A DNA stretch of 64,000 bases from Candidatus Cloacimonadota bacterium (lineage in GTDB: Bacteria > Cloacimonadota > Cloacimonadia > Cloacimonadales > JAJBBL01): assembly GCA_019429305.1 (NCBI GenBank), contig JAHYIR010000003.1, positions 9,852 through 73,851 of the forward strand. Reading direction: 5' to 3'. The notes beneath the pieces were generated by a model. The model saw only the letters and a program-made list of their open reading frames with translations, had not been told where the DNA came from and searched no databases. A program made the position numbers and the translations under genes. Positions 1 through 64,000 of this stretch are shown here, piece by piece (the stretch's first letter is position 1; every line of letters starts with the position of its first letter).

Positions 1-414
1 GCTGAGCAGAACGTTGACCTCAACAATTTACAAAACATAGTGAAATTTGAAAAAGGTGATAGTTTTCAGGTTTTAACCGCATTTGCTGCAGAGGGGAGAA
101 AATTCGATCTGATAGTTCTTGATCCCCCAAAATTTGCAAAATCGAAGGGTGGAATATCTTCTGCCATCAAGGGTTATATCAGTCTGAACGATTTAGCAAT
201 CCGGTGTCTGAATCCTTCCGGCATTCTTTTAACCTGCAGCTGTTCAGGGAGGATAAACCTTGATCAGTTTGCTGAAATAATCAGATTAGCAGCAGTTAGT
301 AACAGAAGACACGTAAGATTGTTAGAAAAGAGGGGTGCTTCTCCGGATCATCCGGTGAGTTTGACTACTCCGGAAAGTACCTATCTGAAGTGTTTTATAT
401 GTCATATTCAATAA
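1..414 (+). CDS. C-terminal part of a class I SAM-dependent rRNA methyltransferase (RlmI/COG1092-like); 5' end lies outside the window
   Basis: The frame is open from base 1. It contains DLIVLDPPKFAKSK and the downstream GYISLN...LLTCSCS block typical of the RlmI-type methyltransferase C-terminus. Confidence 0.65.
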   Translation, partial: AEQNVDLNNLQNIVKFEKGDSFQVLTAFAAEGRKFDLIVLDPPKFAKSKGGISSAIKGYISLNDLAIRCLNPSGILLTCSCSGRINLDQFAEIIRLAAVSNRRHVRLLEKRGASPDHPVSLTTPESTYLKCFICHIQ

Positions 415-435
415 TATCTTTAAGGAGCTAAGATA

Positions 436-1041
436 ATGGAAGCAATAGCTTTCACCGACACGTTTGTCTTTGCCTATATTATTCTTCCCTTGATCATTTT
501 TCTTTCCAAGATATTAGACCAGACAATCGGAAGTATCAGGATCATCTTTGTTTCCAAGAGTATGAAATATCTGGCACCGATGTTAGCATTCTTTGAGGTT
601 CTACTCTGGTTGATCATAATGAAACAGATCGTTCAGAACCTGAACAATTATTACTACTATCTTGCCTATGCCGGAGGATTTGCCATGGGGAACTTTGTCG
701 GGATCAAGATCGAGGCGAAGATGGCGATGGGATTGGTGCAGATGAGAGTTATTCCTCAAAAAGATAGCAGTAAATTGGTAGGGTTCTTACGCAATGCCGG
801 ATATCGTTTTACTACTATAAAGGGGCATGGAGCTGAAGGACAGGTAGAGATCATATTTTCGGTTATCAAGAGAAAGAGCATTGAAGACTTCGTCTCAATT
901 ATCAAAGAATTTAATCCAAAAGCTTTTTATACCATTGAGGAGATAAAATTCGTCAGTGATACTGCCCCCGGTGGTCAGTTCTATAATCAAGATTTTACTC
1001 ATATGAAACGTCTCTTCAAGCAAACACGAAAAGGAAAGTAA
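436..1041 (+). CDS. UPF0316/DUF2179-family membrane protein
   Basis: Three N-terminal hydrophobic helices are followed by a soluble C-terminal domain (RFTTIKGHGAEGQVEIIFSVIKRK) resembling DUF2179. AAGGAG sits upstream of the ATG. Confidence 0.6.
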   Translation: MEAIAFTDTFVFAYIILPLIIFLSKILDQTIGSIRIIFVSKSMKYLAPMLAFFEVLLWLIIMKQIVQNLNNYYYYLAYAGGFAMGNFVGIKIEAKMAMGLVQMRVIPQKDSSKLVGFLRNAGYRFTTIKGHGAEGQVEIIFSVIKRKSIEDFVSIIKEFNPKAFYTIEEIKFVSDTAPGGQFYNQDFTHMKRLFKQTRKGK

Positions 1042-1073
1042 AATGTTTTTAACTATAAAATATTAAGGAGTTT

Positions 1074-2795
1074 ATGATGAAGATTACGGAAGAAAAGATC
1101 AGTCGAAGAAAGAGGAAATACTACTCTGAGGATTATAACGTAACCGACTGGAATGTAGTGGAGAAATCATTTCAAGAGTTATTGGAGATGGAGATCAATA
1201 GTGGTCAAGACTTAGTTAAATTGATGGAGCAGAGCAGCGAGTTGGCAATGATCATCTCGGAGAAGATAGCTAATCTCTATATAAAAATGACCCGTTATGC
1301 AGATCAACCGGAACATCAACAAAACTATAATCAATTTTATGCCTCAGTAGTAGCTAAAGCCCAGCCCTATAACAACAAACTTAACTTGAAGTTTTATGAA
1401 AGTCCCTATAAAAAGGAGCTTTCCGATGAAGAGTATGGACATCTGAAGAGAATGATAGCCAATGAGATTGAGATCTTCCGCGAAGAGAACGTACCTTTAA
1501 AAACGAAAGAGGTCGAACTGAGCAACAAATACGGAGAGATAAACTCCAAAATGACGGTGACTTATGACGGGAAAGAGCAGACTCTTGCGCAATTAGGCAA
1601 GTATCTTCTGGAGCCGGATAGAAAGGCGAGAGAGGAGGTCTGGCGGTTGCGTTATGAAAGAATGAACCAGGACAAAGAAGTGTTGGATGACCTGTTTGAC
1701 GAAATGCGTCACTTACGGGAACAACAGGCAAAGAATGCCGGATTTGATAATTATCGTGATTATAAACATAAAGAGATGGGACGTTTTGCCTATACACCGG
1801 AAGATATCCAACAGTTCCATTACTCTGTGGAAAAGGTTATCCTCCCCTATTTAAGAGAATTGACAGAAGAGCGAAGAGAGAAGCTAAATATTGAATCTGT
1901 TAGACCTTGGGATACGGCAGTCGATCTGGACGGGAAAATCCTGAAACCTTTTCAAACCACCGAAGAGTTTATCGGTAAAGGGATTAAAATCATGAATAAA
2001 GTCGATCCGGAATTTGCCATTAATCTTAATAAGATGGATAATACCGGACTACTTGATCTGGAAAACCGCAAAGGGAAAGCACCCGGTGGCTATAATTACC
2101 CCTTACACGAGATGGGAACCTCCTTTATTTTTATGAATGCTGTCGGTCTGCACAGGGATGTAGTCACTCTGCTGCATGAGTCGGGACATGCCATGCACTC
2201 TTTCGCTACTAACAAAATACCGATCATCCATTATCAGGATACTCCCAGTGAAGTAGCTGAGTTGGCGTCTATGGCTATGGAGATGATGACCATGGATTAT
2301 TGGACTGAATACTATCCTTCTGAAGAAGATTTCAACAAGGCGAAGCGTGATCAGATGCAAGGTACCCTTAAATTCTTGCCCTGGTGCATGATAGTAGATG
2401 CCTTCCAACAATGGATCTATACTAATCCGCAGCATACAAAACAGGAAAGAGCAGAATACTTTGCCAGTCTAATGGAGAGGTTTAATACAGGTGTCGATTG
2501 GCAGGGTTTGGAAGAGTTGAAAAAATATTCGTGGATGTTCCAGCTGCATATCTTTGAAGTTCCGTTCTATTATATCGAATATGGAATGGCACAGTTAGGT
2601 GCTCTTGCTGTTTATAAAAATTACCGAGAAAGAGGGAAAAAAGCGGTCGAAGACTATAAGAAATTCCTTGCTTTGGGATATACAAAACCGGTTGATCAAC
2701 TTTATGAAACTGCCGGCATCAATTTTGACTTCTCAGAAAGTAACCTTGAGGGGTTAATGAAATTTGTCCGGAAAGAATTAGAGGAAATCAAGTAA
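1074..2795 (+). CDS. pepF: M3B-family oligoendopeptidase (PepF-like)
   Basis: 573 aa with the HEXXH zinc motif LLHESGHAMH. AAGGAG RBS lies upstream. Size and layout fit oligoendopeptidase F. Confidence 0.85.
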   Translation: MMKITEEKISRRKRKYYSEDYNVTDWNVVEKSFQELLEMEINSGQDLVKLMEQSSELAMIISEKIANLYIKMTRYADQPEHQQNYNQFYASVVAKAQPYNNKLNLKFYESPYKKELSDEEYGHLKRMIANEIEIFREENVPLKTKEVELSNKYGEINSKMTVTYDGKEQTLAQLGKYLLEPDRKAREEVWRLRYERMNQDKEVLDDLFDEMRHLREQQAKNAGFDNYRDYKHKEMGRFAYTPEDIQQFHYSVEKVILPYLRELTEERREKLNIESVRPWDTAVDLDGKILKPFQTTEEFIGKGIKIMNKVDPEFAINLNKMDNTGLLDLENRKGKAPGGYNYPLHEMGTSFIFMNAVGLHRDVVTLLHESGHAMHSFATNKIPIIHYQDTPSEVAELASMAMEMMTMDYWTEYYPSEEDFNKAKRDQMQGTLKFLPWCMIVDAFQQWIYTNPQHTKQERAEYFASLMERFNTGVDWQGLEELKKYSWMFQLHIFEVPFYYIEYGMAQLGALAVYKNYRERGKKAVEDYKKFLALGYTKPVDQLYETAGINFDFSESNLEGLMKFVRKELEEIK

Positions 2796-2814
2796 TAATT
2801 TTGCGAGAATGAAG

Positions 2815-2842
2815 TTGACTTACGGAAAGCAAAAAATATATT
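2815..2842 (+). promoter_or_regulatory. Sigma70-like promoter candidate (TTGACT-16 nt-TATATT) upstream of the small membrane protein gene
   Basis: TTGACT is at 2815-2820 and TATATT at 2837-2842, about 28 nt upstream of the 2870 ATG. Confidence 0.35.
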
Positions 2843-2869
2843 TAATTTATAACAAGATAAGGAGTTATT

Positions 2870-3052
2870 ATGCTATATCAGTTTATATTCCCTTTAGGGC
2901 TGACTACCTTTGCCCTATTGTTAATTACAGTTCTTATGGGGGCTAGAGTGATCAAAGTAAAAGTTAAATACCATCGATTTTTTGGCATCTTAACGTTTAT
3001 CTTTGCGATATCCCATGGCTCTTTAGCTATATACTTCAAATTTTTCGGTTAA
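2870..3052 (+). CDS. Small two-helix membrane protein with conserved-looking His residues
   Basis: 60 aa with two hydrophobic helices, a His in KYHRFF and a His in AISHGS. AAGGAG RBS upstream. Confidence 0.5.
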   Translation: MLYQFIFPLGLTTFALLLITVLMGARVIKVKVKYHRFFGILTFIFAISHGSLAIYFKFFG

Positions 3053-3076
3053 ACTAAACCTTAGATGGAGGTTTTT

Positions 3077-3415
3077 ATGAAAAAAACCATTTTTCTTATG
3101 ATACTATTGCTTGGACTATCTTTTTTGATGGCACATCCACCGACTGAGATGAATATTACTTTTAATGAGGAAGAGTTGTTATTGACTATAGTTATCGAGC
3201 ATAATGTCAATAATCCGGGAAATCACTACATAGACCAGCTTACGATTCAACACGGAAGAAACGAGCTTGTAGTTCATAAAATGAGCAGGCAAGACGATAA
3301 TGATTCAGTTACTCTCGTTTATAGATTACCAGATGTACAATCAGGAATGAAACTTAATATAGTTGCCAGTTGTAATCGTATCGGCAGGCTTACCAGAGAA
3401 TTTGAGATAGAATAA
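3077..3415 (+). CDS. Exported small protein with by-eye similarity to the superoxide reductase (desulfoferrodoxin Fe-binding) fold
   Basis: GGAGG lies 6 nt upstream of the ATG at 3077 (the ORF track starts at 3065). Signal peptide MKKTIFLMILLLGLSFLMA. Blocks IEHNVNNPGNHYIDQL and KLNIVASCNRIG resemble the SOR blocks PHPNTTEHHIRYIEL and YCNIHGLW. Confidence 0.5.
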   Translation: MKKTIFLMILLLGLSFLMAHPPTEMNITFNEEELLLTIVIEHNVNNPGNHYIDQLTIQHGRNELVVHKMSRQDDNDSVTLVYRLPDVQSGMKLNIVASCNRIGRLTREFEIE

Positions 3416-3428
3416 CAACAATACGATA

Positions 3429-3983
3429 CTATTCTCTCTCTTTTTCAAGAACTGCTTCGACCGGGCATCCTTCAAAGTAGGTTGCATTGCCCTCTATGCA
3501 AATACCACATGAGATACACTTTTCCTGATCTATAACTGCAACTCCTCTGACCATCCTGATAGCTCCCACAGGGCAACTATTAATGCACAAACGGCAGGAA
3601 ATACAACGACGTGCTTCTACAGTATAAATCAACTCAGGTGAAAAAGAGACAATTATCGGATTTCTATCTGTTGATCTAAAACTCTGTTCACCGTCAACGG
3701 TCTTTATTTCATAAACAATAAAACCTTTCTCTGAGGGGTGGGCACTGAGAATATAATCCTCTTCCATATCAAGAGGGAAGGTTTGACTATCAACTAATTC
3801 ACCGGCAATAAGATAGAGCAGAATAGTCTCCTCTGCTGTTGTATAAGACACGATATTATCTTCAATTTCGATTTTTCCTGAAAGCTCCAGTGCTTCCGGT
3901 CTGATAGCATACGAAAAAGAGATGAAAACGCCGATCAAAATGATGGCAACAAACGAAGTTCTTAAGATTGAGTTTGAAATCAT
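3429..3983 (-). CDS. Membrane-anchored protein with a C-terminal 2x[4Fe-4S] ferredoxin domain
   Basis: N-terminal anchor helix, then two motifs: CISCRLCINSCP and CISCGICIEG...CP. Confidence 0.7.
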   Translation of the reverse strand: MISNSILRTSFVAIILIGVFISFSYAIRPEALELSGKIEIEDNIVSYTTAEETILLYLIAGELVDSQTFPLDMEEDYILSAHPSEKGFIVYEIKTVDGEQSFRSTDRNPIIVSFSPELIYTVEARRCISCRLCINSCPVGAIRMVRGVAVIDQEKCISCGICIEGNATYFEGCPVEAVLEKERE

Positions 3984-4034
3984 TCTGACTCCTTATTATT
4001 TTTATCAGCACAAAGAAAAATATACAGTTAGACC

Positions 4035-4096
4035 GAGTCAAATGTAAAAGACGTTATACTTTTTCCGATAACTGGATCTAGTCGGTAACAATTATT
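4035..4096. repeat. 62-bp direct repeat, copy A (att-like); pairs with 6183-6244
   Basis: gagtcaaatgtaaaagacGttatactttttccgataacTggaTctagtcggtaaCaatTatt differs from copy B at only 5 positions. Confidence 0.85.
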
Positions 4097-4166
4097 CTCG
4101 GTCATTTCTCCCGGCAGCACAGTAGTTCTTTCCGACGAACTACTGTATCTCCTAGTGTTAGGACGA

Positions 4167-4562
4167 TTAATTTGCGGTTTCTGATCGGCCACCTAAATAG
4201 AAAATGACACTGGAAAGGTTTGTTTTATCAACACGCCACTTAAGCATTGACCCACGATAGTATAGCGTAATATGCTGCTTATCATCCCCCTGCTTAACTA
4301 TATAAGTATTACCCCAAGTGTATAAAGTTGGTTTATCTTTAAAATAAAAAACGTCTTTAGTCATTCCCACATTGATACACAACTTATTACGATAAAGCTT
4401 TCGTATTTTTTCTTCTATCTCGGAGAATGACATGCTGCTAACTATTTGAACATGCCTCCATTGAAGATATCTGCGAAGATTTACAGGTCTCTTGAATACA
4501 TACCAATAAAGGCAACCTACCGATAGGACGGCAAAAATAATATGAATCAGAGACTGCTGCAT
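4167..4562 (-). CDS. Hypothetical protein with an N-terminal transmembrane anchor (island cargo)
   Basis: 131-aa ORF with the N-terminal helix IHIIFAVLSVGCLYWYVF. AAGGAG-like sequence upstream. I recognise no domain. Confidence 0.45.
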   Translation of the reverse strand: MQQSLIHIIFAVLSVGCLYWYVFKRPVNLRRYLQWRHVQIVSSMSFSEIEEKIRKLYRNKLCINVGMTKDVFYFKDKPTLYTWGNTYIVKQGDDKQHITLYYRGSMLKWRVDKTNLSSVIFYLGGRSETAN

Positions 4563-4595
4563 TATATACTCCTTAACTGTCCTTAACTGGATTAA

Positions 4596-5408
4596 TTATT
4601 CTTCTTCAGTATGTAATTCAGATGGTATCAAAAGAAAACTAATAATGTGTGCAAGTGCTCCCCCCCAACAAACAGTTAATATGTGGACGAGGACACTAGC
4701 AACAAAATTAATAGCATGCCACACTATATCCCGGATTTCTTGGTAAAACATCTTATATGCTTCCATCGTAATGATACCAATGATTTTGGGGTCTGCAGCA
4801 GCAATTGTATGACTAGATTGCATTGAGCTAATAGCTTCTGCAAAATCAAGGGCAATTTGAGGTACATCAAGTGATTTTGCCTTAATGATACCACGAAACT
4901 CCTGACTGTTGAATTTAATAAAAATATCAAATTCATGGATATTCCCATCAATAGCTGTTACAACAATATCTACATCATATTCCTTACTTTCAGGTCTTCT
5001 TATAGTTAAATATACTTTATTGTTATCGAACCATTCAGTTATAGTTAACTCAGTAGTCTCATTCTTTTTGAGATGACATAGCATCTTTTTTAAGTTCAAA
5101 TCATCAATAATCTCAAATAAAACAGATGCTGTCTCACCTGTTTTGCTTACAGCAGTAATGCTTTGCAAATCAGAAGCATAATATTTGACAACAACTTGTT
5201 CAATATCTCTAAATTGTTCGTCACGCCGATATAGTGGTTTTACAGGAAAACCCGGGCCTGCAATGAAAGAATGCCAAGGAGCTAAATTCTTAACCATTTC
5301 ATGCATGATTGGGTTGAAAACATTCATCTGTGACATATCCAAATACATCCTATTCTTTATATCTAATGCAATAAAAAAAACCTTTATTTTGTCAATGAAA
5401 AATATCAA
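4596..5408 (-). CDS. Hypothetical protein with a C-terminal hydrophobic segment (island cargo); start uncertain
   Basis: 270-aa ORF. Alternative Met codons lie 20-27 codons in. C-terminal helix region VASVLVHILTVCWGGALAHIISFLLI. I recognise no domain. Confidence 0.45.
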   Translation of the reverse strand: MIFFIDKIKVFFIALDIKNRMYLDMSQMNVFNPIMHEMVKNLAPWHSFIAGPGFPVKPLYRRDEQFRDIEQVVVKYYASDLQSITAVSKTGETASVLFEIIDDLNLKKMLCHLKKNETTELTITEWFDNNKVYLTIRRPESKEYDVDIVVTAIDGNIHEFDIFIKFNSQEFRGIIKAKSLDVPQIALDFAEAISSMQSSHTIAAADPKIIGIITMEAYKMFYQEIRDIVWHAINFVASVLVHILTVCWGGALAHIISFLLIPSELHTEEE

Positions 5409-5476
5409 AAACTAAAGCTAATATATGGATTATCGAGAAAAATATATTGAATTGGAGTCACGATAGACGATATACA

Positions 5477-6103
5477 ATGAGAGTGAGAAAGACTAAGCGT
5501 TACGCAATGATATATGCTGACTATTATGATTGGGAGCGAGTTCGGAGACAACCATCATTAGGTCTACAACTTACTGGATGTCTGAGAAAAGATGAAGAGA
5601 TTATAAGGACTTCGAAGAAGAAACTCCGAGATATAGAGAAATCGGATATACCGAGAGAAGTGAAACCTAATATAGAGCCTGAAATAGACTTCATCACATA
5701 TTTTCGGGAGACTATATCGAGGAAAACATCAGATCGAAACTATCGAACTACTCTAACCCTATTTCTGAAATTCAATAAATCTAAGTCATTACCTATTAAT
5801 AAGTTTGATAATTCGATATGTCAGGGGTTTCAGGATTATCTACTCAATCAGAAATTCTCTCGATCCACCGCTAATACCTATTTGAGGTGTTTCAGATATG
5901 TAATCAACAACGCCCTGAAACACGATATAATCACTCGAAATCCAGCAAGACATATAAGTTCTATTCGATTCGAAAAAAAAGGCATAGAATGTCTTACAAT
6001 CGTTGAAATAGAGAGATTGAACTCTACTCCATATGATTATCAAGAGCTGAAAGCTGGATTTATATCCGCTTGTTTTTCGGTTAAAAAGTGGAGCACTTTT
6101 TAG
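5477..6103 (+). pseudogene. Truncated Bacteroidota-type tyrosine integrase (arm-binding and SAM-like N-terminal domains only; catalytic domain missing)
   Basis: MRVRKTKRYAMIYADYY...LGLQL resembles the arm DNA-binding domain. FQDYLLNQKFSRSTANTYLRCFRYVINNALKHDIITRNP resembles the integrase SAM-like domain. The ORF stops right where the catalytic domain should begin (FISACFS...). Confidence 0.65.
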
Positions 6104-6133
6104 TACCGACATGGTGCACTTTTCAGTACCGCC
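6091..6133. repeat. Two tandem ~20-bp direct repeats at the integrase truncation point
   Basis: gagcactttttagtaccgac (6091-6110) and gtgcacttttcagtaccgcc (6114-6133) match at 17 of 20 positions. Confidence 0.7.
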
Positions 6134-6182
6134 GACAAATCCTTACGTTTAATCAGTAACTAAAGATTAATAACGCAAAAAT

Positions 6183-6244
6183 GAGTCAAATGTAAAAGAC
6201 TTTATACTTTTTCCGATAACCGGAACTAGTCGGTAATAATAATT
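6183..6244. repeat. 62-bp direct repeat, copy B (att-like); overlaps the stop-proximal 19 nt of the 6226-9159 CDS
   Basis: gagtcaaatgtaaaagacTttatactttttccgataacCggaActagtcggtaaTaatAatt. Confidence 0.85.
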
Positions 6245-9159
6245 TTTGGTCTTCTTACTCCTGCTCTGATCTGTGTGAATGTGTCGAGATAGATCTCCTT
6301 TCCGTCTGATTTTTTTAGTTTATCCTGAATTGTAGAATGCATCAAAAAGTTACCAAATCCTTCAGTCAGAATAATTGGGTAAGGTATTGGTTCTTTACCT
6401 GTCAGTGCTACCCCGATCTCATTTCCTAAGAATTGAGTCAGATCGGCATTGTTAATGGATGGTATAACTAAACCCTTTATTTTTGCTGCTTGAGCTTTTT
6501 TGAGCAATAGAAGATCAACTGCTTGGGGACAGGCAATAATTTTTCCCTCGAAAGCAGTTAGATCGTTTTTATCAGGATCATCCAAATATTTCAAATATCC
6601 GAAGTTTTCTCTACCAAAACCGATAATACCATTGATAGTTATTCCATTATACTCAATAGTAACCGAACGGTTCTCTTCTGTCTGAATAATCTTTCCCTTA
6701 ACTCCCGGATGAAGAGTATATGGTTTCTTTAGATATTGGATAGTTATTATCCCTTTTTCATAATCAATATTTGTTATGGTACCGGTTGTCGGTGAAGTAA
6801 AGACAGTTGATTGACCTCTAGCCAGATCAGTTCTATCCTTCTTAAACATATATCTGGCAAGAGTTTCTCCTGTTCTGACAAAATCATTCTCTCTCTTCTT
6901 GAGATGTCCCTTTAAGTCTTTCGGTTTAATGCCAAGCTTCTCTGCTAAGTTGATTTTCATCGGTTTTAATGGATAATCCTGTATCTCTCTCAAGTAGATA
7001 GAACCGGTCTCATAATTAATCCTTTCAACCACTCCTCTGATATTGGAATGATAGAAGATGTTGGAGCTAAGTATACCCTTAGGTGGAATATCAAATATCT
7101 TCTGTCCGGCAGAGATCTCATCATCTTCTGATATTTTTAAACCCTCCTTAAATGTATCTTTATCAATTCTCAAGAGAGTTATTAAGTTAATGATAAACAG
7201 TCTAGGTGGGTCAAATTTTGCCTCACCTATTAAGGTGTCGGCTTTTACCTCATCACCCTCTTTAGCATAGATCTCACCCTTATAGGGTAGATTGCGGTGT
7301 AAGAGAGCGGTTCCTTCTTCTATCTGCTTATGATGCATTAAATTATCAAAACTCGTTTTTAGCTCTTCCCCATTTCCTTTGAGGTCGTAAAGTTTTAAGG
7401 TTTCGTTCATCATCTCAAAATCAAAACGATTATTTTTTCGCGTATCTATCAACAAAGGCACATCACTTTTTAACTTCAGCGGATTATCATGAGAACCGAG
7501 AGAACAACCCTTAAGACAATGGATTTCAAATTCTGCTTCCTGAGTAGGTTCAAGAAGTATTAACGAATCAGATAAAATTTCATAGTTTTCTTCTTTACCA
7601 CTCTCTTTCATCTTAATATCTAACAGTTTAAGCTTTTTCTTCGGGGCTTTGAATATCGGTTTGATCGAGAGAGCAAGTTTCTCATAGGCATATTTAAAAA
7701 GTAAAGATTCAGCTAACTTAGGGTCAACTTCACTCAATTTACCAAGATGCGGAGAGATGAAATCTTTATCGCGCCAGATCTCTGTTATTCCTTCTATATC
7801 AAAAGCATCAGCTAACATAAGTATAACTTGCTTACGATTTCGAGTACCTGTAAAAACTCCACCGGCACCAATGACAATATCAAAATCTCTTAAGAAAAAG
7901 CTACGTTTATCTACAGTTTTTTCATAATACATGGCTTCTTTGAATTTCCTCGTCATACCACTTTTGATCATCTCCAACAGGCCAATTCTCTGGATCTGGA
8001 AATTCATTTGCAAGTGGTGTTTTTGGGACATATCAATGGCTTCTCTTGCCGCTGCATGCTCTATAGCTTCTTGGATCTCATCGGATGCTATGTATGTAGG
8101 ATATAACATCTTATTACTGATGTAATTACGAATATAATTCTCATCAAGACTACTTGGCAACCATCTGCGGATATTGGCAAACCCACTCTCTGCCATGACA
8201 TTGGTGATACTATAACTCATCCCATAGTTGGCACTTACAGTTCGATAGTATCTACCAAAGATGTTAGAGAATATATCGGTTGTAGCTCCTCCGATATCGA
8301 CAGCTATAACATGTTTCTGGAAATAATTACTAATTACTTCCAGTGATTTTATAACTCCGGAAGGTGTAGGTATTATTGCATCTGTTACGATCTGTTTTAA
8401 CTCACTATAACCGGGTGCCTGTTCCATTACATTTTCCATAAATAGACGATGGATCTCGTCTCTTGCCGGTTCAAGATTCTCTTCTTTCATATTAGGACGG
8501 ATATTGGGCACAAAATGAAGATCGAACTTATTTTCAAACATTGTCTGAATAAAATCTCTCGCCTCTACATTTCCGGCATAGATCAAAGGGATCTTAGAAG
8601 ATACACCGAATTTAGGTTTGGGGTTAGATACATTGAGCATCTCCCCCATTCTAATGACAGAAGCTAAAGCACCCCCGTCTATACCGCCAGAAAAAAGAAT
8701 GATATCGGGGCGAAGCAGATCTATTAATTGAATCCTTTCAATGATCGATCGTTTGTCATCTATGGCAAGAGTATCGAGAATTACTCCACCGGCACCATAA
8801 GCTGCTCTTTGAGCACTGCTGGCAGATTCATTGAGAGATAGCCCTATGACAAGGATTTGTAAGCCACCACCGGCACTACTGGTCGTGAGGTAACTAACTT
8901 CTTTTGCTATAGTTACATTCTTTTCATCTGATTCAGGTGTAAGAAGCTGAAAACCATTCTTCTTTTCTAAGTGACGTAAGACACGGTAAAGACCAATCTT
9001 AACATCATCATAAGGTGATTCAACAGTAGTCGCCTCTTTTTCTATACCGACAAGAGAATATGTATCCTCTTCCTGTTGTAATAATATGGATTTGGTGTTT
9101 GTACTACCTATATCTGTAATTAGAAGGTATTTAGTATCAATCATATCTACTCCCGCCAT
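6226..9159 (-). CDS. Large fusion protein: N-terminal GlmL/MutL-like ASKHA ATPase-fold domain plus a ~500-aa C-terminal region with repeated barrel-sandwich-like segments
   Basis: The N-terminus has LLITDIGSTNTKSILL and TSSAGGGLQ, reminiscent of glutamate mutase accessory protein GlmL. The C-terminal half has GDEVKADTLIGEAKF-type motifs. A likelier start is the ATG at 9144, preceded by GGGAG. Confidence 0.6.
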   Translation of the reverse strand: MAGVDMIDTKYLLITDIGSTNTKSILLQQEEDTYSLVGIEKEATTVESPYDDVKIGLYRVLRHLEKKNGFQLLTPESDEKNVTIAKEVSYLTTSSAGGGLQILVIGLSLNESASSAQRAAYGAGGVILDTLAIDDKRSIIERIQLIDLLRPDIILFSGGIDGGALASVIRMGEMLNVSNPKPKFGVSSKIPLIYAGNVEARDFIQTMFENKFDLHFVPNIRPNMKEENLEPARDEIHRLFMENVMEQAPGYSELKQIVTDAIIPTPSGVIKSLEVISNYFQKHVIAVDIGGATTDIFSNIFGRYYRTVSANYGMSYSITNVMAESGFANIRRWLPSSLDENYIRNYISNKMLYPTYIASDEIQEAIEHAAAREAIDMSQKHHLQMNFQIQRIGLLEMIKSGMTRKFKEAMYYEKTVDKRSFFLRDFDIVIGAGGVFTGTRNRKQVILMLADAFDIEGITEIWRDKDFISPHLGKLSEVDPKLAESLLFKYAYEKLALSIKPIFKAPKKKLKLLDIKMKESGKEENYEILSDSLILLEPTQEAEFEIHCLKGCSLGSHDNPLKLKSDVPLLIDTRKNNRFDFEMMNETLKLYDLKGNGEELKTSFDNLMHHKQIEEGTALLHRNLPYKGEIYAKEGDEVKADTLIGEAKFDPPRLFIINLITLLRIDKDTFKEGLKISEDDEISAGQKIFDIPPKGILSSNIFYHSNIRGVVERINYETGSIYLREIQDYPLKPMKINLAEKLGIKPKDLKGHLKKRENDFVRTGETLARYMFKKDRTDLARGQSTVFTSPTTGTITNIDYEKGIITIQYLKKPYTLHPGVKGKIIQTEENRSVTIEYNGITINGIIGFGRENFGYLKYLDDPDKNDLTAFEGKIIACPQAVDLLLLKKAQAAKIKGLVIPSINNADLTQFLGNEIGVALTGKEPIPYPIILTEGFGNFLMHSTIQDKLKKSDGKEIYLDTFTQIRAGVRRPKIIITD

Positions 9160-9523
9160 TATTAATGCTTTTAAGTACTAATTAGCCCCGAAGAACCAAC
9201 GTTGTCAAGTGCAATATTTAACTCTTGGATTTTGCTATTATTTCCAATATCAACTATTTTGTCCCTTTGTATCAATTGATTATAAAATGATCAGTTTAAG
9301 AATGAAATTGTTAAAGATTTTTTGATTCAGGATACTAGAAAAGTTTTATCTCGAGATAAGAGAAACTAGTCTCTCAAAATTTTTTTTAGAGGCAAAATCC
9401 TATCTGTAAAAGGGAATTGACGATGTTAAGATATCTGCAGAAAAAATATAGCTTGACAAGGTGAACCAGTGAATTACCTTACCACCAGACAGGAGATGAG
9501 AGAAAAGAAAATGGAGGTGAAAA

Positions 9524-9904
9524 ATGAAATTCTTTGATGATCAGATGCCGATTTACATTCAAATGAGGCAGGAGATCGAAAAAGCAATTATCAAAGGTTT
9601 GATAAAAGAAGATGAGATGATACCCTCCACTCGTATGTTATCTCAAACATATCAGATCAATCAAAAGACAGCGGTAAATGCTTTAAGCGATTTAATCAAC
9701 GAGCAGATCCTATACAAGCGAAGAGGTATAGGAATTTTTGTCAGTCCCGGCTCGAGGAAAAAGTTAAGAGAGCGCAAGAAGAAAGAGTTTCGGGAAGAGG
9801 ATTTAATTTCTATTATAATGACAGGGAAAGAGCTTGGCATCAAAAAAGAGGAGATATTAAAAACAATAGAGACTATCTATCAGCAAGAAGGAGAAGAGAA
9901 ATGA
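9524..9904 (+). CDS. GntR-family transcriptional regulator, YtrA-like short subfamily
   Basis: Winged-HTH block IPSTRMLSQTYQINQKTAVNALSDLINEQILYKRRGIGIFV. 126 aa. The stop overlaps the next start (ATGA). Confidence 0.8.
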   Translation: MKFFDDQMPIYIQMRQEIEKAIIKGLIKEDEMIPSTRMLSQTYQINQKTAVNALSDLINEQILYKRRGIGIFVSPGSRKKLRERKKKEFREEDLISIIMTGKELGIKKEEILKTIETIYQQEGEEK

Positions 9905-10749
9905 ATGCAATCGAGATATCACAATTAAGCAAGTATTATGGAAAATTTAAGGCATTAGACCAAGTGAATCTCACCATACCGAGTGGCAGAATAATTGGTC
10001 TGTTTGGTAAGAATGGAGCAGGTAAATCTACCTTAATGAAATGTCTTTTAGGGTTTTTAAAGCATGATGGTGAAATCAAGGTAATGGGTAAGCCACTATC
10101 AGAGCATAAGCATCATCTGTTTAATGAGCTGGCATTTATACCTGATGTTAGTATTATTGATGACCGCTTAACTGTTCAGCAGACAATTGATTATGTCTCG
10201 AATATTAACCCTGCATGGAACAGTCTTCGTGCTCAAAGATTACAGGAGATCAGCAAACTACCTATGAATAAGAAAGTGGGAAAACTCTCTAAAGGCATGA
10301 AAACAAAGCTTTATCTAATGATTACTCTATCACTCGATGTCAGCATATTGCTGTTAGATGAGCCAACCATTGGCTTGGATATTGCCTTTCGCAGGGAATT
10401 TTTCAGCACAATATTAGGCGAGTTTTATGATGATTCCAAAACGATCCTTATATCAACCCATCAGGTAGAGGAAGTAGAGCATATTCTAAACGATATCATC
10501 TTTATTGATGAGGGTAAGATCATACTACACGATGGCATTGAAGAACTAAAGAATAGATATAGTATCATTTCTGTCCCGACAGAACAGAAAGATGAATTTA
10601 TGAAACTTAATCCCAGATTAATTACCCCAAAATTAGGTTCTATCAGCGGGTTAGTAGAGAAGTCAGCGGTAATAGAGGGTGCAGAATATAGACGACCATC
10701 ATTAACCGACCTCTTTCTCGCGGAAGTAGGAGGATATTATGAAAACTAA
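9901..10749 (+). CDS. ABC transporter ATP-binding protein
   Basis: Walker A GKNGAGKST, signature-like LSKGMKTKL, Walker B LLLDEPTIGLD. Confidence 0.9.
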   Translation: MNAIEISQLSKYYGKFKALDQVNLTIPSGRIIGLFGKNGAGKSTLMKCLLGFLKHDGEIKVMGKPLSEHKHHLFNELAFIPDVSIIDDRLTVQQTIDYVSNINPAWNSLRAQRLQEISKLPMNKKVGKLSKGMKTKLYLMITLSLDVSILLLDEPTIGLDIAFRREFFSTILGEFYDDSKTILISTHQVEEVEHILNDIIFIDEGKIILHDGIEELKNRYSIISVPTEQKDEFMKLNPRLITPKLGSISGLVEKSAVIEGAEYRRPSLTDLFLAEVGGYYEN

Positions 10750-11632
10750 TCAAGCATTAATAAAAAAAGAGGTGATAGTATTAGGAAAGAAGTTATTTAT
10801 ACCGGTTTGGATTTTAGCTGCTATCTATGCTGTTATAATTCTAATGATAGTCTTCTCTCTCATTTATAATAAAGGGAACGCTGCGATAATAGATGGAGAG
10901 GCATTGTCTCTCAGAGAAGTAATCCGAACAATACCGACTGAGGTTGTAGAGCAGTATAAGCAAATTGGTTATGTTTACAACTATATAGCGGCTTTATCAA
11001 TATCAATTCTCTTTCTTTTGACTCTTGCCTTAACGACTAATAATGCCTTAAATGTTAATCATAGAGATAATTACGAGCTGTTTCACAGAGCGCAACCGGT
11101 CTCAATACTCAGAAAAACAATGTTGAAGTTCATAGCTATAGTCGGAAGTAATTGGCTGATATTTTTTGGCTTATGTTTGATAAATTTTCTAATTACTAAC
11201 GCCGTGATCAGTATATTGCTACGAGAAGTAATGCCTTGGAATTTCTGGTTCGGATTTATTGGATTATTACATTGGGCAGTCCCAATATTATTTATATCAG
11301 CCATATTTATTGCTCTTACCTTTCTGGTATCAGCGCTATTTCAGGATGCAGCGAACACAAAATTTGTTGGTATTATTTTTGGATTCTGGATTATTGGGCT
11401 GATCTTTAACAATATCTATGGCTGGAATATTCCCTCCCCCTTCGACTATATCTTCTCTGTTATCAATATTGGATGGAATAATATAAGTTCAATAAGTCCT
11501 TATGATTCTGAATTTACTTTGCCTAATTGGTCATTCCTAATCAATTGGAAAACACTTGTTCATATAGTTGTTGGCGCTGTATTCTTATATTTAGGGACTA
11601 TAATATACAGTAAGAGAGAAATCAAACAATAA
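10739..11632 (+). CDS. Polytopic membrane protein, putative permease partner of the ABC ATPase
   Basis: About six hydrophobic helices. Overlaps the ATPase gene by 11 nt. I recognise no family. Confidence 0.55.
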   Translation: MKTNQALIKKEVIVLGKKLFIPVWILAAIYAVIILMIVFSLIYNKGNAAIIDGEALSLREVIRTIPTEVVEQYKQIGYVYNYIAALSISILFLLTLALTTNNALNVNHRDNYELFHRAQPVSILRKTMLKFIAIVGSNWLIFFGLCLINFLITNAVISILLREVMPWNFWFGFIGLLHWAVPILFISAIFIALTFLVSALFQDAANTKFVGIIFGFWIIGLIFNNIYGWNIPSPFDYIFSVINIGWNNISSISPYDSEFTLPNWSFLINWKTLVHIVVGAVFLYLGTIIYSKREIKQ

Positions 11633-11656
11633 TCTATAACATAGAGAGGAGAGTTT

Positions 11657-14071
11657 ATGAAATTAAGAACTAACGTATTGATTGGCTTAGTATTAGTCAT
11701 TCTGTTATCAGCAAATGTACTTACTGCCCAGACCGGATCTGTAGCAACTGCTGATGACTATACTGCATCTGAAATAAATCCGGCAGCACTGATGTATGGT
11801 AATGCAGCAGGGATTGCCTTTGAAGATTTCTTTGATGAAGATGGCTTAGAAGGAAGATATCGCATCTTCTTCAATTGGGATAGTTTTGCTTTTGTTTACG
11901 GAAAAGTCGGAAGTAGTAATAATTATCGCCTATCAACATCTACCCAGCTATTCCGAAATATCTATCTCGGTGGAGATACATATTGGCTTAATAGTGACAT
12001 TAAAGATGCCGATTATTCTATCTCTGCTTTATACAGACCGCATAATTTGCTGAGCTTAGGATTGAATGCCAAGAATATCAATCGCAAGTATCCTGGTTAT
12101 CATACCGGTATAGGGATCAGACCGTTGTGGGGAACAGGTTATTGGGGCGACAGGATAATCCTCACCGGTGATATTAGCTATACCGAGAAAAGAGATGCAG
12201 AGAGAAGAGAATTATCATGGGATAAACCGACAATAGGTTTGGAAACAGAGTTGATCAACGGAATAAAAATTTCCGGCGCTTATAATTTGGAAAGCGAAAC
12301 GATAGGTATCAACTTTTCCTTAGCTATGAAAAGATCAAGAGTAGGATCAGCAGTTAATTTTGATGAGAATAATGATTACACCGGTGGAAAATACTACATC
12401 TTTCTAGCGAAAAAGGATCATCGTTCATTACCTTTTCCCATCAAACGTGATAATCTCTATGAATATACAATGAGAAGAGAGATAGTAGATGAGAAAGAGA
12501 GAAGTAGGTTTGGTCCCTTTTTGATGGTCAAGAATCAAGAAACAATGAAGAGGACAATAGAGAGGATCAGAGTCTTAAAAGAAGATGATTCGATACAGGG
12601 TATTGTGTTCAAGAATCCTCAACTAAACACCAATTATGCTAACATGCTGGAACTTCGCAGGGAACTACTCGATTTCAAAGAAAAAGGGAAGAAGATCGTT
12701 GTTTATAGTGATAACTACGGAAATCTTCATTATGCTTTCTTTGCTTCGATAGCCGATGCAATATATCTAAACCCGAATGGTGCTGTTAACTTGATAGGTT
12801 TCTCGATTGCTATACCGTATTTATCTGATATGTTAGATAAGCTCGGTATTGATATACACGATTTACGGAGTCATGATTTTAAAACTGGTTTGAATATCTT
12901 CACCGAATCGGAAATGACCGAAGCAGAAAAGGCAACTTATAATGATCTGTTAGACGACTATTATCAATACCTGACCATCTTAATTGAAGAGGGGAGAGGC
13001 AGCAAGATAAAATCGAATATTGATGACTTAATTGATAATGGACCTTACCTGTCGGCACATAATGCTTTAGAAGTTGGTTTGATCGACAAGATAATCTATG
13101 AAGATGAACTGGAAGATGAACTAAAAAACCTGTATGCTAATCCAAAGGTAACGAAAGAGTTCCCAAACGAAAAAATGAATCTTACATGGTCAGAAACACC
13201 AAAAGCCACTATAGCCGTGATTTATGCTACGGGTGATATTGTAATGAGTAAAGGTGCACCTGGCAGAAGAATAGGTGGCAAAACAACGGCAGAACAGATC
13301 AAAAAAGCCAGAGAAGATAAGAGTGTAAAAGGTATTATTTTGAGGGTTAACAGTGGTGGTGGATCTGCTTATGCTTCCGATCTAATAGCGAGAGAGGTTA
13401 AAAAATGTCGAGAAGAAGGCAAACCGCTAGTAGTTTCAATGGGTGGAGCAGCTGCATCAGGTGGTTATTATATCTCAGCTTATGCCGACAAGATAGTTGC
13501 CGAACCTACAACAGTGACCGGTTCTATTGGAGTGACCGGATTAATACCAAACTTTAATCGCTTATTTAATAAAATAGCCATCAGATGGTCTTCACTCAAG
13601 AGAGGAGAGCATTCGGATCTGCTTGCCCTTTACCGTCCCATAGAAGAGGAAGAAGTTTTGCTATTAAGAAGCTATATAATGGAGAGCTATGATCAGTTTG
13701 TCAATGCTGTAGCCGAAGGAAGAGGAATGAGTTATGATCAAGTACATCAAATAGCACAAGGGAGAGTATGGTCTGGCAAAAGAGCAAAAGAACTCGGTTT
13801 AATTGATGAATTAGGTGGAATGAAAGAAGCGATAGAGATAATGAAAGGATTAGTTGGCTACAAAGAACTTGAGTTAAAGGACTATTCCTACAGTTTCAGT
13901 GGATTCTCCTTGAATATCCAAAGAAGCGGAGTATTCTTTAAGCCACAGAGCTTAATCAAACTACCGGAAGAAGTAGAGTTACTGATGGAATATAAAGAGA
14001 TGCATGATAAGTGGGAGAATGAGAGGGGATTATACCTAATGCCGTTATTTGATATCAAAGGTATAGAATAG
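11657..14071 (+). CDS. sppA: Signal peptide peptidase SppA (67K type) with a ~270-aa N-terminal extension
   Basis: Tandem S49 domains. The second has NSGGGSAYASD and SMGGAAASGGYYISAYADKIVAEP. N-terminal signal peptide MKLRTNVLIGLVLVILLSANVLTAQ. Confidence 0.8.
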   Translation: MKLRTNVLIGLVLVILLSANVLTAQTGSVATADDYTASEINPAALMYGNAAGIAFEDFFDEDGLEGRYRIFFNWDSFAFVYGKVGSSNNYRLSTSTQLFRNIYLGGDTYWLNSDIKDADYSISALYRPHNLLSLGLNAKNINRKYPGYHTGIGIRPLWGTGYWGDRIILTGDISYTEKRDAERRELSWDKPTIGLETELINGIKISGAYNLESETIGINFSLAMKRSRVGSAVNFDENNDYTGGKYYIFLAKKDHRSLPFPIKRDNLYEYTMRREIVDEKERSRFGPFLMVKNQETMKRTIERIRVLKEDDSIQGIVFKNPQLNTNYANMLELRRELLDFKEKGKKIVVYSDNYGNLHYAFFASIADAIYLNPNGAVNLIGFSIAIPYLSDMLDKLGIDIHDLRSHDFKTGLNIFTESEMTEAEKATYNDLLDDYYQYLTILIEEGRGSKIKSNIDDLIDNGPYLSAHNALEVGLIDKIIYEDELEDELKNLYANPKVTKEFPNEKMNLTWSETPKATIAVIYATGDIVMSKGAPGRRIGGKTTAEQIKKAREDKSVKGIILRVNSGGGSAYASDLIAREVKKCREEGKPLVVSMGGAAASGGYYISAYADKIVAEPTTVTGSIGVTGLIPNFNRLFNKIAIRWSSLKRGEHSDLLALYRPIEEEEVLLLRSYIMESYDQFVNAVAEGRGMSYDQVHQIAQGRVWSGKRAKELGLIDELGGMKEAIEIMKGLVGYKELELKDYSYSFSGFSLNIQRSGVFFKPQSLIKLPEEVELLMEYKEMHDKWENERGLYLMPLFDIKGIE

Positions 14072-14088
14072 GCAATAAGAATAGATAG

Positions 14089-14115
14089 AAAAGGGCTGAT
14101 CTAATCAGCCCTTTT
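14089..14115. terminator. Bidirectional rho-independent terminator between the convergent sppA and purE genes
   Basis: aaaagggctgat-cta-atcagcccttttc: a perfect stem flanked by A-run and T-run. Confidence 0.6.
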
Positions 14116-14150
14116 CTTATGTTATAAAGCAGAATGTTTCACGTGAAACA

Positions 14151-14606
14151 TCAGCCGTTTGCCAACTCTGATTTGAATTCCAACATTTTCTTCAAGTAAT
14201 TATCATCACTCGAACCCAAAATCTGGCAGGCAAGAATAGCGGCGTTTTTACCACCATTAATAGCTACTGTTGCGACCGGAACACCTACCGGCATCTGAAC
14301 TATAGAATAGAGAGCATCTTCACCCGACAAGCTATTGCCCTTTACCGGAACTCCAATAACAGGCAGAGGAGTATGAGCTGCTACTACACCTGGTAGATGG
14401 GCTGCCATACCGGCTACTGCTATGATCACTTTAATTCCTTCTTGATGAGCATTATGAGCTAACTTCATAGTTGCTTCAGGATTACGATGAGCTGATGAAA
14501 CATAAAAGTCATAGGGGATAGCAAATTTTTCGAGATAAGTTTTTATATCTTCGCCAATTGCCATATCGGACTTGCTGCCTAATATCACTCTAACTAACTT
14601 CTGCAT
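14151..14606 (-). CDS. purE: 5-(carboxyamino)imidazole ribonucleotide mutase
   Basis: ILGSKSDMAIG and AVAGMAAHLPGVVAAHTPLPVIGVPV are hallmark PurE blocks. 151 aa. Confidence 0.9.
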   Translation of the reverse strand: MQKLVRVILGSKSDMAIGEDIKTYLEKFAIPYDFYVSSAHRNPEATMKLAHNAHQEGIKVIIAVAGMAAHLPGVVAAHTPLPVIGVPVKGNSLSGEDALYSIVQMPVGVPVATVAINGGKNAAILACQILGSSDDNYLKKMLEFKSELANG

Positions 14607-14703
14607 TTTTTCCTCATATATGTTTGTTTTTGGGACTATAATATTATAGATTCTAAAGAGTTATGCACCTTATATCGAAAATGTAATCGGAGTTTTTGAT
14701 ATG

Positions 14704-15363
14704 TTATTTATGAAGGGTCAATAAGTTAACTACTTCTTCCGGATTTTTAGCATTCTTAAGTGCCTGTAAATTCTCATCTTTCATGATAAACTTGGAGATA
14801 TAGGAAAGAGAGAAGAGATGTTGCTTATCATTGTGTAGCAGTAGCATAAAGAAAAGGGTTACAGATTCATTATCAGGTGCATCGAACTCTACGCCCTGTT
14901 CACATCTCCCGAACAGAATGGAAGGTTTCTTAATTTTAGAGGGGTGATGGTGTCTGGGATGCAATAAGGCAACCCCTTTACCTACAGCAGTTGAAACCAA
15001 TTCTTCACGAGCAACGACAACTTCATAAAGCCATCTTTGATCGCGTACGATTTTCAGTTCTTTAGCCATGATGGACATCTTTGCTATAGCTTCGTATTTA
15101 TTATCCGCTTCGAAGTTCATATTGATGTATTCCGGCAGAAAATAATCTTGGAATCTACAAACAGTTCTTTTCAGAGCCAGCATCTGTTCTTCACTTTCAT
15201 TCAATTTTGCCAACCATTCATCTATATCACTTTTATTTATCTTTTGTGTGTTACCTGATTTAACTGCTTTAAAGACATTATCATTGATCATTTCTTTTAT
15301 CACATTAGGGCTAACTTTCAGTAATTTAGCAGTCTCATTAACAGTGAGCAGATTTTTTTTCAT
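14704..15363 (-). CDS. Fusion of an excisionase/MerR-like HTH with a PTS EIIA type-2 (PtsN-like) domain
   Basis: The start is placed at the internal ATG (15363), preceded by GGAGG. HTH block LLTVNETAKLLKVSPNVIKEMI. EIIA-like block GKGVALLHPRHHHP. The ORF-track start at 15450 contains a TTGACA and lacks an RBS. Confidence 0.65.
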   Translation of the reverse strand: MKKNLLTVNETAKLLKVSPNVIKEMINDNVFKAVKSGNTQKINKSDIDEWLAKLNESEEQMLALKRTVCRFQDYFLPEYINMNFEADNKYEAIAKMSIMAKELKIVRDQRWLYEVVVAREELVSTAVGKGVALLHPRHHHPSKIKKPSILFGRCEQGVEFDAPDNESVTLFFMLLLHNDKQHLFSLSYISKFIMKDENLQALKNAKNPEEVVNLLTLHK

Positions 15364-15477
15364 CCCGACAACCTCCGTAGTTTTGGATTGAAGCAGATAT
15401 TTAAAAAACCATTTCTTTTTGTCAAGTATATCAGTATTATTTCTTGACATAAAAAGGTCGTGAGGTGACTTGAAAAT

Positions 15478-15981
15478 ATGAAATTACCGTATATTAAAGG
15501 CATTATAGCCATTTTATTAATCCTCTCCGGATGTACTTATTCTCTTCGGATGAATCAGTATCCCCATCTTAGAGATGTGATGCTAATCCCTTTTGAGAAT
15601 GAGACCTTAGAACTCTATCTGGAAGAGGAGTTAAGAAATTCGATAATCGCCTCGTTTCAACAGGACGGCAGATTACGTATTGCTTATGATAATCCTGACA
15701 GTCAGATTGAGGGGCGTATAATTGATTACACCAATACAATTTATGGATATAATATAGATCAGACTATTGAAGAGTATCAGGTAAGATTAGTAATAGCAAT
15801 AACTTTTACCGATCTGATCCGCAATGAAGTAATCTGGGAAAGCAGAAATTTAACTATAACAGAGAGATATACTCCTCAGACAACTGTAGCTGTGAAGTGG
15901 CAGAATGAAGAAGAGGCAAGGAATGAAATATATCAGGAGTTATTTAGAATAATAATCCGCAATAGTTTAGAGGCATGGTAA
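15478..15981 (+). CDS. Lipoprotein, LptE-like (LPS-assembly lipoprotein candidate)
   Basis: Lipobox LILSGC followed by TYSLRMN...IPFENETLE, resembling the LptE N-terminal pattern. 167 aa. Confidence 0.5.
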   Translation: MKLPYIKGIIAILLILSGCTYSLRMNQYPHLRDVMLIPFENETLELYLEEELRNSIIASFQQDGRLRIAYDNPDSQIEGRIIDYTNTIYGYNIDQTIEEYQVRLVIAITFTDLIRNEVIWESRNLTITERYTPQTTVAVKWQNEEEARNEIYQELFRIIIRNSLEAW

Positions 15982-15987
15982 GCAGAG

Positions 15988-17139
15988 ATGAGAATAAACA
16001 GATATTTGGCAAAATGTAGTCTTGGTTCGAGACGCGAAGTAGAAGATCTGATCACTGAGGGGAAGATCTTCGTTAATCAAAAACTTTGTAAAGACTTAGC
16101 AACTGATATCAATGTGGGAATTGATGTAGTGACTTATGAAAACAAGGTTGTTACTCCCAGTGAGAAGATGCTATACTTAGCCCTCAATAAACCTCGAGGT
16201 TATATCGTAACCAAAAGTGATGAATATAAAAGGCAGACAATCTTTGATATTTTACCCAAATTCGATGTTAATCTCTTTTCTGTCGGCAGACTTGATAAGG
16301 ATTCTGAAGGGTTATTACTTTTAACGAATGATGGTGATTTTGCTGATAAGATCATGCATCCACGTTATAAATTATCGAAAATATACAAGGTCGAAGTCAA
16401 AGGTATGATCAGAAATGAAGACCTCCGTAAATTACAGGAAGGAATGATCATTGACGGTGAAAAGACGTTACCGGCAAGAGTCTTTATCAAGAAGAGCGAT
16501 GCCAACTCAACGATACTGAGATTTACTATATATGAAGGCAAGAACAGACAGATCCGTAAGATGTTAGAAACATTGGGATATAAAGTAATAAGCTTGAAGC
16601 GGCTACAGATTGCCGGAATAAAGTTAGATGATCTCCCCACAGGTATGTTTAGACCTCTAAAACCGCGGGAAATACGTTCCATCTTAGAAGAAGAGCAACC
16701 GGACAAACAAAAGAAGAGAAGTGGAACTAGAAAAACTACACTTAGCTCTCGAGAAGCAAAAGAGAGAGAGTATCGGAAACCCTCATATACTAAAGAACGA
16801 ACTGAAAAAAGTTATCCTAAGAGCTCAGAAGCAAAACAAGGTAAAAGACCAGATGGTTATGCTCCATTTTCACGAGAACGACGGGATAGAGACAGAATTG
16901 ATAACCGTAGAGATGATGATAGAAAAGCCAACAGAAAAGGTAGAGAGTCATATCGGGATAGAGATAAGAGTTATACTGAGAAATCATCTTACAGGGACAA
17001 AGCAGGTTATCAAGGAAAGAAAGGAACATTTTCAGACAAGAGATTCAAGAGAGATGCTACTACTGGTGACCGGAACAAACCGGAAATGAAAGATAATAAA
17101 AGACGAACCACTTCAGGCATTCGTAAGAGAAAGGTCTAA
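15988..17139 (+). CDS. rluB: 23S rRNA pseudouridine synthase (RluB/RsuA family) with an S4 domain and a long basic C-terminal tail
   Basis: S4 block RINRYLAKCSLGSRREVEDLI. Catalytic block VGRLDKDSEGLLLLTNDG. About 150 aa of K/R/D/E-rich tail. Confidence 0.85.
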   Translation: MRINRYLAKCSLGSRREVEDLITEGKIFVNQKLCKDLATDINVGIDVVTYENKVVTPSEKMLYLALNKPRGYIVTKSDEYKRQTIFDILPKFDVNLFSVGRLDKDSEGLLLLTNDGDFADKIMHPRYKLSKIYKVEVKGMIRNEDLRKLQEGMIIDGEKTLPARVFIKKSDANSTILRFTIYEGKNRQIRKMLETLGYKVISLKRLQIAGIKLDDLPTGMFRPLKPREIRSILEEEQPDKQKKRSGTRKTTLSSREAKEREYRKPSYTKERTEKSYPKSSEAKQGKRPDGYAPFSRERRDRDRIDNRRDDDRKANRKGRESYRDRDKSYTEKSSYRDKAGYQGKKGTFSDKRFKRDATTGDRNKPEMKDNKRRTTSGIRKRKV

Positions 17140-17173
17140 TAGAATTTTAGAGATGAAGGAAAGTTAGAATAAG

Positions 17174-18238
17174 ATGCAATTAGGATTGATCGGACTACCA
17201 AACAGAGGCAAGACAACGGTCTTCAACGTTTTAACAGGTTTTAATGCCCAGACAGGTTATTTTCATAAGAATGAACCTAACATTGCTGTAGTGGAAGTAC
17301 TGGATCCGAGAGTAACAACTTTATCGGAGCTCTATAAACCCCAGAAAACAACCTATTCTATCATAGAAGTTATTGATTTTCCGGGAGATGAAGAAGAAAC
17401 CCAAAAAATGAGATTTGATTCACCTCAGATGAAGCAATTAGATGCACTCTGCTTAGTTTTACGCAATTTTGATGATCAGGTACTTAACCAGTCAATAGGA
17501 GAGCCGGATCCTTTAAAAGAGTTGCAAGAGATAGAAAGCGAGATGCTGATCAATGATATGCAGGTTGCCGAGAAGCGTTTAGATAAAGTCAGATTGAATT
17601 TGCAAAGGGGAGTCAGATCAGCAGAAAACCAATATGAAGAGAAAGTATTAGAAAAGGTCGTCAATATCTTAAACGCAGAGAAACCATTGAGAACCGCTGA
17701 ACTACTTCCAGAAGAAGAGAAAGTAATCAGAGGATTTCAGTTATTGACAATCAAGCAGGTGATGATAATCATAAACTCTGATGAGAACAGATTGGGAAAG
17801 AATACCAACTTACTTGAGCAATTTCACCAGATGGGCTACGAGGCGATCGACATAGCAGGGAAATTTGAGATGGAATTGCTTAGTCTGGAGCCAGACGACG
17901 CAGAACTGTTTCTCTACGAAATGGGCATCAGTGTTTTAGCCAGAGACAAGATCATACAAATGGCATATAGGGTACTCGGATACATCAGTTTTTTCACGGT
18001 AAGCAACAAAGAGGTCAGATCATGGACTATCACAAAGGGTGATAATGCTCAGGAAGCAGCAGGAAAGATCCATTCTGATATGGAGCGGGGCTTTATCAGA
18101 GCAGAGTGTTTTCATTACAACGATCTGATTGAGTATGGTTCTGAGAAGGCATTAAAAGAGAAAGGTAAGATCCGCGTTGAAGGTAAAAGTTACATAGTAA
18201 ATGATGGTGATGTATTATTTATCAGATTTAGTGTTTAG
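17174..18238 (+). CDS. ychF: Ribosome-binding ATPase YchF
   Basis: P-loop GLIGLPNRGKTTVFNVLT. C-terminal block RSWTITKGDNAQEAAGKIHSDMERGFIRAE. 354 aa. Confidence 0.85.
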   Translation: MQLGLIGLPNRGKTTVFNVLTGFNAQTGYFHKNEPNIAVVEVLDPRVTTLSELYKPQKTTYSIIEVIDFPGDEEETQKMRFDSPQMKQLDALCLVLRNFDDQVLNQSIGEPDPLKELQEIESEMLINDMQVAEKRLDKVRLNLQRGVRSAENQYEEKVLEKVVNILNAEKPLRTAELLPEEEKVIRGFQLLTIKQVMIIINSDENRLGKNTNLLEQFHQMGYEAIDIAGKFEMELLSLEPDDAELFLYEMGISVLARDKIIQMAYRVLGYISFFTVSNKEVRSWTITKGDNAQEAAGKIHSDMERGFIRAECFHYNDLIEYGSEKALKEKGKIRVEGKSYIVNDGDVLFIRFSV

Positions 18239-18258
18239 ACAGGTAACAGGGTGTTTGT

Positions 18259-20580
18259 ATGAAGAATTATAAGAAAAGAAGTTATTTTGGGAATATTTAT
18301 AGTGGCGTTTTTCTCGCCATTATGGCTCTGCTTTTCTTTTTATCGATTATACCGGGAGAGGAAGGGTTGGAAAGCGATTATAGTATCTTAACCCATTCCG
18401 GTACATCATTCTTTGATATCATAACCTTAAACTTTGAACGCGTTGATAATTTGATTGGACCATTTGGGGCATTTTTCGGGTTTTGGTTCTTCTTTCTCAC
18501 TGGTCAGCTATTATCTTATTTTATTATCATCTCTGTTTTCTTGATCGGGTTGGTCAGGATTTTCTTTCCCTACAAACGTGAATACAGTATCAAAGCTTTT
18601 TCTATCATCTTTCTCGGATTCTTCTTAAATATTTCCCTCTTAACAGGAGAACAAGCTTTTATCACTAAGAGTGGAGTAATAGTTGAAACAGCTTATGATG
18701 TTCTTTTTAGGATATTCAGTAACACAGGAACTGCGATAATATCTATAGCTTTACTAATCGGTTTTTTGATAACTATCTTAGGAACTAATTTAGTGATGGT
18801 TTTCCTCCGCTGGTTAGGAAGAGCTTTTGTTAGTATCTTTGATTTCTTAACACTCAAGAAAATGCCTAAAAAACAGGATAAAGAAGCTCTCAAAACTGCC
18901 CGTGCTGCTAAAATTGAGCAAGAGGAAAAAGGGGAAGCCGGAAAAATAAAACAGGATAAAAAAATAGCCCCGACTATAACAGATCACGTAGAGTATAATG
19001 ATGATCATAACGGAATATTAGATGATCTTAGTGACGAAGATCTTAATATAGACGAAGCATTAAAAAAGACAAGAAAGGATAAGAAAAGTAGAAAGAGAAT
19101 CGAAATACCTCCAGAAGAGATGAATCAGGAAGAATATCAGAAACCGAGTATCGAGGAATTTCTAACCAGTTCGGCAAAGGTTCTGGTACGCGATCGTGAT
19201 GAGATGGAAGCGATCATCACCACTACAAGCCGCATATTGATAGAAAAACTGGCTCAATTTGGTGTCGAAGCTGAGGTGGTTAATGTCAATATCGGACCGA
19301 TAATCACTCAGTATGAATTAAAACCTGCTCCACACGTCAAGGTTAGTCGTTTTCAGGCCTTGGCAGATGATCTCTCTTTAGCGATAAAATCGCGTTCTAT
19401 CAGAGTGCAAGCACCGATACCGGGCAGAGGATTGATCGGAATAGAGGTTCCCAATAAAGAACGGGAAGTGATCTATCTCAAAGATATCATGTTAGCGGAG
19501 CAGATGGTCAGGAATCCAAGTAAGTTGGCTTTTGCACTCGGTAAGGATATAGTAGGAACACCGGTAATAGCTGATCTGGCAGGAATGCCCCATCTGCTTA
19601 TTGCCGGAGCAACAGGATCGGGTAAGAGTGTTTGCATTAATTCTATTATCTGTAGTTTGCTTTTCCGCTCTACACCCGAAGAGTTACGGCTTGTCTTGAT
19701 AGATCCCAAAAGGATAGAATTATCGGGGTATGAGGGGATACCTCATTTGATACAGGACGTTGTTTCCGATTCAGAAGAGGCATTAATAGTTCTTAATTGG
19801 GCAGTAAAGGAAATGGAACGCCGTTATGAACTATTACAGCATTATAATGTCCGTGACATTAACGGCTATAATAAAAAGATCAAAGAACTTGTTAGCAACG
19901 AAGAAAAGCCCTTTGAAGAGACCTTACCCTATATTGTGATAATCATTGATGAGTTTGCCGATTTGATCATGCGGTCCGGAAGAGATATAGAAATACCGAT
20001 AACACGGTTAGCCCAGTTAGCGAGAGCGATAGGAATCCATCTCGTTTTAGCTACACAAAGACCTTCGATCAAGATCATCACTGGTCTGATCAAAGCCAAT
20101 TTCCCGTCTCGAATAGCATTTCAGGTTGCTCAGAAAATAGATTCACGGGTTATTCTTGATATGAATGGTGCAGAAACTCTGCTCGGTAAGGGAGATATGC
20201 TCTTTATTCCGCCCACCAAGGGGCAGGCAGAACGGATTCACGGGGCTTTTGTCTCGGATAGTGACATAGAGCATTTAATAGAATATCTCCGTACACAACC
20301 TAAACCGGAACAGAAGATAGAGATAATTACTGAAAGTGAAGAGGGTGTAGAATTAGTTGACTATGATGACGAGTTATTTATTGAAGCAGCTAAGCTGGTT
20401 GTTTCTGCAGATACGGCTTCTGTATCAATGTTACAGCGTCATTTCAAGATCGGTTATGCCAGAGCCGGCAGATTGATCGATATGCTGGAAAGAGCGAAAA
20501 TAATCGGTAAATATGCCGGCAGTAAATCACGTGAAGTCACTGCCACACAGGAGGTTTTGGATGCTTATGGTATCGAATAA
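18259..20580 (+). CDS. ftsK: DNA translocase FtsK/SpoIIIE
   Basis: N-terminal membrane helices, Walker A LLIAGATGSGKS, Walker B VIIIDEFADL, and a C-terminal gamma-like winged helix (LQRHFKIGYARAGRLIDMLE). Confidence 0.9.
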   Translation: MKNYKKRSYFGNIYSGVFLAIMALLFFLSIIPGEEGLESDYSILTHSGTSFFDIITLNFERVDNLIGPFGAFFGFWFFFLTGQLLSYFIIISVFLIGLVRIFFPYKREYSIKAFSIIFLGFFLNISLLTGEQAFITKSGVIVETAYDVLFRIFSNTGTAIISIALLIGFLITILGTNLVMVFLRWLGRAFVSIFDFLTLKKMPKKQDKEALKTARAAKIEQEEKGEAGKIKQDKKIAPTITDHVEYNDDHNGILDDLSDEDLNIDEALKKTRKDKKSRKRIEIPPEEMNQEEYQKPSIEEFLTSSAKVLVRDRDEMEAIITTTSRILIEKLAQFGVEAEVVNVNIGPIITQYELKPAPHVKVSRFQALADDLSLAIKSRSIRVQAPIPGRGLIGIEVPNKEREVIYLKDIMLAEQMVRNPSKLAFALGKDIVGTPVIADLAGMPHLLIAGATGSGKSVCINSIICSLLFRSTPEELRLVLIDPKRIELSGYEGIPHLIQDVVSDSEEALIVLNWAVKEMERRYELLQHYNVRDINGYNKKIKELVSNEEKPFEETLPYIVIIIDEFADLIMRSGRDIEIPITRLAQLARAIGIHLVLATQRPSIKIITGLIKANFPSRIAFQVAQKIDSRVILDMNGAETLLGKGDMLFIPPTKGQAERIHGAFVSDSDIEHLIEYLRTQPKPEQKIEIITESEEGVELVDYDDELFIEAAKLVVSADTASVSMLQRHFKIGYARAGRLIDMLERAKIIGKYAGSKSREVTATQEVLDAYGIE

Positions 20581-21226
20581 CAGGTTCATCTTATTATTGT
20601 TGATTTTTGTAGTTAGTTATGGTCTATCATCTGCGATTACTATTGATGAAGTCTATCAGCAGTTAACCGCTAAGTATGATACTATTGAATACTTTGCAGC
20701 CAGTTTTACTCAAACGAATTACTGGAAAATTCAGGATCGTCTCATGGAATCACAAGGGGAGATCTATATAGCAAATCAAAAGATGGCGATCATCTTTAGT
20801 TCTCCACCGGGACAGAAGATGATTCTTGATGAAACGCTATATCTGATCAATGAGGTAGAAAGAACAATGATCATCACCGATATGGAACATACCGGCGGCT
20901 TGTTCAAGCCGAATGATATCATTGACCTGTATTGGAACCAATCGGCAAAGGAATTGATTGTTGATAATGAGGATACCTATAAGATAGTGATGATCCCTGA
21001 AGATGATCTTTATACAGCCAGAGCAGAAATGATCATCAGACGCAGCGATTTTATTATAGTCGGTGTTAGTTATGAAGATCATAACAAAAATAGAGTTGAT
21101 TTTAATTTTCATGACGAGAGAGTTAACCAGCGTTTTGATATGAGTGTTTTTAATGTCACACCGGATAAAGATTACACAATAATAGACAATCGTATCAATA
21201 TTCCCCAGGAAAATACTCTCGATTGA
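20561..21226 (+). CDS. LolA-like outer-membrane lipoprotein carrier family protein
   Basis: The start is placed at the ATG at 20561 (AGGAGG upstream), overlapping the ftsK end. It has a signal peptide and the FTQTNYW...QGEIYI pattern. The position after ftsK is typical of lolA. Confidence 0.55.
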   Translation: MLMVSNNRFILLLLIFVVSYGLSSAITIDEVYQQLTAKYDTIEYFAASFTQTNYWKIQDRLMESQGEIYIANQKMAIIFSSPPGQKMILDETLYLINEVERTMIITDMEHTGGLFKPNDIIDLYWNQSAKELIVDNEDTYKIVMIPEDDLYTARAEMIIRRSDFIIVGVSYEDHNKNRVDFNFHDERVNQRFDMSVFNVTPDKDYTIIDNRINIPQENTLD

Positions 21227-21267
21227 GATAAATAAGTATAAGTTAATATAGAAATTTGGAGGATAAT

Positions 21268-22323
21268 ATGATTGGTGTCATTATGGCAGGAGGTTCTGGA
21301 ACCAGATTTTGGCCTTTAAGCAGGGAGATAACACCCAAGCAATATTTACAGTTGTTTTCGGACAAGACGATGATTCAGAAAACTGTTGAACGGCTCTTTC
21401 CTATCATTGGTTTGGAGAGCATCTATATAGTTTCAACAGAATCACAACGTCCTCTTATCCACGATAATATTCCCAATCTGCCGGAAGAAAATCTGATCAT
21501 AGAGCCGGTGGGAAGAAATACAGCACCCTGTATCGCTTTAAGTGCCGCCTACTTAAAGCGTAAATACTCAGAAAATAAGATCATGTTTGTTCTCCCTTCT
21601 GATCATATAATTGTCGAAGAGGACATCTTTCAAAAAAGCATCAAGGTTGCAGAGAAGGCTGCGAAAGAGGGTAATCTGGTGACTTTCGGTATCAAACCGG
21701 ATTATCCGGCTACCGGATATGGATACATCGAAGCAGGAAAGGCAATAACAAAAGGTGTTCACAAGATTACTAATTTCAAAGAAAAACCTGATTTTGCAAC
21801 CGCCAAATCTTTCCTCAGTGCAGGGAATTATCTCTGGAACAGTGGAATGTTTATGTGGCGTGTCGGAGACATTTTAGAAGAATATCGCCTTCATGCTCCC
21901 GAGATGTATAAATTATTACAGGGCATAGAGAAACTATGGGATGAAAAAGGATTAGATGCCGATATAAGCAGCAAGTATATCCAAATGCCCAAGACACCGG
22001 TAGATATAGCTATCATGGAAAAGGCAGAAAAGAGAGTTGTAATTCCTGTTAATTATCACTGGAATGATGTCGGCAGTTGGAGAGCTGTCTCCGATCTGGC
22101 AGAAAAAGACAAGAACGGCAATGCCATCAAAAGTCCGAATATTGTTATCAAAAGCAGCGGTAATTATGTTTACGCCAAAAAACTCGTAGCGATGATTGAT
22201 ACAGATAACTTAGTAGTGATTGACACTCCCGATGTACTATTGATCACCAAAAAGGAGAGTTCTGAAAAAGTAAAAGATGTCGTTGCTATGATCGAAAAGA
22301 TGGGTTGGAAAGACTATCTATAA
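21268..22323 (+). CDS. manC: Mannose-1-phosphate guanylyltransferase (nucleotidyltransferase domain only)
   Basis: GVIMAGGSGTRFWPLSR and GYGYIE blocks. ATG at 21268 is preceded by GGAGG. The ORF-track TTG start at 21256 is less likely. Confidence 0.8.
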   Translation: MIGVIMAGGSGTRFWPLSREITPKQYLQLFSDKTMIQKTVERLFPIIGLESIYIVSTESQRPLIHDNIPNLPEENLIIEPVGRNTAPCIALSAAYLKRKYSENKIMFVLPSDHIIVEEDIFQKSIKVAEKAAKEGNLVTFGIKPDYPATGYGYIEAGKAITKGVHKITNFKEKPDFATAKSFLSAGNYLWNSGMFMWRVGDILEEYRLHAPEMYKLLQGIEKLWDEKGLDADISSKYIQMPKTPVDIAIMEKAEKRVVIPVNYHWNDVGSWRAVSDLAEKDKNGNAIKSPNIVIKSSGNYVYAKKLVAMIDTDNLVVIDTPDVLLITKKESSEKVKDVVAMIEKMGWKDYL

Positions 22324-22458
22324 ATCGGGCAATATTTAAAAAGTTATTGACAAATGGACTCAAAATATTTTTCTGAAATTCGAGGAAGTAATTGATGAAT
22401 TTGGAAGGTGATAAAAGATTTACTGATCAAATTGGTTTTGATAAAAATAAAGCATTAA

Positions 22459-22487
22459 GCATTTACCAAAAGGTAAATGCTTTTTTT
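22459..22487 (+). terminator. Rho-independent terminator-like hairpin in the manC-nadC spacer
   Basis: gcattta-ccaaaagg-taaatgc followed by TTTTTTT. Confidence 0.5.
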
Positions 22488-22547
22488 GTCTTCAAAAACC
22501 GGGTTAACATCTTGCTTGGCTTAGCGTTATCAAAGGCGGTCTAAGGT

Positions 22548-23369
22548 ATGAAGATTGACTGGCTTATTGAAAAGGCGTTACAAGAAGATCTCGGCACAGG
22601 TGACATAACAAGCAATTATCTCAATTTAGACAACAACAAATCAATCGCTTTTTTAATAGCTAAAGAGAAGGGAATTTTAGCCGGTTTAGATGTAGCTATT
22701 GAAGTATTTCGTAAACTCGATCCCAACATCACTTGGGTTGCTTATAAAAGAGATGGGGATAAACTCCGTAAGGGTGATGAGATAATTAAATTTAACGGTT
22801 CCACGAGAGCAATTTTAGCCGGTGAAAGAGTAGCCCTGAATTTTATCCAAAGATTGAGCGGTATAGCAACAATAACCAGAGAGATGGTTGATATTCTCAA
22901 ACCCTATAATACCAAGCTCTTAGACACTCGTAAAACTACCCCATTATTACGAGAATTAGAAAAATACGCCGTTAAAATTGGTGGTGGCTATAATCATCGG
23001 TTCGGGCTCTATGATATGATAATGCTTAAAGATAATCATATTCAGGCAGCCGGTTCTATAACCAAAGCGGTTAATCAAGTTCGCAAACACAATTTAAATT
23101 ATAAAATCGAAGTAGAAGTAAAGAATCTGCAAGAACTTCGGGAAGCCTATAACTGTCGGGTGGACAGGATTATGCTCGACAATATGTCTCTCAAGAGCAT
23201 CTGTAAAGCAGTTGCCCTCTTTGGCGGGAAGGTTGAATTAGAAGTTTCAGGCGGTGTTAATCTCACTAATATCAAAAAATATGCTGAAACCGGTGTACAA
23301 TATATCTCTGCAGGTTTTATCACCCATTCAGCAAAAGCATTGGATATTAGTTTATTGTTCAGGGAGTAG
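22548..23369 (+). CDS. nadC: Nicotinate-nucleotide pyrophosphorylase (carboxylating)
   Basis: LDTRKTTPLLRELEKYAVKIGGGYNHRFGLYDMIMLKDNH is a hallmark NadC block. 273 aa. Confidence 0.9.
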   Translation: MKIDWLIEKALQEDLGTGDITSNYLNLDNNKSIAFLIAKEKGILAGLDVAIEVFRKLDPNITWVAYKRDGDKLRKGDEIIKFNGSTRAILAGERVALNFIQRLSGIATITREMVDILKPYNTKLLDTRKTTPLLRELEKYAVKIGGGYNHRFGLYDMIMLKDNHIQAAGSITKAVNQVRKHNLNYKIEVEVKNLQELREAYNCRVDRIMLDNMSLKSICKAVALFGGKVELEVSGGVNLTNIKKYAETGVQYISAGFITHSAKALDISLLFRE

Positions 23370-23373
23370 TAAG

Positions 23374-24099
23374 ATGGTGAAAATACTGATCGCATTGATC
23401 CGTATGCAACGGTATGATGATATAATCGGTGAAAAAGAAGTATTGAAAAAGAGATTACCGATGCAATTGGAAGAGTTGGAGAAGAACGTTTCAAGTGCGA
23501 AAAAGAATTTTGAAGATTTCAAAAAAGAGCTCAACACCAATCTTATGGATCGCGATAAGTTGGAATTGGAACAAGAAGAAAATAAAGAGCAGATGAATAA
23601 GTATGAAACTCAGCTTTCCATGATCAAGACCAATAAAGAATACAAGGCGTTAAACAACGAAATAGACGGCTTAAAAGAAAAGAATTCGGCTATTGATGAT
23701 CAGATCTTAGAGATGATAGATCAGGAAGAGGAGCTTAAGAAACTGTTAGAAGTGAAGAAGAATGAATTAGAAGCTGCCGAAGGAGAATTAAACAAAAACG
23801 AAGATATCTTGCGAAAGAAAATTATTGCAGTTGATAAAGAAATTGAACAGACCAGAGCTAAAAGAAACGAAATTGCCAAAACCTTACCAACCAATATTGT
23901 CAGCCGCTACGGCTCACTTATAAAAAATAAAAATCGCAAGGCAGTGGTCTTTCTTAATACTAACAATGGATGCGGTGGTTGCGGTTTCAGTGTCAGACCA
24001 CAGTTACTGATCGATATCAACAGAAAAGATTCCATCATAAGTTGTGAAAGTTGCGGCAGAATGATCGTTGATAAAGAACTTGCCAATAAGGAAGAATAA
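23374..24099 (+). CDS. Coiled-coil protein with a C-terminal C4 zinc ribbon (COG1579/DUF164-like)
   Basis: The start is placed at the ATG at 23374, just after the nadC stop. It has a long heptad-rich region, then CGGCGF...CESCGR. Confidence 0.7.
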   Translation: MVKILIALIRMQRYDDIIGEKEVLKKRLPMQLEELEKNVSSAKKNFEDFKKELNTNLMDRDKLELEQEENKEQMNKYETQLSMIKTNKEYKALNNEIDGLKEKNSAIDDQILEMIDQEEELKKLLEVKKNELEAAEGELNKNEDILRKKIIAVDKEIEQTRAKRNEIAKTLPTNIVSRYGSLIKNKNRKAVVFLNTNNGCGGCGFSVRPQLLIDINRKDSIISCESCGRMIVDKELANKEE

Positions 24100-24118
24100 C
24101 TATATATTGTTTTTAGAT

Positions 24119-24576
24119 GTCAAAGTGGGATAAATGTCTGCTTCCCTGAAATAGGGGAGAGGAAAGTCCGGGCACCAAAGGGCGGGATACTTCCTAACGG
24201 GAAGCTCTGGTGACGGAGAGCTAGCTCCACAGAAACAAACCGCCCTTCACTATTTTAACTTTGTTGGTGATTGTTTACGATGATAACTTGAAATGCTAAA
24301 ATGGTGAAGGGTAAGGGTGAAATGGTAGTGTAAGAGACTACCGGATATATTGGTGACAATATATGCCAGGAATGCCTTATTCGGTGCAATGCTAAATAGG
24401 AGAACAGTGCCTCGTGCCGTATGTCTGCCCGGCATACTTTGTTCTCGGGTGAGCAGCTAAAACCGGTTTGGGAAACCAAATCTCCTTAAGGGGAATAGTA
24501 ATATCCGGTTCAGACAAATAGACATTGTTCTGTTTATTAAACAGAATACAGAACCCGGCTTATTTCCCTCTTTGAC
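24119..24576 (+). ncRNA. rnpB: RNase P RNA, bacterial type A
   Basis: Conserved GAGGAAAGTCCGGGC near the 5' end, GGGTAAGGGTGAAATGGTAGTGTAAGAGACTACC core, and ACAGAACCCGGCTTA near the 3' end. The terminal P1 pairing is GTCAAAGTGGGATAAA with TTATTTCCCTCTTTGAC. Confidence 0.85.
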
Positions 24577-24632
24577 ATCAAATTTTGATTTCTCTTGACT
24601 TCTCAAGAGAAGTATTATTTTTACACTTATGA

Positions 24633-24709
<77 letters not shown>

Positions 24710-24821
24710 TTTTTATAGACACTATTTTTGATGATGAAAACCAATCTCAATATACTCTCAATAAGAGAACAACATAATAAATTTTATCATTAAATTGTCT
24801 TTATCCAATCAATAAGAAGCA

Positions 24822-24849
24822 CACGAGTCGGCTACCGCCGACTCGTGTA
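24822..24849. repeat. Perfect 12-bp stem GC-rich hairpin (acacgagtcggc-tacc-gccgactcgtgt)
   Basis: Read directly from the sequence. It shares the AGTCGG...CCGACT core with the hairpin at 46769-46815. Confidence 0.6.
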
Positions 24850-25016
24850 CTCCCCTTAGGTTTCTCATACTTAAAACCAATTCAAAAAGAAGATCACTGA
24901 CTTTAGTTTTGTTTTGGTTACTGGAAAAAGTTATTGCAGTATTGAGGAAAAAGCCGAAGAATCTTCATTAAATACATAAAAATCCTTTCTGCCATCCCGA
25001 GTTTCTCAGTATTTAC

Positions 25017-25261
25017 GTAGTTTCACCACACTGTCACTCTAAGTAACCCTTGGTTCTTAGGTAGTTTCAATACATTGTCACCCTGAGTGATTCCAGGCAA
25101 ACTACTTGCTCTATCTTTCTGGAATTGTATCGAAGGGTTGAAGAATAGCACAACCATATCGACACAAGCCCTCCTTCGATACATTCTGCCGGATAAAGCA
25201 AGAAGCCATTGCAGAACACTCAGGATGACAATGGGTGGCGTATAACTTAGGATGACAATGG
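25017..25261. repeat. Cluster of four TTGTCAYCCTRAG-type repeat units: two forward, two inverted
   Basis: Forward units are at 25017-25046 and 25061-25090 (gtagtttca..tgtcac.ct.agt.a). Inverted units are at 25217-25234 and 25244-25261 (..ct.aggatgacaatgg). Confidence 0.65.
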
Positions 25262-25391
25262 ATAGTAAATCACGATGTTGATGATTATTGACCATAAACA
25301 GACTAATGCCTATCTTACAAAACGGATAGAAGATAATAGGGTTTTCAGTTTATTGTAATAAATGGTAAGAAATCATTATTCCTGAAAAAAG

Positions 25392-25419
25392 TTGACACTT
25401 TTAACAAGATGAATAATTT
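25392..25419 (+). promoter_or_regulatory. Promoter candidate TTGACA-16 nt-TAATTT ending 6 nt before the ATG of the first cluster gene (possible leaderless mRNA)
   Basis: TTGACA at 25392-25397, TAATTT at 25414-25419, ATG at 25426. No Shine-Dalgarno sequence lies in between. Confidence 0.35.
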
Positions 25420-25425
25420 TCTGAT

Positions 25426-26283
25426 ATGATTGAACAGAGTAAGGTATTTCATTCTTCCGGAACTATTTCATCTATTGGGAAAAGAATCCCTTGTGGTGAA
25501 TTTAAACAAATTCATTCCATATTCGATAGAAATATCAATTTTCTTTATAATGATCTGATAGTTAGTCTATCTAACATTAAATCTTATGAAGGGGTCTTGA
25601 GATTAGTCATACCAAATCTTGAGCTGCATAAGATCAAGGCAATAGAACATTATCCGGGGAAGATCATCATTAACGGGAATGAGATTTTTAATTATATAGA
25701 AGAGAATATTTACGATCCTTTTTTACCCCAGATGTATCTCAGATCAAATTCCATATCATCAGACCTAACTGATCTAAAAGCAAAATATTTAGCTAAGGAT
25801 AAGCAATATACACTGGCTTATCTTCTTAACAAAGATAATGTACCAATACCGGAAAGATCTTCTTATGACAGTGAGTTTATGAAACAGATGAACCGAGCTT
25901 TCAGAGCACTTAAAGATGGTAACTATCCTCTTGCTGTACAGGGTTTTAAGGGAAGGGGTTACGGACTAACTCCATCGGGAGATGATTTTTTAATCGGTTA
26001 TCTGATTGGATTGAGTTTCCGAGAGTATTTAGGAGACAGAGCCGTAACTGATTTGAAACAGGAGATTTATAGACTTGCTCTCGGAAGCAATCCGTTGGTA
26101 AATACTTTTCTTTTTGAAGCAGTGAACGGCTATTGTAATTCTTACTGGAAATCGTTCCTCACCAAGTTGATTAGGGGTACAGGAGATGTTGTGGTTGATT
26201 TTGAAGCAATTTTATCGGAGGGTGAGACTTCCGGTTATGATATGATGGCAGGATTCCTAACCTGTTTTGAAATAGAGATTTAA
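25426..26283 (+). CDS. DUF2877-family protein (YlbF/AllH-like)
   Basis: GRGYGLTPSGDDFLIGYLIGL matches the DUF2877 signature as I recall it. It lies directly upstream of an FdrA homolog. Confidence 0.65.
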   Translation: MIEQSKVFHSSGTISSIGKRIPCGEFKQIHSIFDRNINFLYNDLIVSLSNIKSYEGVLRLVIPNLELHKIKAIEHYPGKIIINGNEIFNYIEENIYDPFLPQMYLRSNSISSDLTDLKAKYLAKDKQYTLAYLLNKDNVPIPERSSYDSEFMKQMNRAFRALKDGNYPLAVQGFKGRGYGLTPSGDDFLIGYLIGLSFREYLGDRAVTDLKQEIYRLALGSNPLVNTFLFEAVNGYCNSYWKSFLTKLIRGTGDVVVDFEAILSEGETSGYDMMAGFLTCFEIEI

Positions 26284-26292
26284 GGTGAATTT

Positions 26293-27840
26293 ATGGCAGT
26301 AGTTAGTATAGTGATCAACAATCGTTATCTCGATTCGGTGAAATTGATGCAGATCTCGGAAAAGATCAAAGAGAAAGAGGGTGTGACTGATGCCTTAGCG
26401 GTAGTGGCAACAAAAGAGAACAAGTCGATTCTTAAAGCTGTCGGAATGCTAACGGAAGAGTTTGATCAGGCAACCGGTTCGGATATTTGTTTGGCTATTA
26501 AAGCAGAAACTGAGGAGTTAGCTAACGATCTATTAAAAGAGGCAATAGCATGGATCAAGAAAGGGCTACCCGGAGAGAAGAGAGCAGCAGAAGAAGATCA
26601 TCAGCCCCGATCTCTGGAAAGTGCTCTGAAAATAATGCCTGATGCAGATCTGGTATTGATCTCTGTAGCCGGAAGGTATGCTGGCAGAGAGGCAAGAAAA
26701 GCTCTGGAGAATGGCAAACATGTTCTGCTCTTCTCTGACAATGTATCTATTGAAGATGAAAGGGAGCTGAAAGAGTATGCGGTTGCTCATGATCTGTTGA
26801 TGATGGGTCCGGGCTGTGGTACGGCAATAATCAATAATATACCCTTGGCTTTTGCCAATAGTATCAGACTGGGCAAGATCGGGATAGTATCTGCTGCCGG
26901 GACTGGCTTGCAAGAAGTGAGTTCGATCATCCATAATCTGGGGCAGGGTATTTCGCAGGCATTCGGTACAGGTGGTCGTGACGGCAAGAAAGAGATCAGT
27001 GGTTTGATGATGCAATACTGCCTGCAATACTTGATCAACGATCCACAGACAGAAGTAATCGTCTTGATCAGCAAACTGCCTGATGATGAGGTGATAGATA
27101 AGATATGGAAACTCGCCAAAACTACCGAGAAACCGATAGTTATAAATTATCTTAAGTTAATTACTATACCTAAGTTAGACAATATATATGTCACGGAAAC
27201 TCTGTCGGATACAGCTGTTGTTGCTTGCCGGTTACTAACCGGAGAGGAGATAAAAGAGAGTGATGTTGAATTACCAGTACTTTTATCATCTATCAAATTA
27301 CCGGATAACAGATCAAGAAAATATCTGCGAGGATTGTATAGTGGCGGGACCTTATGCTATGAAGCGCAGAATATCTTTTATAAAAGATTGGGTAGATATG
27401 CCTTTAGTAATGCTCCACTCCATCCTGATGCAAAATTGACAGATGTTTGGCAAAGTAAGGAACACACTATGATTGATCTCGGAGAAGAGGAGTTTACAGT
27501 GGGAAGACCACATCCGATGATAGATTATTCCTTAAGAATCAAGAAACTCAAAGAGGAGAGTCATGATCCTGAAACGGCAGTAATTTTGTTTGATGTAGTT
27601 CTCGGTTATGGTTCTCATCCTCATCCAGAAAAGGAGTTAGCACCAATAATCAAGGAGGTCAAGCAGGAGAGCGGTTTTCCTGTAATATGTTCGGTGATAG
27701 GGACAGATGAAGACCCTCAGAATCGGCAGAACATTATCAGAACCTTACAAGATAGCGGAGCAATTGTAAGGCAAACCAATGCAGAAGCAGTTGAACTGGC
27801 AGTTGGGATTATAAAGCGTATCTTGAATGATATAGAGTAA
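26293..27840 (+). CDS. FdrA-family acyl-CoA synthetase-like protein (AllF-like)
   Basis: N-terminal block YLDSVKLMQISEKIKEKEGVTDALAVVATKENKSILK is typical of FdrA. The central CoA-ligase alpha-like region has GPGCGTAII and SAAGTGLQE. 515 aa. Confidence 0.8.
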   Translation: MAVVSIVINNRYLDSVKLMQISEKIKEKEGVTDALAVVATKENKSILKAVGMLTEEFDQATGSDICLAIKAETEELANDLLKEAIAWIKKGLPGEKRAAEEDHQPRSLESALKIMPDADLVLISVAGRYAGREARKALENGKHVLLFSDNVSIEDERELKEYAVAHDLLMMGPGCGTAIINNIPLAFANSIRLGKIGIVSAAGTGLQEVSSIIHNLGQGISQAFGTGGRDGKKEISGLMMQYCLQYLINDPQTEVIVLISKLPDDEVIDKIWKLAKTTEKPIVINYLKLITIPKLDNIYVTETLSDTAVVACRLLTGEEIKESDVELPVLLSSIKLPDNRSRKYLRGLYSGGTLCYEAQNIFYKRLGRYAFSNAPLHPDAKLTDVWQSKEHTMIDLGEEEFTVGRPHPMIDYSLRIKKLKEESHDPETAVILFDVVLGYGSHPHPEKELAPIIKEVKQESGFPVICSVIGTDEDPQNRQNIIRTLQDSGAIVRQTNAEAVELAVGIIKRILNDIE

Positions 27841-27841
27841 A

Positions 27842-27912
27842 GTGTCACCTTTTGATACATTCTGCTGCAAGAGGAACAAGAAATAGTCAGCAGAACACTC
27901 AGGATAACAATT
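27842..27912. repeat. Partial copy of the TTGTCAYC-family repeat inserted between the fdrA-like and ylbE-like genes
   Basis: gatacattctgc and gcagaacactcaggat.acaat blocks are shared with 25178-25233. Confidence 0.6.
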
Positions 27913-28029
27913 ATTCGTAACATAGACTTCAGTCTGTGTATTTGGACAAGGTTAAAAGGAACGAAGAAGTTGTTATGAAAACAGATTAGTAACTCAGTAT
28001 ATAAAAATAACCAGTTAAAGGGAAAACTT

Positions 28030-29424
28030 ATGAAATTACGGGAAGGAAAACTTAAGGTGATCAATCTGGGGTTGGAGCAATTTGGCAAAGATCTGAAAGA
28101 GCAGAATGTAGAGACAATTCAGGTTAATTGGTCACCACCATTAGAAATAGACTCTTCCATCATGCAGATAATAGCGCATCATCAGGAAGAGATCGATCAA
28201 GCTAATGAGAAGGCATTAGATATCATCCAAAAGGGGCAACCGGTTCTTTTAGGACTCGATATAGCACGTAATGTGATACCCGGAATGCAGGAGAATATGA
28301 TACTTCATGCCGGTCCCCCTATCCAATGGGATAGAATGTGCGGACCGATGAGGGGAGCTATCATCGGAGCTTTGATCTATGAGGGGAAAGCCGCTACCAA
28401 GGAAGAGGCAGAGAATTTAGCTAAGTCAGGGGAGATAGAATATGCACCCTGTCATGAGCATAATGCTGTTGGACCTATGGCGGGAATAATCTCACCTTCG
28501 ATGCCGGTATTTATCATAAAAAACGATACTTATGGTAACGAAGCTTATTGTACTCAGAATGAAGGGCTGGGGAAGGTTCTCCGTTACGGTGCCTATCAAT
28601 CGGAAGTGATCGAGAAACTGAAATGGATGGAAAAGGTACTATATCCGATATTAGATAAAGCGATCAGGTCGTTGGGCAAGATAGATCTAAAGAATCTTAT
28701 CTCACAAGCTTTACACATGGGTGATGAAGTACATAATCGTAACCGTGCCGGAACTTCTCTATTGATCAGGCAACTAGCACCGGCTATTCTGAAAACATCT
28801 GAAAACGTGACTGACTCTGCTAAGGTACTGGAATTTATCAATAGTAACGATCACTTTTTCCTGAACCTCTCAATGCCTGCTGCCAAATGCATGCTTGATG
28901 CCGCTTCTAATATAGTTCCGAGCAGTATAGTAATAGCTATGGCTCGTAATGGTACGGATTTTGGTATTCGTTTAGCCGGTACGGGGAACAAATGGTTTAC
29001 CGGCAAAGCCCTCATTCCTGATGCCCTCTTTTTCCCCGGCTATACAAAGGAAGATGCCAATCCCGATATTGGGGACAGCACAATTACAGAGACTGCAGGA
29101 TTGGGTGGATTTGCTATTGCAGCTGCTTTTGCCATAGCTCAATTTGTCGGTGGCACTGCAGCAGATGCCAAAAGATATACGAATCTGATGTATGAGATAA
29201 CAGCAACGGAAAGTGAAAATTTTCAAATACCGGCTCTTGACTTTCGCGGAACACCGTTAGGTATAGATGTGCGAAAAGTAATAGAAAAGAATTTGACCCC
29301 GTTTTTAGATACCGGAGTGGCTCATAAACAACCGGGTATCGGACAGGTCGGAGCGGGGGTGCTGAGTGCACCAACAGAGCCGTTTATTAATGCTATTAAA
29401 GGTTTAGCTAAAGTGTTGGAATAA
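28030..29424 (+). CDS. DUF1116-family protein (YlbE/AllG-like)
   Basis: 464 aa. Its size and position after FdrA match the fdrA-ylbE pairing. The family assignment is from memory of DUF1116 features. Confidence 0.65.
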   Translation: MKLREGKLKVINLGLEQFGKDLKEQNVETIQVNWSPPLEIDSSIMQIIAHHQEEIDQANEKALDIIQKGQPVLLGLDIARNVIPGMQENMILHAGPPIQWDRMCGPMRGAIIGALIYEGKAATKEEAENLAKSGEIEYAPCHEHNAVGPMAGIISPSMPVFIIKNDTYGNEAYCTQNEGLGKVLRYGAYQSEVIEKLKWMEKVLYPILDKAIRSLGKIDLKNLISQALHMGDEVHNRNRAGTSLLIRQLAPAILKTSENVTDSAKVLEFINSNDHFFLNLSMPAAKCMLDAASNIVPSSIVIAMARNGTDFGIRLAGTGNKWFTGKALIPDALFFPGYTKEDANPDIGDSTITETAGLGGFAIAAAFAIAQFVGGTAADAKRYTNLMYEITATESENFQIPALDFRGTPLGIDVRKVIEKNLTPFLDTGVAHKQPGIGQVGAGVLSAPTEPFINAIKGLAKVLE

Positions 29425-29521
29425 TTGACAGGCAATGAAAATTTCAGTAAATTGTTATTCTGAGAGAAATATTGAGTTGTTAACAGGTTAGAGAGATTAT
29501 TATAAACAAAGGAGTAAAGTT

Positions 29522-30334
29522 ATGAACACACAAGAATTACTACAATTTATGAACAGTGTAAAAATGCATGATCTTACCCAGAGATTAAGCGTTCATACAC
29601 CACCATGGCCATCTTATATGCCGTTGGGAATTCAATATTTCAAACGAATTGCCGGTGCACATATGGGACAGGGAGCCAATGGGCAGATCATCACTACCAG
29701 TAACCATGTCGGAACCCATATTGATGGTGAGATCCATTTTTATGCTAATGGCAGGACGGTAGGTGATGTTCCTATCGAAGAGTGGGTAGGACCCGGTGTA
29801 GTTGTTGATATTTCTGATTCTGTTGGTGATTATGACCTCTATTCGCCTGATCTGCTGATGTCCAAGATCGAGGTCAAGAAAGGGGATATTCTGATCATCA
29901 ATACCGGTTATCACAAATATGGATGGGACCAACCCGAATCTGACGAAATCAAGTATTTTGTTAAGCATCCGGGACCAGACCCTTCTTTTCACGAATGGGC
30001 ATTAGATATGCAGGTCAAATGGATCGGGGTAGATTGCGGTAGTGCAGATCATCCAATGAATACGATCATTCGCGATTGGCATCCCAAACCGTTCAAAGAG
30101 GCGGAAAAGAAGCTAAAAGCAAAATATGGCAAGAGTTGGGATGAATTCTTTCCACCCGAAGAGTATTATCAGGTCATGCATCTCAAACTCTTCCCCAAGA
30201 AGCTGGTACATGCTGAAAATCTTGGTGGTGATATTGACAAAATAAGTAATAAACGAGTATGGATCGGCCTCTTTCCCTTGAGAGGTATTGAACTGGAATC
30301 TTCTATGTGCCGTATTATTGCTTTAGAGCCCTGA
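29522..30334 (+). CDS. Cyclase-family metal-dependent hydrolase (kynurenine formamidase/isatin hydrolase-like)
   Basis: HVGTHIDGEIHF fits the cyclase-family HxGTHxDxxxH motif. 270 aa. AAGGAG RBS upstream. Confidence 0.75.
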   Translation: MNTQELLQFMNSVKMHDLTQRLSVHTPPWPSYMPLGIQYFKRIAGAHMGQGANGQIITTSNHVGTHIDGEIHFYANGRTVGDVPIEEWVGPGVVVDISDSVGDYDLYSPDLLMSKIEVKKGDILIINTGYHKYGWDQPESDEIKYFVKHPGPDPSFHEWALDMQVKWIGVDCGSADHPMNTIIRDWHPKPFKEAEKKLKAKYGKSWDEFFPPEEYYQVMHLKLFPKKLVHAENLGGDIDKISNKRVWIGLFPLRGIELESSMCRIIALEP

Positions 30335-30361
30335 TTGATTCAAAATATTGGAGATTAGAAC

Positions 30362-30515
30362 TTGTCATCTCGACTGGAGAAAAATCACGAAGTGATTATT
30401 TCAAAACGGAGAGATCTCATTCCTGACTTAGTTAAAACTACACAAAATCATGCTTGTTTTTCCAGTCTCCGTGATGAGATGTCTCGACTACGCTTCACTT
30501 CGCTCGACATGACAA
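30362..30515. repeat. MITE-like 154-bp element with terminal inverted repeats TTGTCATCTCGA / TCGACATGACAA
   Basis: The left end ttgtcatctcgac (30362-30374) and right end ctcgacatgacaa (30503-30515) are complementary at 11 of 12 positions. Internal hairpin aatcac-gaa-gtgatt. The 78-aa ORF over it reads like translated repeat (SRLRFTSLDMT). Confidence 0.6.
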
Positions 30516-30624
30516 AAAAAAGGAAATGTTTCTTCGTGGCTGCATCCGAGTTTAACGTAGTCAATTACTCAGGGCGACGGAGTAGCATACCGATATAGAA
30601 GAACAAACTTATAAGAGGAATAAA

Positions 30625-31518
30625 ATGTCCATAACAAACGATTTCGAATACTATTGTCCGTCATCTTTAGACGAAACAGTAAAACTGCTGGAACAATTAG
30701 GTGAACAAGCTGCCTTATTGGCAGGAGGAACAGATCTGATCGTCAATATCAAAGATGATCTGGAATCACCATCGGCAGTAATTGATATCAAGAGAGTATC
30801 CGAATTGAGAGGACTTGATATTGATAAAGATAAGCTTTTTATTGGCGCTAAAACAACTTTTACTGATATTTTGGACTCTTCAGTTATTAAGGATAATTAT
30901 CTACTGCTTTGGGAATCTGCCAGAGCTGTTGCCTCAGTAGGGATACGGAACAGAGCAACCTTAGTCGGTAATATCTGCTCAGCCGTACCCTGTATGGATT
31001 CAGCTCCCGCTCTCTTATGTTATGATGCAATAGTTCATACAGTAAGCAAGACAGGGAAAAGGGATATACCGATCAACGACTGGTTCATAGCACCACGAAA
31101 AACTGCCCGTAAAGCGGATGAGCTCGTTGTGGGAGTTACTGTTCCTTTACCATCTCAGAAGAACAGCGGTTGTTACATCAAACTCGGAAGATATGGTGGT
31201 GAAGATTTAGCTCAAGCTGGATTAGGGATCTTGATCAGAGCAGATCTCGAATACCGGATTGCCTTTACTGCAGTAGGTCCCATTCCTATCCGTGCCCAGA
31301 AGATCGAAGAACTACTCAAAGGGAAAGAGATCGATCAGGATCTACTGAAACAGGCAAAGGAACTCGTTGCCGAAGAAATCAGTCCTATCACCGATATCCG
31401 TTCTACACGTGAGTATAGAGAACATATCTGTCGGGTAATGTTTGAAAGGGGTCTGATTGTTTGTCAACAGCGAATGAACGGAGAGATTATCAATACGGTA
31501 AGGATCTTGGGAGGTTAA
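30625..31518 (+). CDS. Xanthine dehydrogenase-family molybdenum hydroxylase, FAD-binding (medium) subunit
   Basis: ALLAGGTDLIVNIK, the CODH-type FAD-binding layout, and the C-terminal ITDIRSTREYR block. 297 aa. Confidence 0.85.
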   Translation: MSITNDFEYYCPSSLDETVKLLEQLGEQAALLAGGTDLIVNIKDDLESPSAVIDIKRVSELRGLDIDKDKLFIGAKTTFTDILDSSVIKDNYLLLWESARAVASVGIRNRATLVGNICSAVPCMDSAPALLCYDAIVHTVSKTGKRDIPINDWFIAPRKTARKADELVVGVTVPLPSQKNSGCYIKLGRYGGEDLAQAGLGILIRADLEYRIAFTAVGPIPIRAQKIEELLKGKEIDQDLLKQAKELVAEEISPITDIRSTREYREHICRVMFERGLIVCQQRMNGEIINTVRILGG

Positions 31519-31519
31519 G

Positions 31520-31984
31520 ATGAAGGAGATTACTTTTATACTCAATAATGAAAAGCGATCTGTTCAGGTCGAACCTTCTGAAACTCTGTTGGAGGTCTTA
31601 CGCGACAAGATGGGTCTGAAAAGTCCCAAATGTGGTTGTGATAGGGGAGATTGTGGTGCCTGTGTGGTTTTGCTGAATGGGAAAAGTGTTCGTAGCTGTC
31701 TTGTCTTGGCTATTGAAACTGCCGGAATGGAGATAATGACACTGGAAGGAATATCTGCAAAGAATCTCAATGCATTACAGGAGGCATTTATCGCCTTCAA
31801 TTCCTTTCAATGCGGATATTGTGCACCGGGGATAATTATCACCGTTACCGAACTCCTCACCAAAAACCCTAAACCAGATCTGGAAGAGATCAAAGAAGTG
31901 CTCTCGGGCAATCTCTGCCGTTGTACCGGCTATAAACCTATCTTTGATGCCATCTTAGACGTCACAGGAAAGGAGGTGAAATGA
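31520..31984 (+). CDS. Molybdenum hydroxylase [2Fe-2S] (small) subunit
   Basis: CGCDRGDCGACVV plus CGYCAPG and CRCTGY cluster motifs. 154 aa. Confidence 0.9.
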   Translation: MKEITFILNNEKRSVQVEPSETLLEVLRDKMGLKSPKCGCDRGDCGACVVLLNGKSVRSCLVLAIETAGMEIMTLEGISAKNLNALQEAFIAFNSFQCGYCAPGIIITVTELLTKNPKPDLEEIKEVLSGNLCRCTGYKPIFDAILDVTGKEVK

Positions 31985-34329
31985 GCGACTATAAATATAT
32001 CGGCAAACCTGTAGTCCGGATAGATGGCAAAGAGAAGGTGTCTGGAGCTGCTATCTTCACAGACGATATTGATTTTGGCGCTAATTTGCTGCATGCTCAT
32101 ATTATATGCAGCACGGAAGCTCATGCTCTTATCAAATCGATAGATACTTCAGAAGCATTAAAGGTCAAGGATGTGGTGAATATCTTTACCGGTAAGGATT
32201 TTCCCTTTAAGTTCGGGCTCTATATGAAAGACCGTTATGTTCTTGCTCAGGAGAAGGTCCGTTTTGTTGGGGAACAAGTTGTAGCAGTAGTAGCACGAAC
32301 TCCTCAAGCAGCCAGAAAAGCTGCCAAACTGGTCAAGATAGAATACGAACCGCTGCCTGCTGTATTTAATCAACTGGATGCTATGAAAGATGATGCTGTT
32401 TTACTGCATCCTGACCTGGATAAATATCCTCATGTACCTTGGTTCTTTCCCCAGGAAAAGACTAATATAGCTCATTGGCGTAAGACCCGTAAAGGTGATA
32501 TGGAGAAAGCTTTTGCTGAAGCGGATATAGTTTTGGAAGATACCTATTATGTGCCCCGTTATGCCCATTGTGCTTTGGAAACCCATGTTGCAATAGCAAA
32601 ATATGATTATTCGGGCAGATTAACCGTCTGGAGTTCTTCCCAGTCACCACATACGCAGAGAAATCTCTTTGCCGAAGCTCTATCCTCTTTGGGATTAACC
32701 CATAAAGATGTCAGGGTCATTGCTCCTCATGTTGGTGGTGGTTTTGGCGGTAAAGCGGGGGTAACAATGGAAATAATACCGGCTGCTATAGCTACAAAGT
32801 TACCCGGTTATGCAGTAAAATTGCGTTGGTCAAGAGAACAGGAGTTCATGAATACTTATCAGCGGCTCGGCCTAGTAGCCAAGATCAAGATGGGTGCCAA
32901 GAAAGACGGAACAATAACAGCGATAGATCATAAGATCTATTGGGATGCCGGAGCATATGTCGAGTATGGTGCCAATGTCGTTAATGCTGTAGGGCTTTCC
33001 GCTATCGGACCGTATCGAATACCCAATGTTTCTATCGATTCGATCTGTATTTATACAAACCTGCCGCCGGGAGGTCCTTATCGTGGTTTTGGCTATTCGG
33101 AATTCATCTTTGGTCTGGAATCTCACGTTAATCGTATCGCCAACAAACTGAATATCGACCCGGTAGATTTCCGCAGAATAAATGCTATTAAAGAGGGTGA
33201 TACTACAGCTTACGGAGCAGAAATGAATCCTAGCGGGTTACATCAGGCAATAGATGAAGTAGCTAAAGCTATAGAATGGGACAAAAATAGAGAGTCCAAA
33301 GATCCCAAGAAAGCAATCGGTAAGGGGTTTGCTATTTTTTGGAAAGCACCTGCTATGCCGCCTAATGCCAGTTCTTCAGCATTTTTAAAGTTCAATGAGG
33401 ATGGAAGTATCAATCTGCTCATCTCGGGTATGGATATAGGACAGGGTTATCAGACGGTAATGGCTCAGATTGCTGCCGAAGTATTGGGAGTTCCACCTTC
33501 CAAGATAAGAGTAGAAAATCCCGATACAGACCGTAATCCTTACGAATGGCAAACAGTAGCATCCCATGTAACTTGGGGTTGTGGTAATGCGGTGAAAAAG
33601 GCAGCCATAGATGCCAGAGACCAGATCTTTGCTCTTATAGAAAGGGTTTATCATCTCTCTCAGGATTCTTTGTATCTGGAGGATGAAGCGGTAAAATGCC
33701 ACACCAAGAAGGATTTTTATTTACCACTCAAAGATTTTGTCATTAATGGTATCATGACCGAAGATGGAACCTTTAAGGGGGGTCCGATAAATGCCAGAGG
33801 TGTCTTTATGCCTGAATTCTCGTCAACAAAGGGAGATCCGGAAACAAGCCAGGGTGGGCATCCGAATGTACATTATACAGTAGGAGCTGGAGCTCTGATC
33901 CTGGAAATAGATAAAGAGACGGGAAAAATGAGAGTTCTCAAGGCAGCAGAAGCCATAGATGCCGGTAAAGCAATAAATCCCGATCTTGTTAAAGGGCAGA
34001 TCACAGGTGGACTCTTACAAGGGCTGGCAACGGTTCTCTATGAAGATATGCGATTTGATAAGGGAGGGAAAATGCTGAATCCGAACTTTTCCGATTATAA
34101 GATCCCAACCTCTATGGATGTTCCCGATGAGATCATCCCGATTATCATAGAAGTTCCACAACCTGATGGACCTTATGGTGCTAGAGGAATTGGAGAACAT
34201 ACAATGTTACCGGCAGCTCCAATGATAGCTAATGCTCTGGAAGATGCACTCGGGATCAGGATCAAGAGCATGCCAATCACCGCCGAGAAAGTAGCATTGA
34301 CCCTATTAGATAAAGAAAAGGAGAAATAA
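31981..34329 (+). CDS. Molybdenum hydroxylase molybdopterin-binding (large) subunit
   Basis: HVGGGFGGK, GGPYRGFG and the C-terminal GIGEHTMLPAAPMIANAL (catalytic Glu context). 782 aa. Overlaps the small-subunit gene (ATGA). Confidence 0.9.
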   Translation: MSDYKYIGKPVVRIDGKEKVSGAAIFTDDIDFGANLLHAHIICSTEAHALIKSIDTSEALKVKDVVNIFTGKDFPFKFGLYMKDRYVLAQEKVRFVGEQVVAVVARTPQAARKAAKLVKIEYEPLPAVFNQLDAMKDDAVLLHPDLDKYPHVPWFFPQEKTNIAHWRKTRKGDMEKAFAEADIVLEDTYYVPRYAHCALETHVAIAKYDYSGRLTVWSSSQSPHTQRNLFAEALSSLGLTHKDVRVIAPHVGGGFGGKAGVTMEIIPAAIATKLPGYAVKLRWSREQEFMNTYQRLGLVAKIKMGAKKDGTITAIDHKIYWDAGAYVEYGANVVNAVGLSAIGPYRIPNVSIDSICIYTNLPPGGPYRGFGYSEFIFGLESHVNRIANKLNIDPVDFRRINAIKEGDTTAYGAEMNPSGLHQAIDEVAKAIEWDKNRESKDPKKAIGKGFAIFWKAPAMPPNASSSAFLKFNEDGSINLLISGMDIGQGYQTVMAQIAAEVLGVPPSKIRVENPDTDRNPYEWQTVASHVTWGCGNAVKKAAIDARDQIFALIERVYHLSQDSLYLEDEAVKCHTKKDFYLPLKDFVINGIMTEDGTFKGGPINARGVFMPEFSSTKGDPETSQGGHPNVHYTVGAGALILEIDKETGKMRVLKAAEAIDAGKAINPDLVKGQITGGLLQGLATVLYEDMRFDKGGKMLNPNFSDYKIPTSMDVPDEIIPIIIEVPQPDGPYGARGIGEHTMLPAAPMIANALEDALGIRIKSMPITAEKVALTLLDKEKEK

Positions 34330-35519
34330 TGTCTAAACCGTTAGAGAATGTTCGTGTTTTGGACTTAACTAGAGTTTTGGCAGGTCCTTTTTGCACAATG
34401 GTATTGAGCGATCTGGGTGCTGAGATAGTGAAGGTCGAAATACCCGGAAAAGGGGACGACTCGCGTGCCTTTGGTCCCTTTCATGAACATAGAAGTCTTT
34501 ATTTCATCAGCATAAATCGTGGCAAGAAGAGCATTTCTCTCAATCTGAAGCATCCCCGAGGGAATAAGATCTTATTAGATCTAATTCCTCACTTTGATGT
34601 GATCATAGAGAACTTTCGACCAAGGACAATGGAAAAACTCGGTTTAGGTTATGAAGTACTGAAAGAACTCAATCCTCGACTTATTTATGCAGCTTCTTCC
34701 GGATTCGGACATACAGGACCATATTCACCTCTCCCTGCTTATGATATTCTTGTACAGGCAATGGGTGGCATCATGAGTATTACCGGCTGGAAAGACACAC
34801 CACCCACAAGAGTAGGAATGTCTTTAGGAGATATTACTGCTTCACTCTTTACTGCTATCGGAGTAACTTCGGCACTTTATGGAAGAGAGAAGAGCGGATT
34901 AGGAGAGAAGATAGATATTGCTATGCTGGACTGTCAGGTAGCAATTCTGGAAAATGCTATGTTGAGATTACAGGCAGAAGGTAAAAGTCCTGAGCCGATA
35001 GGTAATCGTCATCCTACAATTTCTCCCTTTCAGGCATATAAGGGATCAGATGAGTACTTTGTTCTTGCTATCGGAAATGATTCTCTCTGGAGTATATTCT
35101 GTCAGGCAATCCAAAAGCCGGAACTATTGGAAGATCAGCGGTTTAAAAGCAATAAATTTAGAACAGAGCATCTTAAAGAGCTCAATGCAATACTGGAGCC
35201 GATATTTATTTCCAAAACTGCTCAAGAGTGGCTTGATTTATTTGCCCAAACTCATATCCCAAGTGCTCCTATTAACGATATTAACAAAGTTATGCAAGAT
35301 CCTCAGGTCAATGCCCGTAACATGATATTAGAGGTTGAAGATGAAATAGCCGGAAAAGTAAAAATTGCCGGTAATCCTATAAAGATGAAATCTATATCTG
35401 AAAGTCAAACTCGCCCTAAAGCTCCGGAAATAGGTGAACATAACAAGGAAATATATACCAGTTTATTAGAACTGACTACTGAAGAACTTGAAGAATTGAA
35501 AAATGAAGGAGTAATCTAA
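34329..35519 (+). CDS. Family III CoA-transferase (CaiB/BaiF/Frc family)
   Basis: N-terminal VRVLDLTRVLAGPFCTMVLSDLGAEIVKVE. 396 aa. The start overlaps the stop of the Mo subunit. Confidence 0.85.
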   Translation: MSKPLENVRVLDLTRVLAGPFCTMVLSDLGAEIVKVEIPGKGDDSRAFGPFHEHRSLYFISINRGKKSISLNLKHPRGNKILLDLIPHFDVIIENFRPRTMEKLGLGYEVLKELNPRLIYAASSGFGHTGPYSPLPAYDILVQAMGGIMSITGWKDTPPTRVGMSLGDITASLFTAIGVTSALYGREKSGLGEKIDIAMLDCQVAILENAMLRLQAEGKSPEPIGNRHPTISPFQAYKGSDEYFVLAIGNDSLWSIFCQAIQKPELLEDQRFKSNKFRTEHLKELNAILEPIFISKTAQEWLDLFAQTHIPSAPINDINKVMQDPQVNARNMILEVEDEIAGKVKIAGNPIKMKSISESQTRPKAPEIGEHNKEIYTSLLELTTEELEELKNEGVI

Positions 35520-35521
35520 AG

Positions 35522-36823
35522 ATGTACTATTCTCCGATATCTTTGAAGAATCTTGCCCATGATCTGAGAAGTGGCAAACTGCCTCTGTCGGATTATATCG
35601 AACAGACCTTAAGAAGAATGGAAGAGATTGAGCCGATAATACACTCATTTATACCAGAAGAAAAGAGGGATATTCGACTGCTATTCGAAGCAAAAGCACT
35701 TTTAGAGAGATATCCTGATCCCTATGAGAGACCACCTCTTTTTGGCGTTTTAGTTGGAGTTAAAGATATAATAAATGTAGATCGTCTTCAAACTTTAGCA
35801 GGGTCAAAACTACCACCGGAAGTTTTTCAAGGAGAAGAGGCAGATATCGTAACTATTTTGAAAAGTGCCGGAGCTATTATTTTAGGTAAAACAGTTTGTA
35901 CCGAGTTTGCATACTTTCAACCGGGAGAAACGACTAATCCTCATAATCCCAAACATACACCGGGAGGGTCAAGTAGTGGTTCTGCCGCAGCAGTAGCTGC
36001 CGGCATATCTCCATTGACGGTTGGTACTCAAACCATTGCATCTGTTATCAGACCTGCTGCCTATTGCGGTGTTGTTGGATTCAAACCGAGTTATGGCAGA
36101 GTATCCATGTGCGGAGTTTTTCCGTTAGCTAAATCGGCAGATCATCTTGGCTTTTTTACAGCGGATGTTGAGAGTATGAAGTTAGTGGTCAGATCGGTTA
36201 TTAGTAATTGGCACAAAATTACTGCTAAGAAAAAACCACTTCTCGCTATTCCCGCTTCTGAATTTCTCAATCAGGCAGAACCGGCTACTCTACAATCATT
36301 TAATAGAACTCTCAAACTTTTTACCAAAGCCGGATTTGAGATACGTGCTACGACACTCTTTAAGAATATCGAACTGATCAACGAACTGCATCAAGAATTA
36401 CTTGCTGCAGAATTTGCTGTGCAACATCATGAAATCTTTTGGGAGCATTTTAAACTCTATTCAGAACATTCTAAAAGTCTATATAAGAAAGGACTTCATA
36501 TCAGAGCGGAAAAAGTAAAAGCAATACGTGAACAGCAACTCATAATGCGCTACGAGGTTACGGAAAAGATGGAAGAAAAAGGGATAGACCTTTTGTTAAC
36601 TCCAGCAGCTACACGATCTGCTCCCTTAGGACTAAATTCAACCGGTAGTCCGTTAATGAGTCTTCCCTGGACTTTTGCCGGTTTACCATCAATCACTATT
36701 CCTTCAGATAATAACAGAAAAGGGTTACCTTTAGGTCTGCAACTTATCGCTCCTTATGGAGAGGACGAGAATCTTCTTGCCTATGCCAAAGTACTTAACG
36801 AGATAATAAATTGCAGCGTATAA
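35522..36823 (+). CDS. Amidase-signature family amidase
   Basis: GGSSSGSAAAVAAG signature and VGVKDII (catalytic Lys context). 433 aa. Starts 2 nt after the CoA-transferase stop. Confidence 0.85.
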   Translation: MYYSPISLKNLAHDLRSGKLPLSDYIEQTLRRMEEIEPIIHSFIPEEKRDIRLLFEAKALLERYPDPYERPPLFGVLVGVKDIINVDRLQTLAGSKLPPEVFQGEEADIVTILKSAGAIILGKTVCTEFAYFQPGETTNPHNPKHTPGGSSSGSAAAVAAGISPLTVGTQTIASVIRPAAYCGVVGFKPSYGRVSMCGVFPLAKSADHLGFFTADVESMKLVVRSVISNWHKITAKKKPLLAIPASEFLNQAEPATLQSFNRTLKLFTKAGFEIRATTLFKNIELINELHQELLAAEFAVQHHEIFWEHFKLYSEHSKSLYKKGLHIRAEKVKAIREQQLIMRYEVTEKMEEKGIDLLLTPAATRSAPLGLNSTGSPLMSLPWTFAGLPSITIPSDNNRKGLPLGLQLIAPYGEDENLLAYAKVLNEIINCSV

Positions 36824-36873
36824 AACTTGTATGATTTTCCAGAAGGTATCCTCCAGAGCTTATAAAGATGTTG

Positions 36874-38874
36874 CTATTTGATCAACACCATCTTCCTTAT
36901 TTCTGAATGATCTTCTGTAGTTAATATATAGAAATAGACTCCACTACCAACAACTCTGTTATTGCTATCTGTTCCATCCCAGGATACTTGATGTTCACCG
37001 ATGGTCATAATGTCATCTACCAGTGTGTTGACGAGTTGCCCTTTGATATTATAGATTGACAGAGTAACTTTTTCAGTTTGGAGCAGATTGAAACGGATAG
37101 TAGTTATTGGGTTGAAAGGATTGGGATAATTAGAGTAGAGTCTGTTTTGTACAGGATGTGCTAAATTATCTTCATCATTACTCTGATAATCCTGATAATC
37201 AAAAAACAGAAAGTGAATTCTAGCTGTATCCGGGTCGAGAAATTCTATTAGCTGTGTCGGGTAAAGATATGCCGGTATTATACCCTCTAATTCCGCTTGA
37301 TAATGATCGCTTTCAGGATAAGTGCTTAAAATATGCTGGTTATCAGGTAACCATGTTTGTCCGTAATCTCTGGTATGCATAATGTAAATATCAGAGTTAT
37401 TTTCATTATAGATACTCTCTTGAAAGACCACAAAAAAATCACTATTCTTATGAGATACACGGACATAATTCTCAGTCTCAAAATCTTCCTCATTAGATGT
37501 CCAGACAGGCCATGAGTAGGTCATTATTAAGTTACCATCGTTATCATATTCCCATTCTCCATCTCCTTCCGGATCCCAAGGCAGATAAGGTTGAGCAGAG
37601 GGGTTATCACTACGGGGATGTACATCTGATATTGTGAATTCTCCTGTGTCGAATGAGAAGTTGAGAAATTTCACATATCCCTGATCAGGAAAGAAATCAT
37701 CACCTCGTCCAGCTGATAGACGGTATATGCAGCTAAAAACTACAGTTTCCATATCGGTTACAACAGCACTAAATCGTGGAGCAAATGGAACCAGATACAA
37801 ATTATCATAAGGAATACCAACATCATTAGTGAAATAATCATCAGGATTTTCAACAGGTATGTTAGCTTCCTGCAGATACAAATCCCAATCTTCTTCTGAA
37901 CTTCCTTCACCATAATTCGTGTTTACCAGTACAAATAGGACATCATTATCACTGTAACCTTCAACCCAATTAGGATCATTATAAGTACCCCAATCATAAA
38001 GAGTACCTGTGATAATAACCTTGCCCGAATCAGAGACAGTGAAATCACTATAAGCCCTAATACCCTGCATTGCCCAATCACGCATGTAGGGGACTTCATA
38101 ATGAGTCCAATCATTTGCACTGTAGTTTGACAAGTCACTGGGATGAGAAAAATCTACATAAGCGAGATAAGCGTTATAACTGGGGTTTAGGTTTCCTATC
38201 TCATGGTTATTAAAGCCCACAACATAGACTCTTTTCATTCCGGGATTGGGTGAAGGACCGATCTTGACGACAGGATAGATATATTCTTCACCAAGAACCG
38301 GATTATCAATGACAACAGAGGCACTTTCCCATAAACCAGGAATCCCGATCAGGTCATATTGATCGAAAGAGAAACAGATTACTCTCTCCTGATCAATATT
38401 AGCATAAGGGCTATGCCAGACAACAAATGGATCTCCGGTTTCCATATCCATATCTATGGTAGGAAACCCATCAGGTCCTGCACCGCCAAGATATATCAAA
38501 GAAGGACCAGAAACTATATAGCCATCTTGTAGATATGCATAGCTGATTCTTTTAGCACTGCCTTGTGCAGGGGCTGCTTGATAAATAACATATATTCCGC
38601 CACCATTGTGAATTCCTGCAGGTTGTGGTTGTTTTATGAGCGGATAAGAAGTGTGTCCTCCCGGGAAATAACCATAATAGGAATATCCCAAGCCGATGGG
38701 ACCATAAACAATTTGATAATTTTGGCGAGCATCCCTTGATAATAATGGGAAATCAATCGCCATATACAAAATAGAGCCACCGGTATTATAACTGTACTGT
38801 TCAACGGGCTGGCTCCATAATTCAATACACCCTAAACTTAATGAAAGCAGGATGAAAAGAGCAAATTTTTTCAT
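36874..38874 (-). CDS. Secreted protein with a T9SS-type C-terminal sorting domain
   Basis: Signal peptide MKKFALFILLSLSLGC. The C-terminal ~80 aa NYPNPFNPITTIRFNL...LSIYNIKGQLV...GVYFYIL is typical of Por/T9SS (FlgD-Ig-like) tails. Confidence 0.7.
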   Translation of the reverse strand: MKKFALFILLSLSLGCIELWSQPVEQYSYNTGGSILYMAIDFPLLSRDARQNYQIVYGPIGLGYSYYGYFPGGHTSYPLIKQPQPAGIHNGGGIYVIYQAAPAQGSAKRISYAYLQDGYIVSGPSLIYLGGAGPDGFPTIDMDMETGDPFVVWHSPYANIDQERVICFSFDQYDLIGIPGLWESASVVIDNPVLGEEYIYPVVKIGPSPNPGMKRVYVVGFNNHEIGNLNPSYNAYLAYVDFSHPSDLSNYSANDWTHYEVPYMRDWAMQGIRAYSDFTVSDSGKVIITGTLYDWGTYNDPNWVEGYSDNDVLFVLVNTNYGEGSSEEDWDLYLQEANIPVENPDDYFTNDVGIPYDNLYLVPFAPRFSAVVTDMETVVFSCIYRLSAGRGDDFFPDQGYVKFLNFSFDTGEFTISDVHPRSDNPSAQPYLPWDPEGDGEWEYDNDGNLIMTYSWPVWTSNEEDFETENYVRVSHKNSDFFVVFQESIYNENNSDIYIMHTRDYGQTWLPDNQHILSTYPESDHYQAELEGIIPAYLYPTQLIEFLDPDTARIHFLFFDYQDYQSNDEDNLAHPVQNRLYSNYPNPFNPITTIRFNLLQTEKVTLSIYNIKGQLVNTLVDDIMTIGEHQVSWDGTDSNNRVVGSGVYFYILTTEDHSEIRKMVLIK

Positions 38875-38947
38875 TTTTCTCTCCTTCCCTTTTGGGTTTT
38901 TGTTTTTCTTGTTTCGCGAAATGATTATTCTTACTGATACACCTTCT

Positions 38948-41044
38948 TTACTTCAACATTATCATCTTTCGAGTAATGATCTCTTTTTCTGTGATCAATT
39001 GATAGAGATAAATACCGGAAGGCATCTCTCTTCTCTGCTCATCTAAACCATTCCAGAAATATTGATACTCTCCTGCAGCTATAAATTCATCAAGAAGAGT
39101 CTTTAACTTCTGTCCTTTGAGATTATAAATAATGAGTTTAACATGTGTCGGTTCTGATACAGTGAATTTAATAATGGTTTCCGGATTAAAGGGATTGGGA
39201 ATATTCTGATTGAGCGAGGTAACTAGGGGAGTATTAACGGTATCTGTAATATTAGTATAACCTGCAGAAACAACATTAGAGGGTTCTGACTCATAAAGAT
39301 CATCATAAAGAGCAATAACATAGTAATCATTCATGCCGAGTGGCGGTTCTGTATCAACAAAGAATAGTTCAACCGTTTCAATTAGTAATTCTCCGTTGCG
39401 GTAGAGTCTATAAGCAGTTAATTCTCTGAGGGTTGTGGGAGGTAACCACCAAAGATTTATTATATAGTAAGATGTATCGACTTCTGCTTCTAAATTCAGA
39501 GGAGGTAATAGGACAATTTCTATTTCGATCAAGTTTGAAGGGTCTGATTCAATTTCATCTTCATAAATTGCTGTTACATGATACTGATATACTCCATTAT
39601 CTCTTCCGGTTGTTTGATAATAGAGCAATGCAAGATCTTCAATTTCAGTTAATAAGAGATCATTCTCATAAATATTGTATCCGATCACCTGCATTGTCGA
39701 GGGGAGAGGTTCTTCCCAAGTAAGATAGATTTCATTGATATTAATTATATCAGCAGTTAAATTATGCGGAGGATGGTACTCTGCTACGATCTCTCCTTCG
39801 ATAATCATACCGTAGATGTCATAATATTGATTTTGATTTCGGGAATCTTCCCAAGCTACGAGAAAATCCTGCATGTCAGATGCAACAGCTGGTTCATCTT
39901 GATGATAAATGGCAGTACAGATGGGAATTTCGTCAGTAGCAAATGAACCATTAGCATTAATAACTCTACCATACACGTCATACCAGAGTTGCTGACGATC
40001 ACTGACATCAACACCAGCTGCTATATGAATCTCCTCTCGTTCTCTATTTTCGAAAGAACGAGAAGAAGAACGGTAAAAATCCTGTTGCCAAGTAACAAGA
40101 AATTGGCTTCCATTACTACCGATATCGGGCCAGCTTCTCTCCATATTACCTACAACTATACTAATAGGGATATGATCACCGACAAGATTACCGGAAGTAT
40201 CAACCAATTGACCATATATGCTCTTATTATTTGGATTGTCTCTCGAATCTGCCCAGACAACAAGGAAATGTGTGCCGTTAAAAGCTGTTTGAACGAGGAA
40301 CTGATTAGCTACTTCTGTTGTTATAATGATGTTATCTCCAACCATATCTCCTGCGGGAGAAACAAACTGGGCATAGATACACCGTGAGCCAGTCCGACTA
40401 TCGTCCCAATCCACAAAATATTTAGTACCATCGAAGACGATATCGGGATAGATCTGAGCCGTATTTGCCGGTAAGTCTGGAGGTCTGATAGAGAAATTCT
40501 GACCGATCAGAGTACCAGTAGAGCTAACAAACTGAGCTCTAATGTGTGCTTCTTGAGTAGGCATACCCTCCTGCCAGATAACAAGGTAGTTTTCTCCATC
40601 ATAAGCCGTTCGAATAAAAGAGGCACTAAGAGTATTGCCGATAGAAACAGGGAAAGAAGCACCTAGAGGTTGCCCTGATTCATTCAAACGGCGAGCATAA
40701 GTATCTCTGGTGTAGTTATAGGGTCCTCTTTGCCTTGACCAAACGAAGAGATATTGATCGTCTCCCCAAGCGAGATGATGCATAAAAGACATAGCGTTGT
40801 GAGCTGGAACAACTTCGGTTTCTCCCGCTAATACATCTCCTTCAGGAGTAACGAATTTTCCGTAAAAACCGTAAGAGCTCGCTCCACCCCGTTTATCAAC
40901 GAAGACGACATAGTAATTTTCTTCGTCGAAAACTATTTGTGGATACGTTTGGCTATAAGTGCCTGTTGCTATTGGAAATTCTTCTGCCCAAAGGTTTAAA
41001 CTTATTATGACAAATAGAAAAGAGATCAAAGTTATTTTTAACAT
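38948..41044 (-). CDS. Secreted repeat protein (about seven propeller-like repeats, two FN3-like modules, T9SS C-terminal sorting domain)
   Basis: The start is placed at the ATG at 41044 (GGAGGG upstream; signal peptide MLKITLISFLFVIISLNLWA). Recurring units of the form YLVxW..R....IYGQxV...G...G. The tail is NIPNPFNPETIIKF...LIIYNLKGQKL...GIYLYQL. Confidence 0.7.
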   Translation of the reverse strand: MLKITLISFLFVIISLNLWAEEFPIATGTYSQTYPQIVFDEENYYVVFVDKRGGASSYGFYGKFVTPEGDVLAGETEVVPAHNAMSFMHHLAWGDDQYLFVWSRQRGPYNYTRDTYARRLNESGQPLGASFPVSIGNTLSASFIRTAYDGENYLVIWQEGMPTQEAHIRAQFVSSTGTLIGQNFSIRPPDLPANTAQIYPDIVFDGTKYFVDWDDSRTGSRCIYAQFVSPAGDMVGDNIIITTEVANQFLVQTAFNGTHFLVVWADSRDNPNNKSIYGQLVDTSGNLVGDHIPISIVVGNMERSWPDIGSNGSQFLVTWQQDFYRSSSRSFENREREEIHIAAGVDVSDRQQLWYDVYGRVINANGSFATDEIPICTAIYHQDEPAVASDMQDFLVAWEDSRNQNQYYDIYGMIIEGEIVAEYHPPHNLTADIININEIYLTWEEPLPSTMQVIGYNIYENDLLLTEIEDLALLYYQTTGRDNGVYQYHVTAIYEDEIESDPSNLIEIEIVLLPPLNLEAEVDTSYYIINLWWLPPTTLRELTAYRLYRNGELLIETVELFFVDTEPPLGMNDYYVIALYDDLYESEPSNVVSAGYTNITDTVNTPLVTSLNQNIPNPFNPETIIKFTVSEPTHVKLIIYNLKGQKLKTLLDEFIAAGEYQYFWNGLDEQRREMPSGIYLYQLITEKEIITRKMIMLK

Positions 41045-41383
41045 TTTTCCCTCCGAAAAGCTATTGGTTGCTTTCTCATTATTTATACACATGCTATGGT
41101 CAAAAAGTCAAGTAGTTTTTTTAACCATAGTAGAAAGATCGTCGATGTTGGGTATTGTATCTATAAGAGATGAAGTGATTAAGAATAAGTAATGAAATGT
41201 GCTTAATTTTTTAGCTAAGATTAGGTTTGATAGACAAAAAAATCAAGGAATAAAGGATTTTAAAAGCTACTCCCATAACCCATCAGAGATAAAAGCTTTA
41301 TGTAATGAATAGGTTTAAAAAAACCTTGCAATGATTTTCAGATTGGAAAAGATGTCACAAAATTGTGTAAATGGAGAGCTTAT

Positions 41384-42721
41384 ATGGGTTTAAAGACCTT
41401 TCCCGGCGGAATACATAGTGATGATTTCAAGCGCTATTCCAAGAATTCTCCGATAGAGCTTTTTCTGATACCCGAGAGGGTAGTGATCCCACTTAGCCAA
41501 CATATAGGAGCACCTTCCAAACCGATAGTAAAAGTGGGTGACAGCGTTAAGACTGGTCAGTTGATATGTGAAGCTGGTGGTTTTGTTTCCATCCCAATGC
41601 ATGCAAGCATAACGGGCAAGGTAACAAAGATTGGTAGGTTTCCTCACCCAATAGGTAATATGCAGTATGCTATCGAGATAATTGGTAATGGTACAGATGA
41701 ATGGGTTGAGTTGGTAGATGATGAGAATTTTATGGAACTATCAGTTGAAGAGATGCGCAACAGGATCAGTGATGCAGGAATCTGTGGGATGGGTGGTGCC
41801 GGATTTCCAACTCATGTCAAACTATCACCCCCTCCGGATAAGAAGATCGATACGGTGATCATCAATGGAGTAGAGTGTGAACCTTATCTGACGGCTGACT
41901 ATCGACTCATGCTGGAGCGTAGTGAAGACATCTTGAAAGGTTTAAGGATCTTCATGAAGATAGTCGGAGCAAAGAAAGGTTATATCGGAATAGAGGCAAA
42001 TAAGCCCGATGCTATTTCACTCTTCAAACAAATATTAGCTAAGGAAAAGGATCTAGAAGTCGTAGGATTACAACTTAAATATCCGCAGGGAGCTGAGAAG
42101 CAGCTTATTTATGCTTGCACGCAGCGTAAAGTTCCCAATAAGGGCGGTTTGCCGATGGATGTGGGGGTAATTGTTCAAAATGTAGGGACAGCAATAGCTT
42201 CTTATGAGGCAGTCCGCTATAAGAAACCTCTTATTGACAGAGTAATTACCGTAACCGGTAGAATTGTCAACAAACCGAAGAACTTGCAAGCCCGGATTGG
42301 TTCTCTGTTTAATGAATTATTAGATCATTGTGCAGGTACCAGTGAGGAAATTGCCAAAATAATATCCGGCGGTCCGATGATGGGTTACGCCATATCAACC
42401 CTCAATACCCCTTTAGCAAAAGGTAGTTCCGGTCTAATTCTTTTCGACAGTCAAGAAGCAAAGAAACGTAATGAACAAACCTGTATCAGGTGCTGTAGCT
42501 GTGTGGATGTCTGTCCAATGAATCTGATGCCTAGTATGATAGTTTCCAGTGTACAGAACAATGACTGGGAATCGGCAAGAAGAGCCGGCGCAGTAGATTG
42601 TATAAAATGTGGATGTTGTGCCTATGTTTGCCCGGCACATATCAAGATGATCCAATGGATAGATATAGGAAAGAATAAGATAACAGAAATAGATAGAACA
42701 AAGAAAGAGAAACAGTCATGA
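41384..42721 (+). CDS. rnfC: Rnf complex subunit C
   Basis: MGLKTFPGGIH start, GMGGAGFPT, and two motifs CIRCCSCVDVCP and CIKCGCCAYVCP. ATG at 41384 is preceded by GGAGAG. Confidence 0.9.
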   Translation: MGLKTFPGGIHSDDFKRYSKNSPIELFLIPERVVIPLSQHIGAPSKPIVKVGDSVKTGQLICEAGGFVSIPMHASITGKVTKIGRFPHPIGNMQYAIEIIGNGTDEWVELVDDENFMELSVEEMRNRISDAGICGMGGAGFPTHVKLSPPPDKKIDTVIINGVECEPYLTADYRLMLERSEDILKGLRIFMKIVGAKKGYIGIEANKPDAISLFKQILAKEKDLEVVGLQLKYPQGAEKQLIYACTQRKVPNKGGLPMDVGVIVQNVGTAIASYEAVRYKKPLIDRVITVTGRIVNKPKNLQARIGSLFNELLDHCAGTSEEIAKIISGGPMMGYAISTLNTPLAKGSSGLILFDSQEAKKRNEQTCIRCCSCVDVCPMNLMPSMIVSSVQNNDWESARRAGAVDCIKCGCCAYVCPAHIKMIQWIDIGKNKITEIDRTKKEKQS

Positions 42722-43839
42722 CAAGTGATCAAGTTAAAAAGAAAGAAGAAGCGAAGGGAATGTCGGGGATCTATGCCGTTTCAGCATCCCCGCATATTCA
42801 TCAACCGGTTTCGGTGAAGAAGGTCATGTGGAGTGTTGTTATTGCGCTGATGCCTGCATTGATAGTAGCTGTCTTATTATTTGGCTATAGGGCATTAACC
42901 TTAACGATCTATGGTGTCATAGCGGCAGTCGCTACCGAAGCAATAATTCAGAAACTAAGAAAGAAAGAAGTCTCAATTACAGATGGTAGTGCAGTAATAA
43001 CAGGCATATTAATTTCCTTCAATCTACATGCAGGAGCTCCTTGGTGGATACCTGTTCTCGGTTCTGTCTTTGCCATAGCCATCGGTAAGCATGTTTTCGG
43101 TGGTTTAGGACATAATCCGTTGAATCCTGCACTATTGGGTCGGGTATTCTTAGTTGCTTCTTGGCCGACTTTAACTACAGCCGGCTGGCCTCGCAATGCC
43201 TTCGGAGCAATAAGTGGCATAACAAGTAATTTATCTCAGAGTATTCCTGCGGTAGAGAATTTGGTGACCTCCGCTACCCCTATGGCAGTAGTAAAATCTT
43301 TACGAGACCCTGTCTTTGTCGAATCCATCAAAGAAACAGTGACAGATGCACCGGCGATATTGATGGGAGAGGTAGCAAGTATAAATACCTTACAGAATGT
43401 CTTTTGGGGTAATATAAGTGGCTGTATTGGTGAAGTTTCGGCAGCAGCCCTTCTGTTAGGTGCTATCTATCTTGCCTGGAATAGAATTATCGAGTGGCGC
43501 ATTCCAGTGAGTTATGTCGGTACTGTCTTTGTTTTGACTTTCATCTTTGGTGGTATTGACGGTATTTTTTCTGCCTCTATTCTGCTTCCTCTTTTCCACA
43601 TTTTTAGTGGCGGTTTGATATTAGGTGCCTTTTATATGGCGACGGATATGGTTACGACACCCCTAACAAAAAAGGGGCGTATAATCTTCGGAGCTGGTTG
43701 TGGGCTCTTAACAACGGTAATCCGTTTATACGGAGGATTCCCTGAAGGGGTAACTTTTGCCATCCTTCTAATGAATCTCATTGTTCCTTTAATAGATAAA
43801 TATACCTTGCCAAAGACATTCGGGGAGGTAAAAATATGA
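42718..43839 (+). CDS. rnfD: Rnf complex subunit D
   Basis: Polytopic membrane protein with GAFYMATDMVTTP (FMN attachment context). ATGA overlap with rnfC. Confidence 0.9.
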   Translation: MTSDQVKKKEEAKGMSGIYAVSASPHIHQPVSVKKVMWSVVIALMPALIVAVLLFGYRALTLTIYGVIAAVATEAIIQKLRKKEVSITDGSAVITGILISFNLHAGAPWWIPVLGSVFAIAIGKHVFGGLGHNPLNPALLGRVFLVASWPTLTTAGWPRNAFGAISGITSNLSQSIPAVENLVTSATPMAVVKSLRDPVFVESIKETVTDAPAILMGEVASINTLQNVFWGNISGCIGEVSAAALLLGAIYLAWNRIIEWRIPVSYVGTVFVLTFIFGGIDGIFSASILLPLFHIFSGGLILGAFYMATDMVTTPLTKKGRIIFGAGCGLLTTVIRLYGGFPEGVTFAILLMNLIVPLIDKYTLPKTFGEVKI

Positions 43840-44450
43840 AGTATTACTTTAAGCTTGGGGCAATTCTTTTTCTAATAGCAGCTGTAGCCAGTGGAGTTTT
43901 GGCTTTTGTGAACAATTTTACCAGACCTATCATTGAGGAGAATCAACGGAGAGCCGAAGATGAAGCGAGACGTGAAGTATTACCGGAAGCAGCTGTATTC
44001 AAGTTAATGAATACTGAATACCCCTTCTATGTCGGTTTTGATAATGAGAAAAACATTGCAGGATATACCTTCATAGCTGAAGAGATGGGGTATAGCGGAG
44101 TTATACAGACTATGGTCGGTGTTGATCCTAATATGAGAATAACTAATATAAAGGTGATCAAACAATCGGAAACTCCCGGTCTGGGTGCAAATTGTGTCAG
44201 ACCTGAATTTACCAATCAATTCTGCAATTTAGCTTTGGAAGAGCTGGTACTCGATAAAGACAGCGGCTCAATAGTAACAATAACCGGTGCTACCATTACG
44301 ACCCGGGCATTGACCAGCTCTTTGCAAAAGGCAATAAAAGGAGTTTCAGAAGAGCTGAGAAATCTTCCCGAGATAAGTTACAGCGATCTTATCGAGGATG
44401 AAGCAGAGTTTGTCAAAGAGGAACAACCAAGTGCTGAGGAGGTTGAATGA
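43836..44450 (+). CDS. rnfG: Rnf complex subunit G
   Basis: N-terminal anchor and FMN-binding block [14 protein letters not shown] overlap with rnfD. Confidence 0.85.
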
Positions 44451-45043
44451 GCTTGATAAAGGAAATGACCAAAGGTTTCGTTAAAGAGAATCCGGTTTTC
44501 ATTATGGCATTGGGTCTTTGTCCTGTGCTAGCAGTTTCTACTTCGATAGAGAATGCTATCGGAATGGGTTTGGCAGCAACCTTTGTTCTGCTCTGTTCCA
44601 ACATCCTGATTTCCCTCTTAAAAGATGTCATCCCGACTAAGGTTCGTATCCCCTGTTTCATTGTCGTTATTGCCTCTTTTGTAACTATCGTCGATATGTT
44701 GATGAATGCCTATACACCGGAAATTCATAAAAATCTCGGCATTTTTATCCCACTTATTGTGGTTAACTGTATCATTCTTGGCAGAGCAGAGGCATTTGCC
44801 AGTCGGAATAGTCTTTTTAAATCAATTTTTGACGGTTTGGGAATGGGTATAGGTTTTACTTTGGCACTTGTATTAGTTGCCTTTTTCAGAGAATTGCTCG
44901 GTGCAGGTCAACTTTTAGGAATCCAGATCTTACCGGTTTCTTACCAACCGGTTCTATTAGCAATCCTTGCTCCCGGAGCATTTCTAACGCTCGGCTTACT
45001 TATGGGAGCATTAAATCTCTTCAAGAAAAAAGAAGTAGAGTGA
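44447..45043 (+). CDS. rnfE: Rnf complex subunit E
   Basis: [17 protein letters not shown] and [14 protein letters not shown] blocks typical of RnfE/NqrD. Confidence 0.9.
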
Positions 45044-45060
45044 GATTAGGAGAGTATTAG

Positions 45061-45639
45061 ATGAGCAATATATTCATGCTGGCGATATCAGCCATACTAA
45101 TCAATAACTTTGTTTTAGCACGCTTTTTAGGTCTTTGCCCCTACATCGGTGTTTCGAAAAAACTCGATTCAGCGTTAGGTATGGGAATGGCAGTCATTTT
45201 TGTCATGACTATGGCATCGACAATAACTTGGGTGATCCAATACCATCTCTTAGCCCCATATAACATTGGTTACCTACAGACGATAGCTTTTATTCTGACT
45301 ATTGCCTCACTCGTACAGTTTGTGGAGATGGTTATTCAGAAGATGGTTCCTACTCTATATAAAGCGTTAGGGGTCTTTCTACCGCTTATCACAACCAACT
45401 GTGCTGTTTTAGGTGTTTCTATTATCAACATCAATGAATCACTCTCCTTTTTAGAGGCTATCTTACACGGTTTCTTTGCTGGGATAGGTTTTACTCTCGT
45501 CTTGATAATTATGGCCGGTTTAAGGGAAAGACTGGAATGGGCAGACTTGCCGGATAGTATGAAAGGACTGCCGATTGCTTTTATTATAGCCGGCTGTATG
45601 GCATTAGCATTTCTCGGTTTCTCCGGATTTAAAATTTAA
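45061..45639 (+). CDS. rnfA: Rnf complex subunit A
   Basis: NNFVLARFLGLCPYIGVS and PLITTNCAVLG blocks typical of RnfA/NqrE. Confidence 0.9.
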   Translation: MSNIFMLAISAILINNFVLARFLGLCPYIGVSKKLDSALGMGMAVIFVMTMASTITWVIQYHLLAPYNIGYLQTIAFILTIASLVQFVEMVIQKMVPTLYKALGVFLPLITTNCAVLGVSIININESLSFLEAILHGFFAGIGFTLVLIIMAGLRERLEWADLPDSMKGLPIAFIIAGCMALAFLGFSGFKI

Positions 45640-45652
45640 GAGGAAAAAATAG

Positions 45653-46642
45653 ATGTTACAGATATTAATCCCCATTGCGATCATAGGTGGACTAGGGCTT
45701 GTTTACGGGTTAGTCTTGGCGTTTGCGTCTAAGAAGTTTTATGTGGCAGTTGATCCGAAAATAGATAAGATTTTAGAGGTGTTACCAGGAGTTAATTGTG
45801 GTGCTTGTGGTTTACCCGGTTGTGCAGGTTATGCCGAAGGGATAGTAAGCTCTGGGCTACCGATCAATCTCTGTGCACCCGGAGGTGAGAATACAGTCAA
45901 AGCAATAGCCGGAATAATGGGTATCGAAGCAGTTATTCGAGAGAAGGAGATTGCCTTTATCCTCTGTCAAAGCGGTGGATATGAAAACACTTTGCTTCGT
46001 TACGATTATCAGGGGATAGCAACCTGTAAAGCGGCTGTACTGGTCTCTAACGGTCCAAATTACTGTAATTTTGGTTGTGTCTTTCAAAATGATTGTATCG
46101 CTGCCTGTAAATTTGATGCAATAAAAATTGATGAAAGGGGAATGCGAGTTGTAAATCCCGATAAATGTACCGGTTGTGGTGCCTGTGCCAAGGCATGTCC
46201 CCGAAATTTGATCAAGATATTACCCATTTCAAAAAAGGTTCATATCCTCTGTTCCTCACACGATAAAGGACAAGAAGCAAAGCGTAGATGTGGTAATAAC
46301 ACTGCCTGTATCAGTTGTTCACTCTGTATTAAGCAGTGTCCGGTGGAAGCGATAACAATGCAGGACGATTTAGCGGTCATAGATTATGAAAAATGTATTG
46401 TCTGCGGCTTATGTGCGACAGTTTGTCCTACAAAAGCGATCATAGATCCCTTAGCTGGCAAAAGAAAAAAGGCGTTTATCCTGGAAGATAAATGTGTTGG
46501 CTGTATGATTTGTCTCAAGAATTGCCCTGTAAATGCGATTGAAGGAGAACTGAAAAAACCACACAAAGTCGATATGGAGAAGTGTATTGGCTGTGAAGTA
46601 TGTCTGCAGAAATGTCCTGTAAAAGCTATCCAGTGGAGATAA
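45653..46642 (+). CDS. rnfB: Rnf complex subunit B, polyferredoxin-extended form
   Basis: N-terminal anchor, CGACGLPGCAGYAE, then several CxxCxxCxxxCP motifs. 329 aa. Confidence 0.9.
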   Translation: MLQILIPIAIIGGLGLVYGLVLAFASKKFYVAVDPKIDKILEVLPGVNCGACGLPGCAGYAEGIVSSGLPINLCAPGGENTVKAIAGIMGIEAVIREKEIAFILCQSGGYENTLLRYDYQGIATCKAAVLVSNGPNYCNFGCVFQNDCIAACKFDAIKIDERGMRVVNPDKCTGCGACAKACPRNLIKILPISKKVHILCSSHDKGQEAKRRCGNNTACISCSLCIKQCPVEAITMQDDLAVIDYEKCIVCGLCATVCPTKAIIDPLAGKRKKAFILEDKCVGCMICLKNCPVNAIEGELKKPHKVDMEKCIGCEVCLQKCPVKAIQWR

Positions 46643-46656
46643 AATATAAAACTATC

Positions 46657-46692
46657 CACGAATTCTCACGAAAATAAACTAATAAACACGAA
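46657..46692. repeat. Three CACGAA(T/A) short repeats just downstream of rnfB
   Basis: ccacgaattctcacgaaaataaactaataaacacgaata, read directly. Confidence 0.5.
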
Positions 46693-46708
46693 TAAATAAA
46701 GAATTGTA

Positions 46709-46733
46709 GGGGCGACCGATGGTCGCCCTTTTC
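46709..46733 (+). terminator. Rho-independent terminator of the rnf operon
   Basis: gggcgacc-gat-ggtcgccc followed by TTTTC. Confidence 0.65.
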
Positions 46734-46768
46734 TGCTGTTTAAGGTAAATCTGTTCACTGTTTTACCT

Positions 46769-46815
46769 TTAGGAAGGGGTATAGTCGGAGGGGAGCCGAC
46801 TATACCCCTTCCTAA
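46769..46815. repeat. Perfect 20-bp-stem palindromic hairpin
   Basis: ttaggaaggggtatagtcgg-aggggag-ccgactataccccttcctaa. Confidence 0.7.
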
Positions 46816-46946
46816 GGGTAGAAGACAAGAATAGTCAGATATTAGAGAGAAATGGTCTGTCTATTATAACTTATTTATATAAAAGAAGATACCGTAAGGA
46901 TCGTTGAGAAATAATTAGGACTGTTATATGAGTTATAGAATAGAAG

Positions 46947-47897
46947 TTATTTCACCAGCAGAGAAGAGATCATCTTATCCGCAACGGTGTAGCAATCGGT
47001 TTTTTTATTATAGATATCGTTAATAATTTCATCCAGATTATGAGATGCAAAGAGGGTAGAGATTTCTTGAGAGATAATACTGTTGATACGGTGATGCAGC
47101 TCAAATTTAAGCCGTTTTTTTCTATTCATTTCTAAAGAACCACTCTCTTTGAGATATTGGCGATGAAGTTGAACTTTTTGTAAAAGTTCATCGATACCGA
47201 TATCATCTCTGGCAATTGTTTTTACAATAGGGGGGAGATACTCTTGTTGTTCACTACTCTTCTGCAACATTTCGATCTCGGCAACAGTACGATCAACACC
47301 TTCCCGATCTGCCTTGTTGATAACAAAGATATCGGCAATTTCCATAATACCAGCTTTGAGTGCCTGTATATCATCCCCCAAACCGGGTGATAGTATCAGC
47401 AGTGTGCTATCAACATGTTGTACGATCTCTACTTCCGATTGACCGACCCCGACTGTCTCGATAATGATATAATCACAGCCATAAGCTTCTAAGATCTTTG
47501 CGGCGTCAAGAGTAGCAGCAGAAATGCCACCGAGATATCCACGTGAAGCCATAGATCGAATGTAAACTAGAGGATTAGTACTTAATTGCTGTAATCTGAT
47601 CCGGTCACCTAAAAGTGCACCACCAGAAAAGGGGCTTGTTGGGTCAATAGCCAGAATGCCTACTTTACTATTATCTTTAATTAGCCGTAAAACGAGTTTT
47701 TCAGTGAGAGTGCTCTTCCCTACACCTGGAGGTCCTGTGATACCTATAGTGTAGCTACTATTGGCTTGCTTATGGATCAAGGGGATAATTTCTCTTCCCA
47801 GATCTCTATTTTCTACCTGTGAGATCAACTTAGCTAAGGCAACTTCATTGCCTTGTAACATCGATTCAATCAGATCCTGCAACATTTCCCGATTCAT
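46947..47897 (-). CDS. meaB: MeaB/ArgK-family G3E GTPase (B12-dependent mutase chaperone family)
   Basis: P-loop GITGPPGVGKSTL, IIETVGVGQSE and NKADR motifs. 316 aa. Confidence 0.85.
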   Translation of the reverse strand: MNREMLQDLIESMLQGNEVALAKLISQVENRDLGREIIPLIHKQANSSYTIGITGPPGVGKSTLTEKLVLRLIKDNSKVGILAIDPTSPFSGGALLGDRIRLQQLSTNPLVYIRSMASRGYLGGISAATLDAAKILEAYGCDYIIIETVGVGQSEVEIVQHVDSTLLILSPGLGDDIQALKAGIMEIADIFVINKADREGVDRTVAEIEMLQKSSEQQEYLPPIVKTIARDDIGIDELLQKVQLHRQYLKESGSLEMNRKKRLKFELHHRINSIISQEISTLFASHNLDEIINDIYNKKTDCYTVADKMISSLLVK

Positions 47898-48181
47898 ATT
47901 TCATAACCTTGTAAATCTCTAAGAAAACTCTCTACTTCCGAAAAATAATCGACGGTAGTAGTAATTTTCATTAACTTTTTGCCTTTGTGGGATGAATTTG
48001 TCAAACAGTTATTTTGATAGGGATCATTTTGAGTATCAACGATAGTATGATAGCAATACCCGTCCAAACCCTCTAACAGATAGCCGATAAAAACCTGACA
48101 ATCGGCTTTGATATCGAGATAGATCTCTTTACTGCCGTCCGGTAAGGTCTTAATGTCTTCGACATTGAATTCCAGTTTCAT
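47894..48181 (-). CDS. Small protein, DUF4911-like
   Basis: 95 aa. FIGYLLEGLDGYCYHTIVD resembles the DUF4911 core as I recall it. Its stop overlaps the meaB start (ATGA). Confidence 0.4.
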   Translation of the reverse strand: MKLEFNVEDIKTLPDGSKEIYLDIKADCQVFIGYLLEGLDGYCYHTIVDTQNDPYQNNCLTNSSHKGKKLMKITTTVDYFSEVESFLRDLQGYEI

Positions 48182-48197
48182 TTAGATCATTTATTAG

Positions 48198-50570
48198 CTA
48201 TAAAAGGGCATGTCGAAGAACTTCAGAGACAGAATCTACCAAAATTATGTTCAAATCTTTCTTTATATCGTTTGATATTTCCGACAGTTCGGGTTCGTTT
48301 TTGCGTGGTATAATGACAGTTTTAATACCGGCTCTTTTAGCAGCTATGATCTTCTCTTCTAATCCACCAATCGGTAAGACCTTCCCGGAAAGGGTAATCT
48401 CGCCTGTCATTGCTATGTCGGCTCTCACTTTCTTTCCGGATAGTGCTGACGTAAAGGCAGTAACGATACCGACACCGGCAGAGGGTCCATCTTTAGGAAT
48501 AGCACCTTCCGGAATATGGAGATGAAGATCTTTTTTCTTAGGAAAGTCATCCGGAATCTCGAATTCTTTGGCATGAACACGACAATAGCTGTGAGCTGCC
48601 TGTGCCGATTCTCTCATCGTTTCTCCGAGTTTACCGGTCAGTTTGATATTTCCTGCTCCCTTCATTTTGACCGCTTCAATTTGCAAGGTCTCACCTCCAT
48701 AAGGTGTCCAAGCAAGTCCGGTAACAATACCGGCAGCATCTTGACGATTAACCTCTGAATAAAGATGTCGAGCAACACCCAGATATTTAACCAGATCTTT
48801 AGCTTCTATATGAAATTTTGGAATTGATTTTTCCGGTTTCTTCCCTTCCTTTTCTTCAATATAGTTCTTGATCGCTTTACGGATGATCTTAGAGAGATGA
48901 CGTTCAAGATCCCTAACTCCCGCCTCTCGTGTATATGAGCTGATGATTGTTTCGATAGCTTGCATGGAGAAAGTGATATCCATTTTCCCTTCTAACTTAT
49001 ACTCTTTTAGCAACTTAGGGATCAAATGATTCTTGGCAATGTGATATTTATCAAACATTGTATAACCGGGGAGACGAATAATCTCCATTCTATCCATCAA
49101 TGGTTGGGGAATAGAATTAAGTGAATTAGCAGTAGTTATGAACATAACCTGAGAAAGATCATATCCGAAATCGAGATAGTGATCACGGAAGGAGTTGTTT
49201 TGTTCCGGATCGAGTACTTCCAATAGAGCTGAAGCCGGATCACCTCTGAAATCTCGACTCAATTTATCAACTTCGTCCATCATTATGAGCGGATTGAGGG
49301 TACCAGCACGTTTCATACTCTGCATGATAACACCTGGTAGAGCACCGACATAAGTTCTTCTATGTCCTCGTATTTCAGCTTCATCGCGTACCCCACCGAG
49401 TGAAAGTCTGACAAATTTCCTGTTAGTAGCTTCAGCTATTGATTTACCTAAAGAAGTCTTTCCTACACCGGGAGGACCGACAAAACAGATGATCTGTCCC
49501 TTGATTTTATCAGCGAGCCGAATGACTGCCAGAAATTCGAGAATACGATCCTTTACCTTCGTTAACCCGTAATGGTCTCTATCGAGTATAAATTTTGCCT
49601 CTTTAATACTTAGATCTTGGGGACTTTGCGGTTCTGCCCATGGCAAATCGAGTATCCAGCTTAGATAAGTATGAATAACGGCATATTCTTGAGAATGTGG
49701 TGATATATGGCTTAACCGCTTAAATTCTTCTTCCGCTTTTTTCCGTGCTTCATCATTGAGATTGGTTTCGGTTATTTTTCGCTTAAACTCGAGCAAGTCC
49801 TCTTGTTCATCACTACCAATTCCCAACTCTCTTTGGATTATCTTCAACTGTTCGGTCAAATAGTAATCTTTCTGCAGTTTGGTTAATTTCTTCTTAACCT
49901 TATCATCGATCCGGTTTTCTAATTTTAGGATCTCAATTTCGTCACTGATAAAAGAGATCAAGCTCTTGATGGAATTTTCCAGAGAGGGGATTTCTAACAT
50001 TCTCTGTTTCATTCTCAGATCGGCAGTTATATTTGCCAACACAAAGTAAAAGAATTCATCCGGCTTTTTGATCTCATTGAGCGAGATAATTGCCTCTTCC
50101 GGAATCTGCTTGTTCAGACGTAAATATTCCAGGAAGATTTTTCTGAAAGTACGATACAATGCCTCATTTTCTGCAGAAGGTTTTTCGATAGTTTTATTGT
50201 TTATTTCAATAGCTGCAGCAAGGTAAGATTCCTTCTTCGTATAGCGTTTGATATTAACACGAGAAATACCTTCAACTAATAAGCGAATATTGTTATCTGG
50301 CAAACGGAAAATTTGCAGGATGGTACAGAGAGTACCCATTCTGTATAATTCGGTAATTTTTGGTTCACGATCAGACTCAAAATCATTTTTTTGAGCTACG
50401 CAGATGATTTTCTTGTCTTCCATGTAAGCTTTCTCAACTGCTTCAATTGAGCCCTTTCTTCCGACAAGCAAAGGGGTAATGATATTTGGTGTCATTACCA
50501 GATTGCGCAAAGGCAAGACCGGATGTTGTGAACTATTCTTTGTTTTTATCGTCTTGCTATTTAGAGCCAT
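48198..50570 (-). CDS. lon: ATP-dependent Lon protease (LonA)
   Basis: LON N-domain, Walker A GPPGVGKTS, and S16 protease block PKDGPSAGVG. 790 aa. Confidence 0.95.
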   Translation of the reverse strand: MALNSKTIKTKNSSQHPVLPLRNLVMTPNIITPLLVGRKGSIEAVEKAYMEDKKIICVAQKNDFESDREPKITELYRMGTLCTILQIFRLPDNNIRLLVEGISRVNIKRYTKKESYLAAAIEINNKTIEKPSAENEALYRTFRKIFLEYLRLNKQIPEEAIISLNEIKKPDEFFYFVLANITADLRMKQRMLEIPSLENSIKSLISFISDEIEILKLENRIDDKVKKKLTKLQKDYYLTEQLKIIQRELGIGSDEQEDLLEFKRKITETNLNDEARKKAEEEFKRLSHISPHSQEYAVIHTYLSWILDLPWAEPQSPQDLSIKEAKFILDRDHYGLTKVKDRILEFLAVIRLADKIKGQIICFVGPPGVGKTSLGKSIAEATNRKFVRLSLGGVRDEAEIRGHRRTYVGALPGVIMQSMKRAGTLNPLIMMDEVDKLSRDFRGDPASALLEVLDPEQNNSFRDHYLDFGYDLSQVMFITTANSLNSIPQPLMDRMEIIRLPGYTMFDKYHIAKNHLIPKLLKEYKLEGKMDITFSMQAIETIISSYTREAGVRDLERHLSKIIRKAIKNYIEEKEGKKPEKSIPKFHIEAKDLVKYLGVARHLYSEVNRQDAAGIVTGLAWTPYGGETLQIEAVKMKGAGNIKLTGKLGETMRESAQAAHSYCRVHAKEFEIPDDFPKKKDLHLHIPEGAIPKDGPSAGVGIVTAFTSALSGKKVRADIAMTGEITLSGKVLPIGGLEEKIIAAKRAGIKTVIIPRKNEPELSEISNDIKKDLNIILVDSVSEVLRHALL

Positions 50571-50590
50571 TTATCCTCCATAACCAGTTC

Positions 50591-51604
50591 CTATTCTTTG
50601 ATTTTCAGGTTTATACCTTCGCCACAATTCAAGCAGATGCCCATTTTATTCCTCTCTTTAAGAATGATCTCTCGCCAGCGGTTCATCTTTGAACTCTTCC
50701 ATAGATTCTTTATACTGTTATCTTTCAGATTACCAACTTTATAAACATTGTCCTTATCATAACAACATATTGCCAATTCACCATCACAATTTACCACCGG
50801 CTGGGTAAAAATTCTCCGACATCTGTTGGCGATCTTCTTCTTTAAGATAAAACCATCCTCAGTAATTTTGTATCGCCGATACTTATCATTTGTCGGTAAA
50901 AAGTTATCTATATCCTCTTTTTCATAAATTTGGACAGTTTTAAAGATCAATTCATCGACTTGAGATTCCTCGGCAAGTTTTTTGATCTCTGGTATCTCAT
51001 GCTCATTGTGCCGCATAATAATAAACTGCCACGAGATATAAGGCGTTGGAGATTTTTTTCTTCTTTTAGCTTCTACTAACTTTGTGGTATTATCGAGTAC
51101 TTTTTGAAAATCTCCATTAACTCTGTACTTATTATAGGTTTTTTGTGTTGCACCATCAAGGGAAACGATGAGACTATCAAGTCCTGAGTCTACTAAAGCA
51201 TCAGGATTGGGGAGATAGTTCAGATTAGTAGAGGTCATAGTGAATAAGCCGTGATCCTTAGCATATCTGATCATTTCAGGTAGATCTTTGTGCAGAAGAG
51301 GTTCACCCTGATTCCACAACAGCAGCATAATTGCAGTATCTTTGATCTCATTGATAACCTTTTTATAAAGAGTCAGATCGATATAACTTCGTTCTCGTTG
51401 GAGAGATTTGTTACCTGAAGGGCAGAGAGGACAGGCAAGATTACAGTTACTGGTTGGTTCTATCATCACTAATGGAGGGGAACCCCATATGATACTTCTC
51501 TTTAACAAGAGTGAAAGAAAATAAGAAGTATATGTGAGTAGAATATTAATGAAGGGTTTTGGGGTTAGAATTCTTTTAAGAACTCTTTTCTTAACTTGAA
51601 ACAT
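50591..51604 (-). CDS. Membrane-anchored radical SAM enzyme with a Cys-rich SPASM/twitch-like C-terminus
   Basis: N-terminal helix FINILLTYTSYFLSLLL, CNLACPLCP (CxxxCxxC), GEPLL, and a C-terminal CRR...NCDGELAICCYDKD...CLNCGEG. Confidence 0.85.
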   Translation of the reverse strand: MFQVKKRVLKRILTPKPFINILLTYTSYFLSLLLKRSIIWGSPPLVMIEPTSNCNLACPLCPSGNKSLQRERSYIDLTLYKKVINEIKDTAIMLLLWNQGEPLLHKDLPEMIRYAKDHGLFTMTSTNLNYLPNPDALVDSGLDSLIVSLDGATQKTYNKYRVNGDFQKVLDNTTKLVEAKRRKKSPTPYISWQFIIMRHNEHEIPEIKKLAEESQVDELIFKTVQIYEKEDIDNFLPTNDKYRRYKITEDGFILKKKIANRCRRIFTQPVVNCDGELAICCYDKDNVYKVGNLKDNSIKNLWKSSKMNRWREIILKERNKMGICLNCGEGINLKIKE

Positions 51605-51623
51605 CTATATCTGATCCGGCAGG

Positions 51624-51998
51624 TTAAGTTAAATACTCTTCCTCTTCGTCATCATTATCTGATAACTGAGCATAATAGTTAATTTTTTTCACGACATTAT
51701 AGTTATGGATGACAACAGATAGATAGAAGAAGTTAGCTAAGATAAGAATAATGTTCATATCCGTATTGCGGAAACGGAAATAGTAAAACATCAAAAATAC
51801 AAGCGGTATTAAAATCAACTTAAGAACTATAATACCCAGAGCGGGACCAAAAATCTTGAATATGAAGCGGGCAATAGGATTTCTTTCATTACGAATACTG
51901 GTCTTCATGACCACTTTATAAGTCGAATGTCCATCAAAAAAGTTGAGCAGAATAAAAAGAATCACTAAAGTATAAAACAGTATTTCAGAATTCATCAA
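51624..51998 (-). CDS. Small polytopic membrane protein, DUF5658-like
   Basis: 124 aa. LNFFDGHSTYKV...ERNPIARF resembles the DUF5658 D..T...E.NP pattern. Acidic tail. Confidence 0.5.
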   Translation of the reverse strand: MMNSEILFYTLVILFILLNFFDGHSTYKVVMKTSIRNERNPIARFIFKIFGPALGIIVLKLILIPLVFLMFYYFRFRNTDMNIILILANFFYLSVVIHNYNVVKKINYYAQLSDNDDEEEEYLT

Positions 51999-52309
51999 GT
52001 ATCCTTTTGTTTTTCTTCTGGTAATGCTTCCTTATTAGAATCTTTACTATTAGCTTTTCCTGTATTTGTTTCCTTTTCCGGTTGTACTTCCTGATAGGGA
52101 TGAAACGGTGTATGAAGAAATTCTTCATGAGCTTTCTTGTTTTTCCAATAATTGGAAATGAGAAGATATATCAGTATCAAGGCAGGAACCGAAATATACC
52201 AGAATTTTAAACTGACTTGCAGAATTCTAAAACCGGCGTGCACGATAAGAATAATGATCATGGCTAACAACAACAGTCTCAAAATGAGCAATAGTAGCTT
52301 CATATCCAC
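51995..52309 (-). CDS. Small two-helix membrane protein with a charged disordered tail
   Basis: 104 aa. Its stop overlaps the downstream gene start. I recognise no family. Confidence 0.45.
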   Translation of the reverse strand: MDMKLLLLILRLLLLAMIIILIVHAGFRILQVSLKFWYISVPALILIYLLISNYWKNKKAHEEFLHTPFHPYQEVQPEKETNTGKANSKDSNKEALPEEKQKDT

Positions 52310-52473
52310 ATCCTTTTCCTGTTTAATAAGCTTATTCCAGTTGCTAAGTTACTAATATACAGAATAATATATAGATAACTATTGTCAAAGAAAATCGTCA
52401 GATAGGGATAGCTTAAGATAAAGTTACTGCTGTTGTTAAAATAGATAGTAGAGGTTTACTGCTATTGAGAATA

Positions 52474-53163
52474 CTATAATAGAGCGACTACTTTCTTCTG
52501 AAGATCGATTAATTCTCTAATGTTTTGATATGCTAAAGTGAGTAGTTCTGATAGCTCTGAAGAAGAAAAGGGTTCTTTTTCAGCCGTACCTTGAATTTCA
52601 ATAAAATTTCCTGATTCAGTCATGACAATGTTCATGTCAGTACCAGCATTTGAATCAAGTTGATAATCCAAGTCAGCCAGCAGCTTATTATCTACTATGC
52701 CGACACTAATTGCTGCCATCCATTCTTTAAGTGGTAGCTTGTTGATAATATTTTTCTTCATCATCCATTGAAAGGCATCATAAAGAGCGACACATGAGCC
52801 GGTAATTGCAGCGGTGCGGGTTCCGCCATCTGCCTGAATGACATCACAGTCGATAAAGACCGTATATTCAGGAAATAGAGTCAGATCAGATACAGTACGT
52901 AAAGCACGACCGATCAATCGTTGAATCTCTGCGGTTCTTCCACTGATCTTTCCGCTTGTTATCTCTCTACGACTACGTTGTTGGGTACTACGGGGCAGCA
53001 TGCTGTATTCAGCGGTTATCCATCCTTGATTACTATTTAACAGAAAAGGTGGCACACCTTGTTCTACTGAGGCGTTGCAGATGACTTTTGTATTACCGAC
53101 TTCGATCAGAACCGATCCTTCAGGGTAGATCAAATAATTGCGGGTGATGTTTACCGGTCTCAT
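52474..53163 (-). CDS. rph: Ribonuclease PH
   Basis: [18 protein letters not shown] and [18 protein letters not shown] blocks. 229 aa. Confidence 0.9.
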
Positions 53164-53258
53164 AATTTAATTACCTTAAGAAAAATAAGGTGAAATGTTG
53201 AGGAATAGAAATACAAGGGAGCGATGTGGCGAGAGAGCGAAAAAACCAACGATTGAAT

Positions 53259-55844
53259 TTATTCTTTCCATTTGATATACTCATAGTAATGCTGCAGGTA
53301 AGGATGATTATCACCTTTAATTCTGACATTGACGCTTTGCATACCGGAAGATTCTAATTGAAACTCACCACAATATCGGGTAACGTTATCTTCATATTTC
53401 TCTTTATAATCCAGTTTCAGCAAATGGTACCTGTTATTTGTAACGTTACGGTAGAACAACTCAATAACAAATAGATCCTCTGGTGCTTTATCAAGATAAA
53501 CATAGCAATCGACTGAAATGAGATCACCTGAGGTCAAGGTATGAGCTGACTGTATTGGGATATCCTTTTCCTTGAGCTTTAGGGTCAGATCCTTCACATA
53601 AATGTTATTCCAGAATTTTTTTATTTCATTTTCTTTACTCAGGACAGTTTTGAGTAATTTTTTATCATCCTTTACCAGTTCTTTGTAACCGCCAAAAGCT
53701 TTAAGATAATAGTTATCCAGATATTGTCTTAGCATGCGGTGCAGGTTAAATCCCATACCAACTGTGTACATAGAATGCTTCATTTTATTGATCCATCCGA
53801 TCGGTAGGTTGGATTCATTTCTTCTATAGTAAAGATCGGAAATTTCACCTTCGATAAGATCATATATTTGCTGTGATTCCAGATGATTACTGATCTCCTG
53901 TGTGTCATAACCCTCTCCACTGGTAATAGCCCAACCGTTCTCACCATCGTAACATTCAGGCCACCAACCGTCGAGAACGCTAAGATTGAGAACACCATTT
54001 AATCCCGCTTTCATACCGGAAGTGCCGCTCGCTTCAAATGGACGGATCGGTGTATTAAGCCAGATATCAACACCTTGAACAATATGCTTGGCGACATTCA
54101 GATCATAGTCTTCGATAAAGACAAAGCGATCTTCAATATCATACTTTTTGGCAAAATCGATAAGGTTTTTTATTAGTTTCTTACCTTCCGGGTCTGCAGG
54201 GTGTGCTTTACCAGCAAGAACAAACTGTACGGGACGATGTGGATTATTGATTATGGAAAGAATTCTTTCTGGATCTTCGAGGATAAGATTAGCTCTCTTA
54301 TATGGAGCAAATCTCCGGGCAAACCCTATAGTCAGTGTATCGGGAGAGAGTGTATTTCTTAATTTATGAGAGATAGGAATGGTAGATTTTTTCTCTAAAA
54401 AGGTCTGTTCAATATGTTGTCGAATAAAAGAGATCATCTGTTCTTTACGTCTTTGATGTGCTTCCCAGATCTCTATATCCGGTATTTTTTTGATATTTTG
54501 CCAGATTGAGCTATCCTCACCCATATGTAGATAATCGGCTCCGATATATCTATCATAGAGAAGAGTAAGTTCTTTACTCAACCATGTTTGGGCGTGTACA
54601 CCGTTAGTTACATAACCGATAGGGATCTCTTCAATATTAAGGTTAGGGAAGATATGACTCCAGAGTTTTCTGGATACTGTAGAATGTAGTTGTGAAACGC
54701 CGTTGGCATAACGTGAAAAGCGCAGAGCCAAAGCGGGTAACCAAAAATTATTATTATCTCCGGGAATAGCGGCAATTTTAAAGAAATCTTCTACCGAAAG
54801 ACCAATACTCTCGATTTTATCTTTGAGATACTTGCGGATCATTTCGATATCAAAATGCTCATTACCGGCTGTAACCGGAGTATGAGTAGTAAAGAGGGTA
54901 TTATTGGCAATGATTTGACATGCTTCAGCATAAGAATATCCCTCTTTATTGATCATCCGTTGTAATCTATCCAGTATGATGAAGGCAGAATGTCCTTCAT
55001 TCAGATGATATACCTTAGGTTCGATTTTCAATGTATGTAACAACTCCATGGCACCGAAAGAGAGAACAATTTCTTGCATCAATCGGATCGAACGATTAGC
55101 ATCGTATAATTTGTCGGTGATTGAGCGATTTGCTGGAGTGTTTTCCGGAATATCGGTATCCAATAGATAGAGCTTGATCTGACCGATTGTAATATACCAA
55201 ACTTTGATCCAGATATCTTCGTCAGCGATCTTTATTTTTATCAGACGATTATCTCCGCTTTCATCACTCAAAACCTTAACAGGCATGAGATGCCATTGAT
55301 TCTCTTTCCATTCCTCTTGCTGTTCACCGTTTATATTGATAATTTGAGAGAAGTAACCGTATTTATAGAGTAAACCAAAACCAATAAAAGGGAGAGCAAG
55401 GTCGGAAGCTGCTTTCAGGTAATCTCCCGCTAAAACTCCCAGACCTCCTGAATAGATGGGCAGTGATTCATGTAAACCGTATTCCATAGAAAAATAGGCT
55501 ATACAGTCATCTTTTTCGAAGTTGTGCTTTTTACCCTTCGAGCTGATATAATATCCGCGATAAGAGAGATATGATCTAAAATTCATCCAAACTTTTTCCA
55601 GTTCTGATAAGAAACCGTTGTCTTGAGCAAGTTCTTCGAGTCGTTCCGGAGAAACCTGATGGAGTAACATAACAGGATTATGAACACAGCGTCTGTAGAT
55701 TATGGGGTCAATTCTGTTGAAAAGTTTGATCGCCTGCTTATCCCATGTTGACCAGAGATTATAACTCAATTCAGTTAGTTTGCTCAATTTTTCCGGTATT
55801 TTAGGGTTCACATAGAAAGTATAAAGATTCTTTTCTCTATCCAT
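53259..55844 (-). CDS. glgP: Alpha-glucan phosphorylase (GT35, long alpha-glucan-family form)
   Basis: PLP-lysine block EASGTSGMKAGLNG. N-terminal region is DUF3417-like. 861 aa. Confidence 0.85.
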   Translation of the reverse strand: MDREKNLYTFYVNPKIPEKLSKLTELSYNLWSTWDKQAIKLFNRIDPIIYRRCVHNPVMLLHQVSPERLEELAQDNGFLSELEKVWMNFRSYLSYRGYYISSKGKKHNFEKDDCIAYFSMEYGLHESLPIYSGGLGVLAGDYLKAASDLALPFIGFGLLYKYGYFSQIININGEQQEEWKENQWHLMPVKVLSDESGDNRLIKIKIADEDIWIKVWYITIGQIKLYLLDTDIPENTPANRSITDKLYDANRSIRLMQEIVLSFGAMELLHTLKIEPKVYHLNEGHSAFIILDRLQRMINKEGYSYAEACQIIANNTLFTTHTPVTAGNEHFDIEMIRKYLKDKIESIGLSVEDFFKIAAIPGDNNNFWLPALALRFSRYANGVSQLHSTVSRKLWSHIFPNLNIEEIPIGYVTNGVHAQTWLSKELTLLYDRYIGADYLHMGEDSSIWQNIKKIPDIEIWEAHQRRKEQMISFIRQHIEQTFLEKKSTIPISHKLRNTLSPDTLTIGFARRFAPYKRANLILEDPERILSIINNPHRPVQFVLAGKAHPADPEGKKLIKNLIDFAKKYDIEDRFVFIEDYDLNVAKHIVQGVDIWLNTPIRPFEASGTSGMKAGLNGVLNLSVLDGWWPECYDGENGWAITSGEGYDTQEISNHLESQQIYDLIEGEISDLYYRRNESNLPIGWINKMKHSMYTVGMGFNLHRMLRQYLDNYYLKAFGGYKELVKDDKKLLKTVLSKENEIKKFWNNIYVKDLTLKLKEKDIPIQSAHTLTSGDLISVDCYVYLDKAPEDLFVIELFYRNVTNNRYHLLKLDYKEKYEDNVTRYCGEFQLESSGMQSVNVRIKGDNHPYLQHYYEYIKWKE

Positions 55845-57033
55845 TAATTCGTTCCTCCAAGTCAGCTAAAGCGTTTATGTAATAGATGTATGCCTGTTCA
55901 GGCGAATCATAAGGAGAAAAATACTTATGTACATCTCCATCCTGAAAATACTTCGTACACATGTAATAAAAATGATCCGAGATGGTCAGACATCGAGCAT
56001 CATTCAAAAGATCGATTCTACCTTTCATTTTTATCTGCTTTATTAGTTCATATATCGTATTGATGGCATTCTGCTGCATATCATTTTCAACCCAAGCTGA
56101 GATATCACGTTCCTGATCTGCCCATGAAACCGGTTCCGGGAAGGAGAGTGATTCTTGCTGGTAATTTGATAATTCATAACACTGCGATGGATGAGCAAAT
56201 CCGAGATGTGGATGTTTCAATACCTCACCAGGTAAATGGGCAACAAAATCAAAGATACCGGTCTCTTCCCATTGATGTTCTCCGAAAGTCTCATAATCCA
56301 TAAACAAGTTGAGGAAAAGGTTCTTGTTCTTGCTCTCTGAAAGTGTTAATTGATTTATCCAGTGAATAAATTTTTCTACTGTAAGAGGATATTCCGGCCA
56401 GCTTCTATTTGAAAACCGAAAGGCAATATCATCTGATAACATATAATACTTAAGAAGCAAGCTAATGGTTTTAGAGTAATTTTTGTAAGAATATAACGGA
56501 GATCGCCATTTAAGGATACGATCCACACCCTCAGTAAGGATGACCTTAAAGCCCTCTTCAAAAATGATATCCGATAATCTATCCTGATAGATCAACTCTG
56601 TATTACGAAAAACTGTCGGGTTCTGACCAAACTCTTCCTGCATAAGTTTGCGGTGCATTTGAACTTGCTCTAAAAATTCTTCTGTATCATAAAGGGAAGC
56701 GAGAGAGTGATAATATGTCTCACCTAAAAATTCTACCATTCCGGTCGCAGCAAGTTCCTGAAAAGAACGGAGTACATCAGGAGAGTATTTCTTAAACTGT
56801 TCAATAGTAACGCCACTGATAGAGTAAGCTACTTTGAATTTTCCCAAGTGTTGTTCGATCAGTTTGAGCATTAGCTTGTTTGCAGGGAGATAACATTTTT
56901 GAGCAACCTTTTGCATTATTTTGGCATTCAAGTCTTCGTCGAAATAATTAGAGTTAGTGTTGATATCAAGTACTCTCAGGTGTCTTAACCTATATGGTTG
57001 ATGTACTTGAAAATAGAAGACAAAATTTAGCAT
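55837..57033 (-). CDS. Glycoside hydrolase family 57 protein
   Basis: N-terminal FVFYFQVHQPYRL is typical of GH57. 398 aa. Overlaps the glgP start by 8 nt. Confidence 0.8.
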   Translation of the reverse strand: MLNFVFYFQVHQPYRLRHLRVLDINTNSNYFDEDLNAKIMQKVAQKCYLPANKLMLKLIEQHLGKFKVAYSISGVTIEQFKKYSPDVLRSFQELAATGMVEFLGETYYHSLASLYDTEEFLEQVQMHRKLMQEEFGQNPTVFRNTELIYQDRLSDIIFEEGFKVILTEGVDRILKWRSPLYSYKNYSKTISLLLKYYMLSDDIAFRFSNRSWPEYPLTVEKFIHWINQLTLSESKNKNLFLNLFMDYETFGEHQWEETGIFDFVAHLPGEVLKHPHLGFAHPSQCYELSNYQQESLSFPEPVSWADQERDISAWVENDMQQNAINTIYELIKQIKMKGRIDLLNDARCLTISDHFYYMCTKYFQDGDVHKYFSPYDSPEQAYIYYINALADLEERING

Positions 57034-57044
57034 AGCATCTCCCC

Positions 57045-58415
57045 TTATCTTATGGTTTCATTATATACTGTGTTAATATGTTCTGCTGCTGTATCCCAAC
57101 GAATCTGTTCAACTTCCAGCATTCCTTTATGTCCCAGTTCCTCCCGAACATCGGGGTTTTCAATCAGATAACAGATAGTTTCAGACATTTGGTCAATATC
57201 CCAGAAATCTATTTTATAAGCGTTTTTAATTACTTCCGAGACCCCTGACTGTTTGGATATTATGGCTGCTATACCGTAAGCCATAGCTTCTAATGGAGCA
57301 ATACCGAAGGGTTCGGAAACGGAGGGGAGCATATATATATCAGTATTGGATAAAATATTTTCAACTTCTTCACGGTTGAGAAAGCCGGTAAAAAGGAAGC
57401 CATTTTTCAGTCTATAAAAGGCAGATTTATGAAGTAGTCGTTTTGCCATATCTCCAGTTCCAGCCATAATAAAACGTGCACGAGGATGTTTTTCAAGTAC
57501 TCTTTTTGCTACATCGAGGAAATAATCTGGACCTTTTTGTATAGTGATGCGACCTAAAAAGAGTATTGTCGGTCCTTTAAAGAGTCTTTGGTCGGGATCT
57601 TTCATTTTTTTAACATTGGTTATATGGGCATTATGAACGATGCGCAATTTACCGCTATCTATCCGATAACGAGTCATAACCATTTGAGCAGTATATTTGG
57701 AAACAGCTATAACTCTGTCAGCATAAGACATTCCGGAAAATTCGATCTTATGTATTCGTTCATCTCCCTCACCACCGGCTCTGTCGAATTCAGTGGCATG
57801 TATGTGAACAACTAGAGGTTTTCCTGTGATCTTTTTGATAAACATAGCAGCTGGATAGGTAAGCCAGTCATGGGAATGGATTAAATCATAATCTAGAGTT
57901 TGAGCAAGTTGAGTAGCCCTGATTGTATATTCTTGGACTTTACGGAAAATATCTTCCTGTCCGACAAGATAATCCCTGATATTGGCGAACATAAGATCTT
58001 CTTGGGTTGTAATGTATTCAGTTTCAGTAAAATGGGAGGTAATAAGATCCTGTAACGGTTGAAACTTTTCTGTTCCGTATTGAATCAGACTCTTATAATC
58101 CTTTAGGTCTTGATAATTGATATAAGTTTCAGGTCTCTCGCTAATACCGAGAAATTTTAAACGTTCCTCAACTATTGTTAGCTTCCTTGTCTCAATAGTA
58201 TATCTTTCTTGAGCAACAGGGTCTGAAAATCTTACCGGAAGTATGTCAGCATCTTCAACTTTTCGTAAAGGGAAATATGCTGCTTTTTTTGTCGGTAAGA
58301 TCAAATCAATTTCTACACCTAAACTCAGAAGTGACTTGACCATACCATAACATGCCATACCAAGTCCACCAGCTATCAAAGGTGGAAATTCCCAAGTTAA
58401 CATTAATACTTTCAT
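57045..58415 (-). CDS. GT-B glycosyltransferase, archaeal-type glycogen synthase-like (GT4/GT5)
   Basis: MKVLMLTWEFPPLIAGGLG N-terminus and the EPFGIAPLEAMAYG block. Confidence 0.75.
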   Translation of the reverse strand: MKVLMLTWEFPPLIAGGLGMACYGMVKSLLSLGVEIDLILPTKKAAYFPLRKVEDADILPVRFSDPVAQERYTIETRKLTIVEERLKFLGISERPETYINYQDLKDYKSLIQYGTEKFQPLQDLITSHFTETEYITTQEDLMFANIRDYLVGQEDIFRKVQEYTIRATQLAQTLDYDLIHSHDWLTYPAAMFIKKITGKPLVVHIHATEFDRAGGEGDERIHKIEFSGMSYADRVIAVSKYTAQMVMTRYRIDSGKLRIVHNAHITNVKKMKDPDQRLFKGPTILFLGRITIQKGPDYFLDVAKRVLEKHPRARFIMAGTGDMAKRLLHKSAFYRLKNGFLFTGFLNREEVENILSNTDIYMLPSVSEPFGIAPLEAMAYGIAAIISKQSGVSEVIKNAYKIDFWDIDQMSETICYLIENPDVREELGHKGMLEVEQIRWDTAAEHINTVYNETIR

Positions 58416-58419
58416 CTTG

Positions 58420-60471
58420 TTAATCCTTCTGCATTAACTTGTTAATAAGATGTTCTGCGTTAACAAGAGCAGCTACACTCCATGCCTGAGCCGGACAACC
58501 TTTCGGAAAATGAGGTCTTTCACCATCCCAGACTTCGGCTATTGAAGAAATGTGTCCTTTCATATAACCATTCCGTAAATTTGAAATAATCTTTGTTAAG
58601 TCTTCTACCATTTCTAAAGAACTCTTTTCCCCTTTGTAAGCATTATAATATGTCTTAGTGTAAGGATCAATGAGCCATGCCCAAACAGTACCCTGATGAT
58701 ATTGAGAATCTCTTTCTTTTTGATTACCCAGATATTTTTTCTTAAAGCGATAATCTCTGGGAGAGAGAGTTCTTAGCCCGTAAGGTGTTGCTAATTCATT
58801 CGTTGCAGTTTGAAAGACTGTCTTCAGTTTATCGGAAGATAACAATGAAAAGGGTAACGATGTTGCAATCAATGCATTGGGACGATATTCTTTAACAGGG
58901 AGGTCTCTTTCTAATCTATCAGCTAGATAATCATCAATCCAAAAGAGTGAAAAAGATTCCTTTATCTTGTCAATTTGGACTGTAACTCTTTTAATCAACT
59001 CGGTTTGCATCATTTTCTTTGGGAGATAGTCTTCTGTTAGCTCCTTAAAGATACAGAGAGCATTATAAAAGAGGGCATTGATCTCTACAGGTGCTCCGTT
59101 ACGTGGTGTAATAGCATTACCATTGATTCTGACATCCATCCAAGTAGCAGTGGAGAACTCTTCTTTTAGATACAGTAAACCATTATCTGCTATGAAGAAA
59201 GGGTATTCTGTGTTATCTAAAATACCTTTTATAATCTCTTCACAATAACCGACAGATTCACTAATTATTGTTTTCTGTCCATAGAGATTTTCACTGACAA
59301 CTTTGTTGACAAAATCGTAAATTCTTAAGACAAACCAGAGACTACTGTCTATAGAATGGTAATTGAGGTCTCTGGCAGATTCTGTTAACATATTTGGAAT
59401 GAGTCCATTCTTGATTAATGATGCGTATTTCTTGATGATCATCCAACATTGTCGATGATTGACAACTGACTTTATCAGTGCATCGAAATAAATAAAAGTA
59501 TCACGTCCCCAGCAGCCAAACCATGGGTAACCAGCAATAACATCTTCCTTAATATGAAAATCGTGCAAACTGAATTCCAGTATGCGCAGATATTCTTTAT
59601 AATCAAACATGATTTGGTCTTGAAAATCCAATCTATGCAAAAGTGGATTATCGCTATCATTAGAAGCAGGGTAATCCTTTGGTAAAGGTAATTCTGAATA
59701 TTTTTTCTCTATCTTCTCTATCTTCTTATCTAAAGAGATTTCCTGAAAATTCTCTTTTAGGTCAGAAAAAAACAGATAGTTAGTCTCTCCATATCGGAGA
59801 GAAAATGAGATGTTGACAGGAGTATATTGATCTTCTACTCCATTATATCCTCGTATCGCTTCCCATGGATAATAACAATCACGATAAATATTGCCATCAG
59901 GATGGATAGCACCATTATGGATTACACCGTAAAGAGCTAACTTATTGTGTTGAAACAAGAAGTCTCTTTCAGTGAGTTGCAAACCTTTATTGTCATAATC
60001 CCATGTACCCGGTGAATTTGTATCATGATGGCTACGCATGGTTACCTTAGGTTTGATAAAAAAGTTTAACTTATGGTAACTGAGATTAGTAATTTTAACC
60101 ATTACTGTGTTTTCGTCATCTGCCATCATAATCTCTTTCTTAACGAGAATATCATTACTATGGTGGAGAGAAGAATAGAGAAAAATGGGATATGGTCTTA
60201 ACCAGCTCTTGACGAGATGTAAAAAACCTTCAGGATAAATGCAACTACTATAATTAGTGCTGTCAAGATAGCATCTTTCTCCCCGCCACTCCAGTACCAT
60301 TTCTAAACCGGCAAGCAAATTGTGTCGATTGAGATTATCATCGCTACTGATCAATAATCCATGATACTTACGCTGGTTGATCAAATTACCTGTACCGAGA
60401 GCATAACCACCAATTTTATTAGTCAGTATCCACTCATGATTACTCGTTTCGTTAAAATAATTATCCTTCAT
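58420..60471 (-). CDS. Amylo-alpha-1,6-glucosidase / glycogen debranching enzyme family protein
   Basis: GYPWFGCWGRDTFI is typical of the GDE catalytic domain. The N-terminal block WILTNKIGGYALGT is typical of the GDE N-terminal domain. 683 aa. Confidence 0.8.
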   Translation of the reverse strand: MKDNYFNETSNHEWILTNKIGGYALGTGNLINQRKYHGLLISSDDNLNRHNLLAGLEMVLEWRGERCYLDSTNYSSCIYPEGFLHLVKSWLRPYPIFLYSSLHHSNDILVKKEIMMADDENTVMVKITNLSYHKLNFFIKPKVTMRSHHDTNSPGTWDYDNKGLQLTERDFLFQHNKLALYGVIHNGAIHPDGNIYRDCYYPWEAIRGYNGVEDQYTPVNISFSLRYGETNYLFFSDLKENFQEISLDKKIEKIEKKYSELPLPKDYPASNDSDNPLLHRLDFQDQIMFDYKEYLRILEFSLHDFHIKEDVIAGYPWFGCWGRDTFIYFDALIKSVVNHRQCWMIIKKYASLIKNGLIPNMLTESARDLNYHSIDSSLWFVLRIYDFVNKVVSENLYGQKTIISESVGYCEEIIKGILDNTEYPFFIADNGLLYLKEEFSTATWMDVRINGNAITPRNGAPVEINALFYNALCIFKELTEDYLPKKMMQTELIKRVTVQIDKIKESFSLFWIDDYLADRLERDLPVKEYRPNALIATSLPFSLLSSDKLKTVFQTATNELATPYGLRTLSPRDYRFKKKYLGNQKERDSQYHQGTVWAWLIDPYTKTYYNAYKGEKSSLEMVEDLTKIISNLRNGYMKGHISSIAEVWDGERPHFPKGCPAQAWSVAALVNAEHLINKLMQKD

Positions 60472-60637
60472 GATACTACCTCTTCAATAGCTAAATAACA
60501 TAAAAAATCTCAATCCTCTTAAGTTTGAACCACTTTGTCTAAATCAATGTAATACACCAATTATCTGTTTAAGTGGGATAATTATGCTTAATAGGCAAAC
60601 ATTTTAAGTACTGTCTATTTAACTATGTTTCTTTGTG

Positions 60638-61648
<1,011 letters not shown>

Positions 61649-61737
61649 CTATCTAATTCTATAGATAATTTCTTAGTAAAAATTGTATAAACTTTGAATT
61701 CTTTCAGGTTCAGAGTGTTTTCAAAAAAGTACTCTTC

Positions 61738-62718
61738 TTAGAGTAAAATACTATTATTACTGCTTTTTACTATCTGAACTAACGATTCGACCTCATTTTG
61801 GACAGCATTTTCTGCCTTTACTAACCATTTTCTCGGATCGAATCTCTTCTTATCGGGAGTAAAATCATCTTCATTCTGCCCTGAGGGACAAACAACAGCT
61901 TCCTTTTCTTTTTCCCAATATGCCTGAACTGCTTTTGCCATAACCATCTGATAGTCTGTATCTTTATTGATCTTGACTACACCATTTTTTACTGCGGTTT
62001 GTTGTTGTTCAATCGTAAGCCCGGAAGCTCCGTGTAGTACGATACCAGTCTCAACATTGTTAGCTATGAGTAGATCGTCGATCTCTTTTATAAGATCTAA
62101 CTTCAGAGTTACCTTGTGACCCTTTGTTACACCATGATTCGTGCCAACAGAAGCAGCAAAAAGGTCAACACCGGTCTGTTTGACAAATTCCAGCGCCTCT
62201 TCTGGTTCAGTATACAGTTCAGTTTCTGAGACAATTTCATCTTCAGTGCCCTTAATGTACCCTATTTCACCTTCGACTAAAACATTGTGCCGATGTGCTA
62301 ATTCAACTACCTCTTTGGTGATTCTGACATTCTCGGTAAAGGAATCTTTTGAGGCATCGATCATTACAGAAGAAACAAGTTGTTTTTCAATGCAATATTT
62401 GATGAAATCGAAATAATTCGGAGTTGCGTGATCAATATGTAAACCGATACCGGAAGTTTGATATTGATTAGCTAAAATTTTTACCATTGCCGAGATCAAT
62501 TCTGCCCCGAGAAAAATATTTTCTGATGAACCGGCAGCATATTTGCAGGCACCGGAACTGATCTGTAACAATCCATCTGATTTCTGGCGAGCGTAACCTT
62601 CCAAAACACCACGGATAGTAGAATCAAACACAACATTAGAAGCAATAATTCCAAATCTCTCTTTTTTTGCCTTTAAAAAGACATTCTTTAACTTACTACC
62701 TTCTAAAAACATTACCAC
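61738..62718 (-). CDS. fba: Class II fructose-bisphosphate aldolase
   Basis: GLHIDHATP, VEGEIG and LHGASG blocks. 326 aa. The start could be the Met 2 codons in. Confidence 0.85.
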   Translation of the reverse strand: MVMFLEGSKLKNVFLKAKKERFGIIASNVVFDSTIRGVLEGYARQKSDGLLQISSGACKYAAGSSENIFLGAELISAMVKILANQYQTSGIGLHIDHATPNYFDFIKYCIEKQLVSSVMIDASKDSFTENVRITKEVVELAHRHNVLVEGEIGYIKGTEDEIVSETELYTEPEEALEFVKQTGVDLFAASVGTNHGVTKGHKVTLKLDLIKEIDDLLIANNVETGIVLHGASGLTIEQQQTAVKNGVVKINKDTDYQMVMAKAVQAYWEKEKEAVVCPSGQNEDDFTPDKKRFDPRKWLVKAENAVQNEVESLVQIVKSSNNSILL

Positions 62719-62822
62719 TCCTTTAAATAATTATATTTTACATCCCTAACTGCTCCCGATACTTATATGATAAAGAAAACGTCCTTTTTTGTTAGAAAAG
62801 TAGGGTAAACGAGTTAGTTTTA

Positions 62823-64000
62823 TTATTTCAGATCATCAAATACGTCAAAACCTTCTTCTATTGATTTGATCATATACTCTGCAGATTCGTGTAAATCGGC
62901 AGCGGGATAGTTTCTAATAACATCTTGAAATATTTTTACTGCCTCTTGAGGATTCTGCAATTCCTCTGCCATGACAAAACCCTTCATAAAGAGAGCTTTA
63001 TAATCGTCATCATTATTCTTATAAGTATCAATTATTTGATCATAATATTGAATTGCTTCTCTATAGCGATTTCTTTTCATTGCTTCTTCAGCTAAATCAA
63101 ACAGTTCTCTCGCTGAAAACATAAATGCTAATCTTTCCGGATAAGAAACTAAAGCGTATTCTGCCTTTAACTCTTCCTGCAATTCAGCCCATTTTCTCTC
63201 TCTTAGCTCTCTGGTTAATTGAAAAGTAATACGTTCTTCAGCATCAGCCAGAGGGAAAGTATGAGCAGGTATTTCATCTAGAACTTTTAGAAAGAAGTAT
63301 TTATCATCTGCATTTTTTGTTACTTCACTTATTTCATTAACCTTAGTATTCCAGATAACTTGATGCATAATTTCATCTTTCCCAATTCGAGGGATATTGG
63401 GATCACGTTGTATATTGGCAATCAAACCATTGTTCTCAGTAAATAAAGAATTACCGATAACTTCAGTAATCTTATCATGGTTATCATTTCTATATGCTTT
63501 TGCAGCATCGTTTTTAGCTCTTCTGGCAGTTCTATTATTATCGAATAAGAATAACTGAATGGTTCGTTGTTCATTGGTCGTATAACGATCGATATTCTCA
63601 TTATAATGAGATTCAATATCCTCTTGAGTCGGGATTGCTTGGGTTACTACTAATTCGTTAAAAAGATGATTAAGAATGATATTACGCCTGATTTGCTCTG
63701 CTTCAAGATTTTCCTTTAAAAATTCACCATATCCTTTTTGTTTTGCTTCGAAAGCAAAAAGATTATTCATCAGTAAATTATCGAAAAGATCTTTACGATA
63801 TTGAGGATTGCTTAACTGTGCTCGTTCTTGTTGAGTTACTCTTCGCATATGATTGACAAAATCACCGACAGTGATTTGCAAATCAGGTATATTTGCTGTT
63901 GCAATGAGTAGGTCTACTCTTTCCGGATCTGGTCTTGCTTCTGGTAAATTAACCGATTCTAAGAGATCATTATCTATTTGCACAGAATATTTGTCCTTTA
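62823..64000 (-). CDS. Periplasmic chaperone-like protein (SurA/PpiD N-terminal-like region plus C-terminal TPR-like helices); 5' end probably outside the window
   Basis: The frame stays open upstream of the GTG at 63983 to the window edge. The C-terminus YREAIQYYDQIIDTYKNNDDDYKALFMKG...AVKIFQDVIRNYP is TPR-like. The assignment is weak. Confidence 0.35.
   Translation of the reverse strand, partial: KDKYSVQIDNDLLESVNLPEARPDPERVDLLIATANIPDLQITVGDFVNHMRRVTQQERAQLSNPQYRKDLFDNLLMNNLFAFEAKQKGYGEFLKENLEAEQIRRNIILNHLFNELVVTQAIPTQEDIESHYNENIDRYTTNEQRTIQLFLFDNNRTARRAKNDAAKAYRNDNHDKITEVIGNSLFTENNGLIANIQRDPNIPRIGKDEIMHQVIWNTKVNEISEVTKNADDKYFFLKVLDEIPAHTFPLADAEERITFQLTRELRERKWAELQEELKAEYALVSYPERLAFMFSARELFDLAEEAMKRNRYREAIQYYDQIIDTYKNNDDDYKALFMKGFVMAEELQNPQEAVKIFQDVIRNYPAADLHESAEYMIKSIEEGFDVFDDLK

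Follow-up and report, generated by a model that had tools for sequence, protein, structure and literature searches.

The main finding of this work is a nine-gene operon of Candidatus Cloacimonadota that most likely serves the breakdown of uracil via barbiturate and malonamate, with ATP recovered from the ureido group. Based on genomic context and homology, we consider it fairly probable that the cluster encodes a variant of the oxidative pyrimidine pathway that operates without oxygen and by phosphorolysis. The earlier note on this DNA knew of no characterized cluster of this composition, and none was found described in the searchable literature. In the proposed pathway, the three-subunit Mo hydroxylase would oxidize uracil, and possibly thymine too, at C6 to barbiturate using an electron acceptor other than O2, and the cyclase-family metal hydrolase would open the barbiturate ring to ureidomalonate (3-oxo-3-ureidopropanoate), the same job as that of the actinomycete barbiturase. 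The AllH/FdrA/AllG enzyme, a putative paralogue of the E. coli oxamate carbamoyltransferase, would convert ureidomalonate (the C3 homologue of oxalurate) and phosphate to malonamate and carbamoyl phosphate, from which ATP, CO2 and NH3 would arise through a carbamate kinase whose gene lies in another part of the genome. Malonamate would be hydrolyzed to malonate and NH3 by the malonamidase E2-like amidase, malonate would be converted to malonyl-CoA by the family III CoA-transferase, and decarboxylation of malonyl-CoA to acetyl-CoA would fall to an enzyme encoded outside the window, i.e., the whole 64-kb stretch of DNA that was analysed.

Gene content and conservation of the cluster

The ORF listing of the window places nine ORFs on the plus strand at positions 25426-36823, and Pfam and NCBIfam profile searches, the source of the domain assignments in Table 1, agree with the gene order and domains that the earlier note had given. 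The last five genes had been described as translationally coupled, and all four junctions are as described: a 1-nt gap between the FAD and [2Fe-2S] genes (TAAgATG), a 4-nt overlap of the latter with the Mo gene (ATGA), a 1-nt overlap between the Mo and CoA-transferase genes (TAATG), and a 2-nt gap before the amidase gene (TAAagATG). The reported cyclase motif, HVGTHIDGEIHF, is present. As previously remarked, the cluster adjoins neither a regulator nor a transporter, and the whole 64-kb window lacks a carbamate kinase and any decarboxylase (malonyl-CoA decarboxylase included); it also lacks a uracil permease.

Table 1. Genes of the cluster, with positions in the window and supporting profile matches.
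Product	Position	Strand	Domains and scores
AllH-like (DUF2877) subunit, three-protein carbamoyltransferase-like enzyme	25426..26283	+	PF11392, 66.6 bits
FdrA/AllF-like subunit	26293..27840	+	CoA_binding + Ligase_CoA; NF004760, 463 bits (cut-off 433)
AllG-like (DUF1116) subunit	28030..29424	+	PF06545, 338 bits
Cyclase-family metal hydrolase	29522..30334	+	Cyclase PF04199, 114 bits; motif HVGTHIDGEIH
FAD subunit, XDH-family Mo hydroxylase	30625..31518	+	PF00941 (FAD_binding_5) + PF03450 (CO_deh_flav_C)
[2Fe-2S] subunit, Mo hydroxylase	31520..31984	+	PF00111 + PF01799 (Fer2/Fer2_2)
Molybdopterin subunit	31981..34329	+	PF01315, PF02738, PF20256 (Ald_Xan_dh_C/MoCoBD_1/MoCoBD_2)
Family III CoA-transferase	34329..35519	+	PF02515 (CoA_transf_3), 410 bits
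Amidase-signature amidase	35522..36823	+	PF01425

The order AllH-FdrA-AllG-cyclase-FAD-FeS-Mo is kept in about 29 loci (27 related loci, the window and locus L056), whose records name at least nine phyla; the lineages named are Cloacimonadota, Bacteroidota, Ignavibacteria, Zixibacteriota, Spirochaetota, Caldisericota, Bacteriovoracaceae and Acidobacteriota. Since dozens of loci across many phyla share the gene order, the cluster is more than a product of chance, and the neighbourhood survey that the earlier note had suggested reveals a strongly co-conserved unit of N-heterocycle catabolism. Genes 1-7 form the conserved core, in which the AllH-like gene keeps its position and the Mo subunit is 66-88% identical between phyla. 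The CoA-transferase and amidase genes constitute an accessory module, found in Cloacimonadota and Bacteroidota only, and are one of two alternative downstream modules; the other (f9, a thiolase-like gene and DUF35) occurs in 11 loci and has a role that the uracil reading leaves unexplained. The hosts of the cluster are mostly uncultured anaerobes.

Proposed hydroxylation and opening of the ring

Among solved structures, the Mo subunit is closest to the alpha subunit of 4-hydroxybenzoyl-CoA reductase (341 bits, compared with 238 bits for XDH), and both the Mo and the FAD subunit score below all NCBIfam equivalog cut-offs. Compared with its counterpart in the Rhodococcus and Embleya barbiturase clusters, the window-type Mo subunit shows only about 28% identity, and it has no experimentally anchored orthologue. 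It keeps the catalytic Glu motif GIGEH, and the positions that bind xanthine (equivalents of Glu802 and Arg880) are not conserved; judged by these residues, this is not a xanthine enzyme. We propose that it acts as a uracil (or thymine) C6-hydroxylase that forms barbiturate.

The cyclase has no close characterized relative, its best solved matches being kynurenine formamidase and isatin hydrolase at just 24-44 bits. It is found in every non-actinomycete locus carrying the core and is missing in all five Actinomycetota loci, where the Mo subunit is about 70% identical to that of the window. In each of these five, an AtzD/TrzD-family protein is encoded upstream of allH on the same strand. This protein matches the solved barbiturase of Rhodococcus with 514 bits and 67-68% identity, compared with 310 bits for cyanuric acid hydrolases, and carries Asn at the position where the latter keep Arg, a position whose role has been described (PMC4051656). 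By these sequence criteria it is a barbiturase orthologue standing in place of the cyclase, although the swap is seen in a single lineage, which could in principle have switched substrate. The cyclase is thus proposed to be a non-homologous amidohydrolase that opens the barbiturate ring.

Other genes point to pyrimidines. In five Cloacimonadota loci an NCS2 permease gene lies directly 3' of the amidase gene, and its product matches uracil permease (359 bits) better than RutG (299 bits) or xanthine permease (223 bits). The barbiturase clusters found in Rhodococcus, Embleya and Nocardioides also contain carbamate kinase, carboxyltransferases, family III CoA-transferases and XDH-family trios. In Rhodococcus qingshengii, whose barbiturase shares 99% identity with the solved enzyme, the cluster contains an XDH-family FAD/FeS/Mo trio, an amidase-signature amidase encoded immediately 3' of barbiturase, a family III CoA-transferase and a carboxyltransferase, together with NCS2 permeases, UPRTase and PucR regulators.

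Proposed fate of ureidomalonate

AllFGH of E. coli, which acts with AllK in the oxamate branch of the anaerobic allantoin pathway, has been shown by experiment to be a carbamoyltransferase acting on an N-acylurea (PMC11326118), and it has been characterized with oxalurate and oxamate only. The same three families are adjacent in the window, where the same chemistry, in which phosphate splits an N-acylurea into an amide and carbamoyl phosphate, is proposed for ureidomalonate (C3) instead of oxalurate (C2). Identity to the E. coli proteins is 29% for AllH (across the C-terminal 126 aa), 37% for FdrA and 44% for AllG. The gene order is H-F-G, as opposed to F-G-H in E. coli, and neither allK nor allECD nor other allantoin genes are neighbours of the trio. 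The C-terminal tail of AllF is missing from the window FdrA, and residues 8-36 of the AllG-like protein align with it; the tail has been relocated to the AllG N-terminus. Carbamate kinase is repeatedly linked to these genes: a homologue directly follows the Mo subunit gene in one related locus (L012), in Embleya and Nocardioides the kinase gene directly precedes that of barbiturase, and in P0328 kinase and barbiturase appear as a read-through call. Ureido phosphorolysis to carbamoyl phosphate, supporting ATP formation, is also found in the reductive uric acid pathway of anaerobes, which employs the YgeW carbamoyltransferase and the YqeA carbamate kinase (PMC12507026); however, those enzymes are unrelated, and that route is reductive with a purine substrate, whereas the one proposed here is hydroxylating.

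Malonamate had been predicted ahead of the amidase search, and malonamidase E2 of Bradyrhizobium japonicum (PDB 1ock and others) then came out as the nearest solved relative (196 bits; runner-up 147 bits). The two share the positions of the Ser-cisSer-Lys triad and the SVIRPAA stretch with the carboxylate-binding Arg158, a position kept in the window amidase and in 15 of 15 orthologues; the identity is only 36.5% over 370 aa, and the match leaves out about 50-70 aa by which the window amidase is extended at its N-terminus. We propose that this amidase is a malonamidase. The CoA-transferase has the family III fold of YfdE, Frc and SUGCT, and these nearest relatives pass CoA to short dicarboxylates (oxalate, succinate, glutarate). 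Its best match and nearest characterized relative is YfdE, an acetyl-CoA:oxalate CoA-transferase (394 bits in NCBIfam, 356 bits in PDB), but it falls below all equivalog cut-offs (522 bits for YfdE). It is 34-35% identical to the CoA-transferases of the barbiturase clusters in Rhodococcus, Embleya and Nocardioides; in actinomycete barbiturase clusters the related enzyme is paired with a carboxyltransferase rather than with a TPP-dependent oxalyl-CoA decarboxylase. Malonate is its proposed acceptor, which would make it a malonate CoA-transferase.

Alternative readings and known pathways

The earlier note had proposed Mo hydroxylation, ring opening, phosphorolysis, amide hydrolysis and CoA activation, steps that fit the context, and had assigned them to an oxalurate-like acid, oxamate, oxalate and activated oxalate (oxalyl-CoA), a C2 chemistry that is probably wrong. 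Four observations, namely the barbiturase swap, the likeness to malonamidase E2, the uracil-type permease and the carboxyltransferase pairing, point to C3 compounds derived from uracil (ureidomalonate, malonamate, malonate), which probably fit better. A C2 route, in which a five-membered or other heterocycle such as parabanate or a hydantoin would be oxidized and opened to oxalurate, the substrate of a true oxamate carbamoyltransferase, could appeal to oxalurate as the substrate of the sole characterized AllFGH and to YfdE as the closest CoA-transferase; we regard it as unlikely, given these four observations, the missed YfdE cut-off, and a trio that is only 29-44% identical to AllFGH and has neither allK nor allECD beside it; an oxalyl-CoA decarboxylase was not noticed in any of the inspected loci. 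It is equally doubtful that the amidase is a ureidomalonase releasing urea and malonate as in Rhodococcus, with the trio in another role, such as an ADP-forming acyl-CoA synthetase-like enzyme that saves energy from a CoA thioester, or an enzyme for a different N-acylurea. The place of the Rhodococcus amidase directly after barbiturase and the succinyl-CoA-synthetase-alpha-type domains of FdrA speak for it, but the window amidase barely resembles its Rhodococcus counterpart (33% over 143 aa) and is closer to malonamidase E2, about half of the lineages lack the amidase while the trio always stands beside a ring-opening enzyme, and the carbamate kinase linkage to barbiturase or the Mo trio recurs.

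The nearest solved relative of the Mo subunit and the one-base overlap of its gene with that of the CoA-transferase would suit a (hetero)aromatic acid activated to its CoA thioester, acted on by an enzyme like 4-hydroxybenzoyl-CoA reductase or furoyl-CoA dehydrogenase, and opened by cyclase and amidase. This is very unlikely, because Actinomycetota, Ignavibacteria, Spirochaetota, Caldisericota and other loci lack the CoA-transferase despite about 70% identity of their Mo subunit to the one in the window, the 4-hydroxybenzoyl-CoA reductase equivalog cut-offs are far off (517 vs 995 bits), and barbiturase, permease and carbamate kinase do not suit a thioester substrate. In addition, the FAD subunit (297 aa) is without a Cys-rich insertion, unlike the reductase beta subunit with its Fe-S insertion. 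Least credible, with hardly any probability, is a purine-type substrate (xanthine, hypoxanthine or urate) whose ureide would be handled as in allantoin or uric acid fermentation: XdhABC models are among the top NCBIfam matches of all three subunits and E. coli AllFGH belongs to purine catabolism, but every XDH equivalog is below cut-off, the xanthine-binding residues are absent, the permease matches uracil far better than xanthine permease, none of the loci carries allantoin or uric acid genes, and orthologous loci carry barbiturase, a pyrimidine-pathway enzyme.

The proposed uracil route resembles the oxidative pathway of Rhodococcus erythropolis JCM3132, a strain that uses pyrimidines for growth (PMC3961730), which comprises uracil/thymine dehydrogenase (EC 1.17.99.4), barbiturase (EC 3.5.2.1) and ureidomalonase (EC 3.5.1.95), and would share its intermediates uracil, barbiturate, ureidomalonate and finally malonate. 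The window and the Rhodococcus barbiturase cluster have in common the XDH-family trio, amidase-signature amidase and family III CoA-transferase, with NCS2 permeases in Rhodococcus, although the amidases are non-orthologous. In contrast to Rhodococcus, the window has the cyclase-family hydrolase instead of barbiturase, and the ureido group would leave as carbamoyl phosphate through the AllFGH paralogue, not as urea through ureidomalonase. Versions of this cluster are spread over many uncultured bacterial phyla.

Gene cluster, flanks and conservation

The ORF listing bore out the nine plus-strand genes described in the earlier note, and Pfam and NCBIfam searches agreed with the domain make-up claimed for them: AllH (DUF2877, PF11392), FdrA (NF004760, 463 bits, above cut-off), AllG (DUF1116, PF06545), a cyclase-family hydrolase (PF04199), the FAD, [2Fe-2S] and molybdopterin (Mo) subunits of a xanthine dehydrogenase (XDH)-family enzyme, a family III CoA-transferase and an amidase-signature amidase. 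The last five genes are coupled as had been said, through the junctions TAAgATG, ATGA, TAATG and TAAagATG. It is likewise true that neither a regulator nor a transporter stands beside the cluster and that carbamate kinase and decarboxylase genes are absent from the whole window.

The GC content of the cluster is 41.6% versus 37.6-38.3% in its flanks, and its AllG is identical to a protein of an NCBI 'Candidatus Cloacimonetes' MAG. Part of the downstream context is common to the window and its closest relative, locus L001, which has one protein with a T9SS sorting tail and the first portion of rnf. Nested inverted repeats, CATTGTCACCCTGAGTG / CACTCAGGATGACAATG, lie in the 716-nt leader 5' of the allH-like gene; their arms are 94% complementary, stand 127-150 nt apart and also occur as direct repeats. 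They may form a regulatory site, or else represent a small repeat element. Two long intergenic gaps lie within the otherwise tightly packed operon, and an Rfam search of both gave no match. Promoter and terminator scans were uninformative, with 39 promoter-like sites versus 30 expected.

Features of the window and of the loci compared with it
Sequence	Feature	Position	Remark
Window	ychF, ftsK, lolA-like gene, nadC		upstream of cluster; housekeeping
Window	RNase P RNA	24122-24577	directly upstream of cluster; class A, 250 bits
Window	tRNA-Met(CAT)	24633-24709	directly upstream of cluster
Window	15-bp hairpin	24818-24851	after tRNA-Met
Window	nested inverted repeats	25013-25268	in leader
Window	nine-gene cluster	25426-36823	plus strand
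Window	intergenic gap	27841-28029	190 nt
Window	AllG N-terminus (residues 8-36)	28030-28140	matches tail of E. coli AllF
Window	intergenic gap	30335-30624	290 nt
Window	two large convergent proteins with T9SS sorting tails, then complete rnfCDGEAB operon	36874-46642	downstream of cluster
Window	meaB, lon, glycogen genes, glycolysis genes		farther downstream of cluster
L012, DYQJ01000119.1 (Draconibacterium orientale MAG)	FAD/FeS/Mo trio and carbamate kinase homologue	3283-7938
L055, NZ_CP108785.1 (Embleya sp. NBC_00888)	barbiturase locus	2151540-2182628
L059, JARVLG010000194.1 (Rhodococcus qingshengii)	barbiturase cluster, ~20 kb	53291-74541	order: XdhC, PucR, NCS2 permease, carboxyltransferase, family III CoA-transferase, PucR, UPRTase, barbiturase, amidase-signature amidase, aminotransferase, NCS2 permease, FAD/FeS/Mo trio
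L060, CP049257.1 (Nocardioides anomalus)	barbiturase locus
L011, L021, L022, L025, L027, L028, L033, L042, L047	alternative three-gene module
L008, L030, L036, L048	f9 alone

A scan with the Mo subunit, using one genome per species, gave 52 loci, 50 of which carry a relative 59-88% identical; the nine window proteins were mapped onto these loci and one further neighbourhood was looked up. Besides the window and locus L056, 27 related loci keep the core order AllH-FdrA-AllG-cyclase-FAD-FeS-Mo; the records are titled Cloacimonadota, Bacteroidota, Ignavibacteria, Zixibacteriota, Spirochaetota, Caldisericota, Bacteriovoracaceae and Acidobacteriota. The Mo subunit is 88% identical in the best relative and 66-88% identical across these phyla; between lineages so distant, this implies that a strongly constrained enzyme has spread horizontally. 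Co-conservation was found for the first seven of the nine genes; the CoA-transferase and the amidase fall outside this core, being restricted to Cloacimonadota and Bacteroidota (17 loci, the window and L056). Eleven other loci have an alternative module next to the core, composed of an SCP-x-type thiolase-like protein, a DUF35/ChsH2 Zn-ribbon/OB protein and f9, a protein of ~245 aa with conserved RRGxRxGA and HELGG stretches that found no match in Pfam, NCBIfam or PDB-profile searches. No locus carries both modules. In two Caldisericota loci (L030 and L036) the cyclase-family gene is present in three paralogous copies (77-78%, 46-49% and 53-54% identity to that of the window), with AllG between the first and the second, and Bacteroidetes bacterium GWA2_30_7 (L057 / L058) has a solitary AllG gene, 71% identical to the window's, the other cluster genes being absent within 10 kb.

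Proposed ring opening and the molybdenum hydroxylase

The cyclase-family hydrolase of the window scores 114.5 bits with PF04199, versus a cut-off of 23.1, and presents the metal-binding motif of the family, HxGTHxDxxxH, as HVGTHIDGEIH. With the arylformamidase (kynurenine formamidase) equivalog TIGR03035 it reaches 51 bits versus a cut-off of 223, and among solved structures it comes closest, at only 24-44 bits, to kynurenine formamidase and to isatin hydrolase, an enzyme that opens a lactam. This gene is absent from all five Actinomycetota loci (L022, L025, L027, L033 and L042), where the Mo subunit is ~70% identical to that of the window and where an AtzD/TrzD-family ring-opening amidohydrolase is encoded just upstream of allH on the same strand. 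The actinomycete gene might be read as a cyanuric acid hydrolase, as its NCBIfam score is above the AtzD cut-off. We reject this reading, since the protein reaches 514 bits with solved barbiturase (5hwe), to which it is 67-68% identical, versus at most 310 bits with cyanuric acid hydrolases, and since it has a barbiturase-type Asn at the position of their Arg188 (Azorhizobium numbering), a residue whose role is described in PMC4051656. The two activities do not overlap, cyanuric acid not being a substrate of barbiturase nor barbiturate of cyanuric acid hydrolase (PMC4051656), and the product of barbiturase is 3-oxo-3-ureidopropanoate, or ureidomalonate (PMC3758960).

Cyclase and barbiturase are mutually exclusive across loci, the former occurring in every non-actinomycete core locus and the latter in the five Actinomycetota loci; a PF09663 (AtzD/TrzD) protein is found neither in the window nor in any non-actinomycete locus, and the substitution is confined to one lineage. 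Such a distribution is the pattern expected for the non-orthologous replacement of one step, and it points to barbiturate as the intermediate. If so, the Mo hydroxylase would make barbiturate and the AllFGH-like trio (AllH, FdrA and AllG) would act on ureidomalonate. Uracil is then the probable substrate of the Mo enzyme, because its C6 is the only natural CH adjoining a ring nitrogen that would yield barbiturate.

The Mo hydroxylase has all Pfam domains expected of the FAD, 2x[2Fe-2S] and MoCo subunits of the XDH family, together with the catalytic Glu in a GIGEH motif, and its Mo subunit falls under every NCBIfam equivalog cut-off. We considered and discarded a xanthine enzyme: the scores lie below the xanthine dehydrogenase cut-offs (XdhA 524 versus 780, XdhB 204 versus 310 and XdhC 163 versus 217 bits), and the equivalents of bovine Glu802 (in GGFGGKE) and Arg880, which bind xanthine, are missing, the sequence being GGGFGGKAG, with Ala after the Lys, and having Ala or Val nine residues before YRIPN. 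The nearest solved relative of the Mo subunit is the alpha subunit of 4-hydroxybenzoyl-CoA reductase (4-HBCR; 341 bits), followed by CO dehydrogenases (~260), xanthine dehydrogenases (238), quinoline oxidoreductase (232) and nicotinate dehydrogenase (230). The 4-HBCR equivalog scores are also below cut-off (alpha 517 versus 995 bits, beta 118 versus 405), and the FAD subunit, of 297 aa, is without the Cys-rich (Fe-S-binding) insertion expected of 4-HBCR beta.

Wider relatives of barbiturase were found by a search with the solved Rhodococcus sequence. The barbiturase of Rhodococcus qingshengii is 99% identical to the solved enzyme, and growth on pyrimidines and the barbiturase pathway are established in Rhodococcus strain JCM3132 (PMC3961730). 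In composition, the cluster of the window matches that of R. qingshengii, with individual proteins that are non-orthologous or only 28-35% identical. Genes of the R. qingshengii cluster are candidates for the orphan uracil/thymine dehydrogenase and ureidomalonase. The Mo subunit of the window is only ~28% identical to those of the Rhodococcus and Embleya barbiturase clusters, so barbiturate clusters appear to have drawn on two XDH-family lineages.

Proposed route from ureidomalonate to malonate

Ureidomalonate (-OOC-CH2-CO-NH-CO-NH2) is the homologue of oxalurate (-OOC-CO-NH-CO-NH2) longer by one carbon. The E. coli AllFGH enzyme interconverts oxalurate with oxamate and carbamoyl phosphate in vitro (PMC11326118), and the three adjacent genes of the window encode proteins 37% (AllF), 44% (AllG) and 29% (AllH, C-terminal part only) identical to its subunits. 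In E. coli the genes form an operon with the carbamate kinase gene allK, beside the allantoin genes allECD, a layout that is absent from the window, where the order is H-F-G. A segment at the N-terminus of the window's AllG matches the C-terminal tail of E. coli AllF (~511-539; 34% over 29 aa, E = 7e-07). In the window lineage the subunit boundary has thus moved, which is consistent with AllF and AllG forming one complex.

A homologue of AllK is lacking in the window and in 50 of the 51 related loci. The sole exception is the Draconibacterium orientale MAG, where a protein 37% identical to AllK is encoded directly downstream of the Mo subunit. The FAD/FeS/Mo trio of this MAG stands alone between housekeeping genes (AdoHcy hydrolase, DPP IV), the pathway genes being split in its genome. 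Carbamate kinase also lies immediately upstream of barbiturase in Embleya and Nocardioides anomalus; AllFGH was not found within 15 kb of barbiturase in either, so that in these two aerobic actinomycetes a different enzyme would have to release the carbamoyl phosphate of the barbiturate pathway. In the metagenome protein P0328 (490 aa), the last 123 aa of a carbamate kinase run straight into a full barbiturase. As a fusion or as the product of a stop codon overlooked in the gene call, the entry shows that the two genes are neighbours.

The earlier note had proposed a C2 route, from oxalurate through oxamate to oxalate. Its overall logic is supported and its C2 assignment is not: the barbiturase orthologue, the type of amidase, the uracil-type permease and the pairing of CoA-transferase with carboxyltransferase point to a C3 route through ureidomalonate, malonamate and malonate. 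The prediction of malonamate and malonate was recorded ahead of the amidase, permease and carbamate kinase searches. The best solved relative of the amidase proved to be malonamidase E2 (MAE2; 196 bits, E = 9e-57; 36.5% identity over 370 aa), the next best being ~50 bits lower (147 bits). In the alignment to 1ock, the Lys, cis-Ser and nucleophile-Ser positions are kept, as is the SVIRPAA stretch of MAE2 with Arg158, which lies three residues past the nucleophile and in MAE2 binds the substrate carboxylate; the motif GTQT..S..RPA occurs in 15/15 amidase orthologues. An orthologue of the amidase of the Rhodococcus cluster was also considered and set aside, the identity being only 33% over 143 aa, and this marginal similarity makes a malonamidase more likely than a ureidomalonase.

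The CoA-transferase is closest to YfdE (394 bits versus an NCBIfam cut-off of 522, thus below it; 356 bits in the PDB search) and also to SUGCT, both of which are short-dicarboxylate enzymes. In Embleya, a pair of CoA-transferase and carboxyltransferase genes lies beside carbamate kinase and barbiturase, and a second operon ~8 kb off encodes an NCS2 permease, an XDH-family trio, CoxG and a CN-hydrolase. That a CoA-transferase is encoded together with a biotin-independent carboxyltransferase agrees with a course from malonate to malonyl-CoA and on to acetyl-CoA and CO2, and does not agree with oxalate chemistry. No carboxyltransferase was found in the window or in the 52 loci. In five Cloacimonadota loci, though not in the window, the gene immediately after the amidase encodes an NCS2 permease; these linked permeases score 359 bits as uracil permease, 299 as RutG and 223 as xanthine permease, all under the equivalog cut-offs.

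Proposed pathway and its meaning

We infer that the cluster is a new version of the oxidative pyrimidine pathway, combined with chemistry of the AllFGH type. The Mo hydroxylase would convert uracil and water to barbiturate with release of 2[H], and the cyclase-family hydrolase would open barbiturate with water to ureidomalonate, which AllH/FdrA/AllG may cleave with Pi to malonamate and carbamoyl phosphate. A carbamate kinase encoded elsewhere would use carbamoyl phosphate and ADP to form ATP, CO2 and NH3. The amidase is predicted to hydrolyze malonamate to malonate and NH3, and the CoA-transferase to form malonyl-CoA from malonate and acyl-CoA, with subsequent decarboxylation to acetyl-CoA. 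In sum, uracil would yield acetate, 2 CO2, 2 NH3 and reducing equivalents, with ATP gained at the substrate level, a plausible outcome for syntrophic fermenters, Cloacimonadota among them. The same course could be open to thymine via the 5-methyl series to methylmalonyl-CoA. The meaB gene lies 10 kb from the cluster, which is no sign of a link.

Pyrimidine catabolism is usually described as proceeding by the reductive, Rut and URC routes. The oxidative (barbiturate) route is regarded as a rarity, confined to a few aerobic actinomycetes; of its enzymes, barbiturase alone is known to have a firm gene assignment. No protein of the cluster has a characterised orthologue, and searches of the full-text literature yielded no account of it, no uracil dehydrogenase assigned to a gene and no barbiturate route that is phosphorolytic or anaerobic; most subscription journals lie outside this coverage, and a prior description is possible. 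We consider it about as likely as not that this is an undescribed fermentative uracil route with three new enzyme functions, widespread in uncultured anaerobes such as Cloacimonadota, Bacteroidales, Caldisericota, Zixibacteriota and Spirochaetota and present also in Acidimicrobiia.

If the proposal is true, an O2-independent, ATP-yielding oxidative route would occur commonly among the uncultured anaerobes that live in digesters, sediments and groundwater. The cluster supplies candidates for a uracil-hydroxylating Mo enzyme, a non-homologous barbiturate hydrolase and a ureidomalonate phosphorylase. With the first, a lineage of uracil dehydrogenases would for the first time be tied to genes; the second would be a 'barbiturase' of the cyclase family that has no relation to the Toblerone-fold enzyme. 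Malonamidase-E2-type enzymes would gain a physiological source of malonamate. Finally, the recently discovered AllFGH transcarbamylase family would acquire a second substrate class (ureidomalonate/malonamate), with substrate-level ATP from a pyrimidine, and would grow from a family with a single reaction into a class of N-acylurea phosphorylases, which is consistent with allFGHK adjoining biuret genes in nitrifiers (PMC12625717).
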